Assembly (NCBI RefSeq): GCF_023055435.1
Contig: NW_025963802.1
Location: 11,408,001 to 11,472,000, forward strand
Direction of reading: 5' to 3'
DNA: 64,000 nt
Source of the DNA: Haliotis rufescens
Lineage: Eukaryota
Shown here: piece after piece, positions 1 through 64,000 of the stretch
Layout of the letters: each line of letters opens with the position of its first letter
Position numbering within the stretch: position 1 is the first letter of the stretch
The notes under the pieces: model-generated
What the model was told of the DNA's origin: nothing
The model's input: the letters and a program-made list of their open reading frames with translations, nothing else
Databases searched by the model: none
Program-made: the position numbers and the translations under genes

Positions 1-285
1 GTCATACCAAAAGATGGTACTTGTTGTTACCCTGTCTGGCGCTCGACATTAAGAGGCTAAAACAAGGACTGGTCGGCTCGGAGTCAGTATACTGTGTCTG
101 AGTGGGGTATTCATGTTAAACTGCGGCATGGTATCTCAGTGAGCTAGCACTATAAATCGGCATCAGTCCGGACTAGTACATGTACAAGCAGCCACACACA
201 CACACACACGTGCATGCACGTCGCTATATAAGTGCAATAATCTTGGACGCGACGTTAAACCCAATTTCACCTCACCTCACCTCAC
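1..285 (+). mobile_element. SINE (MESC/Meta-domain-like), cut by window start
   Basis: Core 'aagatggtacttgttg...ggcgctc...aacaaggactggtcggctcggagtcag', tail 'gacgttaaacccaatt(tcacc)n'; inverted copy at ~35977-36375. Family name is from recall. Confidence 0.7.
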
Positions 286-925
286 CGTCTAAGACTGTCA
301 GCATCAGACCCGTGCTTGTGGCTTCACCACAGTGGTACACGACTCTCAGGTCAAGGTGACACGTCGTGACATAAATGAAATACTGTTCAACCGGGCTGTG
401 TGTCTTTTGTACGTTAATGAGTGAATAAGTAAAACTATATATTCCGCCACGTTTCCAATGTGGGGACACTGTCAAGGGCTATTGCGAGACGGATCAAAGG
501 TGAAACCACAAAGCTATGGACACGAAAAATTATACTTACACTTGGAGGTCGCAGTAAGATACGAGTGTAGCGATGAACAAATTTTCAAAATTTATATACA
601 TGGAGGAAATCTGGTGATTGATCACAGCTTCCTTTATTATTTTATGGCGCACTAAATGAATTGATCAATCGCTTATTTACGAGTGCCTCCTGGATACAGT
701 TCATTATGCCTCGCTTCCTTGGCCATCGTTTAAAAATAATCGTGCTAGGTAAATGTGCTCTCACGATATGCAGTTACATATTTTGTGATGACATTTAAGT
801 AATTCATACATTTTTAAATAAAACTTGAAAGATGAGTATGTTTATGTAGCTGTTAAATTTATCCTTTGGCGAAATGTGTCTTTTTACTGTTCGTACAAGG
901 TACGAGCTCTCGTACGTCTAATCGA

Positions 926-1097
926 GGGGCGGTTGGGTAGCCTAGTGGTTAAAGCATTCGCTCGTCACGCCGAAGGTCCGGGTACGATTCCCAACATGGG
1001 TACAATGTGTGAAGCCCACTGCTGGTGTCCCCCGCCGTCATATTCCTGGAATATTGCTAGGAACGGCGTAAAACCATACTCACTCACTCACTCACTC
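926..1097 (+). mobile_element. short tRNA-derived SINE with (CACT)n tail
   Basis: A box 'tagcctagtggttaa', B-box-like 'ggtacgattccc', tail 'cggcgtaaaaccata(ctca)n'; several copies in window. Confidence 0.85.
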
Positions 1098-1359
1098 ATG
1101 TTTGTAATCAACAATAGTAAATGCAGAAGCATTTTACCAAACTAACGAAGGACATCGACTTGAGTTAAATCTAACCATTGAGGAATTTTTGTTATGATGT
1201 CATTTTTGTTCTGGTGGTGGGTTTGACATTTTCGTTGTGTAAATAAGATTCGTCTACTGTTGCCTTTTGGTACCACTTTAAATGATTGAAATATGATGGC
1301 AGATTGCAATCCTTGAAGTAAAACTCACAAACTTCACTCCATGCTACCATGCAAAGTGA

Positions 1360-1632
1360 CCCATGAAGATCCGGGGTAGAATAGGTCTTCAACAACCCAA
1401 GCTTGCCGTAAATGGCGACTGTGCTTGTCGTAAGAGGTGACTAACGGGATCAGGTAGTCAGGCTCGCTGACTTGGTTGATGCATATTATCGTATCCCAAT
1501 TGCGTGGACCGATGCTTATGATATCAATCACTGGATTGTCTGGTCCAGACTCGATTATTTTCAGACCGCCGTCATATAGCTGGGTATAGCAATATTGCTG
1601 AGTGCGGCGTTAAACAACAAACAAACCAAACC
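1360..1632 (+). mobile_element. SINE (Nin/Deu-domain-like family, (CAAA)n tail)
   Basis: 'gaagatccgggg...gtcgtaagagg.gactaacgggatc...gactcgattattt...gctgagtgcggcgttaaacaacaaac'; more than 10 copies in window. Confidence 0.8.
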
Positions 1633-1774
1633 ATGCGAAGTGGCTTTGTTGTCCGTGTCTGAATTCAGCATTTTCCGGACGTTTCCGGAGCAGAACTAAA
1701 TATATATTCTAAAGCATTTATGGAAACCTTTTAACTTAAAGAGTCTGGTGATGTTTATTGTTATCTTATCGTCA

Positions 1775-1928
1775 GCACTCCATGCTTGTAAGAGGCGACT
1801 AAAGAGATCAGGTTGTGAGATACGACTTGGTCGATACGTGTCATCGTATCCTCATCGAAGCTCATGATGTCAATCACTGGATTGTCTCGAATATTGTGTG
1901 TGGCGTCTCAAAACAAACAAACAAAACA
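1775..1928 (+). mobile_element. degenerate copy of the Nin-like SINE
   Basis: 'gtaagaggcgactaaagagatcagg...caatcactggattgtc...ggcgtctcaaaacaaacaaac'. Confidence 0.7.
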
Positions 1929-2073
1929 ATTGTGCATGTGAATCATGAACTAACGAAAGAAACTTGAGCGTTCACTTGTTTACTTCACTACTTATAACTT
2001 AAACACCCTTTATCATCATATATTTATTGAAATAATGGCATTACTGTGAATGCACCTGAGGTTATTTATTCAG

Positions 2074-2160
2074 AGTATTCTCCAGAGCTTTCTGAGTACA
2101 GTTTTCTCGATGCACAACAAACCACAACTATTAAACAGATAAATATTCAGGATGTGTCGG
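2074..2160 (+). CDS. putative internal exon of an unidentified gene (EYSPELSEYSFLDAQQTTTIKQINIQDVSG)
   Basis: ttattcag| acceptor, G|GTGCGT donor, 87 nt, phase 1-1, in frame with exon 2653-2912. Confidence 0.4.
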
Positions 2161-2199
2161 GTGCGTCTCTTTGTCGCCCCAGGACTTGTCGGACTTGTC

Positions 2200-2522
2200 G
2201 GGGGTTCGAATCCCGAAATCATCTGATGTTATCTTAAAGAGTCGCACTTCTTCAATTATGCATGTGTCCCGTGAAGATCCGGGTTAGAATTGATCTATCT
2301 TCAGCACGCTATGTTTGTTGTAGGCGACTAAAGGGATCAAACGGTGAGGTTAGGGGGTTCGAATCCCGAAATAATCTGTTGTTATCTTCGAGTCGCACTT
2401 ATTCAATTATGCATGTGTCCCGTGAAGATCCGGGTTTTAATTGATCTTCAGCACCCTATGTTTGTTGTAAGAGGCGACTAAAGGGATCAGGTGATGAGGT
2501 TCGGGGGTTCGAATCCCGAATT
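2200..2522 (+). repeat. ~152-bp tandem repeat (about 2.1 units) of a SINE head/core fragment
   Basis: 'ggggttcgaatcccgaa' recurs at ~2201, ~2354 and ~2504, with 'cccgtgaagatccggg' in each full unit. Confidence 0.75.
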
Positions 2523-2652
2523 ACCCGATGATGATTCTTGACCCTACAACTGCCCGGGGGTTTCACTGTTAAGTGTTACGTCTACGACCCTAAGGGTACT
2601 GATCACACCACTCAGTCAGTCCTTTCATTTTTATCACTTCATGTCTTTCAAG

Positions 2653-2912
2653 GAGCGATGCTTAATACAAATATGTATGTTGCCGAACTTGAACATGAAT
2701 TGACCCGAGTCGTAAACAGATTACCTGACATGATCGAGAAATTAGCAATAGAAACAGAGTGCAGCTCAAGGCAATTCCTCCGAACACTAAGTTATATCGC
2801 GTATAAACTGCCAACGCATGCAACTCGATATGCCCTCAAGGAGATATTACATGTACTTGGGTGCATCATCGCCATGTTGAATAATCCAGGTGAATCTAAC
2901 AAAAGATGTTGA
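2653..2912 (+). CDS. putative terminal exon of an unidentified gene (GAMLNTNMYVAELEHELTRVVNRLPDMIEKL...NKRC*)
   Basis: Pyrimidine tract plus ttcaag| acceptor in phase 1, protein-like helical ORF, stop at 2912, AATAAA at ~2937. Confidence 0.45.
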
Positions 2913-3390
2913 CATGCACAGTTTCACCTAAGGTAAAATAAACGCTAACACACATTGCATAGGCAATACACGTGACACAAGCAATTTCATGCAAAAAAAC
3001 ACTTATTATTCTCGTTTGTTCGATATCCCATGACATCGCAGACAGACACAATTTTAGTTTCCTCGTCATATTGAACAAACCTGAATTAAAGGCGAGTGAA
3101 CTGAGGCAGTAATCTTTTATTACTGATAATTATGTTATCCATTCTTTTGTGTAATACACTGCTTTGTGGTGACACATAGTTTCAGATTGCCGCCTTTCAT
3201 TTTATCTTTCATATATTCTAACATTTGTTTTAGCAATGAATAGATAGTTGAAATAACATATTATGTTTATATTTCACCAACAAAGACACATCTTCATCAC
3301 CAACCGGTGGGACAGCCTCCATGGCGCTTTCTTTATGTCCATTTCCTGGACGTCATCTAACCTTTCATAGACTGATTATCTCTCGAAAAA

Positions 3391-3558
3391 GGGGCGGTCG
3401 GGTAGCCTAGTGGTTAAAGCGTTCGCTCATCACGCCGAAGACCCGGGTTCGATTCCCGACATAGGTACAATGTGTGAAGCCCATTTCTGGTGTCCCCCGC
3501 CGTGATATTGCTGGAATATTGCTAAAAGCGGCGTAAAACCAAACTCACTCACTCACTC
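3391..3558 (+). mobile_element. full-length short tRNA-derived SINE with TSD
   Basis: A/B boxes (ggttcgattccc), (CACT)n tail, flanking direct repeat 'tctcgaaaaa'. Confidence 0.9.
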
Positions 3559-3781
3559 TCTCGAAAAAAGGAAACATATATGATTGTATAAAAGCTCAGA
3601 CGCAAATTTGCAACAAGGGCACGCACGCTGAAGTCACCAATAGCCTGGGAATAATCACATCTACATGTATGTTACCTTAACACAAGCTTTGCACATGGTA
3701 TGTTGAGAAAAAAGGCTCACTCGTCTTTGAACGTTCTCCCTTCGAGCACAGTGGTAGTGTTGCCTTGTTTGGACTGGATAA

Positions 3782-3944
3782 CTGAGGGAGTATGGTTTTA
3801 CGCCGCTTTTTGTGCAATATTCCAGCAACATCAAGGCGGGGCACAAGAGAAATGGGCTTCACACATTGCACCAATGTGGGGAATCGAACCCGGGTCTTCG
3901 GGATAAAGAGCGAACGCTTAACAATTTGGTTACCCATCGCCCCA
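3782..3944 (-). mobile_element. short tRNA-derived SINE, reverse copy
   Basis: Reverse complement of the 3391-3558 family ('gggaatcgaacccgggtcttcg'). Confidence 0.85.
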
Positions 3945-6221
3945 CTTGAACTGGAGTGAAGAATAGGTAATAATATTTACCTAACACCACATCGATCCCA
4001 TAATAGTCTTTCAAACTGTATAACTAACTATAGGAAGGCATGTTTGCATCAATTGGCTGCACGTTGTGGTGAATTTGGATCATTATAATTTATGGAATGC
4101 ATTATATAAAGCAATGAGATAAAAGACAAGCTTTTAGTTATGATCAGCAGTCATTGCGTTACGTTGACTGGTTAAAGATTGTAACCTCCTTTCAACAGAT
4201 CCAGCCAGAATAACACTGTCTGATTTGCACAGATCTACTCTACCTTTGGGCACTTGTTGAATACACCACAATTCGTCTCCAACTGTCAAAGGCAACTGCA
4301 GCAGTTGGCCAATTAGAAATTACTTTTTTAGTTCCATTAAGGCATACTGACTAAACCGCCTGGTCTTTGGTGGGACATCCGCTGTTGTGAACCACGCAGT
4401 CTTTCTTTAGACGAAAAAATGCCGATTTTGGGGAGGTGGGACATTAGACGTCCACACCTGTCGTTGTAACGCATGAAGACGTGTAAGCGAAGTCCACTGT
4501 GGTATGAGAACAAACAACAGTATTCCAGAACTGGATTTTAAAAATAAACAACCGTTTTGGTTGTTTTTTTCAACAGGTTTTGATCAAGGATATTCGATAT
4601 CAACCACTGAGTCTGAACTATTAACCCTTATACCCTGTCTATTTGTTGTTTCGCAGTCATCCCTAGTTTATGATATATGTAATCCACCCGTCCTCTTCTC
4701 CCATAGATATCATAGGATGCCCGTGCGAGTAGTATACAGCGGCAGGAACCATTCCCATTCACAATGTGGACTGCCAAGCACCTCTGTACAAGACTACATT
4801 CAGTCAGGCAATGGATGTTGCTTCTTGTAATCTTCTCCTGAATCACATATTGTTGTGGTCTGACCATCTCGGCAAACGCTCTCCGGCGAGGGCGTGTGAA
4901 GAAACGTACGCCACGACCTGTCATTGGCAAAGTCTTTGAAGATAACTGGATTGAAATATAACCGAACACAAAGACTGAAATGCAACGATGAAATACCATT
5001 TTGCTTCCAGTACCTCTGTAAGGTGTGGAATTTAGGAACAACGTCCAGATCAAAGTCCTAGCCTGTTGGTAGATTGGTATGTGATAGTAGCAAGAGCCCC
5101 ACAGACCCAAAACACAAGGGTCGCCTTAGTGCCACATGTTTTTTCTGGGAATGGCAAGAGAGAGAGAGAGAGAAAGATGGGTCAGAACGCCTCGTGAATG
5201 GCTGAAGATTACGTTTACCCCTACACTATTCAGGTCAAAGTTCAAGGAAACGATATTCTCTTAAAAGGTTTTCATGTATATATCTGCGATATTGAAGTTT
5301 AGTATCTACATATGGATCAATCTGAAAAATGAACTTACTTACGTTATCTTCGGTATAAAATCAATACGTTCTAATTTGTTCCATTTGCAAAGCTAATAGT
5401 GTAATTTCAGAATGATTAAAACTGATAATGAACACTTTTTCGCATCAACATCAAATATAATGGATTTCTTTTCGATTCAATGTAGCACTTAAGAGTTTTT
5501 AATGGGAAGGCCCTTTTATTATATTACTGTTTGATGAGATCCAAATGTGATAAATATATCCTCACGCTTGTCCATTATTCAAAAGGCTGACTTGTCACAG
5601 CGAAACAATTTGCTTACGATGGCGTTATAGCCAAAACTCCCCATCAATATAATTCTTGCCGCGACAATGGCAGAATGTCTTCTTGCACAAGCAGTACTCG
5701 TGTAATGTGCTGTACATGTATATGGGCCTGAGACATTTATGCAAATTAACTTCTTCCAGTGAGGTCACAATTGTACCGGTAGGTAAGATGACGTTGTGCA
5801 TGACCTGATAGATACTCTTTAATGATGCACGGCACAGCATCACAGCACGACATACAGGTCCATATTTTGTGATGACATTTAATTTAAATATCCGTACATT
5901 TTCAAAACGTGAAAGGATGATTATGTTTATGTGGCTTTTGCATTTACTTTTTGAGAAATCCTTCATTTTACTGTTACAAGGGTTCAGTCGTAGGTTCTGA
6001 TTGTGGTAAGATTGTACTCTCATATTTCTAATCGACCAACCAGAGTACATGTAATTTAACCGTTATTTAACTACCGAAGTGCATCATAGTTTCATCTAAC
6101 CATTGAGGGTTTTTTAAGGATATTCTTATTTGGCTCTAGTGGTGGCGTTTGTACATTTAGATTGATGTCGTGGTGCCTTCAGATGCGTCTGGTAAAACCG
6201 TTTGTTATATACGTGGTTATT

Positions 6222-6448
6222 TACTTGCCGACTATGCTTGTCGTCAGAGGCGACTAGTGGGATCGGGTGATCAGGGCTGCTGACTTGGTTGATGCATGTC
6301 ATCGTATGTAAATTGCGTGGATCGATGCACATGATATCAATCACTGGATTATCTGGTCCAGACTCGATTATTTACAGAACGCCGTCATGTAGCTGGAATA
6401 TTGCTGAGTGCGGCGTTGATCAACAAACAAACAAACAAACAAACAAAC
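6222..6448 (+). mobile_element. Nin-like SINE copy
   Basis: Same core and (AAAC)n tail as 1360-1632. Confidence 0.8.
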
Positions 6449-6649
6449 ACAACCGTGTAATTATGCAAGTTATACCTTCTCTCCAGCGTGCGGCGTTAAA
6501 CAAGAAACAGCTCTGCAGCAGAAGACTGTCCTTATTGACACTCCATGATGGTGGAGAAGAGGGGTGCTGAATCATTTTCCTTTCGACATGGTTTCCTAAC
6601 ACCCTGGGTCAAAACCGAAGACTCATAGATACTGACACTACAAGATTTA

Positions 6650-7030
6650 TTTTTAGATCGTACTCCCATCAAGGCAGAAGAAGAGGACAAATTACTTGGT
6701 CTCATATTTGACATTCTTACCACACATCAAATATCTTAAGGCAAACTGCCTGAAGGCTCTCGACTTGTTAAAAGTCGTTTCAAACTCCGAATGTGGAGGC
6801 GATCAGACAGCCCTCCTCCACTTGTACAGGTCATTAATACACACTAAGTTAGATTATGCTTCCTTTGTCTATGGCGGAGCCTGCAAACGCAATTTATTTA
6901 AAAATAGGCCTTTATGGTGTGTAACGTCTAAGGCTCTGTCTTGCAGCTTTGAGGACCTCTCCTGTGGATAGTTTGCATGTGGAAGCTGATGAACCTTCCC
7001 TCGAACAACACCGCATTAAACTATCACTGC
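6650..7030 (+). mobile_element. degenerate LINE ORF2 fragment (I/Nimb-clade-like, RT thumb region)
   Basis: Translation LGLIFD...TFLPHIKYLKANCLKALDLLKVVSNSECGGDQTALLHLYRSLIHTKLDYASFVYG is typical of I-clade ORF2; frameshifted. Confidence 0.75.
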
Positions 7031-7109
7031 ATTGCATTCCAATCAATCACTTGTGTTTTCAGCCCTCTGTAAATACATGTTCATCGTCTGTGAGTACTGG
7101 ATCGTGATT

Positions 7110-7545
7110 TGTTGGTGCTGGTCAGTGATCTGTGGGTACTGGTCACTGCTCTGTTGGTGCTGGTTCACGACCTGTTTGTGCAGGTTCGTGGTCTGTTGGT
7201 GCTGGTGCACGATTTGTCGGTGCAGGTTTTCGTGGTCTGTTGGTGCACGACCTGTCGGTGCAGGTTCGTGGACTGTTGGTGCTGGTGCACGATTTGTCGG
7301 TGCAGGTTCGTTGTCTGTTGGTGCTGGTTCACGACCTGTTGGCGCAGGTTCGTTGTCTGTTGGTGCTGGTTCACGACCTGTTGGTGCATGTTCGTAGTCT
7401 GTTGGCGCTTGTACATGGTCTGTTGGTGCTGGTTCACGACCTGTCGGTGCAGGTTCGTGGTCTGTTGGTGCTGGTTCACGACCTGTCGGTGCAGGTTCGT
7501 GGTCTGTTGGTGCAGGTTCGTGTTCTGTTTGTGCTGGTCCACGAT
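7110..7545. repeat. minisatellite, 42-bp unit made of two 21-bp subunits
   Basis: Unit gttggtgctggttcacgacctgtcggtgcaggttcgtggtct, about 10 copies. Confidence 0.9.
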
Positions 7546-9027
7546 GTCTTGTATTTTCTTAAGCTGTGGCGGATTTCATTTACGCCCTATCAACATTCAT
7601 TGATCACATTCATTCGTTTAACACATTTCTGCTTCTTTACATTACACAATTGTTAACGATTAATGTATTAAATTAAACACTTAATGAACACCTAGTTCTT
7701 TGCGTTATTTGACCTGCGATCAGAATGTCCACTCCACTGAGTTGTCTAAAAGTGATATGACTTAAAGTGACTTTCCAATATCCCCTGAAAGCACTAGCTT
7801 TAGAGTTGAAGGATTTTATGTGCCGGTGTCATGCTATTTACTTGGAAATACCACCAAACACGAATACGCATTTTTTAAGGATAAAATGATTTGTTTACAA
7901 AAATCCGATATCAAGTCTGAAATATCTATTATTATTCATTATTTTTCATTTTCTATTGATAATATTAAAATACAATCCTCGTGACTGACGTAATGCCCAG
8001 TTTAATTGACAAAGATGTTGCGCGACCATTTGATGTATTTGGAATGAAGTTAACTAGATGTGTAATTTCGTTTACACGATGCGAGTAGTTCTGCGTTCTG
8101 TGGTTCTGCGCATGCGCGAAGAGGGCATTGTGGGTAATGCGTGCGCATCCAAGATGGCGGCACTTCCATTTTCTGGGAGGCTTGCGCCTCAAAGATGGCG
8201 GCACGTCCGGTTCCGAGGGGCCATCTCCCATCCAAGATGGCGGCACGGTCCCTCCAAGATGGCGGGAAGGCGGTAGGGCGGAGGGTTTTTTGGTTTGGTG
8301 GACGGGTGGTTGGGTGGGTGGTGAAGAGGGGGCGTGTGCGCATCCAAGGTGGCGGCACTTCCGGTTCTGGTTGTGCGTGCGCACACAAGATGGCGGCACT
8401 TCCGTTTTTCGTTTTCTTGCAACAAAATTCCACAAATGACATCATCGGGTATTATGATGTGATTGTAAACTTTGAGGTGCAAGGTCTCGTTCCACAAGGC
8501 GATCGTATTGTAGCGCAATGACAGTCGTTCGTCTAAGTTAAAGTATGTGAGTGGCGATCACCTTAGCGCTACGATCATGTTGTGGAACGGACGCCTGAAT
8601 TCTAATTGTGAATCGACATGCACAGACATGCGTGACGTTGTCACTCGCTCATCCATGCCGAGGTGTTGGCACTCGTGTCTCCTTGCAAAACGTGGTGCCA
8701 CGCGTGACTACAAACAGACGATCGATAAACATGCGTGACGTTGTCACACGTTCATCCACGCCGAGGAGTAGGCACTCGTGTATGCCTACATGCGTTCTGT
8801 CACTCGTGTCTCCATGCAAACGTGATGTACTTCGTGTCTCCATGCAAACGTAGTGTCACGCGTGTCTCCATGCAAACGTGGTGTCATGTGTGTCTTCAAA
8901 CAGACGTTTATAAATATTATTATTTATAATAAAATATTATTTATATTTATAACGATAGAGAGAGATCGATTGACATACGTGGTGTTTTACTCGTGTCTCC
9001 ATGCAAACGTGATGCCACTCGTGTACA

Positions 9028-9093
9028 CATACATACATACATACATACATACATACATACATACATACATACATACATACATACATACATACA
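9028..9093 (+). repeat. (TACA)n microsatellite inside left TIR
   Basis: About 16 TACA units; the mirror position in the right TIR is an N gap. Confidence 0.95.
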
Positions 9094-9277
9094 TAGAGGC
9101 GTGGTGTCACTCGTAGGCGTGTACCTTCAAGAGAACGGGGAGTGTGGGGGTTCTTTTGGATTGTTGTTTGTGTTGGCAAAGCAAAGGATCAAAGCGTTCT
9201 TTCGGGGGAGATGGGTGGCCCTGAATAGGGCCGTTGGAAACAAACTGGAAACAAGCTGGACGAGGTTTGTCTCTGTT

Positions 9278-9520
9278 TTACATTACTTTCCTTGATCTCG
9301 ATACTAGATAAGAATACGGACCACTCCAACAGTCGGGTACGTCAATTCCGCGTTGAATAGTTCGTTGTAATGCTGCAATAGCCTCTGACGTGTTCTTAAA
9401 CCAGTGCGGGCTCTGCGATAAGATCGTCTCCGATTCATCATGTGAGTAGGCCACTATTGTCCAGTTATACACTTTACTCATCCACGGACATTGTTGACTG
9501 TTGGTCTGAGACAGCTGCAT
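9278..9520 (-). CDS. small ORF of unknown function retained in the Polinton-like element
   Basis: 80 aa (KVYNWTIVAYSHDESETILSQSPHWFKNTSEAIAALQRTIQRGIDVPDCWSGP), preceded on the minus strand by CCAAT (9626-9630) and TATAAAA (9592-9598). Confidence 0.4.
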   Translation of the reverse strand: MQLSQTNSQQCPWMSKVYNWTIVAYSHDESETILSQSPHWFKNTSEAIAALQRTIQRGIDVPDCWSGPYSYLVSRSRKVM

Positions 9521-9699
9521 CGAGACGACATGGTTGATCTCTCATGCAGTGCTCGGACAGTGACGGTGTTCGTGGCTTCGCTCATTTTTATTTTTATAGG
9601 AGAGGCACTGAAACCCTGCTTCCTGATTGGTCGAAAACGCAGCACGCCGATGGGTCCGTTCCGGCGCCTGGTCTGAGCCTCGGTTTTGCCTCAGTTTTA

Positions 9700-11060
9700 A
9701 GACTGACTGTACATCCCTGTAAGGCTGACTCTACATCCATAGTGATTTAAACATAATTATAAAACTGATTGATCACTGATGTGCGACTGACAGTACGCTC
9801 AGGTAATGCTGCCGGTAACCTACTACGGTTGGATTAACTTACATCAACTGACTGTACAACCCTTGAGACTGACTGTATACCCCGTAAGACTGACTATACA
9901 CCCATATAAGGCTGACTGCACACCCATGTAGGGCTGACTGTACACCCCCTGTACGACTGAGTGTACACCCCTTAAGAACAACAGTACAACCCTGAAAGAC
10001 TGACTGTACACCCATGTGAGACTGACTGTACACCTATGTAAGACTGACTGTACACCCATGTAAGACTGTCTGTACAACTCTGTAAGACTGACTGTACACA
10101 CATGTAAGACTGACTGTACACCCATGTAAGGCTGACTGTACGTCCATATTGACTAAAACATAATTATAAAACTGATTGATCACTGATCGAGAGGGGCGCC
10201 CTCATTTGACATTGCCATAAGTACTTCCTTACTGATAATATAACGGTGAGGAAGTACGTATATTACATACTTCCTAAATGATAATTTACGTACTTCCTGA
10301 CTGTTATATTATCTCGTGCCCTATCTCATTCAATCAGATCTTAGTATTCGCTACTGGTTGGCCAAGCTATGAGGACATCCCAGTTACGGCTATAATTATA
10401 AAACTGATTGATCACTGATGTGCGACTGACAGTACGCTCAGGTAATGCTGACTGCACAGATCTGTAAGACTGACTTTACATCCCTTAAGACTAACTGTAC
10501 ACCCATATAAGGCTGACTGTACATCCATGTAAGACTGACTGTACAACCCCGTAAAGCTGACTGTACACCCCTTAAGACTGACAATACACACCTTGTAAGA
10601 ATGACTGTACACCACTGTAAGACTAAGTGTACAACCCTGTAAGACTGACTGTACACCCCTGTAAGACTGATTGTACACCACCACAACCCCGCAAGACTGG
10701 CTGTACAACCCCGTAAAACTGACTGTACAACTCTGTAAGAGTGACTGTACACCACTGTAAGACTAAGTGTACACCACTGTAAGACTGAGTGTACAACCCT
10801 GGAAGACTGAGTGTACAACCCTGTAAGACTAAGTGTACGCCACTGTAAGATTGACTGTACAGTCCTTAAGACTGATTGTACACCACCACAACCCCGCAAG
10901 ACTGGCTGTACAACCCCGTAAAACTGACTGTACAACTCCGTAAGACTGACTGTACACCACTGTAAGACTGAGTGTACAACCCTTGAAGACTAAGTGTACA
11001 CCCCTGTACAACTGACTTACAACCCTGTAAGACTGAGTGTATAACCCCGTAGTACTGAGT
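9700..11060. repeat. ~21-bp minisatellite (gtaagactgactgtacacccc) forming the element core
   Basis: Dozens of degenerate units, interrupted at ~10150-10440. Confidence 0.9.
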
Positions 11061-11411
11061 AAAGTCTATTCCTGGCTTATCACCTGATGAATCGGAGACG
11101 ATCTTATCGCAGAGCCCGCACTGGTTTAAGAACACGTCAGAGGCTATTGCAGCATTACAACGAACTATTCAACGCGGAATTGACGTACCTGACTGTTGGA
11201 GTGGTCCGTATTCTTATCTAGTATCGAGATCAAGGAAAGTAATGTAAAACAGAGACAAACCTCGTCCAGCTTGTTTCCAGTTTGTTTCCAACGGCCCTTA
11301 TGAGGGCCACCCATCTCCCCCGAAAGAACGCTTTGATCCTTTGCTTTGCCAACACAAACAACAATCCAAAAGAACCCACACACTCCCCGTTCTCTTGAAG
11401 GTACACGCCTA

Positions 11412-11758
11412 NNNNNNNNNNNNNNNNNNNNNNNNNNNNNNNNNNNNNNNNNNNNNNNNNNNNNNNNNNNNNNNNNNNNNNNNNNNNNNNNNNNNNNNNN
11501 NNNNNNNNNNNNNNNNNNNNNNNNNNNNNNNNNNNNNNNNNNNNNNNNNNNNNNNNNNNNNNNNNNNNNNNNNNNNNNNNNNNNNNNNNNNNNNNNNNNN
11601 NNNNNNNNNNNNNNNNNNNNNNNNNNNNNNNNNNNNNNNNNNNNNNNNNNNNNNNNNNNNNNNNNNNNNNNNNNNNNNNNNNNNNNNNNNNNNNNNNNNN
11701 NNNNNNNNNNNNNNNNNNNNNNNNNNNNNNNNNNNNNNNNNNNNNNNNNNNNNNNNNN
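11412..11758. other. assembly gap
   Basis: N run; other gaps at 36020-36155 and 51230-51357. Confidence 1.
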
Positions 11759-13139
11759 CACGTTTGCATGGAGACACCAGTTAAACACCACGTAGGTCTA
11801 TCGCTCTCTCTCTATCCTTATAAATATAAATATTACAAATAATAATATTTATAAACGTCTGTTTGAAGACACGCATGCCACCACGTTTGCATGGAGACAC
11901 GCTTGACACTACGTTTGCATGGAGACACGAAGTACATCACGTTTGCATGGAGACCCGAGTGACAGTACACATGTAGGCATACACGTGTGCCAACTCCTCG
12001 GCGTGGATGAGCGAGGGACAACGTCACGCATGTCTATCGATCTATACTTCTATAAACGTCTGTTTGTAGTCACGTGTGGCACCACGTTTTGCATGGAGAC
12101 ACGCGTGACACCACGTTTGCATGGAGACACGAATGGTAGCACGCATGTAGACATACACGAGTGCCAAGTCCTCGACGTGGATGAGCGAGGGACAACGTCA
12201 CACATGTCTATCCATCTATTCTTCTATAAACGTCTGATTGTATTCACGCGTGGCACCACGTTTTGCATGGAGACACGAGTAAAAAAACACACACGCCACG
12301 TTGGCATACACGTGTGCCAACACCTCGGCATGGATGAGCGAGTGACAACGTCACGCATGTCTATCGATCTATACTTCTAGTACCGTCTGTTTGTAGTCAC
12401 GCGTGACATCACGTTTTGCATGGAGACATGACATGTCGCTGCATGCCGATTCACCTTTAGAATTCAGGCGTCCGTTCCACAACATGATCGTAGCGTTCAG
12501 GTGATCGCCACTCATATACTTTAACTTAGCCGAACGACTGCCATTGCGCTACAATACGATCGCCTTATGGAACGAGACCTTGCATCTCAAAGTTTACAAT
12601 CACATCATAATACCCGATGATGTCATTTGGGGAATTTTGTTGCAAGAAAACGAAAAACGGAAGTGCCGCCATCTTGGATGTACACGCGCCACTTGGATGC
12701 GCACGCATTACCAACAATGCCCTCTTCGCGCATGTTCAGAACAACTTCCGGTCCTGTAGTACTGCTACCAACTACTGATGCGCACCTGGATATATAACTG
12801 ATTCAAAGACAGTCTGTTACATCATTGATCAACCGGTTAGTTTACTTTTTTATGTAGAATATTCTAGATTGGCTCCGAACAGGACTGAATGCACCATATG
12901 TTATTGCATGATAACATGGTTACTTCAAAATGGTAATGCTCATATATATTAAGTTAAACATTGAATTGATAGCGTGGGCATGTATTGCTTACAATTTACA
13001 TGAAACCTCTTTAGTCAAGACATTTTGAAAACAAATTTACCAATCCAAGTCCGCCGATTCTACTGTGAGTCCCATCGTTGGTACTTAATCAAGCCAAGTC
13101 TAGTTTTTTACTGACATTTCTCTTCAAACGATTTATAGA

Positions 13140-13365
13140 GTTGCGTCCTTTGGGCACGCCAGAAACCTGTGAATGTGGGTGCGAATCCCCGATTATGTTT
13201 CCATGTTTGTCGGCACCATACCCGTGCTCGTGGGTTTCAGCGAAGTGGTAAACGTCTGAGACCTGCAACACTTCTAGCTTTCCTCCCACATTAAGCTGAC
13301 ACGCTGCGATATAACTGGAATACTGTTAATAGCGGCGTTAAACCCAACTCACTCACTCACTCACT
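13140..13365 (+). mobile_element. long-head tRNA-derived SINE, 5'-truncated
   Basis: Matches the 31840-32120 family; (CACT)n tail. Confidence 0.8.
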
Positions 13366-13402
13366 CTTCAAACACCGACGGTGGTACAAATGAGGACAAA
13401 AA

Positions 13403-13605
13403 AAGAGGCAACTAACGGGATCGGGTCATCAAGCTCGCTGACTTGGTTGATGCATGTCATTGTATCCCAATTGCATAGATCGATGCCCATGATGTCAATC
13501 TCGGGGTTGTCTTGTCCAGACTCGATAAGTTACAGACCGTCGTCATATAATTGGAACATTGATGAATGTGGCGTTAAACAACAAACAAACAAACAAACAA
13601 ACTAA
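13403..13605 (+). mobile_element. Nin-like SINE copy
   Basis: Core and (AAAC)n tail. Confidence 0.8.
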
Positions 13606-13907
13606 AAATGAAATTAAGTACGGAACCTTGGACTCGACACATTCGAGTTCAAAACAATGGTGATATGACAACGGAAAAGCCAGCTTATCAGGTGGCCTCA
13701 CAACACCTTCTTACTTGTCGAATCAGTAGTTTCTGTTGACACAGCGGTATCAGCGGCACGTTATTGGGTCAACCAATTGCCTCGCAAATCTTTCGTAACT
13801 GTACTCCCAACCACGTTCTCGGTGTCGTTATTCAAACAGAGGTCCCAACTGATACAACCTGTACATCGTTGGAAGTAGCAAGCATCATACCAGCGACATC
13901 AACGACG

Positions 13908-13977
13908 ATGTCGTGTCACTGTTTGCTGGGACTAGTAGCTCTTTGCTTGGCCTTGGATGTGGCTACTCCGGAGCAAG
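13908..13977 (+). CDS. SMPDL3: SMPDL3-like exon 1 (signal peptide MSCHCLLGLVALCLALDVATPEQ)
   Basis: ATG at 13908, hydrophobic leader, G|GTAAAT donor in phase 1. Confidence 0.85.
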
Positions 13978-16900
13978 GTAAATGTAGACAGTCTGTCATT
14001 TTAAAGGATAAATTGTAACTGTTTGCTTCCTTAATACGTTCATGGCTGGACCAGTGACTGATGCAATCACGATGACGATGCAATCAACAACGTCAAAGAC
14101 CTTGACCACCCGATCCATTACGTCGTCTCGCACGACAAGCAAATGTTACAGGGAACCTATTCCAACCCGAGGATATACTAAATAGAAGGGTATCGTGTAT
14201 TGTAATGCTTTGACATATAGGCTTTACTCACAGTATGAAGAGCACAAAGTATTGAAATAGGGAAGTAGCATGTATTGCCTGTTTCAGTAATTGACGGACT
14301 TCCTTGTAATGATAATTAGATCTGTTCCTTAAGTTACAAAAATACGTCCTTTTTCACTCAGTTTGTATCATTAATGCTTTTGTATTTGATCATGTCAGTA
14401 ATCTCAAACTTGAAAGTGTGATAAAGAAAATAGGCTAGCTGTCAGCCTGTTGAACAATTGATAATTTTTGTACCAATATTTGAAAATTTCCCGTAGCTTT
14501 AAAATTGCAAATGTCCAGATGTTGAATGAAGTTTCTTGCCATGCATCGGCCTTTATCTTGTTTATCGCAGCACGGTACGACCTTATTTTGCCCACAGATT
14601 CCATAACTGATAAGGGTGTAAGAGTGTTTAGATCCGACCATTCTATTAATACTAAGGGCAACCTTATCACTTTGAGTCTCATGGCCAAGTCAAGCCAACG
14701 AGGTAATCTGATCAGATATATATTCCAATATTTGCATGTTGCTACACAGAGAGCGCCAGGATATTCACAAGCTAAGAGAATTTTTAGATCTAAATATGAA
14801 TCGCCGTTTGAGCTCGTCGTTTAAGGCGCCGCGATTCGCTCTGCAGAGTTGCGGGCCTTTGGCACGCCAGAAATCTATGATTGTGGGTTCGAATCCTGGA
14901 TCGCCCCGATTATGTTTCTAGGCTTGTCAGCACCATTCCCGTGCTCGTGGGTTTCACCGAAGTGGTAAACGTCTGAGACTAGCATCACTTGGGGCTTTCC
15001 TCCAACATTAAGCTGTCACGCCGTGATATAACTGGAATAATGTTAAAAGCGGCGTTAAACCACACTCACTCAGGGGCACAGGTGGCCGAGCCCTCTCAGG
15101 CTCAACAAATACGTTTGAAATGTTGCGTTCCTTTGGCATTCCCGAGTCCTTTGTTGTGTCACATAACTTAATCCTAAATGTAATCTAATATAGTGACTTT
15201 CGTGACTGCATTGATTTCAGAAAAATAATAACATTATAACATCTCTCTGCGGTTGATCATATTTGTAATTGTTACGTGTAAAGAGTATTAAACCTTACAA
15301 GACATTTCCAAATGCGCTTGAAGGGTAGAGGCTATAAGTCACAGCAGATACTTTTAACAACTGAATACCGGTGTGCTTGGGGCAACCTCCACTAACACAA
15401 CTGTTGATGTGCATCGAGGCGATGAGTTCCAATTAACGTTGATATTACTTCCAGTAATACCATTAACTATAATTTAGTGACTTAAAGTTGCATTAAGGAA
15501 TACTCAGGCACACTAGGCTTGAGTTACGTACTTTAGTGTTGCTCAGTGTGTATGGATTGTGCAGTATTGAACCTGTACACAATACACCCCGGGTATAAGC
15601 ACGGGTATATGTTGAGGACAAGAGGCAAGTTATAAAGTGTAAAGAGAGTTAATAAGGAGATCACGAGAACATATTTTTATAAGTCGAAAAGTAATAAAGA
15701 CACATCAATTTCAAAAGGGCAATTCTGGCACATCACAGACCATCATTTCGACCCAACATACTGGTCAGAAATGCGGTCCTGTAATGACAAGGTTCCTGTA
15801 CGTGGTATCTACGGCGACTACTGGTGCGACTCTCCTTGGCGCCTCGTCAACGACAGCGTCGCCGCCATGGCCAACGTTAAACGTGACGTCGACTTCATCC
15901 TCTGGACAGGGTATGTGTTTTGTCCTTACATATGTTGTTGTTTGATGTTTAAGGTCACAATATTCCAACATTTTGACGTCGGTCAGTAATATATCGAGTC
16001 TGGACCCACGCAATAGGGATTCTTCACATGCATTCAACCAATTCAACGAGACTTGTTACCCGACCCCGTTAGTCGCCTCTTACCACAAGCATGGGTTGCT
16101 GAATACCAATTCCAAACCGGATCTTAGGTTGTTCGAGGCAGGACTAGGCGTCATTACACGAAATCAAGAATCAGAATGGTGAATTCAAACCCGGGCTAAC
16201 GTTGGAATAATGAATACAGAAAGATTTGATGACATTTGGCAGAATGATATTTCACCTGAAGTCATAGTCATAAGTATTAGCTCAATAGTAAGAAAAGGTG
16301 ATTGTGAATATGTTTGTTAAATTGTCTTTTAATACATAATAGAAAGTATGTACATGTAGTCTTGCTGGGGAGTTTTCAGTTCTTTTTTGTGTCAGGGTCT
16401 CTATGGGAGACTATTCCCTGTGAAGTCTCAATTTAAGATTCCAGTGTGTATATTTAGGGAAACATTCGCCCCCATTCTATTCACAATCCCTTCCTAGCTC
16501 GAGATCCATATTCTCATCCCATTGTGACTTTGAAAGTTAGAGACTTAAGGTTCATGTAAAGACTTTCGGAGACTATACGTAAGTCTAAGTGAATAGAAAC
16601 GCTTACTGTTTTTTATTTATTCCACTGACTGTTACCTTGGCACAAATGCATATCGACGTGTTTGTAAACCAATATCGGGCAATATAGTTCTTCTTTCCAT
16701 TGTTTGGTATATATGACATCTCTTGCAATTAAAACACATCAATTACCATAAGAAATAATATTAAAAAAATGTTTATACATAGCCGTGCCATTTTTGGAAA
16801 TCAATAATAATAAAAAATATCAATATCTACATCCTTTACAATACGGACACATGGCACTGATAGCATGTATAGAGACCGTTAATTTATAGACCCCGAACTA

Positions 16901-19900
16901 GGACGTGTGACATTCCTGTCGCAAGCGCTGACTAAAACAGGTGAATGCAACATCGACATAACGGCGATATGTAAATATCATGTGTATGAGCATCCATCCA
17001 CTATATCAAGATAGCTGGCATGCAGTCAGTCATGACACTGAGTCATACTGCTTCGTTATGATTTCAGCCGGCTCTTACGACAAGCAGCTGGTACTGGGGG
17101 CTTATTCGTCACTAACAATATCCACAGGGTCAGTAAAATGAGGCACACAATGTGTTTCTCAGGCCTTCTTAGCAAGTCTCAGGAAAGATGTTTAATGAAG
17201 TACCATTTCTTTGGATATGGTACTGCAGAGATTTGAGAATCTCATACAGAGAGTTACCGCTGTATATTGTCCCATTCTGCGTCTAACCTCGGGAAGAGAA
17301 GTCATTAGAGATCGATTTAGGTCGGGTTCAGTTTTGGCCAAAGACAAAAGATCATGTTTTTGTGAGCAAGAATTGAATAGACGCACTGCCCACATACTCT
17401 TGTTTTCTGTTTTTGTCAAAAACGGAGCGTTGCGATATGTCGTGTCTCCAGCTGACTAGCGGACAAAGGATACTGGCTAAAATAAGTTCAGTGTCAGGTG
17501 AGTTTTGACGATTATTGCCTGACGGTCTTGTACGAGCCGCACGAGCGAAACTTGTCGACGGATTTCGGACGTTCTCGTACTCTGAATCAAAATAGCTTGA
17601 TTTGAGGAGTTCTATTGGTGTACCATTCAAGTTGTAAGCATTTATTATCACCAGCCTGAAGTTTGTTATCGTGCCTCTATCACGGTGGTCCATCATATAT
17701 ATGTTTACTGTTTTCGCTGCTGTCATAAGGTGCATTACTCGCCTTAAACGGATTGCGAAAATACTTGATAACTGAACTGGCTACAAGTTTGTTTGGCGAT
17801 ATTACTGGAACATGTGTATGTGGTGATTATGACCAATGTTTATGATAATATCATTCCTCCAAACTGAGGACAATAATAGTTTCGTTGTTACTGTTCACCG
17901 GACATTTTGTTCGCCTGTTATTTACTGCTTCAATTAACTCTATTAAATGACATTGAGTCACACAGTGGCAAATACATAACTGTGGTTGCAAGACACTGCC
18001 ATTTAAAATAAATATAACCTGTATGTGGTTTTTAATTTGAAATTCAAACGTGCAAATCAGCAATGCAAGAATAAGCACTTTATTGACACCATTCAATTAG
18101 TCAGGTACTGGCTACATATTGACATTTTATGTTACACCAGTGAAACAGTCATGTTACACTTTCATAAAATGAAATTGGTTCACAAATTATCTTTTGCTGA
18201 GTTGTCCATTAAAAAGAAAATCCAGAACATTGCTCTATTTCAGATTTTTCTGATTATTTAAAAAACAATTTGTTAAACTGTCATATGAAATACAATAGCA
18301 AATGGTCTGGATCATGATTATTATCTTCGTCTTTAAACTTACGAAATCTGTACTTGCAAACATCGCATGGGATATTTTGGATGGTTTTATTTCAGTGTCT
18401 GTATGACAGGCTTAACTGAAGAAACCTAGACTTGCTAAATGTTTGTTCCAGTGATTTATGGCAGCTTGCTGCTTGCAGTTAAAACATTGTTCGTGATATA
18501 TGTTGTTGACACAAGTTCGATATGACGGGTAATATATGGGTTGACTTTAGAACTGTGGGAAGGGTTAATATCTATGAAATATTCTTAGGAGAGCGGGGCT
18601 TGCTGAAAAAATGGAATTGGATTTGGATTCGTATCGGAAGTACCCAGATGAATCCCATGAAATAGGTTAAATTACCAGTTTCTGATATGCAGTCACAGAG
18701 GTAACCAATCAGTGTTCAGAAATACGTATAGATATTGCATCAATGTTTATTTTCACTGCCCGTACAGTCGCTTGTCATGCTCAGTTGCGTTGGCCGGATA
18801 ATCGACACACGGCAGTTGATGAGCCCTAGCGGACAGGGCAAGACAGGGGAGTAGAAACCAGATCTTAGTACTTGTTGACAGCTTTGTGACAGGAAACGCA
18901 ATTCAATGAACAATCTTGCAAAGCTTCATATGACAGAGTACCCTGGCAGGAATAAGGTTAAGTATGGACGAGGTATGACCCGGCCAAGATGAAAAGTTTT
19001 CATGTGTTGCCATTAAAGTGAATTTATGTAGTTTTTTCAATGTATGGATAACAACATTGAATGATGTGTCAAAAGGGCTGAATTTGAATATTGGACTATG
19101 ATGAACTCCTTGGTTCGAGTTGATTTCCTTGATGTTATAAGACAACATAGTTGGATGCTTATCGTTGGATTTTCTCCGAAAGTCTTCAAATCTGTTCCGA
19201 TATATCCGATTATTTTTATAACAATGCTTACAAATTATGTTTGCATTTGGCTTAAAAGAAACCCTGTCATACAACGTCCTTAGGTAAACGATTTTTATGT
19301 GTCTGTATACTGATTAACACATTTCAGCCTTGATTCAATATCGAAAAGAAATGTTCGCAAAACAGTCAATAATCTACATCGTACCCTGATCCTATTGTAC
19401 ATTCAAAAGTTTTCACAAAGCAACTGGGACCTTTTTTCCAACCATGCAATAGCTGCCCTCCACGTCTGAATAGTCTTCCTTGAGTCGTAAACCCTCGTCC
19501 CAGGAAATGATCTGAATTCCAACCTTCTTCCATGTAGACTTCAATTCATCTCTCGACATCCCTAAAGTGCTGAACTTCTTTACTCCCACTATGTAGAAAG
19601 TTCCTCCCAAACATCCACAGATGACCAAGTGGCCACCGGGTTTTAACATTCCGACCATATTCCTGGCGTACCGTTCATAGGAGGCCACGTCTGTGGCAAC
19701 TGCTTCCAGACAGAAGGATGACGTGACGATGTCGACCTGCGGAAGGAAGTTTGGCGAAAAAGGGTTTTCCTCCCTGATGTCACAGTGTAGAATCCCACAA
19801 ATCTTGTCTCTAATGCTTACCGCTCTCTCGGGGACATCAGTTTTGCTGTAAACAAAGAAATTGTCACATATTATTTCACGAAAAGGTGTGCGTATTGTGC

Positions 19901-22900
19901 TCTTCCATTGGCATCCGTCACAAATACATGGAAAGGCAAGCCAAGTGTTCACCAGAACAACACGGGGGAAAATTGGCACAAGTTGAAATAGGGAATTGCA
20001 ACGGCATAATGATTGATGCTTCAGGTTTGGAAATGTGTTCCATTAAACATTTTGAAAGCTTTGCTAAGTCATTGGATGCTGTAACCCTGATCAAACAACA
20101 CACATCCTAGAAATTCGATTATAAATCGCAGTGCCTCCCCGCTAGGCTGAACCCAAGAAGTCTGCAGACCTCGCTTTCCTAACGATTACTGTTACATGTT
20201 TACAGAGGAACCTTCCGTACCAATGATTCGGTAAACGAAATTAAAAACGTGGGTGCCTAATTCTAAATCAATCTACAATCACTACGATATAGGCCCATGT
20301 ACCTTGAGAACCACTGAACTTGCATTACTCTGTGATAATATTTTCAGTTACTGATTATGACTATTTACGTTTAATCTTCTGATTTGCATATTTTTTGCAT
20401 ACCTGTTAAATCTACGGATTAACTAACTTTAGTTGTCAAAATATTGCTTATTTAATACATATACATTTGATGTAATAAATGATTTTGAAATTGAGTGAAT
20501 CATGTAACAGCAATGAATCCGAAAGAAGAGTCTATATTAAGAAATCCTAACTTGCCTTTTCCCTTCTATTTTGAGTACCATTTCAAATATTTTATCAAAA
20601 CTGAATTCCAAAGATCCATCGCGCCATTGCTTTAAGATGTCATTGTTACTCTGGCAGAAGTCTGACAAGAAGATGTTGTCACAATGTTGTGCTGAGCTGA
20701 TGACACTGTATATTGTTGGACCTGTCCCAATATCCAAGAGCGTTTTCCCTTTGACAGCACCTGGAACAAAGCATGAGAACAGGTAGTTCTGGGACATCGT
20801 TACGATCTCCCCTCTACTTTACTACCACCATCATCAGCTATTTAGAACGCATATTGAACTACACTATGTTGTTATTCACGGATTACTAGGATGTACAGGT
20901 TATGCGTTAGAAAACCTATAAACCTAATCAGATCGAGTAAGTGAGTCAGTTATAATTAAACGTCACCATGGCAATATTTCAGCCATATTGTGACGAGAGA
21001 AAGTGTAACTTTAACAAAATTGTACTGTATAAACATCTGTCGCCGATGGACAGAACACACTAGATAACTAGACAATCACATATTTAGATAAAACTTGTTT
21101 GAGAGAAAGTAAAAGAATGAACGACCTTCCAACAACACGGGCTATTGATCGCCAGCAACAAGGTAGGCAACCATACAAGGGAACGTGGGGATTTACGCTA
21201 CTTTTGTTCCCTGCCCGTTTCCAAGCATTTAATTTATCAGGGCGAACCCAGATTCGAAGCCACAATCGTTGGCTTCTCGACTCAAAGTGTTTTTGTTTTC
21301 ATTGTCTTGCAAATATTGTAATTGATGGACATCGATAGTGTCATAACTGACTTTGTAAATGAAGGTCGTGAGTTTCAGTATTTCAGTTCTATCACCGCAT
21401 GTCAACTTAATAGGGGAGGAAAGCAATACGAAACGCAGGTCTCATTTATTTTCCACTTTGATGAAACCCATGAGCACGGGTATGGTGCTAGCAAACCTAT
21501 GAACATAATCAAAGCGAACCGGGATTCGAAGCCGTCGTCGAAAGGTTTCTTCTCACCCTTTCGCAAACACCCGGTCACCACTTGATAGTGTTTCATAAAC
21601 ACATGCTCATGATACAGTTGGGATAGTACAGTCGGCAATTTCTTGCCGCAATGGAAAGGATTTTGCTGCTTTTATTTTGTTACGGAAACACAACTATATC
21701 ACAAAGGAAAGATCGCCCTTGTGCAAGACACATTTCTTTACAAGTACAAAAGAACACAGTGACTGCTTTATTGTAAGCAATCTCACAAGCACAAAATGAG
21801 TACATCAACACAAACAAGCTATTTTACCTGAGTTAAACGCTTTGTGATAATTGGTCAATATGAATGACATTAGGTTCGCAAGGATAGGGCTGGGCTCTGG
21901 GTCTTCGAATACTTGCATGTAATATTCTGGATCAAAATCTTTAGCGTAGTCGTCACAGAAGGCCATTTCTTTATCTGCCATTGTTGGTTCCTTTAAGCTA
22001 CTTCAAACTGAAAGATTAAGACAATTCAATACCACTGACTGTAAGAAGCACAACAAAGTTATACATTCATTTTCCTAACAATTGTTGAAGTTAAAACCGT
22101 AGTGATAAGTCAAGACAACACAAATATGGATTGCAGGTGCCATTACATACTTGACATGTTTTTTTAATAATACAGTGTAAGTAAATGCACCTAACAATTA
22201 GCAAATTGTCTGTTTTCATCAAAATGTACACGTATATACCTAGTTTGTATACAATACACACGCAAACTTCAAATTGAATAAAGTTTATAGGTCTTTTCAA
22301 GAACCGACATGGGTTTTGTATCATTATGCACAATTTCAAGGTAACGTAATCTGTAGCGTAAACCACACTGTACAACAGTTTTGTCATCGTTGTTGGTTCG
22401 TTTAACTGAAAGATTAAGTCAAGTCAGTGCAACAAGTTAACAATTAAGATGCACAGAATTTTATCCAACTGCTTCACTTGACGTTATTGTTTGAGTAACA
22501 ATCGGTGTGATGATGTAAATGCAATAACGAGACACAAATATCAAGAACAGTCTGAGGTTCCTTTATGTTTGTGATATATTCGGTTGAATAACCATAAGAA
22601 CACACTCGTGCATATTCTTCCACGCATGTTAGCGTTCCCGCAGACTAACGTGCAAATTCAGACTAACGTGCAAATTCAGTGCAAAACGTGAATTAATTAC
22701 TAATTCAGTTTGTATGTTGTAGGCGAATGAAATATGGTCGTTATCTACACCATATAACCTGAATTAAGAGTTTTGTGTGGATGCATGGTCAACATTTGTG
22801 ACAAAGTTAATGAGGTACAGTTTTAGAAGTTATCATCACGCGAGAGTGTTTGGGGATAGTAAATATCCTGTATTAGGAATAGAATTTTTTTAGCGAACCT

Positions 22901-25900
22901 TGGCGAGCTAAATATATAGTGTTTATTCCTAATACAGGTTATTTACCGTCCCCAAACACATAAGCGTGATAACCTCTTTATCATATAATGTCATTCTTCA
23001 ATTCTGTGCTCGAAGAATCTCTTCCCATCTCTCATAAAATTCCCTAAATATTGCAAGCAGTCACTGAACATGCGCATAAAAATATATTACATCAGAAGGT
23101 AAGTGATATGTCAGTCGGACAGTCAGTATAGTTACAACTGAAACCTGTTTCTTATACTAACTGTGACCTATAACTACATATAGACAAAAACAACAACTGC
23201 CCACACAAACTGTTTTACTTGCCTTTCGCAGCAATCCATAGGTCTCCCCGCTAGAGTAACTGCCCTTTATGAAAGGGAAACTACTCTTACCCTAGTCTAT
23301 GAGAAGTCACGTTTTTTAGAGTCTGCCTTTTGTGATATAAGGTTACGAGGTGCAGTAAGATGTCCACACAGAGACAAAACGAAACAAGGTAACAATTCGG
23401 ACACAGTTCGGCCAAATCTAACTGTTGTAAATTTGGAAAAGGTTCCAGGCATAGATACTGCAACTGATCCCGCTTGCCTAAAGTCGTCGCGAAATTGTTT
23501 CGCAATTTACATCTCCAACGTTACCAAAACTTGTAAAATGCCTAAGCTACGTCACAGTTAAACACTGATTTTCAGTATATTAGACTATTCTTTTGATAAT
23601 GACAGCAATTATGCCAGTAGTTTCTCCAGATTCCCGATGGTTAATTCTGACTGGATCGCCGAATGATAATGGCGACGCCATATTTGTTTGTAAGTCAGAA
23701 AGTAGTCCCTACTTGAACATTGATATTTGCATTTCTCTCCGCATACGACCCCAACGGATATCGTTTTTATCCGTTGGCCTTCTCCTTCCGAGAAACCTAC
23801 CCATTATATGATAAAACCATTTATCCGGTCAAAACATTGATATCTTGTATGTCAACATACAAATTTCTCATTCTAAATATCGCGTTAATGACATCAATAA
23901 ATTATTTTGATTTGTACACATCGAGTTAGTGATTTGAAAAACTACTTGCTTTTTTGTTAACATCAGGAATTTTATGTTAAGATAAATTATACTCGAATTG
24001 TTGATATCAATAAAAAGTATTTAGAAACTAACACTAGCTGTATATGCAAAGACGTTCAAACAGAAGACATGGTTATAGACGTCTACATAATTCAAAATGC
24101 CTTACCTCTTGGGACTCTGGAGTAAATGGCAACTACACGATATCGTGGGCTTGGGTCTCGAGACGACCGGACGTGTTTTGACGGAGCTCTGCATATTGTG
24201 CAGTCCTTATGGATATATTTTGCTTCACCGGCGGTGAAAAAGACAACTGACTTCCATGATCTCAAGCAGATGGTAAAGCCCAACTACTCTACTAATTTTC
24301 TAGGGTACAGCTATGAACTCCTCTCCAACATACCCCACACAAACCCCTGAATCTATTGACTTTGATATCCTCAGAGACCTTGGGGACATTTTAGGAGAAA
24401 GTGACAGGCAATCATGTGAGACTTCTCTCAAAAGCATATACAAGAATGATGAAAAACTGTTGAATGATGTGCGACACTCACTGTATGATATAGCTAAGGC
24501 AGAATGCAGTGATTTCCCAGACGGGGTACTGATAAAGAGAGTGAATCGTGGAGGAAGATCTAAAAGTATCTCAGACAAATATGCTGCAGACATATATCTC
24601 CTTTTTAAGTACATTAAAGGAGCAGTGCCACCCCATGTTATTCAAACTGATGTATTAAGCCGTCAAAGAGCACGCTACACAGATATTGGCGGATGTGACA
24701 ATGTGTATGATGTGAGTCAGGAGCTTGACCCTGAAAATATGACAAGCAAATCCAAAATAAATGATTTTGTGCCTGAAGTGTTTAACAAACTAATAGCCAT
24801 TCATGAAGAAATGATGGAAAAACTGGATTTTGTTTGCAATAAACTTTGTGATTTCCAGGACAAATATGAATTGGATATGAGAAAAATGATTGATACATAT
24901 GAAGACAAGAACAATCAACTTCAGCATTATGTCACCGAGACTAAGTGTTTGCAACTGACTGAAGAACGATTGAAGAGAGATATTTGTTCCTTGAAAAGTG
25001 ACTTGAATAACAAGAGTAAAGAAATTGTGCATCTTAAAGACCAGATTTGTACAACGATTTCGACTATTGACAAACGAGCTTGCAAAATAGACGGCAAAAT
25101 TGACTTGATGAATACACGAAACAAACTCATGTATTCTGAGGCAGTTAAGATACCAAGCCAACTAGCTCGAGATGATGCAAGCCCAGAGCCCAATACCCAA
25201 GCTTTTCCACCACTGTCCAACAGAGAAGATGTAAGCCTGTCTATCACTATTGAACCCCTAGACGAGCAGAACAATAGCTCCTGGGGTCATGACAGTGACC
25301 TTGGAAAACAAGAAACTATTCACTCACGAAAGGTTAACTTTAACCAACAGTGGAAACGTGTATTTTCTGGGGCCTCACGTTTCAACTCAAAGAGACTAGT
25401 GTTGTCCTACATAAAAGCTGATCAACCATTTGAAATCGCCAGGGACGCCATCATCGACTATGCTAAAGACCGAGGAGTGACAATTAGTAAACTGTCACTT
25501 CTGAAGCACTGGAAGACAGTCATATAACCCAACGTACACCATACGAATCCATGTTCCTAACCAGGGTGCCAAGGTCATGCTTGAAGACGATACATTCTGG
25601 CCAGAGAATGTCAACTGTAGAGAGTGGGTTCCCAGCAAAAGATGGTATGTACACAATGATGATGAACAGTCAAGATCTTAAACATGACAAGTAAATCAAG
25701 ATCCCGACTATTTGCAACCTATCTCTTGTTTCTTATGATCAGACTTGCTACATGGAATGTGCGTGGCGTTATGCATGCTGCTACTGAACTTGCTGATAAA
25801 CTTGAAAGTTGTGATATAATGTTCATTTCTGAACACTGGCTAAACAGACAAAACGAATCCTACTTAAATGGGATCCATGATGAATTTGATGTGTATTCCA

Positions 25901-28900
25901 AATGTGACAAATCAGAACTACCAAGACCTAGAGGCTCAGGAGGCGTAGCAATATTTGTTCGTAAATGGGACTGTTGTGTCTCGTCTGTGACAAACACTCC
26001 AGATAATGATCGAACGATCAGTATCAAATTGACTATGAACAATGTTCCTGTTTTTATTATAGGAACATATCTTCCATCTAGTAATGTGTTGGACAGTGTT
26101 TATTGTGAAGCGCTTGACTATGTCATACAATTATATGATGTGTATTCACAACATGGACAGACTATCATACTTGGTGACTTTAACACAGACTTACGCACTC
26201 CTGATAAACTGCGTTCCAAGTACTTAAGCAGAGTATTGAATGAGAGATCTCTGTACTCTGTGATCCCCATCGATGACGTCACTAGATATACATATTTCAC
26301 CAAAAGTGGAAATATTAAGACTATGCTAGATTACATTTTTGTAAATGTTGATTTTACACCTAATGTTGTCGGATTTGTCATTGATACAAATGTATCTTAC
26401 TCTGTATCAGATCATTTGCCTATTCTTGCCTGTCTAACTGTAACAACACCTATTAGTCAATATGGAGGGGATAAACTTAACTGGTGCAAAGCAACTGAGA
26501 CGGACCTAATGCTTTATCGTTTTGAAACTGAAAACTGGCTTCGTGATACTGTTTTTGCAATTTCAGACTACCAGACGCCAGTAGACTTTATTCAATATTA
26601 CAATGAATACATCACCTCAGCCCTTCAAAATGCAGCAATAATGTACATTCCTTCATCAAAATTCCAACCTAGGCTGAAACCGTACTGGAAAAAGGATAAT
26701 CTTAAATCATTACACAATAGTATGCGCAAGTGCCGTAAAGAATGGAAGGAAAATGGTAAAACTCGCGATAAAAGCAACATTTTTTTTGCTAGATACAAAG
26801 AAGCCAAACGGTTATTTAGAAAACAGCATCGAATCTCAAAACAAAAGCTGATAGATGATAGATACAAAGAAGTTTATGAAGCTGCTGAGGTTGATGTTCA
26901 TGAATACTTCAGGGTAGCTAAACGTTATCGTAAAAACAAAGGTCATACTCAAAAACTTGTCTATTCAGATAAATCATCTAATGACCCGAAGGATATATGT
27001 GATATGTTTGGTGAATATTACAGAAATCTAGCTGCCCCGGATATTGATCTGAAACATGATGTTCTATTTTCCTCTTACGTCAAACAACGTGTTAATGACC
27101 TTGAAAATGAGGTATTAGATAGCACTGATTCTTATGACAATAATGGTGTAGCTATAGCATCTCCCCTTTCAAAACCCTTCACTGCTGAAGAATTGATGGA
27201 TACTGCCAAATCTCTGAAAACAGGTAAATCACCAGGGCATGACGGAATCTCAAACGAGCATATTAAAAAAGCAGGTAGATCTATTCATCACCATCTCATG
27301 GTTTTATTCAATGCAATTGTGCACTATGAATATATACCATATGAGTACAACATAGGTAAAATTCTCCCAATCCATAAAGGTCATGGTAAAAGCAAGTCGG
27401 ATCCTGCTAATTACAGGGGAATAACTATGACATATGCTTTTGGTAAACTTTTGGAAAGGCTCATACTCAACAGAATCGAATCCTAGGTAACTAAAAACTG
27501 TAATTTCCCACATCTTCTCCAATTTGGCTTTCGCAAAAATGCAGGTGCAGACACTGCGGCCCTCACACTATTAGAAGCAATAGCATATTACAATGAAAGA
27601 AGTTCTCCAGTCTACTGTGCATTTCTAGATAATGAAAAAGCCTTCGACAGGGTATGGCTAGATGGCCTTTTTCTAAAACTTAATGACCTTGGTATCACGG
27701 GTAAAACATGGCGAATACTACGTAGCTCTTATATGTCTATGTACTCCTATGTCAGCTTTGCAGGCTATAGATCAGACTTGTTTCATGTACGCCAAGGAGT
27801 TGGTCAAGGCAGAGTTATATCTGCTTGGCTCTTTACATTATATATAAATGATCTGTTATGCGAGCTGGAACGCTCTAAGCAAGGACTAATCTGCCGTGGG
27901 CACATACTCCAGGCCAGCTCTTGGCAGATGATACAACACTATTTAGTAGCTCACCAACAGGCCTTCAAGATCTTCTCAATGTTGTAAATCAGTATGCATA
28001 TAAATGGCAGCTTAAGTACAATGTCACGAAAAGCCCTGTTCTAATATTTGATGTGCAGCGTAAATTTATCTGCTCTCAATCACTGTACTTGGGCAGTATG
28101 TGTGTTCCACTTCAGCAATCTATAATATATGCAGGTGTCAGGATAAGCTCTGATTAGTCTTCCTTAGAACGAACACAATTAGCTTGTGAAAAGTTAAAAA
28201 TGTTAATAAATAGTAATAATGATACTGGACTAAAGTTTGGAGGCATGAATCCAATCCCAGCAAAAAGGATCTGGGAACGAGTGATACTCCCATGCGGACT
28301 CTATGGATGTAATGTCTGGGGCTATTAACCCTCAAAGAATACGATATGCTGGAAGTTATTCAACGTTATTTCAGTAGAAAAATACAGGGCCTTCCAAAAT
28401 GTACATCAGATACTGTTGCTGTGGACAACATGGGTTTGATATCTCTCCAATCCTTTATTGACAAACAGTCACTGTTACTACTTGGAAAACTATGCCGATC
28501 CAGTTACAGCTATGTCTTTAAAAAGGTATTCATTACTCGCCTTGGCCAGTTTAGATACGAAATAGCGTTGGATAACCTCAAAAAACGATGTGCTTTGTCA
28601 CCTGTATATAACATGCTCAGACTTGTCAAAAAATACAATCTTAATGCAGAAATAGAAGATTATCTAATTAAATGTAGCTTCGCAAGTAAAAAGGCATGGT
28701 CTGATATTGTTGGAAAGGATTATTTCTGCAGACCAGGAAGCTGTATGCTCTAAGCTGCTATCTAGACTTAACTTAAATAGATATGTTTCGCTACGTAATG
28801 ATAAGGAACACAGACTCTGGCTACTTGCACTTGAACGTCCTGAACAGTTCCCAAATCTGTCTCATCTTGTACGGCTGGGATGCATAAATATAGAATCCAG

Positions 28901-31900
28901 GGAATGTCGATGTGGAATTGTAGCTCATGATATTATTAAGCATGTCTTTTTGTATTGTACATTGAATATGAATGACAGAAATGAACTATTTGAAATCATT
29001 TGTGATGTGATAGATGTCTCTACATTTGCAAGACTATGTAGTGAGGACGATGATATAATCCTGTCTGTACTACTAGGCGGTTTGCCTGAGTGTGTTAGCT
29101 CTTTATCTCAAAGTCTATGGGGTGACCTTATGGTTATTGTGTCAAGACATTGTAGGAAATGGCTGTATCTGTTACAAAACAGTTATAAGAATGCTTGATT
29201 GTCATGCATTTTGTAGTTATCATTTCTAATAATATTGTTCAATTGTACTACTGTACAGCTCTGTAATGATACATAATATCATATATGATATGTATCTTCA
29301 ATATCTGGAGGAAATAAAGAATATCTATCTATCCGGTCAAAACATTGATATCTTGTATGTCAACATACAAATTTCTCATTCTAAATATCGCGTTAATGAC
29401 ATCAATAAATTATTTTGATTTGTACACATCGAGTTAGTGATTTGAAAAACTACTTGCTTTTTTGTTAATATCAGGAATTCTATGTTAAGATAAACTATAA
29501 TCGAATTGTTGATATCAATAAAAAGTAATTTAGAAACCAACACTAGCTTTATATGCAAAGAAATACAAACAGAAGACATGGTTATAGAGTCTACATTATT
29601 CAAAATGCCTTACCTCTTGGGACTCTGGAGTAAATGGCAACTACACGATATGCCGCAATATATATACATGTACATCACAAAGTAACCAAACCCATAAGTA
29701 TCATATAGCAAGTCTACGATATCCAGTAACATCAATTTTATTTAATGAGTGACAAATGAAACTCTAGCAATCATGTGTTTTTATTTACCAAATGCAATAT
29801 TCGTTGTTATCCTTTGTCCCTTTGTCGTTTGTGATTAAAGGCGGGAGCTTTTTACAACATGACAATATTATTTACATCGACAGCCTGACGGTTCTCCGCG
29901 GGTCGGATTGCAACGTCCTCCGCTTTCTTGGGAGCCACAGTCGCCCTTCCAAGCTCCCACACACGGACGTGTAAACACTGTGCGGAGTGGGCCAGGCATA
30001 GATGGCTGTTGGAGCGGTAACCTCCCAGTGTGGCAATCGACCTGCCTTCGCCTTACTGAACACACTGATTGCAGCTGATCGTTGGGTCGCTTTCAGTTGG
30101 AGATACGTGTAACAACGTGGTAGCCAATTGTGTCTTATTTTCATCAACAGAGAATGAATACCTAGACATATGCTACCTGATAAGCATTAAAGTATTGTAC
30201 ATAATAAATTCAAACTGTTCAGGGCTTACTACACATCCTTCCTAGTTACGCTTAGAATTTTTCAGCCACTTTCCATATCTACTTCCACACAATTATGAAT
30301 GTACTTTTTATGTTCTTCTTCGCTACACCAGAGATAACGTGGCTCACATTAAAAATCAGTTCCTCAACCAAAGTCTAAACTTGGAGATCACTGAGAAGAT
30401 AACAGACGCCTTAAAGGCGGAGTTTCCAGGCGTCCCAGTTTATGGCATAATGGGAAACCATGACTGGTTTCCAGCTGACCAGTTCCCGGTGCAACAAGCG
30501 TTTCTATATAACGCTACCGCTGAACTCTGGAGAGACTGGATCGGGGACAACCAACAGATTGAGAACTTTAAGAAAGGTATTATAATATCATTTTGAATTC
30601 AAAATGACAGCAATGAGTACAGATACGTCTTATCTAACACTATGTCGAATTGACATATAACACACGTTATTTTATGCATATTGCATTTCTTTGACAATGA
30701 AAATATTCAATCACCTTTGCGACAAGTAAGTGAATTCCTCGTAGTTGTATATTCATGAATTGTCTCACAGTGGTATATGTATTGTTCTAGGCGGCTTTTA
30801 CACAATCAGGACACCCAAGGGCCTTCGGATCGTCGGTCTGAACACGGTCTTCTACTATGGCGCAGACAAACTGACCACCAACTTGACCGACCCTGCTGGT
30901 CAGTTCGCTTGGTTGGAGGAAGTTCTTCAGAACGCAACAAATGTCGGGGAGAAGGTATACTTGCCCTTGGTGTGTGTGTGTGGAGGGGCGAGATAATTAT
31001 GCTTGGAAAAAAGAAGTCTGGCGCAAAAATTTCATTGTTGCAATGTGTTGTTTTTTAAATAGTTTGGCTCGTAGTTTTAATTAAAAAATAAATCTGGTGG
31101 CGAATCCTTTTCCTCTTTCTCATCATGCGACCAATAAATGTGGTCTGAAGGAAAGAAGATTACAGACTGATGTAAACACGTTTGCCCTGTAAGCAGTTGC
31201 ACGTGGTCCTTTGTGCATCGCACATATCAGATATCAGTCGAAGTTAAGCAACGTTAGACAGCGACCATGTTCGGCGAGCATGACGATAATAGTTTCTAAG
31301 ACTTCGGTCCTTAAACACAGGTCACATGTGGGGTGACATGTTCGAAATCTGCCTCTGCCCACCCAACAGAGAATGGTTATACCTGGTAGGATGAAATTGT
31401 AATGGGAATATAAATTTTCTTTCTCCTTATAAGGTGACATCTTGGATTGTATACTCCCAGGGCCGCTGACAATGTGATTTGAGTGCACACTTATTTATTG
31501 TCCGGGTTAATAATAACCAAGAAATTCTGCTGACGTGACTTATCGTTTTAACTGACTGGCTCACTCCAGTGGTTGTCATATCTATAATGTGTATACAGTA
31601 GAACACGGATATAACGAACACGGACAGGGCGAACAAACGGACACAACGCACTGTTACAAAATCCCCGATTTATACCTTCTATATTATCCTATAATTATTT
31701 TGTTCCAAGATGGCGGATGTTTCCGAGCGAAAACGTATATAACGAACAAAGTATATAACGAACTGATTTCTCTGGCCCCTTGTATACGTAGTTCGTTATA
31801 TCCATGTTCTACTTAAGCTTTCTGCTCATATTGACAAGGGGGCACGGGTGGCCCAGTCGTCTAAGGCGCCGCGATTCGCTGTGCAGAGTTGCGTCCCTTA

Positions 31901-33340
31901 GGCACGCCAGAAACCTATGATTGTGGGTTCGAATCCCGGTTCGCCCGGATTATGTTTCTAGGTTTGTCAGCACCATACCCGTGCTCGTGGGTTTCACCGA
32001 AGTGGTAAACGTCTGAGACCTGCATCACTTCGGGCTTTCCTCCCACATTAAGCTGACACGCCGTGATATGACTGGACTACTGTTAAAAGCGGCGTTAAAC
32101 CCAACTCACTCACTCACTCATATTGACAAGGGGTGTGCCTGCAGTTGTTAGCTTATGTCAGTAATGTACTATTTGAGTTTCAACTTGTGTTGAGCAACAG
32201 ATGCACATAATTATGTAAGCACATATAATGTAACATATGCTACAATCAGCTTATATATTATAATGTCATTGTATCATTATCTTTTCTTCCTGCAGATCAT
32301 ATTGATCGCCCACGTGCCCCCAGGTATTAAGGTCCCGGGAAAGGTTCAGTGGTTTTATGAGCAGTTCAACACCAAATTCCTTGACCTCGTCCAGAAGTAC
32401 GCGGACATCATCCCCGGGATGTACTTCGGCCATGACCACGCTGATGGACTCAAACTGTTACTGAAGAAAGACGGTAGGTCACTAGAGCAACTTGTAATTG
32501 TTTTGGCAACATTACCTTTTGGTCTGTGACATTTGGAACATGGATTAACTTAGGGAAAGTGCCGTCACAGACCTTGCATAGTTTAATGACTTGTAACTGG
32601 GAACAAATATGCTAATTTTTGTGTGGAAATACCTCTATTACGTGTTGTAATGTCCACAACAAGATAATTCACACTTGACCAACTCCTCCTGTTGGAGGCT
32701 CAAAGATCACCAGTCAACGCATGTATATATAGAAGAACATTTGAAACATTTGAAAATAAAAAAGCAAACAATGATTAAGAAGGTTGAACCGGATATCACA
32801 ACTTGAATCACGATTTCAGTCAACAAAACAAGAAGACAAAACCTCAGATGCAAAATATTACATGGGCATTCATTTCCAGGTACACCGGGTATTCCGATGT
32901 TCATAGCGCCATCGGTGACACCATGGCGCTACAAGAGCGGAACAGAGTCGGATGCCCCACACAACCCAGCCGTCAGATTGGTAAAATATGATCAGAAAAC
33001 TGGTGAGGCCCTGGACTTTATTCAGTACTACATGGATCTGACTGAAAGCAATGAAGCCAACGCGTCATCGTGGAAGGTCGCATACGACGCCAGCAAGGCC
33101 TACCAGGTCAAGGATCTCTCTGCTGCATCCGTCAGCATGGCTGTTAAGCAGATGAGCACAGATAAATATGTTCTGGACAAATATATCCGATTCAATACCG
33201 TTCTTGCTAATGGTAACACAACAGTCAACGAATGCGATGCAACATGCAGAGCCGAATATATCTGTAGTTTTACTCATCATGAATTTGGGGAGTTTAATTC
33301 CTGTGTCAACGGTCTTATGAAAGGTCTATTGATAGGGTAA
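13908..33340 (+). CDS. SMPDL3: acid sphingomyelinase-like phosphodiesterase 3 (SMPDL3A/B-like), 6 exons, 436 aa; join(13908-13977,15718-15910,30332-30576,30791-30954,32296-32473,32880-33340)
   Basis: Signal peptide; metallophosphoesterase motifs TDHHFD, TGDNVAH, GNHD, AHVPPG, FGHDH, then APSVTP and NPAVRL; all introns GT-AG with matching phases; 1311 nt with no internal stop; AATAAA at ~33407 and ~33439. Confidence 0.93.
14813..15070 (+). mobile_element. long-head tRNA-derived SINE
   Basis: Near copy of 31840-32120. Confidence 0.85.
15718..15910 (+). CDS. SMPDL3: SMPDL3-like exon 2 (GQFWHITDHHFDP...DFILWTG)
   Basis: DxH metal motif, GDYWCDSPW; AG/GT boundaries, phase 1-2. Confidence 0.93.
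15940..16125 (-). mobile_element. degenerate Nin-like SINE
   Basis: 'cccgttagtcgcctcttaccacaagcatgggttgctgaa'. Confidence 0.7.
19413..21981 (-). CDS. NNMT: NNMT/INMT/PNMT-family SAM-dependent N-methyltransferase, copy 1, 263 aa; complement(join(19413-19845,20556-20760,21828-21981))
   Basis: MADKEMAFCDDYAKDFDPEYY; motif I LLDIGTGPTIY; SSFCLEAV; MLKPGGHL; GTFYIVG..KFS; exons 154+205+433=792 nt, open; intron 2 is GC-AG. Symbol denotes the family; orthology not established. Confidence 0.92.
21345..21540 (-). mobile_element. degenerate long-head SINE in methyltransferase intron 1
   Basis: 'gaaacccatgagcacgggtatggtgct...gaaccgggattcgaa' is the reverse of the 31840 family; absent from copy 2. Confidence 0.7.
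22826..23816. mobile_element. non-autonomous DNA element with a 150-bp hairpin and a second inverted-repeat pair (Crypton- or Sola-like, uncertain)
   Basis: Hairpin 22826-22976 (gtgtttgggga..cctgtattaggaata / tattcctaatacagg..tccccaaacac); IR tttatcatataatg (~22977) / cattatatgataaa (~23802); duplicated at 47144-48126. Confidence 0.55.
23822..24143 (+). repeat. 322-bp direct repeat, left of LINE
   Basis: Repeated at 29330-29651; single copy at the empty paralogous site ~48132-48464. Confidence 0.92.
24313..25681 (+). pseudogene. LINE ORF1 (coiled-coil), frameshifted near 25520
   Basis: 404-aa open portion; another frame continues to FWPENVNCREW and stops at 25681, just before ORF2. Confidence 0.8.
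25684..29198 (+). pseudogene. LINE ORF2 endonuclease/reverse transcriptase, disrupted
   Basis: TWNVRG, ISEHWL, LGDFN, LDYIF, SDHLP (APE); in-frame TAG at 27484 followed by QFGFRK, LDNEKAFDRVW, GVGQG, LADD; several frameshifts; CRC..H....C knuckle. Confidence 0.92.
29330..29651 (+). repeat. 322-bp direct repeat, right of LINE
   Basis: Partner of 23822-24143. Confidence 0.92.
30332..30576 (+). CDS. SMPDL3: SMPDL3-like exon 3 (DNVAH...GNHDWFP...ENFKK)
   Basis: ccag|A GAT AAC acceptor, G|GT donor, 245 nt. Confidence 0.93.
30791..30954 (+). CDS. SMPDL3: SMPDL3-like exon 4 (GFY...LNTVFYY...DPAGQFAWLE...GEK)
   Basis: ctag| acceptor, AAG|GT donor, 164 nt. Confidence 0.93.
31596..31813. mobile_element. 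Tc1/pogo-type MITE
   Basis: TA|cagtagaacacggatataacgaac ... gttcgttatatccatgttctact terminal inverted repeats. Confidence 0.75.
31840..32120 (+). mobile_element. full-length long-head tRNA-derived SINE with TSD
   Basis: A box tggcccagtcgtctaagg, B box ggttcgaatcc, (CACT)n tail, flanking direct repeat 'tattgacaagggg'. Confidence 0.9.
32296..32473 (+). CDS. SMPDL3: SMPDL3-like exon 5 (IILIAHVPPG...FGHDHAD...)
   Basis: tgcag| acceptor, G|GTAGG donor, two His metal motifs. Confidence 0.93.
32880..33340 (+). CDS. SMPDL3: SMPDL3-like exon 6 (terminal)
   Basis: APSVTPW, HNPAVRL, C-terminal CDATC..YIC..C cysteines, TAA at 33340. Confidence 0.93.
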
Positions 33341-33719
33341 CTTGTCCATCCATTTTCGTTGGAGGTATTTTATATCTTGAGTGAAATCATGTCATGCGTT
33401 TACTCAAATAAATGGTTTATGATGAGTTTATTATTTGGAATAAAACTCTGTTTAAACATGTGAAATTAGTTAGTTATGGTGCGATGCATTCATCGACTAA
33501 AACACACATTGAAGAAGACGAATGTATTGTACGTTTGAGTTATGGCGTTGGATTCTATTCTCAGGAGTACAAAGTGTAAAGGAATTTCACAACCCAACTA
33601 TCGGTATAAAATATCTAAAGAACCATAAATTCTTATCTTTACTTTAAAATCATCATAGCTGTAATTCAAGCCTGATATTAAATACCACTATGACATTGAA
33701 AAACACACATTTGGTGAGT

Positions 33720-33958
33720 GCAATATTCGAACAGGCGCAAAGGTTATCATTCTCAGCTCAGACCATGCAGCAATTTTAAGAGGAATATCCCACTCAGATA
33801 CAAAGGCCTCCGAGCCGACCTGTCTTTGTTTTATCCTTAATGGATCCAGTCGGGAAAACAACAAACACATACCACAGTTTAACCTTTTTTCGTGTGACGC
33901 GGCCGGGGATCGAACCACCGACCTTCCGATCTCCGGGCAGACGCTCTAGCCACCTAGG
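33720..33958 (-). mobile_element. tRNA-derived SINE (MESC/Meta-like), reverse
   Basis: 'ccggggatcgaacc' (B box reversed), 'gacgctctagccac', 'ccgagccgacc' core. Confidence 0.6.
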
Positions 33959-34567
33959 TGAAATTAATTAGTTATGCGCCATTCCACACAGTGTATTCTT
34001 TTTCGCCATGGCAGAAGACTACATCCGTTAGCATTCGTTAGCGGTTCTAATCCCATTGGAATCCCACAAGTGTTTCATCAATTCATTTTCTGATTAAATG
34101 AAATGATAGAACAGAAAAAGTTCCGTCATTTCCAAGATGTCTATAACGAATAATTAAGTAAGCTTAAGTCCGGATATTAATATTGAAGAAATGGTTCAAG
34201 TTGAGTTGTGTTGTTGTTTTTATGTTACGGCTTTCATGTTGAAGTACATAAACATATAATTTGATAATCCTTCGTTGAGGAAAAACGAAGAAACAGACGA
34301 AACATTTATCTCTGTGCAGAACTCCAAATATTTAGTTCCTATTCACACCGGCATGGATGAACCAAATATTCGTTTAGAGCCCCTAGCAATTGTAAGCAGC
34401 CTCGTCCCATCCATACTACAAAAGGACGGCATGTCCTGGGAATGTTTAACGTTGGGAATTATCTTCATTACTCTCCACTCATAAAATATAACTCGGATTC
34501 AATGGATCGTCGCCTGTGTTGTTTTTCAAGATTATGGGTTTACTTGGCCATTCTCCACACACATTTG

Positions 34568-34710
34568 AGGCGGTGGGATAACCTAGTTGTTGAAGTGTTG
34601 TCTCGTCGCGTCGACGACCCGGTGTCGATTCACATGGGTACAATGTGTGAAGCCCATTTCTGGTGTTCCCCGCCGTGATATTGCTGGAATATTGCAAGTC
34701 ACTCACTCAC
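34568..34710 (+). mobile_element. short tRNA-derived SINE, degenerate
   Basis: Same family as 3391; duplicated at ~50242-50382. Confidence 0.75.
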
Positions 34711-34959
34711 TTCTTAAAGATTTGGGTAAATTAAATGTTATTAGATGTAAATTAGACCCGCCCAGTGCTGTAAATAATTCTTATGTTACCATGCCGTTGT
34801 TGCTAGTGGGTTACTGTTATGTATGGATCCGTGATAAGGACTTACATCAAAATGCACTATCCCATATTCTCACATATTCCTTCTTTATTCAATGAAAGTA
34901 CATATATTAGGTACACCTAGGGGACAGAACTTTGCATCTGGATGTGCATATGTATGTAA

Positions 34960-35070
34960 ATATGTGTGTGGGTGTGTGTGTGCGCGCGCGCGCGTGTGTG
35001 TGTGCGTGTGCGTGTGTGCGTGTGTGTGTGTGTGTGTGTTGGGGGGAGGGTGGGGTGGGGTGGGGGGGGG
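34960..35070 (+). repeat. (GT)n/(GC)n microsatellite followed by G-runs
   Basis: Direct sequence. Confidence 0.9.
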
Positions 35071-35159
35071 CATGGTTGCTCTCAGTTTCGACAAATGGCA
35101 TGAGCACTAACATAATACGACTCAATCACTACATTACCTCCTCCATCTATGACTCGGCT

Positions 35160-35622
35160 CAACGGCTCAATGATCGTTTGACTGCAGTTAAAGGTTCTTG
35201 CAATCTGCTGTTGAGAGGCCCCTAAATCGGCCATACCAAGAGCTCTGTCACGTTCCTCTTGTGTGAGTCACCGCATTTCCCTGATGTTTTCTTTGATGCG
35301 GTATCCTTGCTCTGCCACACGCCGGTATTTATTCCTAAATCATGCACGAACATTTTTACCAGTTCCACAAAATCCTGTTTTTCCCTTTTTTCATGACTCC
35401 ACGAAATGAATCCTGTAAAAAGTGACTTTCATGTGTGCACACAGTGTGTTTCGGTGAATGTTTTCTGATAACGTTCCTAGCTATCGCACCGTCTTTAATT
35501 CAGACAAAACTTAATTTACAACTGATAAGTTTCTTTTGCCCGGTAGTTTAAATCCTATTTTTTATCACAAAGTAAACGATCTTGTTCCGATTCCAGGATT
35601 CTTTTAAGAATCAGCTTTACTG
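35160..35622 (-). mobile_element. Tc1 transposon 5' fragment
   Basis: TA|CAGTAAAGCTGATTC end; LTQEERDRALGMADLG..QQQIA HTH; shorter copy of 52840-53770. Confidence 0.7.
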
Positions 35623-35976
35623 TAGTTACTACAAAGCCAGTTCATGTTATATTGACTCATGTGCTATGTGGCGTTATCTTTTCACGAGGACATTTCTGGC
35701 ACATCACAGACCATCATTTCGACCCAACATACTGGTCAGAAATGCGGTCCTTAATGACAAGGTTCCTGTACGTGGTATCTACGGCGACTAATGGTGCGAC
35801 TCTCCTTGGCGCCTCGTCAACGACAGCGTCGCCGCCATGGCCAACGTTAAACGTGACGTCGATTTCATCCTCTGGTCAGGGTATGATGCTGAACTCGATG
35901 CATGTTTTTTTTTTTGCAAACAGCTTTAAAACCAGATATTGTTCTAGTTAAAAACTATGCACTATTATTTTTAAGA

Positions 35977-36375
35977 GGTGAGGTGAAATGGAGTTTAACG
36001 TCGCGTCCAAGATTATTGCNNNNNNNNNNNNNNNNNNNNNNNNNNNNNNNNNNNNNNNNNNNNNNNNNNNNNNNNNNNNNNNNNNNNNNNNNNNNNNNNN
36101 NNNNNNNNNNNNNNNNNNNNNNNNNNNNNNNNNNNNNNNNNNNNNNNNNNNNNNNACTGATGCCGATTTATAGTGCTAGCCCACTGAGATACCATGCCGC
36201 AGTTTAACATGAATACCCCAGTATACTTATTCCGAGCCGACCAGTCCTTGTTTTAGCCCCCAATGCAGAGCGCCAGACAAGTAGCATCTTTTAACGTCTT
36301 TTGGTATGATGCCGGTGGGTATCAAACCCCGGACCACTCTCCGGGCGGACGCTCTACCACTAGACAACGGAGGCG
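35977..36375 (-). mobile_element. MESC/Meta-like SINE spanning an N gap
   Basis: Reverse complement of 1-285 on both sides of the gap. Confidence 0.75.
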
Positions 36376-37221
36376 TTCGTTTTTAAAAGAATGACACCTT
36401 GCAATAATGTATTTTTTGTGGCAGGCTATTTCTTTGTTTTCAACAGTCTAGTGAAGCATACTTACTTTTTAAAATAATTTAGGTAAGAGGCTACTGAAAA
36501 GATTGGATGGTCATGCTCGGTGACTCGATCGATCATATCCCGACGGCGTTATGCATTGCTCACAATATTAATCACATTTCTCACACACAGACCCCTCATA
36601 TCCATCGGAATGGCTCACTAACAATTTTCCATTGTTGAAAACATTTCTATTTCTGAAGGGACAATGTGGCGCACATAAGAAACCAGTTCCTCAGCGAAAG
36701 CCTGAATTTTGAGATCATCGAGAATATAACAGCTGCCTTAAAGGCAGAGTTTCCAGGCGTCCCAGTTTACGGGACAATGGGCAACCATGACTGGTTTCCG
36801 GCCAGCCTGTTCCCAGCACATCAGGCCTTCCTGTATAATGCTACAGCTGAACTCTGGAGAGACTGGATCGGAGACAATCAGCAGATGGACAATTTTAAGA
36901 AAGGTTACTTTCTGTCATTATCTTTGAAATGTTGTGGCGTTTTGGTTCTGGTTTTGAAACTATTTATAATTTACTTTAGTGAATATTAGGTGTGAGTCAA
37001 AATTTAGAATATGCGAGTGTGAATTACTAGAGTTGGAGTTGTCAAAATTTAAAAGTTCATAACCTGATGAATTAGCACACGAGCACATTTTACCATGTAA
37101 TTGATTGAGTGCTAATCATAACATTCTAACGTTAAGGTTTATATAATCATAACTATTTCACCAATGTTGTATTTCAACATAGTGTTAAGGACTACGGGGG
37201 TAACCGTTCCCTCATACACCG

Positions 37222-37841
37222 TGTAACGGTTTAAGGGGATCGAATTGTGCAGAGAGGCAACCAGTAGTTTATGTGTAAATTGGGTATATTGGATCTCTCT
37301 TCTACACCACAATAACCATTCAGTTTTCCATGAATAAACAATAAATGACCAACAATTATTAACAATCAATCAACATTTATTAATAAGATCAATTAACATA
37401 TTTTTATAGTTATATAAAGAATGTAAAGATCCTTTAATCAGTATTAAATATACTTACAACGAACTGATACAGTTTCAGGGGAGACAACCTAAGACTGTAG
37501 GTACGCTTCAACTTATTTCCTTCAACCTACTTCGTTAATAAGAACGAATTATAATATTTTAAAATGACTTTAACTTCGGATTCCACAAGAGAATATATCC
37601 GGCAACTTCGCACTGTATATAGAACAATGTGTAAGATTTAGAACTTACATGTACCCTCGGTTTTGAAACAGAAATCCTCGTTTTCCTACAAACCCAGCTG
37701 ATCTCTGATCACGACAGCCGATAACTGTCGACATGGACGCAAGCTCCAACGTTCATACAGTTTGGCCCTCAATCTATGAAGGTTCATACTCCAATGAACT
37801 CACACAAAGTGATAGTCAATTCTTAACATTTGGCAGTTACA
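37222..37841. mobile_element. TGTAAC...GTTACA-bounded element (solo-LTR-like or Ginger-like)
   Basis: 6-bp terminal inverted repeat with TG..CA ends; no TSD seen; copy at ~54715-55333. Confidence 0.45.
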
Positions 37842-38524
37842 ACAAGCTTAAAATATATTTGTATGGTGACTGAATTTTAGTTCTTACTATAATCACTTTA
37901 TATTCACCCTCATGTCACAGAATGAATGCCTCTATTTCAAATAATGTCATTAATAACGTCTAGATTATATAGACGTGGAAATGAGCAATATGTATAACAT
38001 GTGGAAAACGAACTGGTGAAACTAGCCGCTCCGGATCCGAATTCAGTATTTACTTAGCTCTTGTTCAGCGTATTCAGAGTGCATGGCCAAGATATGTGAC
38101 ATGTTAAATGTAAGTATCTTTCTCACTGATTTTGTTCTAGGTGGGTACTACACAATTAAGATAGTTAACGGTCTTAGGATCGTAGGTCTGAACACAGTGT
38201 TCTACTATACCGCGGACAGACTGACCCGTCATTTACCTGACCCAGCTGGTCAGTTCACCTGGCTGGACGGGGTACTACAAGACGCCAGGAACGCTGGAGA
38301 GAAGGTATAACTTGCATAATTACACAGTTGTGTTTGTTTGTTTGTTGTTTCACGCCGCACTCAGCAATGTTCCAGCTATATGACGGCGGTCTCTAAATAA
38401 TCGAGTATTATTTACAGATCACCGTTATATAACTGGGGCGTTAAACAGCATAGGCTCTTCTTTAAACTGGAGCGCTGTAGCTATTTCAAATAGAGATGAT
38501 ATACATAGGTCGATCAAACCATCT

Positions 38525-38795
38525 GTTTGTTTGTTTGTAGTTTAACGCCGCACTCAGCAATATTCCAGCTATATGACGGCGTCTGTAAATAATCAAGTCT
38601 GGACCAGACAATCCAGTGACTGGCATCATGAGCATCGACCTACGCAATTGGGATACGATGACATGCATCAACCAAGTCAGCTAGTCTGACCACCCGCTCC
38701 CGTTAGTCGCCTCTTGCTCCCGTTAGTCGACAAACATAGTCGCCTTTTACGGCAAGCATGGGTTGCTGAAGACCTTTTCTACCCCGGATCTTCTA
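38525..38795 (-). mobile_element. Nin-like SINE, reverse
   Basis: Reverse core and tail; an extra tail fragment at ~38330-38400. Confidence 0.8.
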
Positions 38796-39608
38796 CACGG
38801 TTGTGAACGTTGTATAACCGAAGATGAATGACACCATTCCCCTGCTTCCTCTACGCTCTCGAAATTAACAGGTGTCATATACGTACATGTATACATTCAA
38901 ATATATAATTGGTGTCTGCAGCGTACCTGAAAATAATATGTGTGTTCTGTCCGCTCTGAAATAACAGGCATCATATGCATTCCTCCAAATAATTAAGATG
39001 TGTGTTTTACGTTGGCTGATGAATAAGGATTGTTCTTTGTGTTCTCCCAAATAACAGCTGTCCTCTGCACTCCCTCAAATACTGCTCATGGATGTACACA
39101 GTGCGATTCAATTTGCATACTTTATTAGAAAACGCATATGTCCCCTCACTCATGTCTTTGCAGGGTCGTTAATATACGTATCATGTGTTTCTCTCTATTA
39201 CGGATAGCCCATTTGAGTTTAAATGTGACAATAATTGAATCAGACCAGATGTTACAGGAAGTGACAGGAGATGCTCGTTCACAACAAACGTTGCGTTGCG
39301 CTCACGCTGATTGGCTGAAAATATTTCTCTCTTTTGGGTCCATTGGCTTAATCACGCAGGAAAATACAACTTTCGATCGCTGCACGGCAGGGTGGATCGT
39401 AGGGCAACACTGTGTGTTAACGGGCCAGTACGTCGACGGTTCTGAGTGCATGAAATAATTTCCGAGAGTGACATCACACCTTTAGTTCATGCACGATTAA
39501 AATTTTGAAGCCAAAACAATAGGACTCCGACCAGAGAAGCCAACACCCAAGCGCTGAGCAGAATAACTGGCTTTCATTGCGAAAATATAAACGTGAAAAA
39601 CTATTTCC

Positions 39609-42050
39609 TGACAGACAGACAGATAATTTATTAAAGTCTCACCTCGTTAGCTACAAATACTTAAATATTTTCAAGGTATGACAATATGAAGGTGTAGCAC
39701 GAGCCACTCTAAGCAGAGTTATCAGAGACTAAAATTATTGTGTAAAAGCGTGTGACATATAAATACATGAAAAAGATCCTAAAAACGTTAATAACACTCA
39801 TCGTAAATATCATTTGTATAAAGCCCGTGTTCGTTCTAATAAAATTCTGTTGCAGGTTTTGGCAGATGTAAAAATCATTTCTGGGCTGGAAAGTATAAAA
39901 CCTAGCTTCTGGTTATCACTAAAATCGTTAAAATCAGGACAGATTGAATTGCACTTTGAAAGGAGGTGGCATCTGTAAGATTGGTACTGTGGGCAGTGTA
40001 ATAAAACATGTTTTTCTTCCTCAATTGTATCTCTGCATACATAACAAGTTCTTTCTTCAATAGGGGTAACGTCCAGTTTCTATGTGAAGCGGCGCAACTC
40101 CGCACCGGAATCTTGAAAGGGCGCTTCCGTATGACCGCTGAAGCTCACCCAACACATAGGATTCGACTCTATATTCGACTTTAAAAGTGACGTAGGTTCT
40201 CAGCTCATTTCCACCTGTTCCAAGTACGCTATATTTTTGATTGATCAGCTTCATCCAATTTTCTGGGAACTGTTCAAATATCTTTTCCTGAACCGTCCTT
40301 GTGACGTTACATTTGTCATACGTGTAATTAATGTTGTTAAAATGAGATAGTCCAAGTACATCAAACTTCAGATGTATTCTAAAACTTGATTCCGTTTACG
40401 TCGCGCCGCCCACCGATAGGTCCAATTGAGAACTTGATGTGCTAGACGTCCAGGATCCATGGTGCGTAATCTCATGTAAAGGCGTGATACAGAGTCCCAC
40501 TGCCGCACGACGTGGGCAGTCCACCCCATGTCCACCTCCACCGACAGCGGCGTTGGGCGTGTGTTTCCTTACGTTCTGAACGGCTTCAATGCATGACATG
40601 TTGTACGTCCCCCATATTGCTGCACCGTACTCTATTAATGACCATACCATGGAGTCAAATAACTTAGTAAAAGTCTTGTACTGCATACCTCCAAGAGCTT
40701 AATATTTAGATATGAGGAGACCCAGGGATCTACTCGCTGAACTGACTGCTGCTCTGGCCATACGATTATAGTCGAGATGTTCTGTCGAGAGAATGCCCAG
40801 ATAGTTATAGCAATCGACGATCTCCAAGATCTGACCCCCGCACTTGAAAATACAATTAGTCTTCATAGTTGAGGAGCTCCTGAAGTGTACGACTTTGGAC
40901 TTGTCAGTTTTCACAGCCATCGAGTTGGTCTGACACCATATACTCAAGCAATCCAATAGTAGATTTAACTCGGATTCCGACTCCGCAAGTAGGACAATAT
41001 CATCGGCGTATGCAAGTATACCAACAGTCATCTCATCGATAACAACTCCTATGGACGTTTGGTTTATGGTAGCGATAAGGTCATTTATGAAAAGGTTGAA
41101 AAGTACCGGTGATAACATGCATCCCTGCTTTAGTCCACATTTTACATCAAACCATGGTGTTGATCTTCCGTTGAGTCTGACAGAACATTGCACGTTCTTG
41201 TACAGTGATGTAATAGAGTTAAACATTTTACCTTTTATGTGCACTTCAAGCAGTTTAGCCCACATCTTCTGTCTATCAACACAGTCATACGCCTTTCGGA
41301 AGTCTATGAAGGCTGCATATGTTGGCTTCTTAATCGATTTCCGTGTTTCTATGATAGAAGTAATAGTAGAGATATGCTCCGTTAACGTTGTTGATCGTCC
41401 TTTTCTGAAACCGTTCTGGTTATCTTCTAGTATGCCATGATCCTCAACGTATGTTGAAAGACGTTTATTTAAAATGCTGCAATAAATCTTGTAAGAAGCT
41501 GTCGTAATCGTAAGACCTCTGTATGAGAGTGGGTCACTTCGGTCTTCAGTAGAAGCCTTCGGAATAGGGTTGATGATGCCTTTACCCCAACTGGCAGGGA
41601 TACACCCAGAGTTAAAGCACACTGTGAAGAGTATGTGAAGATATTTAATACACGTGTCATTACATATAACCACCGCAGGGACGTTGTCTACACCACATGC
41701 CTTGTATTTCTTAGCGTGGATTACAGCATACCTTACTTCTTCAATAGAGATAGGCTCACACATCGGTAGTTCAGCATTCTCTAGTTCTTGTGGGGTGGGG
41801 CAGTCACTGGTGACGTTACAGTTCAGAAGTTCAGAGTAACTGTTTCTCCATTTGGACATCGAAATATGAGGCTCAGTACTTTTAGAGCCATCGTCAAGTG
41901 TAACTTCCATCGGGATGTTATTCAATCGTTCACATCCAACTCCTACTTTACAAATTTTCTTCCAAAATTGTCCCATGTCTGTATAACACAGATTCTCTAG
42001 CTCATTAAGTGTAGCCTTCACATATGTCCGTTTAGCTTTCTTACACTGCT
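39609..42050 (-). mobile_element. 5'-truncated LINE (RT domain), disrupted
   Basis: ORF 40699-42021 with QNGFRKGRS, FIDFRKAYD, GLKQGC, LAYADD; stops and frameshifts downstream; 3' end AATAAA+(TCTG)n; empty site at ~56857. Confidence 0.92.
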
Positions 42051-44518
42051 TCCATTCCAGAAACTTACCTCACGGAGAAAGACGAGCAGGGACGAGTAAG
42101 CTTGGGGTTTATCGGGTATTGTTTGCAAACAGGTTCAGTGGTTTTATGAGCAGTTCAACACCAAATTCCTCGACCTCGTCCAGAAGTACGCGGACATCAT
42201 CCCCGGGATGTACTTCGGCCATGACGACGCTGAGGGACTCAAACTGTTACTGAAGAAAGACGGTAGGTCACCAGAGCATGCTGTAATGTGGTTTAGCAAT
42301 TGCATCATTCCTTTGTGATTGCTGTACGGCTGGCCCAGTGTCGTAGATGGCGGGTTACACCCCTTAGACGAGACAGGATTCGTTGCACATTAAATGTTCA
42401 TTGTTCATGGTGACCATACACGTGTTCGTAGGTGTGAAAACCGTGTTAACGTCTTGGATCGGTGTAAACTGGGCTTTACTCTAACATCAGCCTGACATGC
42501 CATAATGTGCCTGATGTGCTGTTCAAATCAGCGGCTGAACTAAATTTGTTGCAGAAAAAAATGTCATCCTAATGCCGAAACTGTATATTTATTATTTACG
42601 CATTTCGTTTGTTTACCGTAAATCGAAAGTAGAAGTAAGAATTGTTTACGTATGCTGCGCCCTGTGTGTTGCCATACCGCTTGCTGCCTACCTATATCCC
42701 ACTTCTTTTTCCTATTTTGATTGGCGTAATTATGTTAAGTCACATAGTTCCCATTGAAGTTACGTCGTTCTTCAAAAATGTATATCCTTATAAATTACAC
42801 AGTTCCATAAGTTCCATTAACAATATGGGTAGTCTTGTAGTCGGTGAGTGCAATTACCCAGAAGAGTTCAACGTTCAAAGTCGATATATTGGTGCTACCC
42901 TCAATAAGAGTCGAAACAGTGGCACAAACGCTGATGTCTGCTTAAATGCCGAGATTCCAATTATTGTCCTTTCACTTCTTCTTTACATGGGGTGTAGCGT
43001 TCATTAAACTGATTCATATCAAGCGTTCATGTGGCCTTTAGGATGTCCGTACACGTATGCTTGGGTTTATTTCAAGCAGCCCTGTTTGAAATCCGGATCA
43101 GATCTAGACTAGGAACCCAAGGGTTGGATGTACCCAGACGTCGTGGGACGTTTTGTATAATATCAACCACTACTTCTCTTGGACATTGCTTGGGTACTTA
43201 CATGCCACCATGACTTAGTTTGAATATTGTTGACACTGAGACAAACAGCACTTAATCAAACTCTCCAATTAAGGCATCCAATGTACACGAAGTAAAATAA
43301 AACACTATTATTTGTAGGTACACCGGGTATTCCGATGTTCATAGCGCCATCGGTGACACCCTGACGCTCCAAGAGCGGAACAGCAAACTTAAGCAATCAT
43401 TACTTGCAAACATGGCATGGGGTATTTTGGATGGTTTTATTTCAGTATCTGTATGACAGGCTTAACTGAAGAAACCTAGACTTGCTAAATGTTTGTTCCA
43501 GTGATTTATGGCAGCTTGCTGCTTGCAGTTAAAACGTTGTTCGTGATATATGTTGTTGACACAAGTTCGATATGACGGGTAATATATGGGTTGACTTTAG
43601 AACTGTGGGAAGGGTTAATATCTATGAAACATTCTTAGGAGAGCGGGGGTTGCTGAAAAAATGGAATTGGACTTTGATTCGTATCGGAAGTACCCAGATG
43701 GATCCCATGAAATAGGTTGAATTACCAGTTTCTAATATGCAGTCACAGAGGTAACCAATCAGTGTTCAGAAATACGTAGAGATATTGCATCAATGATTAT
43801 TTTCACTGCCCGTACAGTCGCTTGTCACGCTCAGTTGCGTTGGCCGGATAATCGACACACGGCAGTTGATGAGCCCTAGCGGACAGGGCAAGACAGGGGA
43901 GTAGAAACCAGATCTTAGTTCTTGTTGACAGCTTTGTAACAGGAAACGTAATTCAATGAACAAACTTGCAAAGCGTCATATGACAGAGTACCCTGGCCGG
44001 AATAAGGTTAAGTATGGACGAGGTATGACCAGGCTTACTTTTTGCATTTCAGCAAAGAAACAATTAAGGTAAACCTTTAGAAAAAGTTTTGAAGATGGAA
44101 AGTTTTGATTTGTTGACATTAATGTGAATTTTTGTAGTTTTTCCAATGTATGGATAACAACATTGAATGATCTGTCAAAAGGGCTGAATTTGAATATTGG
44201 GCTGTGATGAACTCCTTGGTTCGAGTTGATTTCCTTGATGTTATAAATCAAAATAGTTGGATGCTTATCGTTGGATTTTCTCCAAAAGTCTTCAAATCTG
44301 TTCCGATATATCCGATTATTTTTAAAACAATGCTTACAAATTAAGTTTGCATTTGGCTAAAAAGAAACCCTGTCATACAACGTCCTTAGGTAAACGATTT
44401 TTATGTGTCTGTATACTGATTAACACATTTCAGCCTTGATTCAATATCGAAAAGAAATGTTCGCAAAACAGTCAATAATCTACATCGTACCCTGATACTA
44501 TTTTACATTCAAAAGTTT

Positions 44519-46650
44519 TCACAAAGCAACAGGGACCTTTTTTCCAACCATGCTATAGCTGCCCTCCACATCTGAATAGTCTTCCTTGGCTCGTACACCC
44601 TCGTCCCAGGAAATGATCTGAATTCCAACCTTCTTCCATGTAGACTTCAATTCATCTCTCGACATCCCCAAAGTGCCGAACTTCTTTTCTCCCACTGTGT
44701 AGAAAGTTCCTCCCAAACATCCACAGATGACCACGTGGCCACCGGGTTTTAACATTCCGACCATATTCCTGGCGTACCGCTCATAGGAGGCCAAGTCTGT
44801 GGCAACTGCTTCCAGACAGAAGGATGACGTGACGATGTCGACCTGCGGAAGGAAGTTTGGCGAGAAAGGGTTATCGTCCCTGATGTCGCAGTGTAGAATC
44901 CCACAAATCTTGTCTCTAATACTTGCCGCTCTCTCGGGGATATCAGTTTTGCTGTAAACAAAGAAATTGTCACTTATGATTTCGCAAAAAGGTGTGCGTC
45001 TTATGTTCTTCCATTGGCATATGTCACAAATACATGGAAAGGCAAGTCAAGTGCTAAACAGAACAAACACGGGAAAAATTGGCACAAGTTAAAACAGGGA
45101 ATTGCAATGACATAATGATTGATGCTTCAAGTTTGGAATTTTTTTCCAATAAACATTTTGAAAGCATTGCTAAGTCATTGGATGCTGTAACCCTGATCAA
45201 ACAACAAACATCCTAGAAATTCGATTATAAATCACAGTGCCTCCCCGCTAGGCTGAACCCAAGAAGTCTGCAGACCTCGCTTACCTAACGATTACTGTTG
45301 CATGTATACAGAGGAACCTTCCGTACCAATGATTCGGTAAACGAAATTAAAAACGTAGGTGCCTAATTCTAAATCAATCTACAATCACTACGATATAGGC
45401 CCATGTACCTTGAGAACCACTGAACTTGCATTACCCTGTGATAATATTTTCAGTTACTGATAATGACTATTTACGTTTAATCTTCTGATTTGCATATTTT
45501 TTGCATACCTATTAAATCTACGGATTAACTGACTTTAGTTGTCAAAATATTGCCTATTTAATACATATACATTTGATGTAATAAATGATTTTGAAACTGA
45601 GTGAATCATGTAACAGCAATGAATCCGAAAGAAGAGTCTATATTAAGAAATCCTAACTTGCCTTTTCCCTTCTATTTTGAGTACCATTTCAAATATTTTA
45701 TCAAAACTGAATTCCAAAGATCCATCGCGCCATTGCTTTAAGATGTCATTGTTACTCTGGCAGAAGTCTGACAAGAAGATGTTGTCACAATGTTGTGCTG
45801 CGCTAATGACACTGTATATTGTTGGACCTGTCCCAATATCCAAGAGCGTCTTCCCTTTGACAGTACCTGGAACAAAGCATAAGAATAGGTAGTTCTCCCC
45901 TCCACTTTACTACCACAACCATCAGCTATTTTGAACGCACATTGAACTACACTATGTTGTTATTCACGGATTACTAGGATGTACAGGTATGGCGTTAGCA
46001 AGCCCATAAACCTAATCAGATCGATTAAGTGAGTGAGCTAATATTTAACGTCACCATAGCAATATTTCAGCCATATTGTGACTAGAGAAAGTTTAACTTT
46101 AACAAAATCATTAAGTGTACTGTATAAGCATCTGTCGCCGATGGACAGTACAATAACTAGACCATCACATATTTAGATAAAACTTGTTTTAGAGCAAGTA
46201 AAAGAATGAACGACCTTTCAACAACACGGGCTATTGATCGACAGCACCAAGGTAGGCAACCATACAAGGGAACGTGGGGATTTACGCTACTTCTGATCCC
46301 TGCCCGTTTCCAAGCATTTAATTGATCAGGGCAACCCAGATTCGAAGGCACAATCGTTGGCTTCTCGACTCAAAGGAAAGATCGCCCTTGTGCAAGACTC
46401 ATTTCTTTACAAGTACAAAAGAACACAGTGACTGCTTTATTGTAAGCAATCCGACAAGCACAAAATGAGTACATCAACACAAACAAGCAATTTTACCTGA
46501 GTTAAACGCTTTGTGATAATTGGTCAATATGAATGACATTAGGTTCGCAAGGATAGGGCTCGGCTCTGGGTCTTCGAATATTTGTATGTAGTAATCTGGG
46601 TCAAAATCTTTAGCGTAGTCGTCACATAAGGCCATTGCTTCATCTGCCAT
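44519..46650 (-). CDS. NNMT: NNMT/INMT/PNMT-family methyltransferase, copy 2, 263 aa; complement(join(44519-44951,45662-45866,46497-46650))
   Basis: Same exon sizes (154/205/433), GC-AG intron 2 conserved, open frame, about 20 aa differences from copy 1. Confidence 0.9.
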
Positions 46651-49134
46651 TGTTGGTTCCTTTCAGCTACTTCAAACTGAAAGAATAAGACGATTCAATA
46701 CCAATGACATGTAAGAAGCACAAACAAAATTGTACATTCATTTTCCTAACAATTGTTGAAGTTAAAACCGCAGTGATAAGTCAAGACAACACAAATATGG
46801 ATTTCAGGTGCCATTACATACTTGACACGTTTTTTTCATAATACAGTGTAAGTAAATTGCACCATCAATTAGCAAGTTGTCTGTTTTCATCAAAATGTAC
46901 ACGTATATACCTAGTTTGTATAGAATGCACATGCAAACTCCAAATTTCATGGGTTAGCATGTTAGCGTTCCCGCAGACTAACGTGCAAAGTCAGTGCAGA
47001 ACGTGAATTAATTACTAATTCAGTTTATATAGTGTAGGCGAATGAAATATGGACGTTATCTACACCATATCAACTGAATTAAGATGAGTTTTGTGTGGAT
47101 GCGCGGTCAACATGCGTGACAGAGTTAATAAGGTACAGTTTTAGAGGTTATCACGCGAAAGTGTTTGGGGATAGTAAATCTCCTGTATTAGGAATAGAAT
47201 TATTTTTAGCGAACCTTGGCGAGCTAAATATATAGTGTTTATTCCTAATACAGGTTATTTACCGTCCCCAAACACATAAGCGTGATAACCTCTTTATCAT
47301 ATAATGTCATTCTTCAAATCTGTGCTCGAAAAATCTCTTCCCATCCCTCACAAAATTACCTAAACATTGCAAGCGGTCACGGAATGTGCGCATTAACATA
47401 TATTACGTCAGTAGGTAAGTGATATGTCAGTCGGACAGTCAGTTTAGTCCCAAATGAAACTTGTTTCTTATACTAACTGTGGCCTATAACTTCATATAGG
47501 TAAAACAACAACTGCCCACACAAATTGTTTTACTTGCCTTTCGCAGCAATCCATAGGACTTCCCGCTAGAGTAACTGTCCTTTATTAAAGGGAACCTACT
47601 CTTACACTAGTCTAAGAGACGTCACGTTTTTTAGAGTCTGCCTTTTGTGATATAAGGTTACGGGGTGCAGTCAGATGTCCACACAGAGACAAAACGAAAC
47701 AAGGTAACACAGTTCGGTCAAGTCTAACTGTTTTAAATTGGGAAAAAGGTTCCAGGCATTGATACTGCAACTGATCCCACTTAGCTAGAGTCGTCGCGAA
47801 ATTGTTTCGCAATTTACATCTCCAACGTTACCAAAACCTGTAAAATGCCTAAGCTACGTCACAGTTAAACACTGATTTTAATTATTTTAATTAGACTATT
47901 CTTTTGATAATGACAGCAATTATGCCAGTAGTTTCTCCAGATTCCCGATGGTTAATTCTGACTGGATCGCCGAATAATAATGGCGACGCGATATTTGTTT
48001 GTAAGACAGAAAGTAGTCCCTACTTGAACATTGATATTTGCCTCTCTCTCTGCATATGACCCCAACTGATATCGTTTTTATCCGTTGGCCTTCTCCTTCC
48101 GAGAAACCTACCCATTATATGATAAAACCATTTATCCGGTCAAAACATTGATATCTTGTTCGCAACATACAAATTTCTCATTCTAAATATCGCGTTAATG
48201 ACATCAATAAATTATTTTGATTTGATATTTTGATGTGTACACATCGAGTTAGTGATTTGAAAAACTACTTGCTTTTTGTTAATATTAGGAATTCTATGTT
48301 AAGATAAACTATAATCGAATTGTTGATATCAATAAAAAGTAATTTAGAAACCAACACTAGCTTTATATGCAAAGAAATACAAACAGAAGACATGGTTATA
48401 GAGTCTACATTCTTCAAAATGCCTTACCTCTTGGGACTCTGGAGTAAATGGCAACTACACGATATGCCTCAATATATATACATGTACATCACAAAGTAAC
48501 CAAACCCATAAGTATCATATAGCAAGTCTACGATATCCAGTTACATCAATTTTATTTACTGAGTGACAAATGAAACCCTAGCAATCATGTGTTTTTATTT
48601 ACCAAATGCAATATTCATTGTTATTCTTTGTCCCTTTTTCGTTTGTAATTTAAGGACGGGAGCTTTTTACAACAAGACAATATTCTATTATTATATTAAT
48701 TAAATCGACAGCCTGACGGTTCTCCGCGGGTCGGATTGCACCGTCCTCCGCTTTCATGGGAGCCACAGTCGCCCTTCCAAGCCCCCACACACGGACGTGT
48801 AAACACTGTGCGGAGTAGGCCAGGCATAGATGGCTGTTGGAGCGGTAACCTCCCAGTGTGGCCATCGACCTGCTGACCCTACTGAACACAGTGTCCACAC
48901 TGGGAATTGGACAACTGATTACAGCTGATCGTTGGGTCGCTTTCAGTTGGAGATACGTGTAACAACGTGGTAGCCAATTGTGTCTTATTTTCATCAACAG
49001 AGAATGAATACCTAGACATATGCTACCTGATTGTGTATTTGGTAAAAATGCTGCCTGTAGGCATTAAAGTATTGTACATATCTATTTCCACACAATTATG
49101 AATGTACTGTTTATATTCTTCTTCGCTACATCAG

Positions 49135-49379
49135 AGATAACGTGCCTCACATAGAAAACCAGTTCCTCAACCAAAGTCTAAACTTGGAGATCACTGAGAA
49201 GATAACAGACGCCTTAAAGGCGGAGTTTCCAGGCGTCCCAGTTTATGGCATAATGGGAAACCATGACTGGTTTCCAGCTGACCAGTTCCCGGTGCAACAA
49301 GCGTTTCTATATAACGCTACCGCTGAACTCTGGAGAGACTGGATCGGGGACAATCAACAGATTGAGAACTTTAAGAAAG
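49135..49379 (+). pseudogene. SMPDL3: orphan duplicate of SMPDL3-like exon 3
   Basis: 245 nt, intact splice sites, near-identical to 30332-30576; not followed by its own exon 4. Confidence 0.85.
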
Positions 49380-52300
49380 GTAATATCATTTTGAATTCAA
49401 AATGACAGCAATGAGTACAGACACGCCTCATCTAACAATATCTTCTTGTCGAACTGATATATAACACACATGTATAATAAACATCTACATAACAGAGACA
49501 ACATATTCCTGAATCAAAAATGGCCCCATCCCCACCTAAACTTCACGTTATCTTACAATTGCTAAAAAGATGATTAAAATTAGGTAGGATTATACTGTCA
49601 ATTGTACGATTACGACCATATCATGAACACGTGCTTATGAATCACTATCAAATAGTAATGATACTAGGTGTTCGCGAAAGTTGACCGTAACCTGCCCCAC
49701 CGTTGGCACCCGTCACAAACACATGCAAAGGCAAGTCAATTGTTCACCTTGTTAGCATTCGTTAGCGGTTTTAATCCCATTGGAATCCTACATGTGTTTC
49801 ATCAATTCATTTACGATTAAAATTATGATAGAACAAAAAAAGATCCGTCATTACCAAAATGTCTATAATTATAACGAATAATTAAGTCCGGATATTGATA
49901 TTGTTGTTTATGTTGAAGTACATGTACATATAATTTGATAGTCCTTTGTTGAGAAAAACGAAGAAACAGACGAAACATTTATCTCTGTGCAGAGCTCCAA
50001 ATATTCAGTTCCTATCCACACCGGCATGGATGAACCAAATATTCGTTTAGAGCCCCTAGCAATTGTAAGCAGCCTCGTCCCATCCATACTACAAAAGGAC
50101 GGAATGTCCTGGGAGTGTTTAACGTTGGGAAATATCTGCATTACTCTCCACTCATGAAATAAAACTCGGATTCAATGGATCGTAGCATGTGTTGTTTCTC
50201 AAGATTATGGGTTTACTTGGCCATTCTCGGCAAACATTTGAGGCGGTGGGATAACCTAGTTGTTGAAGTGTTGCCTCGTCGCGTCGACGACCCTGTGTCG
50301 ATTCACATGGGTACAATGTGTGACGCCCATTTCTGGTGTCCCCCGCCGTGATATTGCTGGAATGTTACAAGTCAAACACCCACTTCTTAGAGATTTGTCA
50401 AATTAAATGTTCAAATCGTACACTGAATAAGGAAGTACAATGTCATACATTGAAAACTCAATTTATGACCAGTAGGTAGAATTTTGAGATAATTTAGAGC
50501 ATTGTCAAAGTGGGACTGAACACATATTCTCATATCGACATCATATTTTGTTTTGAAATATAACCTTGGTATGATAATGTCCATGAGAAAGACATGAAAC
50601 GCATTCAACGTCAGTTGACACAGACGATGTGTCAACAGCAAAGCATTTTATCACCAAAATAGGTAGATTCTGCTTTTGTAAATGAAAAGAGTTAAACCTA
50701 AATGTGTTGCAGAGGAAAACATAGTTACCAAAATATATATATCAGGCTTGACAAAAAACACAAGAAGATAATATTCTAGCTGCAACGTTTGTAATAATGA
50801 AATCTGTGGGTTCTGTTGTAGGAAGAGAAGCACACCTGGACGCAATACCTCATCGATGTAATTTTGTTGTTTGACCAGGTGAATAGTGTTTTTTTCTGCA
50901 GATAAACGGTGTCTGTGCGTGTTGTTCTATTACATTGGAATTTTGCACGTTAGTAAAATATATGTTAAAAGCTTCCACATCCTTCTCCTAAGTTTTTTAC
51001 TTTATTTTAAGCTTGTCAACTGCTAGGCTTGCTTAGTATGAACAATGTAAATTAGACCCGCCTAGTGCTGTAAATAATTCGTATGTAACCATGCCGTTGT
51101 TGCTAGTGGGTTACTGTTATGTATGGATCCGTGATAAGGACATACATCAAAATGCACTATCCCATATTTTCACATATTTCTTCTTATTCGAGGAAAGTAC
51201 ATATATCAGGAACACCTAGGGGACAGTAANNNNNNNNNNNNNNNNNNNNNNNNNNNNNNNNNNNNNNNNNNNNNNNNNNNNNNNNNNNNNNNNNNNNNNN
51301 NNNNNNNNNNNNNNNNNNNNNNNNNNNNNNNNNNNNNNNNNNNNNNNNNNNNNNNNNTTTCGAAAAATGACATGAGCACTTACATAAAACGACTCAATCA
51401 CCACATTACCTCCTCCATCTATGACTAGATGCTTAGACAATACCTCTCTCACTCATAGATACTATCTTCTGTACAGCGCCGTCATATAGCTGAAATATTG
51501 CGGAGTGCTACCCTCTCCCTCTTTCGTAGGTGTTTAGGCTATAGCTGGCTTTCCAATTCTATTTCATCTTACATAATGATTAAGTGTACATTTTCCCATT
51601 TTCTGTGGATAGAGATTACAGATTCACACTTGGTATTCCTAACCGCCTGCCATTGAACAACGTTCAGCGCTTTACCATCTTATCGCAACATCTGTTCAGG
51701 TTAATTTCCAAATGTCAGCGTTGCTGTTCATCATGTCGTGTATACTCATTTGTAATGCAGTGGGACATTCTTTCTGTGTGACGATTTCAATAACCTCATT
51801 AGAATGTCAAAGTTGACAGAAAAAAGGTAGTTTTAAGAGACAGTGTTGACAGAACGACGATGCAACCAAGTGCACCTGCCGGGTAACAATGTGCAAACGT
51901 TCACATATCAGTGTTGTAGTCTGAACAAAGCTGCTGACATACTGAGATGCACAGAACATCTTGTGGGAGGAAGACCGTCATGATGTGGTGCCGAGGTCTG
52001 CTTGGGATAGTGATACTCGTCACGACGTTAGTTGTGGTGTATCCCCAAGAAGGTATTAGCATATAGAGATGATCGTTTTGAAAACATGACATGATTTTAT
52101 GCAAATAAGGAGACGTTATAACATTGTTTAATAACTGTCAATTTTATAGTTGATTCTGATAATTAAGGTTGAACTGGAAATGTTATGTTGATGCTTATTG
52201 TAGGGTTAGATTAATAACAGTGTTATAGATTCCTTGAATAAAATTGAGAAAACATCATAAAAAGACCATGCATGCACTGGAGCTTGAGGCAGGAAGTATT

Positions 52301-52411
52301 AGGATAATAAATTAGATGGTTATACCTGCAGCGAGAAGCCTTTTATATGCGCACATAAACATAAACTACTGGGCAAACGAAACGTGTCATCTTGTTCAGT
52401 AGCTCCATAGA

Positions 52412-52675
52412 CCCGTGAAGATCCGGGTTGGAAAAGGTCTTCAGCAACCCATGCTAACAGGCAACTATGCTTGTCGTAAGAGGCGACAAAGGGGATCTGG
52501 TGGTCAGACTCTCTGACTTGGTTGATGCATGTCATCGTATCCCAATTACGTTTATCGATACTCATGATGTCAATCACTGGATTGTCTGGTCAAGGCTCGA
52601 TTATTTACAGTACGCCCTCATATAGCTGGAATTTTGCTGAGTGTGGCGTTAAACAACAAACAAACAAACAAACAC
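52412..52675 (+). mobile_element. Nin-like SINE copy
   Basis: Core and (AAAC)n tail. Confidence 0.8.
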
Positions 52676-52839
52676 AATAGAAGTTCCCTAAAAGGAATAA
52701 AAAGATAGGTGTTAACTATGTGATGATATTTGCTGAACAAGTCTGGCGGTATAAGGTCTCATGCAAAGGGGTACCCCTTGGGTGTCCACGTAAGAATGGC
52801 ACAACAACAGGTAGAAACATTTTATCTCTGTATGTTTGG

Positions 52840-53770
52840 CCAGTCAGACAAAGCCTTGTTGTCCGCTGACCGCAAATCCGCCCCATACCATGACGCCGCC
52901 TCCACTATAAGGGTGCACATCTTGGATGCGGTTGGCCACCAGTCTCTCTCCCCTACGTCGATAAACACGGACTCGGCCATCATTTCGTAACAAGTTAAAG
53001 AGATATTCATCTGTGAACAGCACCCTTTTCCAATCACGCCGCTACCACCGACGTTCAGTTCTTGCCCATTGTAATCTGCGTTGACGGTGTAGAGGTGTCA
53101 AGGCCATTCCACGGAAGGGGCGGTAGGTTCTGATACCACCAATTCGGAGTCGTCGTAAGATTGTTCGTCTGCTGATGGGGGGTCCCTGTGCCGTCGTTGT
53201 CACGTATCGGTTCCGCAGGTGGATTGTCTAGATGTTGCGATCTTCAACTGGCGTTGTGACCCTTGGTCTTCCCGATCGTGGGCGGTCTTGTGTCTGGCCT
53301 GTTTGCTGATGACGGCTCAATAATCGTTTGACTGCAGTTAAAGGTTCCGGCAATCTGCTGTTGAGAGGTCCCTAAATCGGCCATACCAAGAGCTCTGTCA
53401 CGTTCCTCTTGTGTGAGTCACCACATTTCCCTGATGTTCTCTTTGATGCGGCATCCTTGCTCTGCCACACGCTGGTATTTATGCTACAATCATGCACGAA
53501 CATTTTTACCAGTTCCACAAAATCCTGTTTTTCCCTTTTCATGACTGCACGAGATGAATCCTGCAAAAAGTGACTTTCATGTGTGCACACGGTGTGTTTC
53601 GGTGAATGTTTTCTGATAACGTTCCTAGCTATCGCACCGTCTTTAATTCAGACAAAACTTAATTTACAACTGATATGTTTCTTTTGCCCGGTAGTTTATA
53701 TCCTATTTTTTATCACAAAGCGAACGATCTTGTTCCGATTCCAGGATTCTTATCAGAATCAGCTTTACTG
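52840..53770 (-). mobile_element. Tc1/mariner transposon remnant (transposase pseudogene)
   Basis: TA|CAGT end at 53770; DRPRSGRPRVTTP, RRQRRLQWAR-like, WKRVLFTDE, DGRVRVYRRRGER, GGGVMVWGG motifs, with stops. Confidence 0.88.
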
Positions 53771-54101
53771 TAGTTCCCACAGAGCCAGTTCATGTTATAT
53801 TGACTTATATGCTATGTGACGTTATCTTTTCTTCCAGTAATACCATTAACTATAATTTAGTGACTTAAAGTTGCATTAAGGAAAACTCAGGCACACTAGG
53901 CTTGAGTTACGTACTTTAGTGTTGCTCAGTGTGTATTGATTGTGCAGTATTGAACCTGTACACAATACACCCCGGGTATAAGCACGGGTATATGTTGAGG
54001 CCAAGAGTGAAGTTATGAAGTGTAAAGAGGGTTAATAAGGAGATCAAGAGAACATATTTTTATAAGTCGAAAAGTAATAAAGACACATCAATTTCAAATA
54101 G

Positions 54102-55793
54102 GGCAATTCTGGCACATCACAGACCATCATTTCGACCCAACATACTGGTCAGAAATGCGGTCCTGTAATGACAAGGTTCCGGTACGTGGTATCTACGGCG
54201 ACTACTGGTGCGACCCTCCTTGGCGCCTCGTCAACGACAGCGTCGCCGCCATGGCCAACGTTAAACGTGACGTCGACTTCATCCTCTGGACAGGGTATGA
54301 TGCTGAACACGGTCCATTTAGAAAGTGGTCAAATGTAACAAATGTTATATTTGGGACCACTTTCTAAATGGCATTGTGTGTTCATAGCTTTCGGTCATGG
54401 GAGAAGTTCTAATTTACACTTGGCAGAGGGGTACTCAAAGTACGTGATCTAGACTACCAGTTGTCGGACTTTCATTTTGTGGAAGCCTCGGTGGCTGAGT
54501 GGGTTAGATCGCTGACTTCGTGTGCTGGCGATTAGGTGCCTCAATCTGGCAAGTGTGGGTTCGAATCCCGGACGGGACTCAACCCATAAAAGTACGAGAA
54601 TCTGTACTTTACTTAGAAAGTGTTATCCCAAATATAACATTTGTTATAATTCACCAATGCTGTATTTCAACATAGTGTTGAGGACTACGGGGGTAACCGT
54701 TCCCTCATACACCGTGTAACGGTTTAAGGGGATGGAATGGTGCAGAGAAGCAACCAGGCCAGTAGCTTATGTATAAATTGCGTATATTGGATCTCTCATC
54801 TACACCACAATAACCATTCAATTTTCCATAAATAAACAATAAATGACCAACAATTATTAACAATCAATCAACATTTATTAATGAGATCAATTAACATATT
54901 TTTGTTATTCATATAAAGAATGTAAAAATCCTTTTACCAGTATTAAATACACTTACAATGAACAGATAAAGTTTCAGGAGAGACAACCTAAGACTGTAGG
55001 TATTATTTCCTTCAATCTATTTTGTTAATAATAACGAATAATAATATTTAAACCTGACATTAACTTCGGATTCAACAAGAGAATATATCCGGCAACTTCG
55101 CACTGTATATAGAACAATGTGTAAGATTTAGAACTTACATGTATGCTCGGTTTTGAAACGGCAATCCTCGTTTTCCTACAAACCCAGCTGATCTCTGATC
55201 ACGACAACCGATAACTGTCGATATGGTCGCAAGCTTCGACGTTCATACAGTTTGGCCCTCAATCTATGAAGGTTCATACTCCAGTGAACTCACACAAAGT
55301 GATAGTCAATTCTTAACAACATTTGGCAGTTAGAACAAGCTTAAAATATATTTGTATGGTGACTGAATTTTAGTTCTTACTATAATCACTTTATATTCAC
55401 CCTCATGTCACAGAATGAATTCCTCTATTTCAATTAATGTCATTAATAACGTCTAGATTAAAAGTGGAAATTAGAAATATGTATAACATGTGGAAAACGA
55501 ACTGGTGAAACTAGCCGCTCCGGATTCGAATTCAGTATTCACTTAGCTCTTGTTCAGCGTATTCAGAGTGCATTGCCAAGATATGTGACATGTTAAATTC
55601 AAGTATCCTTCTCACTGTTGTTGTTCTAGGTGGGTACTACACAGTTAAGACAGTTAACGGTCTTAGGATCGTAGGTCTAAACACAGTGTTCTACTATACC
55701 GCGGACAGACTGACTCGTCTTTTGCCTGTCCCAGCTGGTCAGTTCACCTGGCTGGACGGGGTACTACAAGACGCCAGGAATGCTGGAGAGAAG
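54102..55793 (+). pseudogene. SMPDL3: partial SMPDL3-like copy: exon 2 (54102-54294) and exon 4 (55630-55793), exon 3 missing
   Basis: Both exons are open with splice sites, but their phases (2 vs 1) are incompatible without exon 3. Confidence 0.85.
54334..54720. mobile_element. inverted-repeat MITE-like element containing a tRNA-like segment
   Basis: IR tgtaacaaatgttatatttggga.ccactttctaa / ttagaaagtg.ttatcccaaatataacatttgttata; internal A box tggctgagtgg and B box ggttcgaatcc. Confidence 0.6.
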
Positions 55794-55819
55794 GTATAAC
55801 TTGCATAATTACACGGTTG

Positions 55820-56090
55820 TGTTTGTTTGTTTGTTTGTTGTTCCATGCCGCATTCAGCAATATTCTAGCTATATGACGACTGTCTCTAAATAATCGAGTC
55901 TGGATCAGACAATCCAGTGACTGACATCATGGGCATCGATCCACGTAATTGGGAAACGATGACATGCATCAACTAAGTCAGCGAGCCTGACCACCCGATC
56001 CCGTTAGTCGCCTCTTACGACAAACATACTCGCCTTTTACGGCAAGCATGGGTTGCTGAAGACCTATTCTACCCCGGATATTCACGGGTC
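55820..56090 (-). mobile_element. Nin-like SINE, reverse
   Basis: Reverse core and tail. Confidence 0.8.
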
Positions 56091-57274
56091 TACACGGTTG
56101 TGAACGTTGTATAACCGACGATGAATAACACAATTCCCCTGCTTCCTCTACACTCTTACAATTAACAGGTGTCATATTCATACATGTATACATTCAAATA
56201 TATAATTGGTAATCTATCAGCGCTCTGAAAATACAGGCATCATCTGCATTCCTCCAAATAATTAAGATGTGTGTTTTACGTTGGCTGATGAATAAGGATT
56301 GTTCTTTGTGTTCTCCCAAATAACAGCTGTCCTCTGCATTCCCTAAAATACTGCTAATGTATATACACAGTGCGATTCAATATGGATACTTTATTAGAAA
56401 ACGCATATGTCCCCTCACTCATGTCTTTGCAGGGTCGTTAATATACGTATCATGTGTTTCTCTCTATTACGGATAGCCCATTTGAGTTTTTAATGTGACA
56501 ATAATTAAATCAGACCAGATGTTACAGGAAGTGACAGGAGATGCTCGTTCACAACAAACTTTGCGTTACACTCAAGCTGAAAATATGTCTCTCTTTTGAG
56601 TCCATTGGCTTAATCACGCAGGAAAATACAACTTTTGATCGCTGCACGGCAGGGTGGATCGTAGGGCAACACGGCCAGTACGTCGACGGTTCTGAGTGCA
56701 TGAAATAATTTCTGAGAGTGACATCACACATTTAATTCATGTACGATTCAATTATCAGGCCAAAACAATAGGGCTCCGACCAGAGAAGCCAACACCCAAG
56801 GACTGAGCAGAATAACTTGCTTTCATTGCGAAAATATAAACGTGAAAAACTATTTCCATTTGCGTATGTATTCTTTGCTTGCATTGGTTGCACCGCTCCA
56901 CGTGCCGCCATCGAAGCCCTACGGAGAGCAAGCAATGCGGTCACTTTGATGTAAAACGCACCGAAAGGCTTGCATTATGCCCGTTTGTGCTCATTTCATA
57001 ATGCGTGCGTTTGCTTACAAACAAGAGAAAAGCCTACACTCGCGGGGACGAGTGAGCTCGGGGTTTATCGCCTATTGTTTGCAAACAATTTAAGGCAGGG
57101 CGGGACAACTTAGGAATGGCCAGGAGTCCGAACTTGACAACACAGAAGGAAGCGAGCTACAAAAACATGTTTTATATCATTGGAAAGCTCTCAAGGAGTC
57201 GAATCCAAATAATGTGTGTCCCAGTGTGTTCACATGTTCATAAGCTCAAAAATTGGCTCAGAAAATGCATTACT

Positions 57275-57400
57275 GCAGAAATTTCTGGCAGAATTTTTTT
57301 TTTCTGCAGAAATTTCTGGCAGTATTTTTTTTTTCTACAGAAATTTCTGGCAGAATTTTTTTTTTCTACAGAAATTTCTGGCAGAATTGTTTTCTGCAGT
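57275..57400. repeat. tandem ~31-bp unit containing the palindrome cagaaatttctg
   Basis: About 4 units of 'cagaaatttctggcagaa(t)n ct'. Confidence 0.85.
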
Positions 57401-58016
57401 AATATCAACCATCAATCTTTGGAGAGTTTAAATTGAATTCAGCAATTGAAGATAGTTATCTTGGTATTATACTTACCAAATTTATCAAGAAAAGTTGCCG
57501 TCACTCGAATTAAACAATGGAACAACATGTTGGCCTCATACCTTTGTATACTAGACAGATGCAAATCATTGAACCTTGAGCTTACCCTATAATTATCTAA
57601 ATTATTATGAGAATTTTAGTGACCATCTTCAATGACCTATTTACGACTTTGAAGTGTACAACATTAAAGGCGAATGTGATTCTGAAAAAATAAATTTCAT
57701 AATTATTCCATGGGGCCAACCAAATATATAATCCCCAGTTGGAATTCAAAGAAACAACCTACATGTGATATACGGTACTCTGAAAGTAGGTTAACTTCAG
57801 ACATGGAAAAAATAGATAACAACCAAGATTTTACAATATAACTGCATATATTGTTTCATAAGTTCCATTGTGCACATCTCATCTTATATATGTATATATA
57901 TATATACAATTCTAAATACACAGCTTTACTAAGAAACAAAAACATACAAAGTACAAAACTCCTGCAATGCAATCCTCGGCAATATCTCAGCCACATAGCT
58001 TAGACAAAAAATATGT

Positions 58017-58990
58017 TCATTTCAGCAAAACTTGCTGCTCCTTCTTTATTGTTCTGATACTGACGCTTGTCTTCGGTGCTTTGTCAGAGTGATCTGAAAG
58101 TAAAGAAAGAAAATGTAAAGAATATGAGAACATAATTAAAATCACAGTGCATCTATACAATAAAAGCAAAAATAGTAATCTCATGAAGTTGGGTTGTTTC
58201 TCTGCCCACATTACACATATTCTAAGTAACACTGACTAACCCTAATATTACACATCACAATACATATTTCAAAAGAAATGCAATATTTATTGAAATTACC
58301 TTTGATTGTTTTTGCAGTTTTTCATTGTTCTTCTCTATTGCCTCTTGAACTTTAGTTGGGAGGGTTGTCGCTTCCCTTGGGGCAGGCATGAAGGGCTTGA
58401 AGTCTGATAGCTTAGTGGTGGGTGTCCGGATGTCCCCAATCTTGAAGGAGGGCATCGCGGGTTGTTGCAGGCTTCTGTCTAAGTTCCCTTGCAAATACAC
58501 TAAACAGTTGATCCAAATCTTCATGCGTGTGCCCCACCATGAGAAAGAAAGTTTCATCTGAAAATAGTATTTACATCAGTATTATCACTATGAAAACAAA
58601 TCAAATTGTACAAAACTTGTTTATTTACAGAATACTGATTTGAGTATTGAGAATATTGAGAGAAAAATCAATCTTGTGCATTTAAAAAGTTTCAACATAG
58701 TGTGCAGATTCTTTTATACTTAGGATGAGCAACTGGACATGAAATACTTGCTTAAAAACAATTCTAATGTGGTTTAAAACAATTTACATAAATTATAAAA
58801 ATATTAACCACATGTGACTTCAGCATTTACTTTGAATTGTATAGTATAGCCTCAAGGAATAAATATTGTATGTGGAATCATATACCAATAATTTCATTGA
58901 TAACTATCTTCATGATAGCACTAAAAGTGATACCTTGGATTGCAGCGTCCACTTTTGACTGGCCGACAAAATCTTGCAGCTTTACTGGTC
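58017..58990 (-). pseudogene. intron-containing Sola2-like transposase remnant; exon-like blocks 58934-58990, 58300-58557, 58017-58093
   Basis: FLMVGHTHEDLDQLFS motif in the frame shifted relative to the listed ORF; canonical AG/GT borders. Confidence 0.6.
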
Positions 58991-59412
58991 CTGGAAATGT
59001 CAAATAAATATTCGAATACATAAATTGCAACTTTAATGTAATTGGATAGTCATACAAATATAACAATTGCCAATTTCCATTCTCAGAAATCCCCAATTCC
59101 TCCAAAATTAGACAAGCCTACCAGACAAACATTGAATTTATTCAACAGGCCCGTACCAAGCATTTAGCTAAGACAAAGATAAATTTCTATCCTTCTAAAC
59201 GTGTGTTACAAATATAATGTACAAACAAATGTCTTGACATACATGGCACAATCCCTTTACAAAACAAATCCCATTACATCCTTTACTAATAATACTGGAC
59301 AAACTACAATAACGTAACCCATATATGTGCACTGTGGATACTAAGCTCCACTGGTTTCTAAATAAGAATCTACATAACTCCCTACCAATAGGATATGTAG
59401 ACAGTAATATAT

Positions 59413-59585
59413 GTTTTGGTTTGGTTTGTTGTTTACTGCCGCATTCAGCAATATTCCACCTATATGACAGCGGTCTGTAATTAATCGAATCTGGACCAGA
59501 CATTTCAGAGATTCATATCATGAGCATCAATGCAAGTCAGCGAGCCTGACCACGCGATACTGTTAGTTGCCTCTTAAGACAAGCA
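59413..59585 (-). mobile_element. Nin-like SINE, degenerate
   Basis: Reverse tail and core. Confidence 0.7.
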
Positions 59586-59902
59586 TAGAATTCACTGGAA
59601 ACTGGAAAGGAAATATCACAAAAAGACATGTTGTGCTTGGATACCAATTACACAATAATGACCCATTAAATCTTATAATTATTCTTTGCAGAAATCTTTT
59701 TTTCATGTAAAGATACAAGGCATATTCCATCGTTCCAGATCTTCCAGAATGAACTTAAGTAGTTTTATTAAAGCAGTTATTAAATGAACAGCATTTATGA
59801 GTGGGTATAAGACAGATTCTATAAATTTTGGTCTTCATGGCATACATTTTTTTTCGTAACATGGAAGTTGTTTTCTGTTTGACATGAAATGCAACAAATA
59901 AA

Positions 59903-59990
59903 AAGGGCTTCACACACTGTGCCCATGTGGAGAATCAAAACCAGGTCTTTGGCGTGATGAGCGAACGCTTTCACCACTGGGCTACACAAC
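59903..59990 (-). mobile_element. short tRNA-derived SINE fragment
   Basis: 'gggcttcacaca...ggcgtgatgagcgaacgcttt'. Confidence 0.7.
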
Positions 59991-60209
59991 CACACGAAGG
60001 TAAAGAAGAAAGCAATGAAGGTTTCGACACAACATCCATAATGCAGTAATACATGGACAAACTGAACATGCATGCACATAAAAAAAACAATTATACGGAC
60101 AGAAATGGCTGTGTGTTTTGCCAAAATTCATCTATTCAATCAGAACAGGCTTACAAATGAGCAGTTTCTAAAAATACTGTTGCTAGGATGCAGCAGTGAA
60201 CTCATTGTT

Positions 60210-60445
60210 GTGTTTATTTGCTTGTTTCTATAACTATATTCCAGCTATATGACAGCAGTCTGTAAATATATGAGTTTGGACCAGTCCATCCAGTGACTGA
60301 TATCATGAGCATCAGGTTACGCAATTGGGATACGATGACACACATCAAGCAAGTCAGCAAGTCTGACCATCTGATCTCGTTAGTCGCCTCTTACAACAAA
60401 CATGCTCGCCTCTTATGGCAAGCATGGGTTGCTGGAGACCTATTG
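60210..60445 (-). mobile_element. Nin-like SINE, degenerate
   Basis: Reverse core. Confidence 0.7.
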
Positions 60446-60744
60446 TGAGAACTATGCATGTCATATATATGGTTAATATTAGCAAATTCCATTCAGGAGT
60501 ATACACTGAGCCACAGCGGGCAGCTAATTTTGGCTTATGGCACATGTAACTAGTACTTTGGGGGAACTTTTGTACTGAAAGTGTTGTTTCATTGGTTGCC
60601 ATCAGTTACTGAGACACATGGACAAATTGACTTACTATGAAACTGGATGTAACATTTAATTAAATAACTTTGTGCAACATACTTCCTTATAATAATTATG
60701 GTTTCTTTTATTCACTGTGGCACATGAACACCCGCTCACCTGGA

Positions 60745-60900
60745 ATGAGTGAGTGAGTTAGGTTAGAAACCGCTTTGAACAGTATTTCAGGTATATCACG
60801 GCGTGTCAACTTGATGTGGGAGGAAAGCCCAGAGTGATGTAGGTCTTAGACATTTACCACTGGTCAAACCCATGAGCATGTGTATGTTGCTGAACCATGA
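60745..60900 (-). mobile_element. long-head SINE 3' part, reverse
   Basis: (GAGT)n, 'atgtgggaggaaagccc...tttaccac...aaacccatgagca'. Confidence 0.7.
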
Positions 60901-62064
60901 ACCGAACACATCCAGGGACAAAACTCTGCACTAAAGAATATAAACCGCGGGACTCCCGGGAGTAAGAAGTGAAAAACACCCTTAATATTGGAAGAATTAT
61001 TATGTCATTATAATGCGAAAAGGAACAAGTGTTGAGTCCCACTACCAACTAACCAAATTTCATTATTTTGAGCAATATCCGAGTTATGGGTGGCAAATAT
61101 CCAATTCAAGAAATTGGGGTTGTCAATCAGGTAAAGTTTCATTGTCCAGTGGTCTCTTGAGAAGATTGCTTGTATTGTGCAAAGAATTGCATTTTGAGAG
61201 AGTGCAAATTAAGGGCATGTAATGGTCAAAATATAAAACATTACGAAAACAGAATCTGTGATGATCCCCATTACAATCTCTACTGGATTTCATTACATAT
61301 TGTACAAACATGGCTCAGTAATGTCCAAAAGAAGTTTCATCTTTTCGAAAGCTGGATGTGATGAGGTCAAGTTAAAATGTATAATTTAACAAGAGCACTA
61401 AAATTACTGCACATGTATCACCTTTCAAACAAAAATGACTTCAGAAGTAATGGCCATAAATAGCATTATCAATATTGTTGTTATGGCATCAACACTCTTG
61501 AAGTTTTGGAGTAGATGTGTTCTAAATCTAAGACGGCTAAGTGGCAGTCAATTCCAATTCCATTTTTGATGAGTTGATTTCCCACAAATACTTGATGGAA
61601 ATAACTAGATTCTGATTGGACAATCAGGTTATGAAATCACAACAATCCCCCTCTTATTAAAAAGGCTGATTTGGAAACTAATATTTTATAAAGTAGTACT
61701 TTTTTACAGTCATTGTCAATAAGCATTTTAAAATAATTACATTTATAGGATACAACATTCAAAGTTTCACTACAATATTGAAAGGATGTGTGGCAATACA
61801 TTTTGTGCAGAAAACCATAAAAAATCTACAGAGAGAATGAATTTCAAGTTTTGAGCACAACAGAGAGCTTGACATTGGCACTTTTCATTTTAGGACTGTT
61901 ACGTCATATCTTTTGTGTCACAGTGAGTGATATGTCATCCTAGTGGCTAGCTTAGTTTTCTTTTGGGGTGCCCACTTCATGGTGGTTTTTGTGCTACATG
62001 CTTTCAATGCCTGACCTATGTGTAAACAAACTGTTTAAGCATATACAGCACCACTGTCGGTGAT

Positions 62065-62270
62065 TTTGTTTGTTTGTTCACTTTTTTGTTTAACACCGCA
62101 CTCCAACAATATTTCAGCTATATGACGGTGGTCTGTACAGAAGTCTGGACCGGACAATAAAGTGATTAGCATCATGAACATCAATCTATGATTTGGGATA
62201 TGGTGACAAGCGTCAACCATGTCAATAAGCCTGACCACCCAATCCTGTTAGTCGCCTCTTACAACAAGCA
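62065..62270 (-). mobile_element. Nin-like SINE, degenerate
   Basis: Reverse tail and core. Confidence 0.7.
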
Positions 62271-64000
62271 TAAACACAACATGTTTTTAAAGTGGAGCAC
62301 GGTTACATGTAGATTTATCCATGCTTAATTTAAGATTTGAAACCTCATTCTCTGTTTTTGTTTCCAAATTCAATTTAGTGCAGTTTACAGGTTACCAAGT
62401 GAAACATTGAAAACACAGTATTTTTATCTCCTGATTAAATACTGGATAAAATTGGTAGCATATATATAGGTATTAATAGAGTTAGATAGAGTGACAGTAA
62501 CATGAGAATGATATGAATTACAAGTCTACAGACACTAGTTAGTCTGAAAATGTCATGTAATACTGAAAATGTCATGTTTTAATGAAAACTTGATTTTTAA
62601 ACATTTTGATAATGCAATACAAAAAACATTCATAAACAAACATCTCACAAAACTGTGATGCAATAAGATCAGTGTCATGTATTTTCAAAATGACAATCTA
62701 TCATTAAGTATTGTGACAATGTCTTGCGCACTTAACATAAACTGTATGGTTTTGGGCCATATTGTCAGTGCCACAGATGTAGTGTTCGGAACTGGTTGAA
62801 ATTCACAACAAGAATGATGAATAAATCATGCAACATTTGTCAAGATTAATCAAGTTCTCTCAGATACATGTAGCCTATAGATCCTATAGATCCTATAATT
62901 GCATCAATGTTACAGTCACGCTCGCATGTTGCTGTATATAAAAAAAATAAACCTTAGAGATATTAAAACAGTATTATCTCACGTAATTATTCCAAGCTGA
63001 TGTAATTATTCCAACTTTTTTATTTCCAAGTGTATATTTTTAATTGATATTGAAATTTAAACAATTGACATAAGAATCGCAAGTGTGTGGTTTGTTTTTT
63101 TTCTTGAATGGGCAATTAAAATAATAATGTAAAAAGTATCCAGTTGGCTATTAAATTACATTCATTTTCCCTAAACCAATGTCAGCAGTTATTGCTTTTT
63201 TATGACATAAGTAGAAATAAGTTATAATGTGTATATTTATATAAAACATGAATTACCAATAAAAACATCATATTTGGAAGGAAATCTGCCATTAATATAA
63301 TGTAAGTATCTTGTAGGGATCAGCAAACAGTGCCGACAAACATTAAGGATGTGCAGGGGCAACTTAAGATTAAAGATTTCTTGAAATGTTAATGGTTATC
63401 CAAAAACTTAATAAATCATCAATTAATCATCTCTTTTATAGCACTGCTTGTGAAAAAGAATAATTGTTGATTTGTCTCAAGATTTCACTACTGAAAAAAC
63501 TTTTGGTGAATATCAACTTTGTCTTTCAAACATTGTACACATGCTTCCACAAAAAAGAAATTTTTGTATAATAGAATGTTATGTTAATCATTTTCAGATT
63601 TAACTCAAGAGTGACAAATATCTATTTAGATATTTATCTAGTTTACATAACCCTAACAATGACTACCGAATTTCTTCCATTTATAATTCTTGTTATCATA
63701 AAACTTTAAAATAGGCAAGTCAAGATAAGTCGTATTCTACATCTGAAATCAATGTTAGTGACAAGACTTTAATAGACTTTTAAAAGCATTGTACACTAAA
63801 GGACAGTCATGAACATGAATTTTTGTCTGCTTATCTAAACTTACATTTAACCTAGCTGACAAACCCCTTGTGAAACAATAATATGAATACACTGAAAAGT
63901 ATGAACGACCTGACAAACATCAGACTATGTTTATTCATAGTCTTTTTCTTATGCCAAACTCTAAAAACATGATCCTATCTTTATTACAACTACAATTTAT

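Follow-up and report, generated by a model that had tools for sequence, protein, structure and literature searches.

The window considered in this study is a stretch of 64,000 nucleotides of Haliotis rufescens DNA, in which positions 8084-12776 are taken up by an element of 4693 bp with AGTAGT…ACTACT ends. Two inverted arms enclose a core of 1634 bp, and each arm holds a copy of a small open reading frame (ORF) with a stem-loop behind it of the type seen at the 3' ends of histone genes. To the right of the element lies the host gene SMPDL3b, whose exons match H. rufescens at 100%. Its start codon, at 13908, is 1132 bp from the element's right end, which confirms the distance of about 1.1 kb to SMPDL3 given in a preliminary description of this DNA. 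The features are collected in Table 1.

Table 1. Features of the element and its surroundings. Positions are those of the window.
Feature	Position	Strand	Remarks
Left copy of target-site duplication (TSD), GATGCG	8078-8083	.	Sequence comparison of flanks
Left inverted arm	8084-9445	+	Starts AGTAGTT; weaker right-arm similarity on to ~9481
GC-rich left tip	8108-8407	+	Repeated AAGATGGCG units, plus GCGCATGCGC and CACTTCCG
Arm module common to very abundant related repeat	8416-8605	+	Sequences diverge either side of module
Arm sub-repeats	8624-9095	+	28-bp units 8798-8886; (ACAT)17 9027-9095
Histone-type 3' stem-loop and purine-rich GAAAGAA	9192-9237	-	Rfam RF00032
Intact intronless 67-aa ORF	9278-9481	-	Reads outward; predicted beta-beta-alpha-beta fold
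TATAAAAA and CCAAT	9591-9598 and 9626-9630	-	Upstream of 67-aa ORF; read off sequence
22-bp tandem array 1	9847-10141	+	13.5 units; two further units ~9698-9740
Insert of 204 bp (10188-10391) with an identical 28-bp direct repeat on either side	10160-10419	+	
22-bp tandem array 2	10448-11058	+	Same orientation as array 1
Candidate deletion junction TGAGT	11056-11060	+	Junction role inferred
Right-arm copy of small ORF	11056-11247	+	Truncated
Right inverted arm	11080-12776	-	1.70 kb; ends ACTACT
Right-arm stem-loop copy	11288-11333	+	Same stem, different loop; 28.4 bits, E 5.9e-4 (whole window)
Right copy of TSD, GATGCG	12777-12782	.	Sequence comparison of flanks
First coding exon of host SMPDL3b (context, outside element)	13908-13976	+	23/23 identical to P0009, H. 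rufescens

Ends, arms and core

Sequence comparison bears out the ends first reported for this element and the exact 6-bp TSD on either side of it, the left copy of which differs at one base in sequencing run X2. Such a flanking duplication marks this pair alone among the 61 pairs of AGTAGT and ACTACT that lie 0.5-30 kb apart in the window. Polintons, also called Mavericks, are recognized by ends of the form (AGT)2//(ACT)2 or (AG)3//(CT)3, a perfect 6-bp TSD and long terminal inverted repeats (TIRs; about 0.05-2 kb). The element has the first of these end forms, the perfect duplication and TIRs of 1362 and 1697 bp, imperfect at their tips. In the available part of PMC8097293, Maverick ends are most often of the type (AGT)2//(ACT)2 with a 6-bp TSD, and vertebrate Maverick TIRs measure 46-1447 bp, both of which support the Polinton/Maverick-type ends proposed earlier. 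On end structure alone, then, the element would be assigned to the Polintons. A BLAST comparison of the element with the remainder of the window gave no matches.

When the arms are aligned, 967 columns out of 1049 (92%) agree; by segment the figures are 50/54, 225/237, 265/284 and 326/332. The inner 332 bp are closer to one another (6 differences) than are the outer parts (31 differences in 521; p 0.003), and this higher likeness calls for gene conversion, selection or cross-polishing during assembly. The outer arms are 93-95% alike, large indels aside. Both tips begin AGTAGTT (inverted), and there the identity stops, after 7 nt. The inverted repeats were first described as about 1.36 kb long, a figure that suits the left arm; the right arm is longer, including a run of 347 N (11412-11758) and extra 153/174-bp units, and a block of about 215 bp is confined to the left arm. 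The AAGATGGCG unit occurs five times in the left tip, once in the right tip and once in the other 59 kb. I take this unit, GCGCATGCGC and CACTTCCG to resemble YY1, NRF1 and ETS sites.

The core was initially described as a 21-bp minisatellite, which is mistaken: its period is 22 bp, and the 21-bp array lies upstream of the element, at 7104-7545. The two 22-bp arrays account for about 55% of the core, the remainder of which contains a promoter-like region, the start of a gene and an 83-bp palindrome (10234-10316, within the 204-bp insert). None of 200 shuffles was as stable as the palindrome when folded as DNA (z -10.7). Matches to Rfam miRNA families fall on this palindrome and on a microsatellite, far below their cut-offs. 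Within the element, the "satellite core" is of minor importance. Array 2 abuts the right copy of the ORF, at the ORF's start. The ORF's first codons and the 22-bp array unit have the 5-nt microhomology TGAGT in common, and this, together with the common orientation of the two arrays, supports the position as a candidate point of deletion.

Galileo/Foldback elements and mollusc MITEs include, in the available parts of the sources, examples with long, internally repetitive arms and with cores of tandem repeats. The element might accordingly be a non-autonomous foldback-type cut-and-paste (DDE) transposon that has AGT ends and a 6-bp duplication by coincidence, and the sharing of an arm module with a very abundant repeat (Table 1) would agree with that. 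No DDE superfamily is known to have (AGT)2//(ACT)2 ends and a 6-bp TSD, however, and that combination is the defining one for Mavericks (PMC8097293, in the part available).

A small gene in the arms and the stem-loop behind it

Autonomous Polintons are 13-25 kb in length and encode pPolB, an rve integrase, an ATPase, a protease and a capsid protein, and the element, at 4.7 kb, falls outside that description. Pfam (E 0.01) was searched with 23 stop-to-stop ORFs of at least 62 aa, a portion of the ORFs listed for the element, and none matched, so that the earlier statement that Polinton core genes are lacking agrees with the ORFs tested. No long non-repeat ORF was found in the element. The element is not free of genes, however: it has a conserved ORF of 67 aa. 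A DDE transposon would fit with the want of a Polinton gene among the tested ORFs, and no transposase appeared among them either. On the other side, a small orphan gene carried in the arms suits a virus-like element, and genes within the TIRs are also reported from butterfly polintons. Taking this with the evidence of the ends, I consider a DDE transposon highly improbable.

A search of 1.84 billion representative proteins with the 67-aa ORF returned six matches. Four are proteins of 69-81 aa, at 33-55% identity (the best with an E-value of 4e-17, at 55%), with alignments that begin near a common start, and are encoded on contigs of 0.75-1.7 kb. The other two (P0005 and P0006) are repetitive proteins and were dropped as spurious. 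By these alignments the ORF is a member of a real, small orphan family, one that so far as its sequences go has no tie to Polintons. A profile of the family brought back only the same four homologs, and matches to a family pattern were confirmed in none of 20 cases from viral contigs, none of 116 from metagenomes and none of 22 from prokaryotes. The ORF itself has no match in Pfam or PHROG, and a word-index protein search with it found nothing. A search of BFVD by fold gave no significant match (best E 0.037), the best match in PDB (8g9s_A; Z 6.0, rmsd 2.8, 63 residues aligned) is within the range of common arrangements, and the best scores in the ESM Atlas (0.87-0.88) are leads only. Given the lack of a Pfam match and the predicted fold, the ORF is not a histone.

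Upstream of the left-arm ORF are a CCAAT and a TATA sequence, with three out-of-frame ATGs between the TATA box and the start of the ORF. The right copy has neither start codon nor promoter, and close to its 5' end a short stretch is deleted.

The preliminary description missed both this small gene and its putative histone-type 3' end. The left stem-loop scores 33.9 bits against RF00032, where the cut-off is 34 (E 5.2e-6 over the whole 64-kb window). It consists of a 6-bp stem, a 4-nt loop and ACCCA, with the purine-rich GAAAGAA 8 nt further on, and the 26-nt element begins 40 nt after the stop codon of the intronless ORF, on its sense strand. According to the available part of a recent survey (10.64898/2026.10.14.759114), histone stem-loops lie 25-60 nt after the stop codon, and G-C at position 2 of the stem and U at position 3 of the loop are diagnostic. 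Both arm copies have the 6-bp stem, the 4-nt loop and both of these positions. The left loop has A rather than U at position 1, and two positions of the right loop do not conform. Neither AATAAA nor ATTAAA occurs in the 678 nt downstream of the left ORF's stop. The two arm copies are the only Histone3 matches in the 64 kb, and a relaxed stem-loop pattern, chosen after the match had been seen, occurs twice in the window and not at all in 19 Mb of shuffled window sequence.

Candidates for the same arrangement elsewhere did not survive inspection. Eighteen loci found by DNA motif (L001-L018) are attributable to chance: none matches the ORF profile, and BLAST aligns none of them with the element over more than 35 bp. 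Those whose ORFs were listed resemble phage DNA. The sole canonical stem-loop match in viral contigs is antisense within a phage ORF.

Whatever the class of the element, the stem-loop might be a scrap of a histone gene's 3' end, passively captured into the arm and never used by the ORF. In favour of this, the two copies have unlike loops, both of them non-canonical, and ATGs precede the ORF. Decay of the loop, however, is to be expected in an old, immobile copy, and a passive scrap does not account well for a stem-loop that follows the stop of a conserved ORF at the canonical distance, on its sense strand, with a purine box in place, CCAAT and TATA upstream and no poly(A) signal. Nor did the element ORFs tested include a histone-coding remnant. 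I regard passive capture as rather unlikely.

Depth in sequencing runs and the origin of the element

The preliminary description allowed for either deletion in place or mobilization in trans. In the latter case, the 4.7-kb form would be a non-autonomous (satellite or defective-interfering) Polinton, copied by the pPolB of a helper and inserted by the helper's integrase. That both termini and the TSD are intact is in keeping with mobilization, and named non-autonomous Polinton families exist (PMC9341505). In the runs, the depth of arm-related sequence is tens to thousands of times that of the flank, leaving room for a mobilized family, and the shared arm module reaches a summed depth of about 1,900-11,700 times the flank, which is not a copy number. 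By comparison, the available part of PMC8097293 reports a median of 8 Mavericks per vertebrate genome, far less than this abundance.

Several observations point the other way. A contig from run X2 spans 7754-8129, across the left junction. X14 (organism B) and X15 (organism C) each have one contig at flank depth that shows differences both at 8043 and at 8086-8097 and so appears to extend over this junction as well. The insertion thus appears to be common to three organism labels. In X2, X14 and X15 the flank contig reaches about 46-55 letters into the element, from which the first 16-25 bases of the element behave as private to this locus, and among the positions listed there is none where many contigs begin. 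The segment 8272-8319, in the left arm, is near single-copy, at 1.3-4 times flank depth in all four runs, and of the 3374 X1 contigs aligned, 2548 are less than 95% alike. The divergence of the tips after 7 nt and of the outer arms by 5-7% indicates that the element has not recently replicated. Mobilization in trans therefore seems to me unlikely. As side observations, X15 has no cover at 7744-7983, and run shares for 8084-11400 are 0.27-0.45, figures without bearing on the core. None of the 24 loose-end rows listed, out of 1291, belongs to an empty-site contig; with the right flank outside the stretch compared, this carries no weight.

Of the two origins, deletion in place fits better, given the divergent tips and the differences and indels of the outer arms, the left junction seen under three organism labels and the low depth of the left-arm segment. 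As judged from its sequence, the element looks old and was likely deleted in place. My preferred explanation, which I hold to be somewhat more probable than all others together, is that an old Polinton has lost its interior, keeping in its arms the 67-aa gene and a stem-loop that would have let the parent use the host's SLBP and U7 to form the end of a message. A Polinton integrase would have inserted the element, producing the 6-bp TSD. By a single deletion, with the 5-nt microhomology as its joining point, the right-arm ORF would then have been fused at its start to the left-hand 22-bp array, and pPolB, integrase and the capsid module would have been lost. The copy would have been immobile since, while its arms and tips drifted apart. 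In the parent, a cassette of CCAAT, TATA, intronless ORF, stem-loop and purine box may have yielded an mRNA of histone-like kind, not polyadenylated and timed to S phase, the phase in which expression would bring most benefit to a DNA element that replicates itself.

The host gene and comparison with known systems

That a Polinton should have shrunk is ordinary; that its arms should carry a histone-type cassette is not. The available part of 10.64898/2026.10.14.759114 treats processing by SLBP/U7 as a pathway of histone mRNA and finds no protein components of the pathway in genomes of large DNA viruses, and a literature search turned up no report of a histone-type 3' end in Polintons. I put forward only tentatively the broader proposal that an animal Polinton lineage expresses an arm-borne gene through the host's stem-loop/SLBP/U7 snRNP system and that its abundant non-autonomous derivatives have carried signals of this type across the abalone genome. 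If it were true, a virus-like element would employ an RNA-end system thought reserved for histones, and its message, not polyadenylated, would be turned on in S phase or in oocytes. Use of the cis signal by Polintons would offer a first handle on the timing of gene expression in elements that have never been cultured, and it would supply a mobile element from which non-histone genes could obtain histone-type ends.

The element also carries YY1/NRF1/ETS-like motifs, which thereby come to lie upstream of SMPDL3b at a distance of about 1.2 kb; this appears to hold for more than one abalone taxon. The suffix N marks non-autonomous elements in Repbase. One such, the zebrafish Polinton-1N1_DR, reportedly serves a host gene as a start site specific to blood (PMC9341505), which provides a precedent for an effect on SMPDL3b. 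Tlr1 too has been termed a non-autonomous polinton (PMC5499653), and the miniature non-autonomous form is thus already known and not new in itself. The element is likewise gene-poor with Polinton ends, a likeness to Polinton-1N1_DR by description and not by sequence.

With animal Polintons/Mavericks (adintoviruses) at large, the element shares (AGT)2//(ACT)2 ends, a perfect 6-bp TSD and long TIRs, those of butterfly polintons being about 2 kb and gene-bearing. It differs in its size (4.7 kb against 12.7-24.6 kb), in its diverged arms, in having no detected genes for pPolB, integrase, ATPase, protease or capsid, and in the histone-type 3' end in its arm, a feature not described for Polintons in the available parts of the sources compared.

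Metazoan replication-dependent histone genes, with their RF00032 stem-loop, HDE and SLBP/U7 snRNP, are similar in their intronless ORF, TATA box, 6-bp stem and 4-nt loop, in the 25-60 nt spacing, the G-C at position 2 of the stem and the U at position 3 of the loop, and in ACCCA, the purine-rich box and the want of a poly(A) signal. In contrast to these genes, the ORF here is not a histone and is located in the arm of a mobile element, the left loop has A at position 1, and there are upstream ATGs where histone mRNA has a short, clean leader.

Finally, the mollusc DTC84 MITE and oyster Helentrons, as presented in the available parts of their sources, resemble the element in being mobile elements with short tandem repeats arrayed at their centre. 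Those are short, whereas the present element has arms of kilobase length, Polinton end motifs and a 6-bp TSD.

Ends, arms and surroundings of the element

The element occupies 8084-12776 (4693 bp), and both of its tips read AGTAGTT inward. The preliminary description had given it AGTAGT...ACTACT ends and an exact 6-bp target site duplication (TSD), GATGCG, and both are confirmed: GATGCG directly flanks the element at each end, and none of the other 60 among the window's 61 AGTAGT/ACTACT pairs spaced 0.5-30 kb apart shows such a 6-bp duplication. The proposed inverted repeats are also present, with 967 of 1049 aligned columns identical between the arms, but they differ by large indels in repeated units, and the tips are identical for 7 nt and divergent beyond. 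The right arm contains a run of 347 Ns. Over four segments (8100-9445 against 11080-12745) the arms differ by 13 transitions and 28 transversions, an excess of transversions that is unusual for simple decay.

The core, a minor feature of the element, had been described as a 21-bp minisatellite. Its period is in fact 22 bp, and the 21-bp array lies outside. None of the 23 element ORFs tested matched Pfam, in agreement with the claimed absence of Polinton genes. The neighboring gene on the right is SMPDL3b (a Haliotis rufescens protein matches its last-exon query with 100% identity across 96% of the query). Exon 1 (23/23 identical) starts 1132 bp from the element, as the earlier figure of about 1.1 kb implied.

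Other features of the window are listed in the table. The methyltransferase-like exons presumably belong to an NNMT/PNMT-like gene, and the two distant copies of a 21-bp tandem repeat suggest a local segmental duplication.

Features of the element and the rest of the window
Feature	Position	Strand	Remark
Left arm	8084-9445		
Right arm	11080-12776		
67-aa ORF	9481-9278		reads outward
Short upstream frames	9481-9545	minus	end overlapping the 67-aa ORF start codon (ATGA and ATGAGTAA overlaps)
RF00032 stem-loop, left arm	9192-9237	minus	Rfam 33.9 bits, cut-off 34; E 5.2e-6, whole window
RF00032 stem-loop, right arm	11288-11333	plus	Rfam 28.4 bits, cut-off 34; E 5.9e-4, whole window
Insert between 22-bp arrays	10188-10391		204 bp
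TGAGT	11056-11060		common to array unit and ORF start
21-bp array	7104-7545		outside element
Same array as open frame	7043-7558	minus	171 aa of HEPAPTG-like repeats; lies immediately upstream of the element and belongs to another repeat
LINE-like ORF remnants	6657-7107		adjoined by the array
Methyltransferase-like exon	19413-20042	minus	antisense within SMPDL3b span
Methyltransferase-like exon	44519-45046	minus	near-identical to preceding
LINE, nearly complete	24304-29198	plus	inside SMPDL3b span; ORF1, endonuclease-like and reverse-transcriptase (RT)-like frames, broken; labels from reading translations
Second RT fragment	40699-42069	minus	label from reading translation
Short 21-bp tandem repeat	37350-37399		
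Same repeat	54848-54897		17.5 kb apart

The arm gene and its 3' end

Each arm carries a small gene, the 67-aa ORF, the right copy of which has no start and carries a short deletion. A phmmer search of 1.84 billion representatives gave six matches, four of them 69-81-aa proteins (E 4e-17 to 9e-6, 33-55% identity) whose alignments begin near a common start; these four are unnamed singletons, each on a contig of 0.75-1.7 kb. The remaining two were repetitive and were discarded. The ORF matched neither a Pfam nor a PHROG family, and its predicted model (beta-beta-alpha-beta, pLDDT 74.7) gave no significant match in a structural search. The ORF represents a real family, without a tie to Polintons in the present results. 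The overlaps at its start codon are reminiscent of termination-reinitiation coupling.

Judged by sequence, the arm gene carries an unexpected, putative histone-type 3' signal. The two arm copies are the sole matches within 64 kb to Histone3 (RF00032), the Rfam family of the histone 3' UTR stem-loop. The 26-nt element starts 40 nt past the ORF stop, and is predicted to fold into a hairpin whose stem has 6 bp and whose loop has 4 nt. Behind it come ACCCA and, after another 8 nt, GAAAGAA; neither AATAAA nor ATTAAA occurs in the 678 nt downstream of the left ORF stop. A recent survey places the element of histone-type ends 25-60 nt past the stop and treats a G-C pair at stem position 2, together with a U at loop position 3, as diagnostic (10.64898/2026.10.14.759114). 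Both copies show these two features. The layout has been linked to S-phase expression in a cnidarian (PMC5011920). Counting against a histone-type end are the A at left loop position 1, two departures in the right loop and three out-of-frame ATGs upstream of the ORF start. That the stem-loop is passive, whatever the class of the element, is unlikely; that Polintons use the histone pathway is a tentative possibility. Among the papers listed in full-text searches, which covered few subscription papers or Repbase reports, none was seen to tie a histone stem-loop or SLBP to Polintons, Mavericks or adintoviruses. In the adintovirus paper the word histone comes up a single time, in connection with a SET domain.

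Interior, copies and age

Moving inward from the left arm, one meets the ORF start, TATA and CCAAT boxes, followed by the 22-bp arrays. The arrays share one orientation and therefore both look like left-side interior, and the second directly abuts the first codons of the right-arm ORF copy. A single microhomology-assisted deletion probably occurred at the shared TGAGT. The insert between the arrays, bounded by identical 28-bp direct repeats and containing an 83-bp palindrome (fold z -10.7) with repeated TACTTCCT, may have arisen by a nested insertion that made a long target duplication, or may represent an origin-like hairpin.

The data show the structure, the ORF family, where the stem-loop sits and the shared junction; the following steps I infer. 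An integrase would have inserted the element, one internal deletion would have removed its interior, and it would have been immobile since. The parent would have carried a cassette (CCAAT-TATA-ORF-stem-loop-purine box) whose transcript SLBP/U7 would have cut, giving an S-phase, non-polyadenylated message. I consider this account, as a whole, somewhat probable.

Part of the element is present in 18 of 24 listed runs (three organism labels, six studies). Contigs of four runs (X1, X2, X14, X15) were placed at 80% likeness, and only on 7600-9020. The flanks had a depth of about 13-44; arm bins lay mostly at 20-1600 times that depth, 8416-8605 at about 1900-11700 times and 8272-8319 at just 1.3-4 times. 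These are summed depths, not copy numbers, and are therefore read only as related arm sequence being highly repeated. Most placed contigs fall under 95% likeness (2548 of 3374 in X1). Outside 8416-8605 the abundant arm relatives diverge. Membership of the 4.7-kb form in a trans-mobilised family seems rather unlikely.

The 8416-8605 module is shared with a repeat whose depth in each of the four runs is thousands of times that of the flank. Its relatives differ on both sides, show a ~53-bp unit in tandem, and are possibly a major unannotated abalone family.

One X2 contig (7754-8129) spans the left junction, which appears to be spanned also in X14 (organism B) and X15 (organism C), in each case judging by one contig that carries differences to the left and right of it; an X1 contig ends 8 letters inside the element. 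Because the left junction appears to occur in several labels and the outer arms have diverged by 5-7%, the evidence points to an old shared insertion with no recent replication. The innermost 332 bp of the two arms resemble each other significantly more closely than the outer portions do (p 0.003), which counts against a simple account of this kind.

Relation to known Polintons

In vertebrate Mavericks the commonest end motif is (AGT)2//(ACT)2, TSDs are 6 bp, TIRs are 46-1447 bp and intact copies are 12.7-24.6 kb, with 96% of loci defective (PMC8097293). The ends, TSD and arms thus bear out the Polinton/Maverick type first proposed, whereas the Polinton gene content was not found, so the element is not an autonomous Polinton; it probably derives from one, in a form already known. 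That it is a DDE foldback element is improbable. Non-autonomous Polintons are already known, and the element is hence not new in this respect. The N suffix of Polinton-1N1_DR I take to mean non-autonomous. That element has been named as a host start site (PMC9341505), and Tlr1 is regarded as a non-autonomous polinton (PMC5499653).
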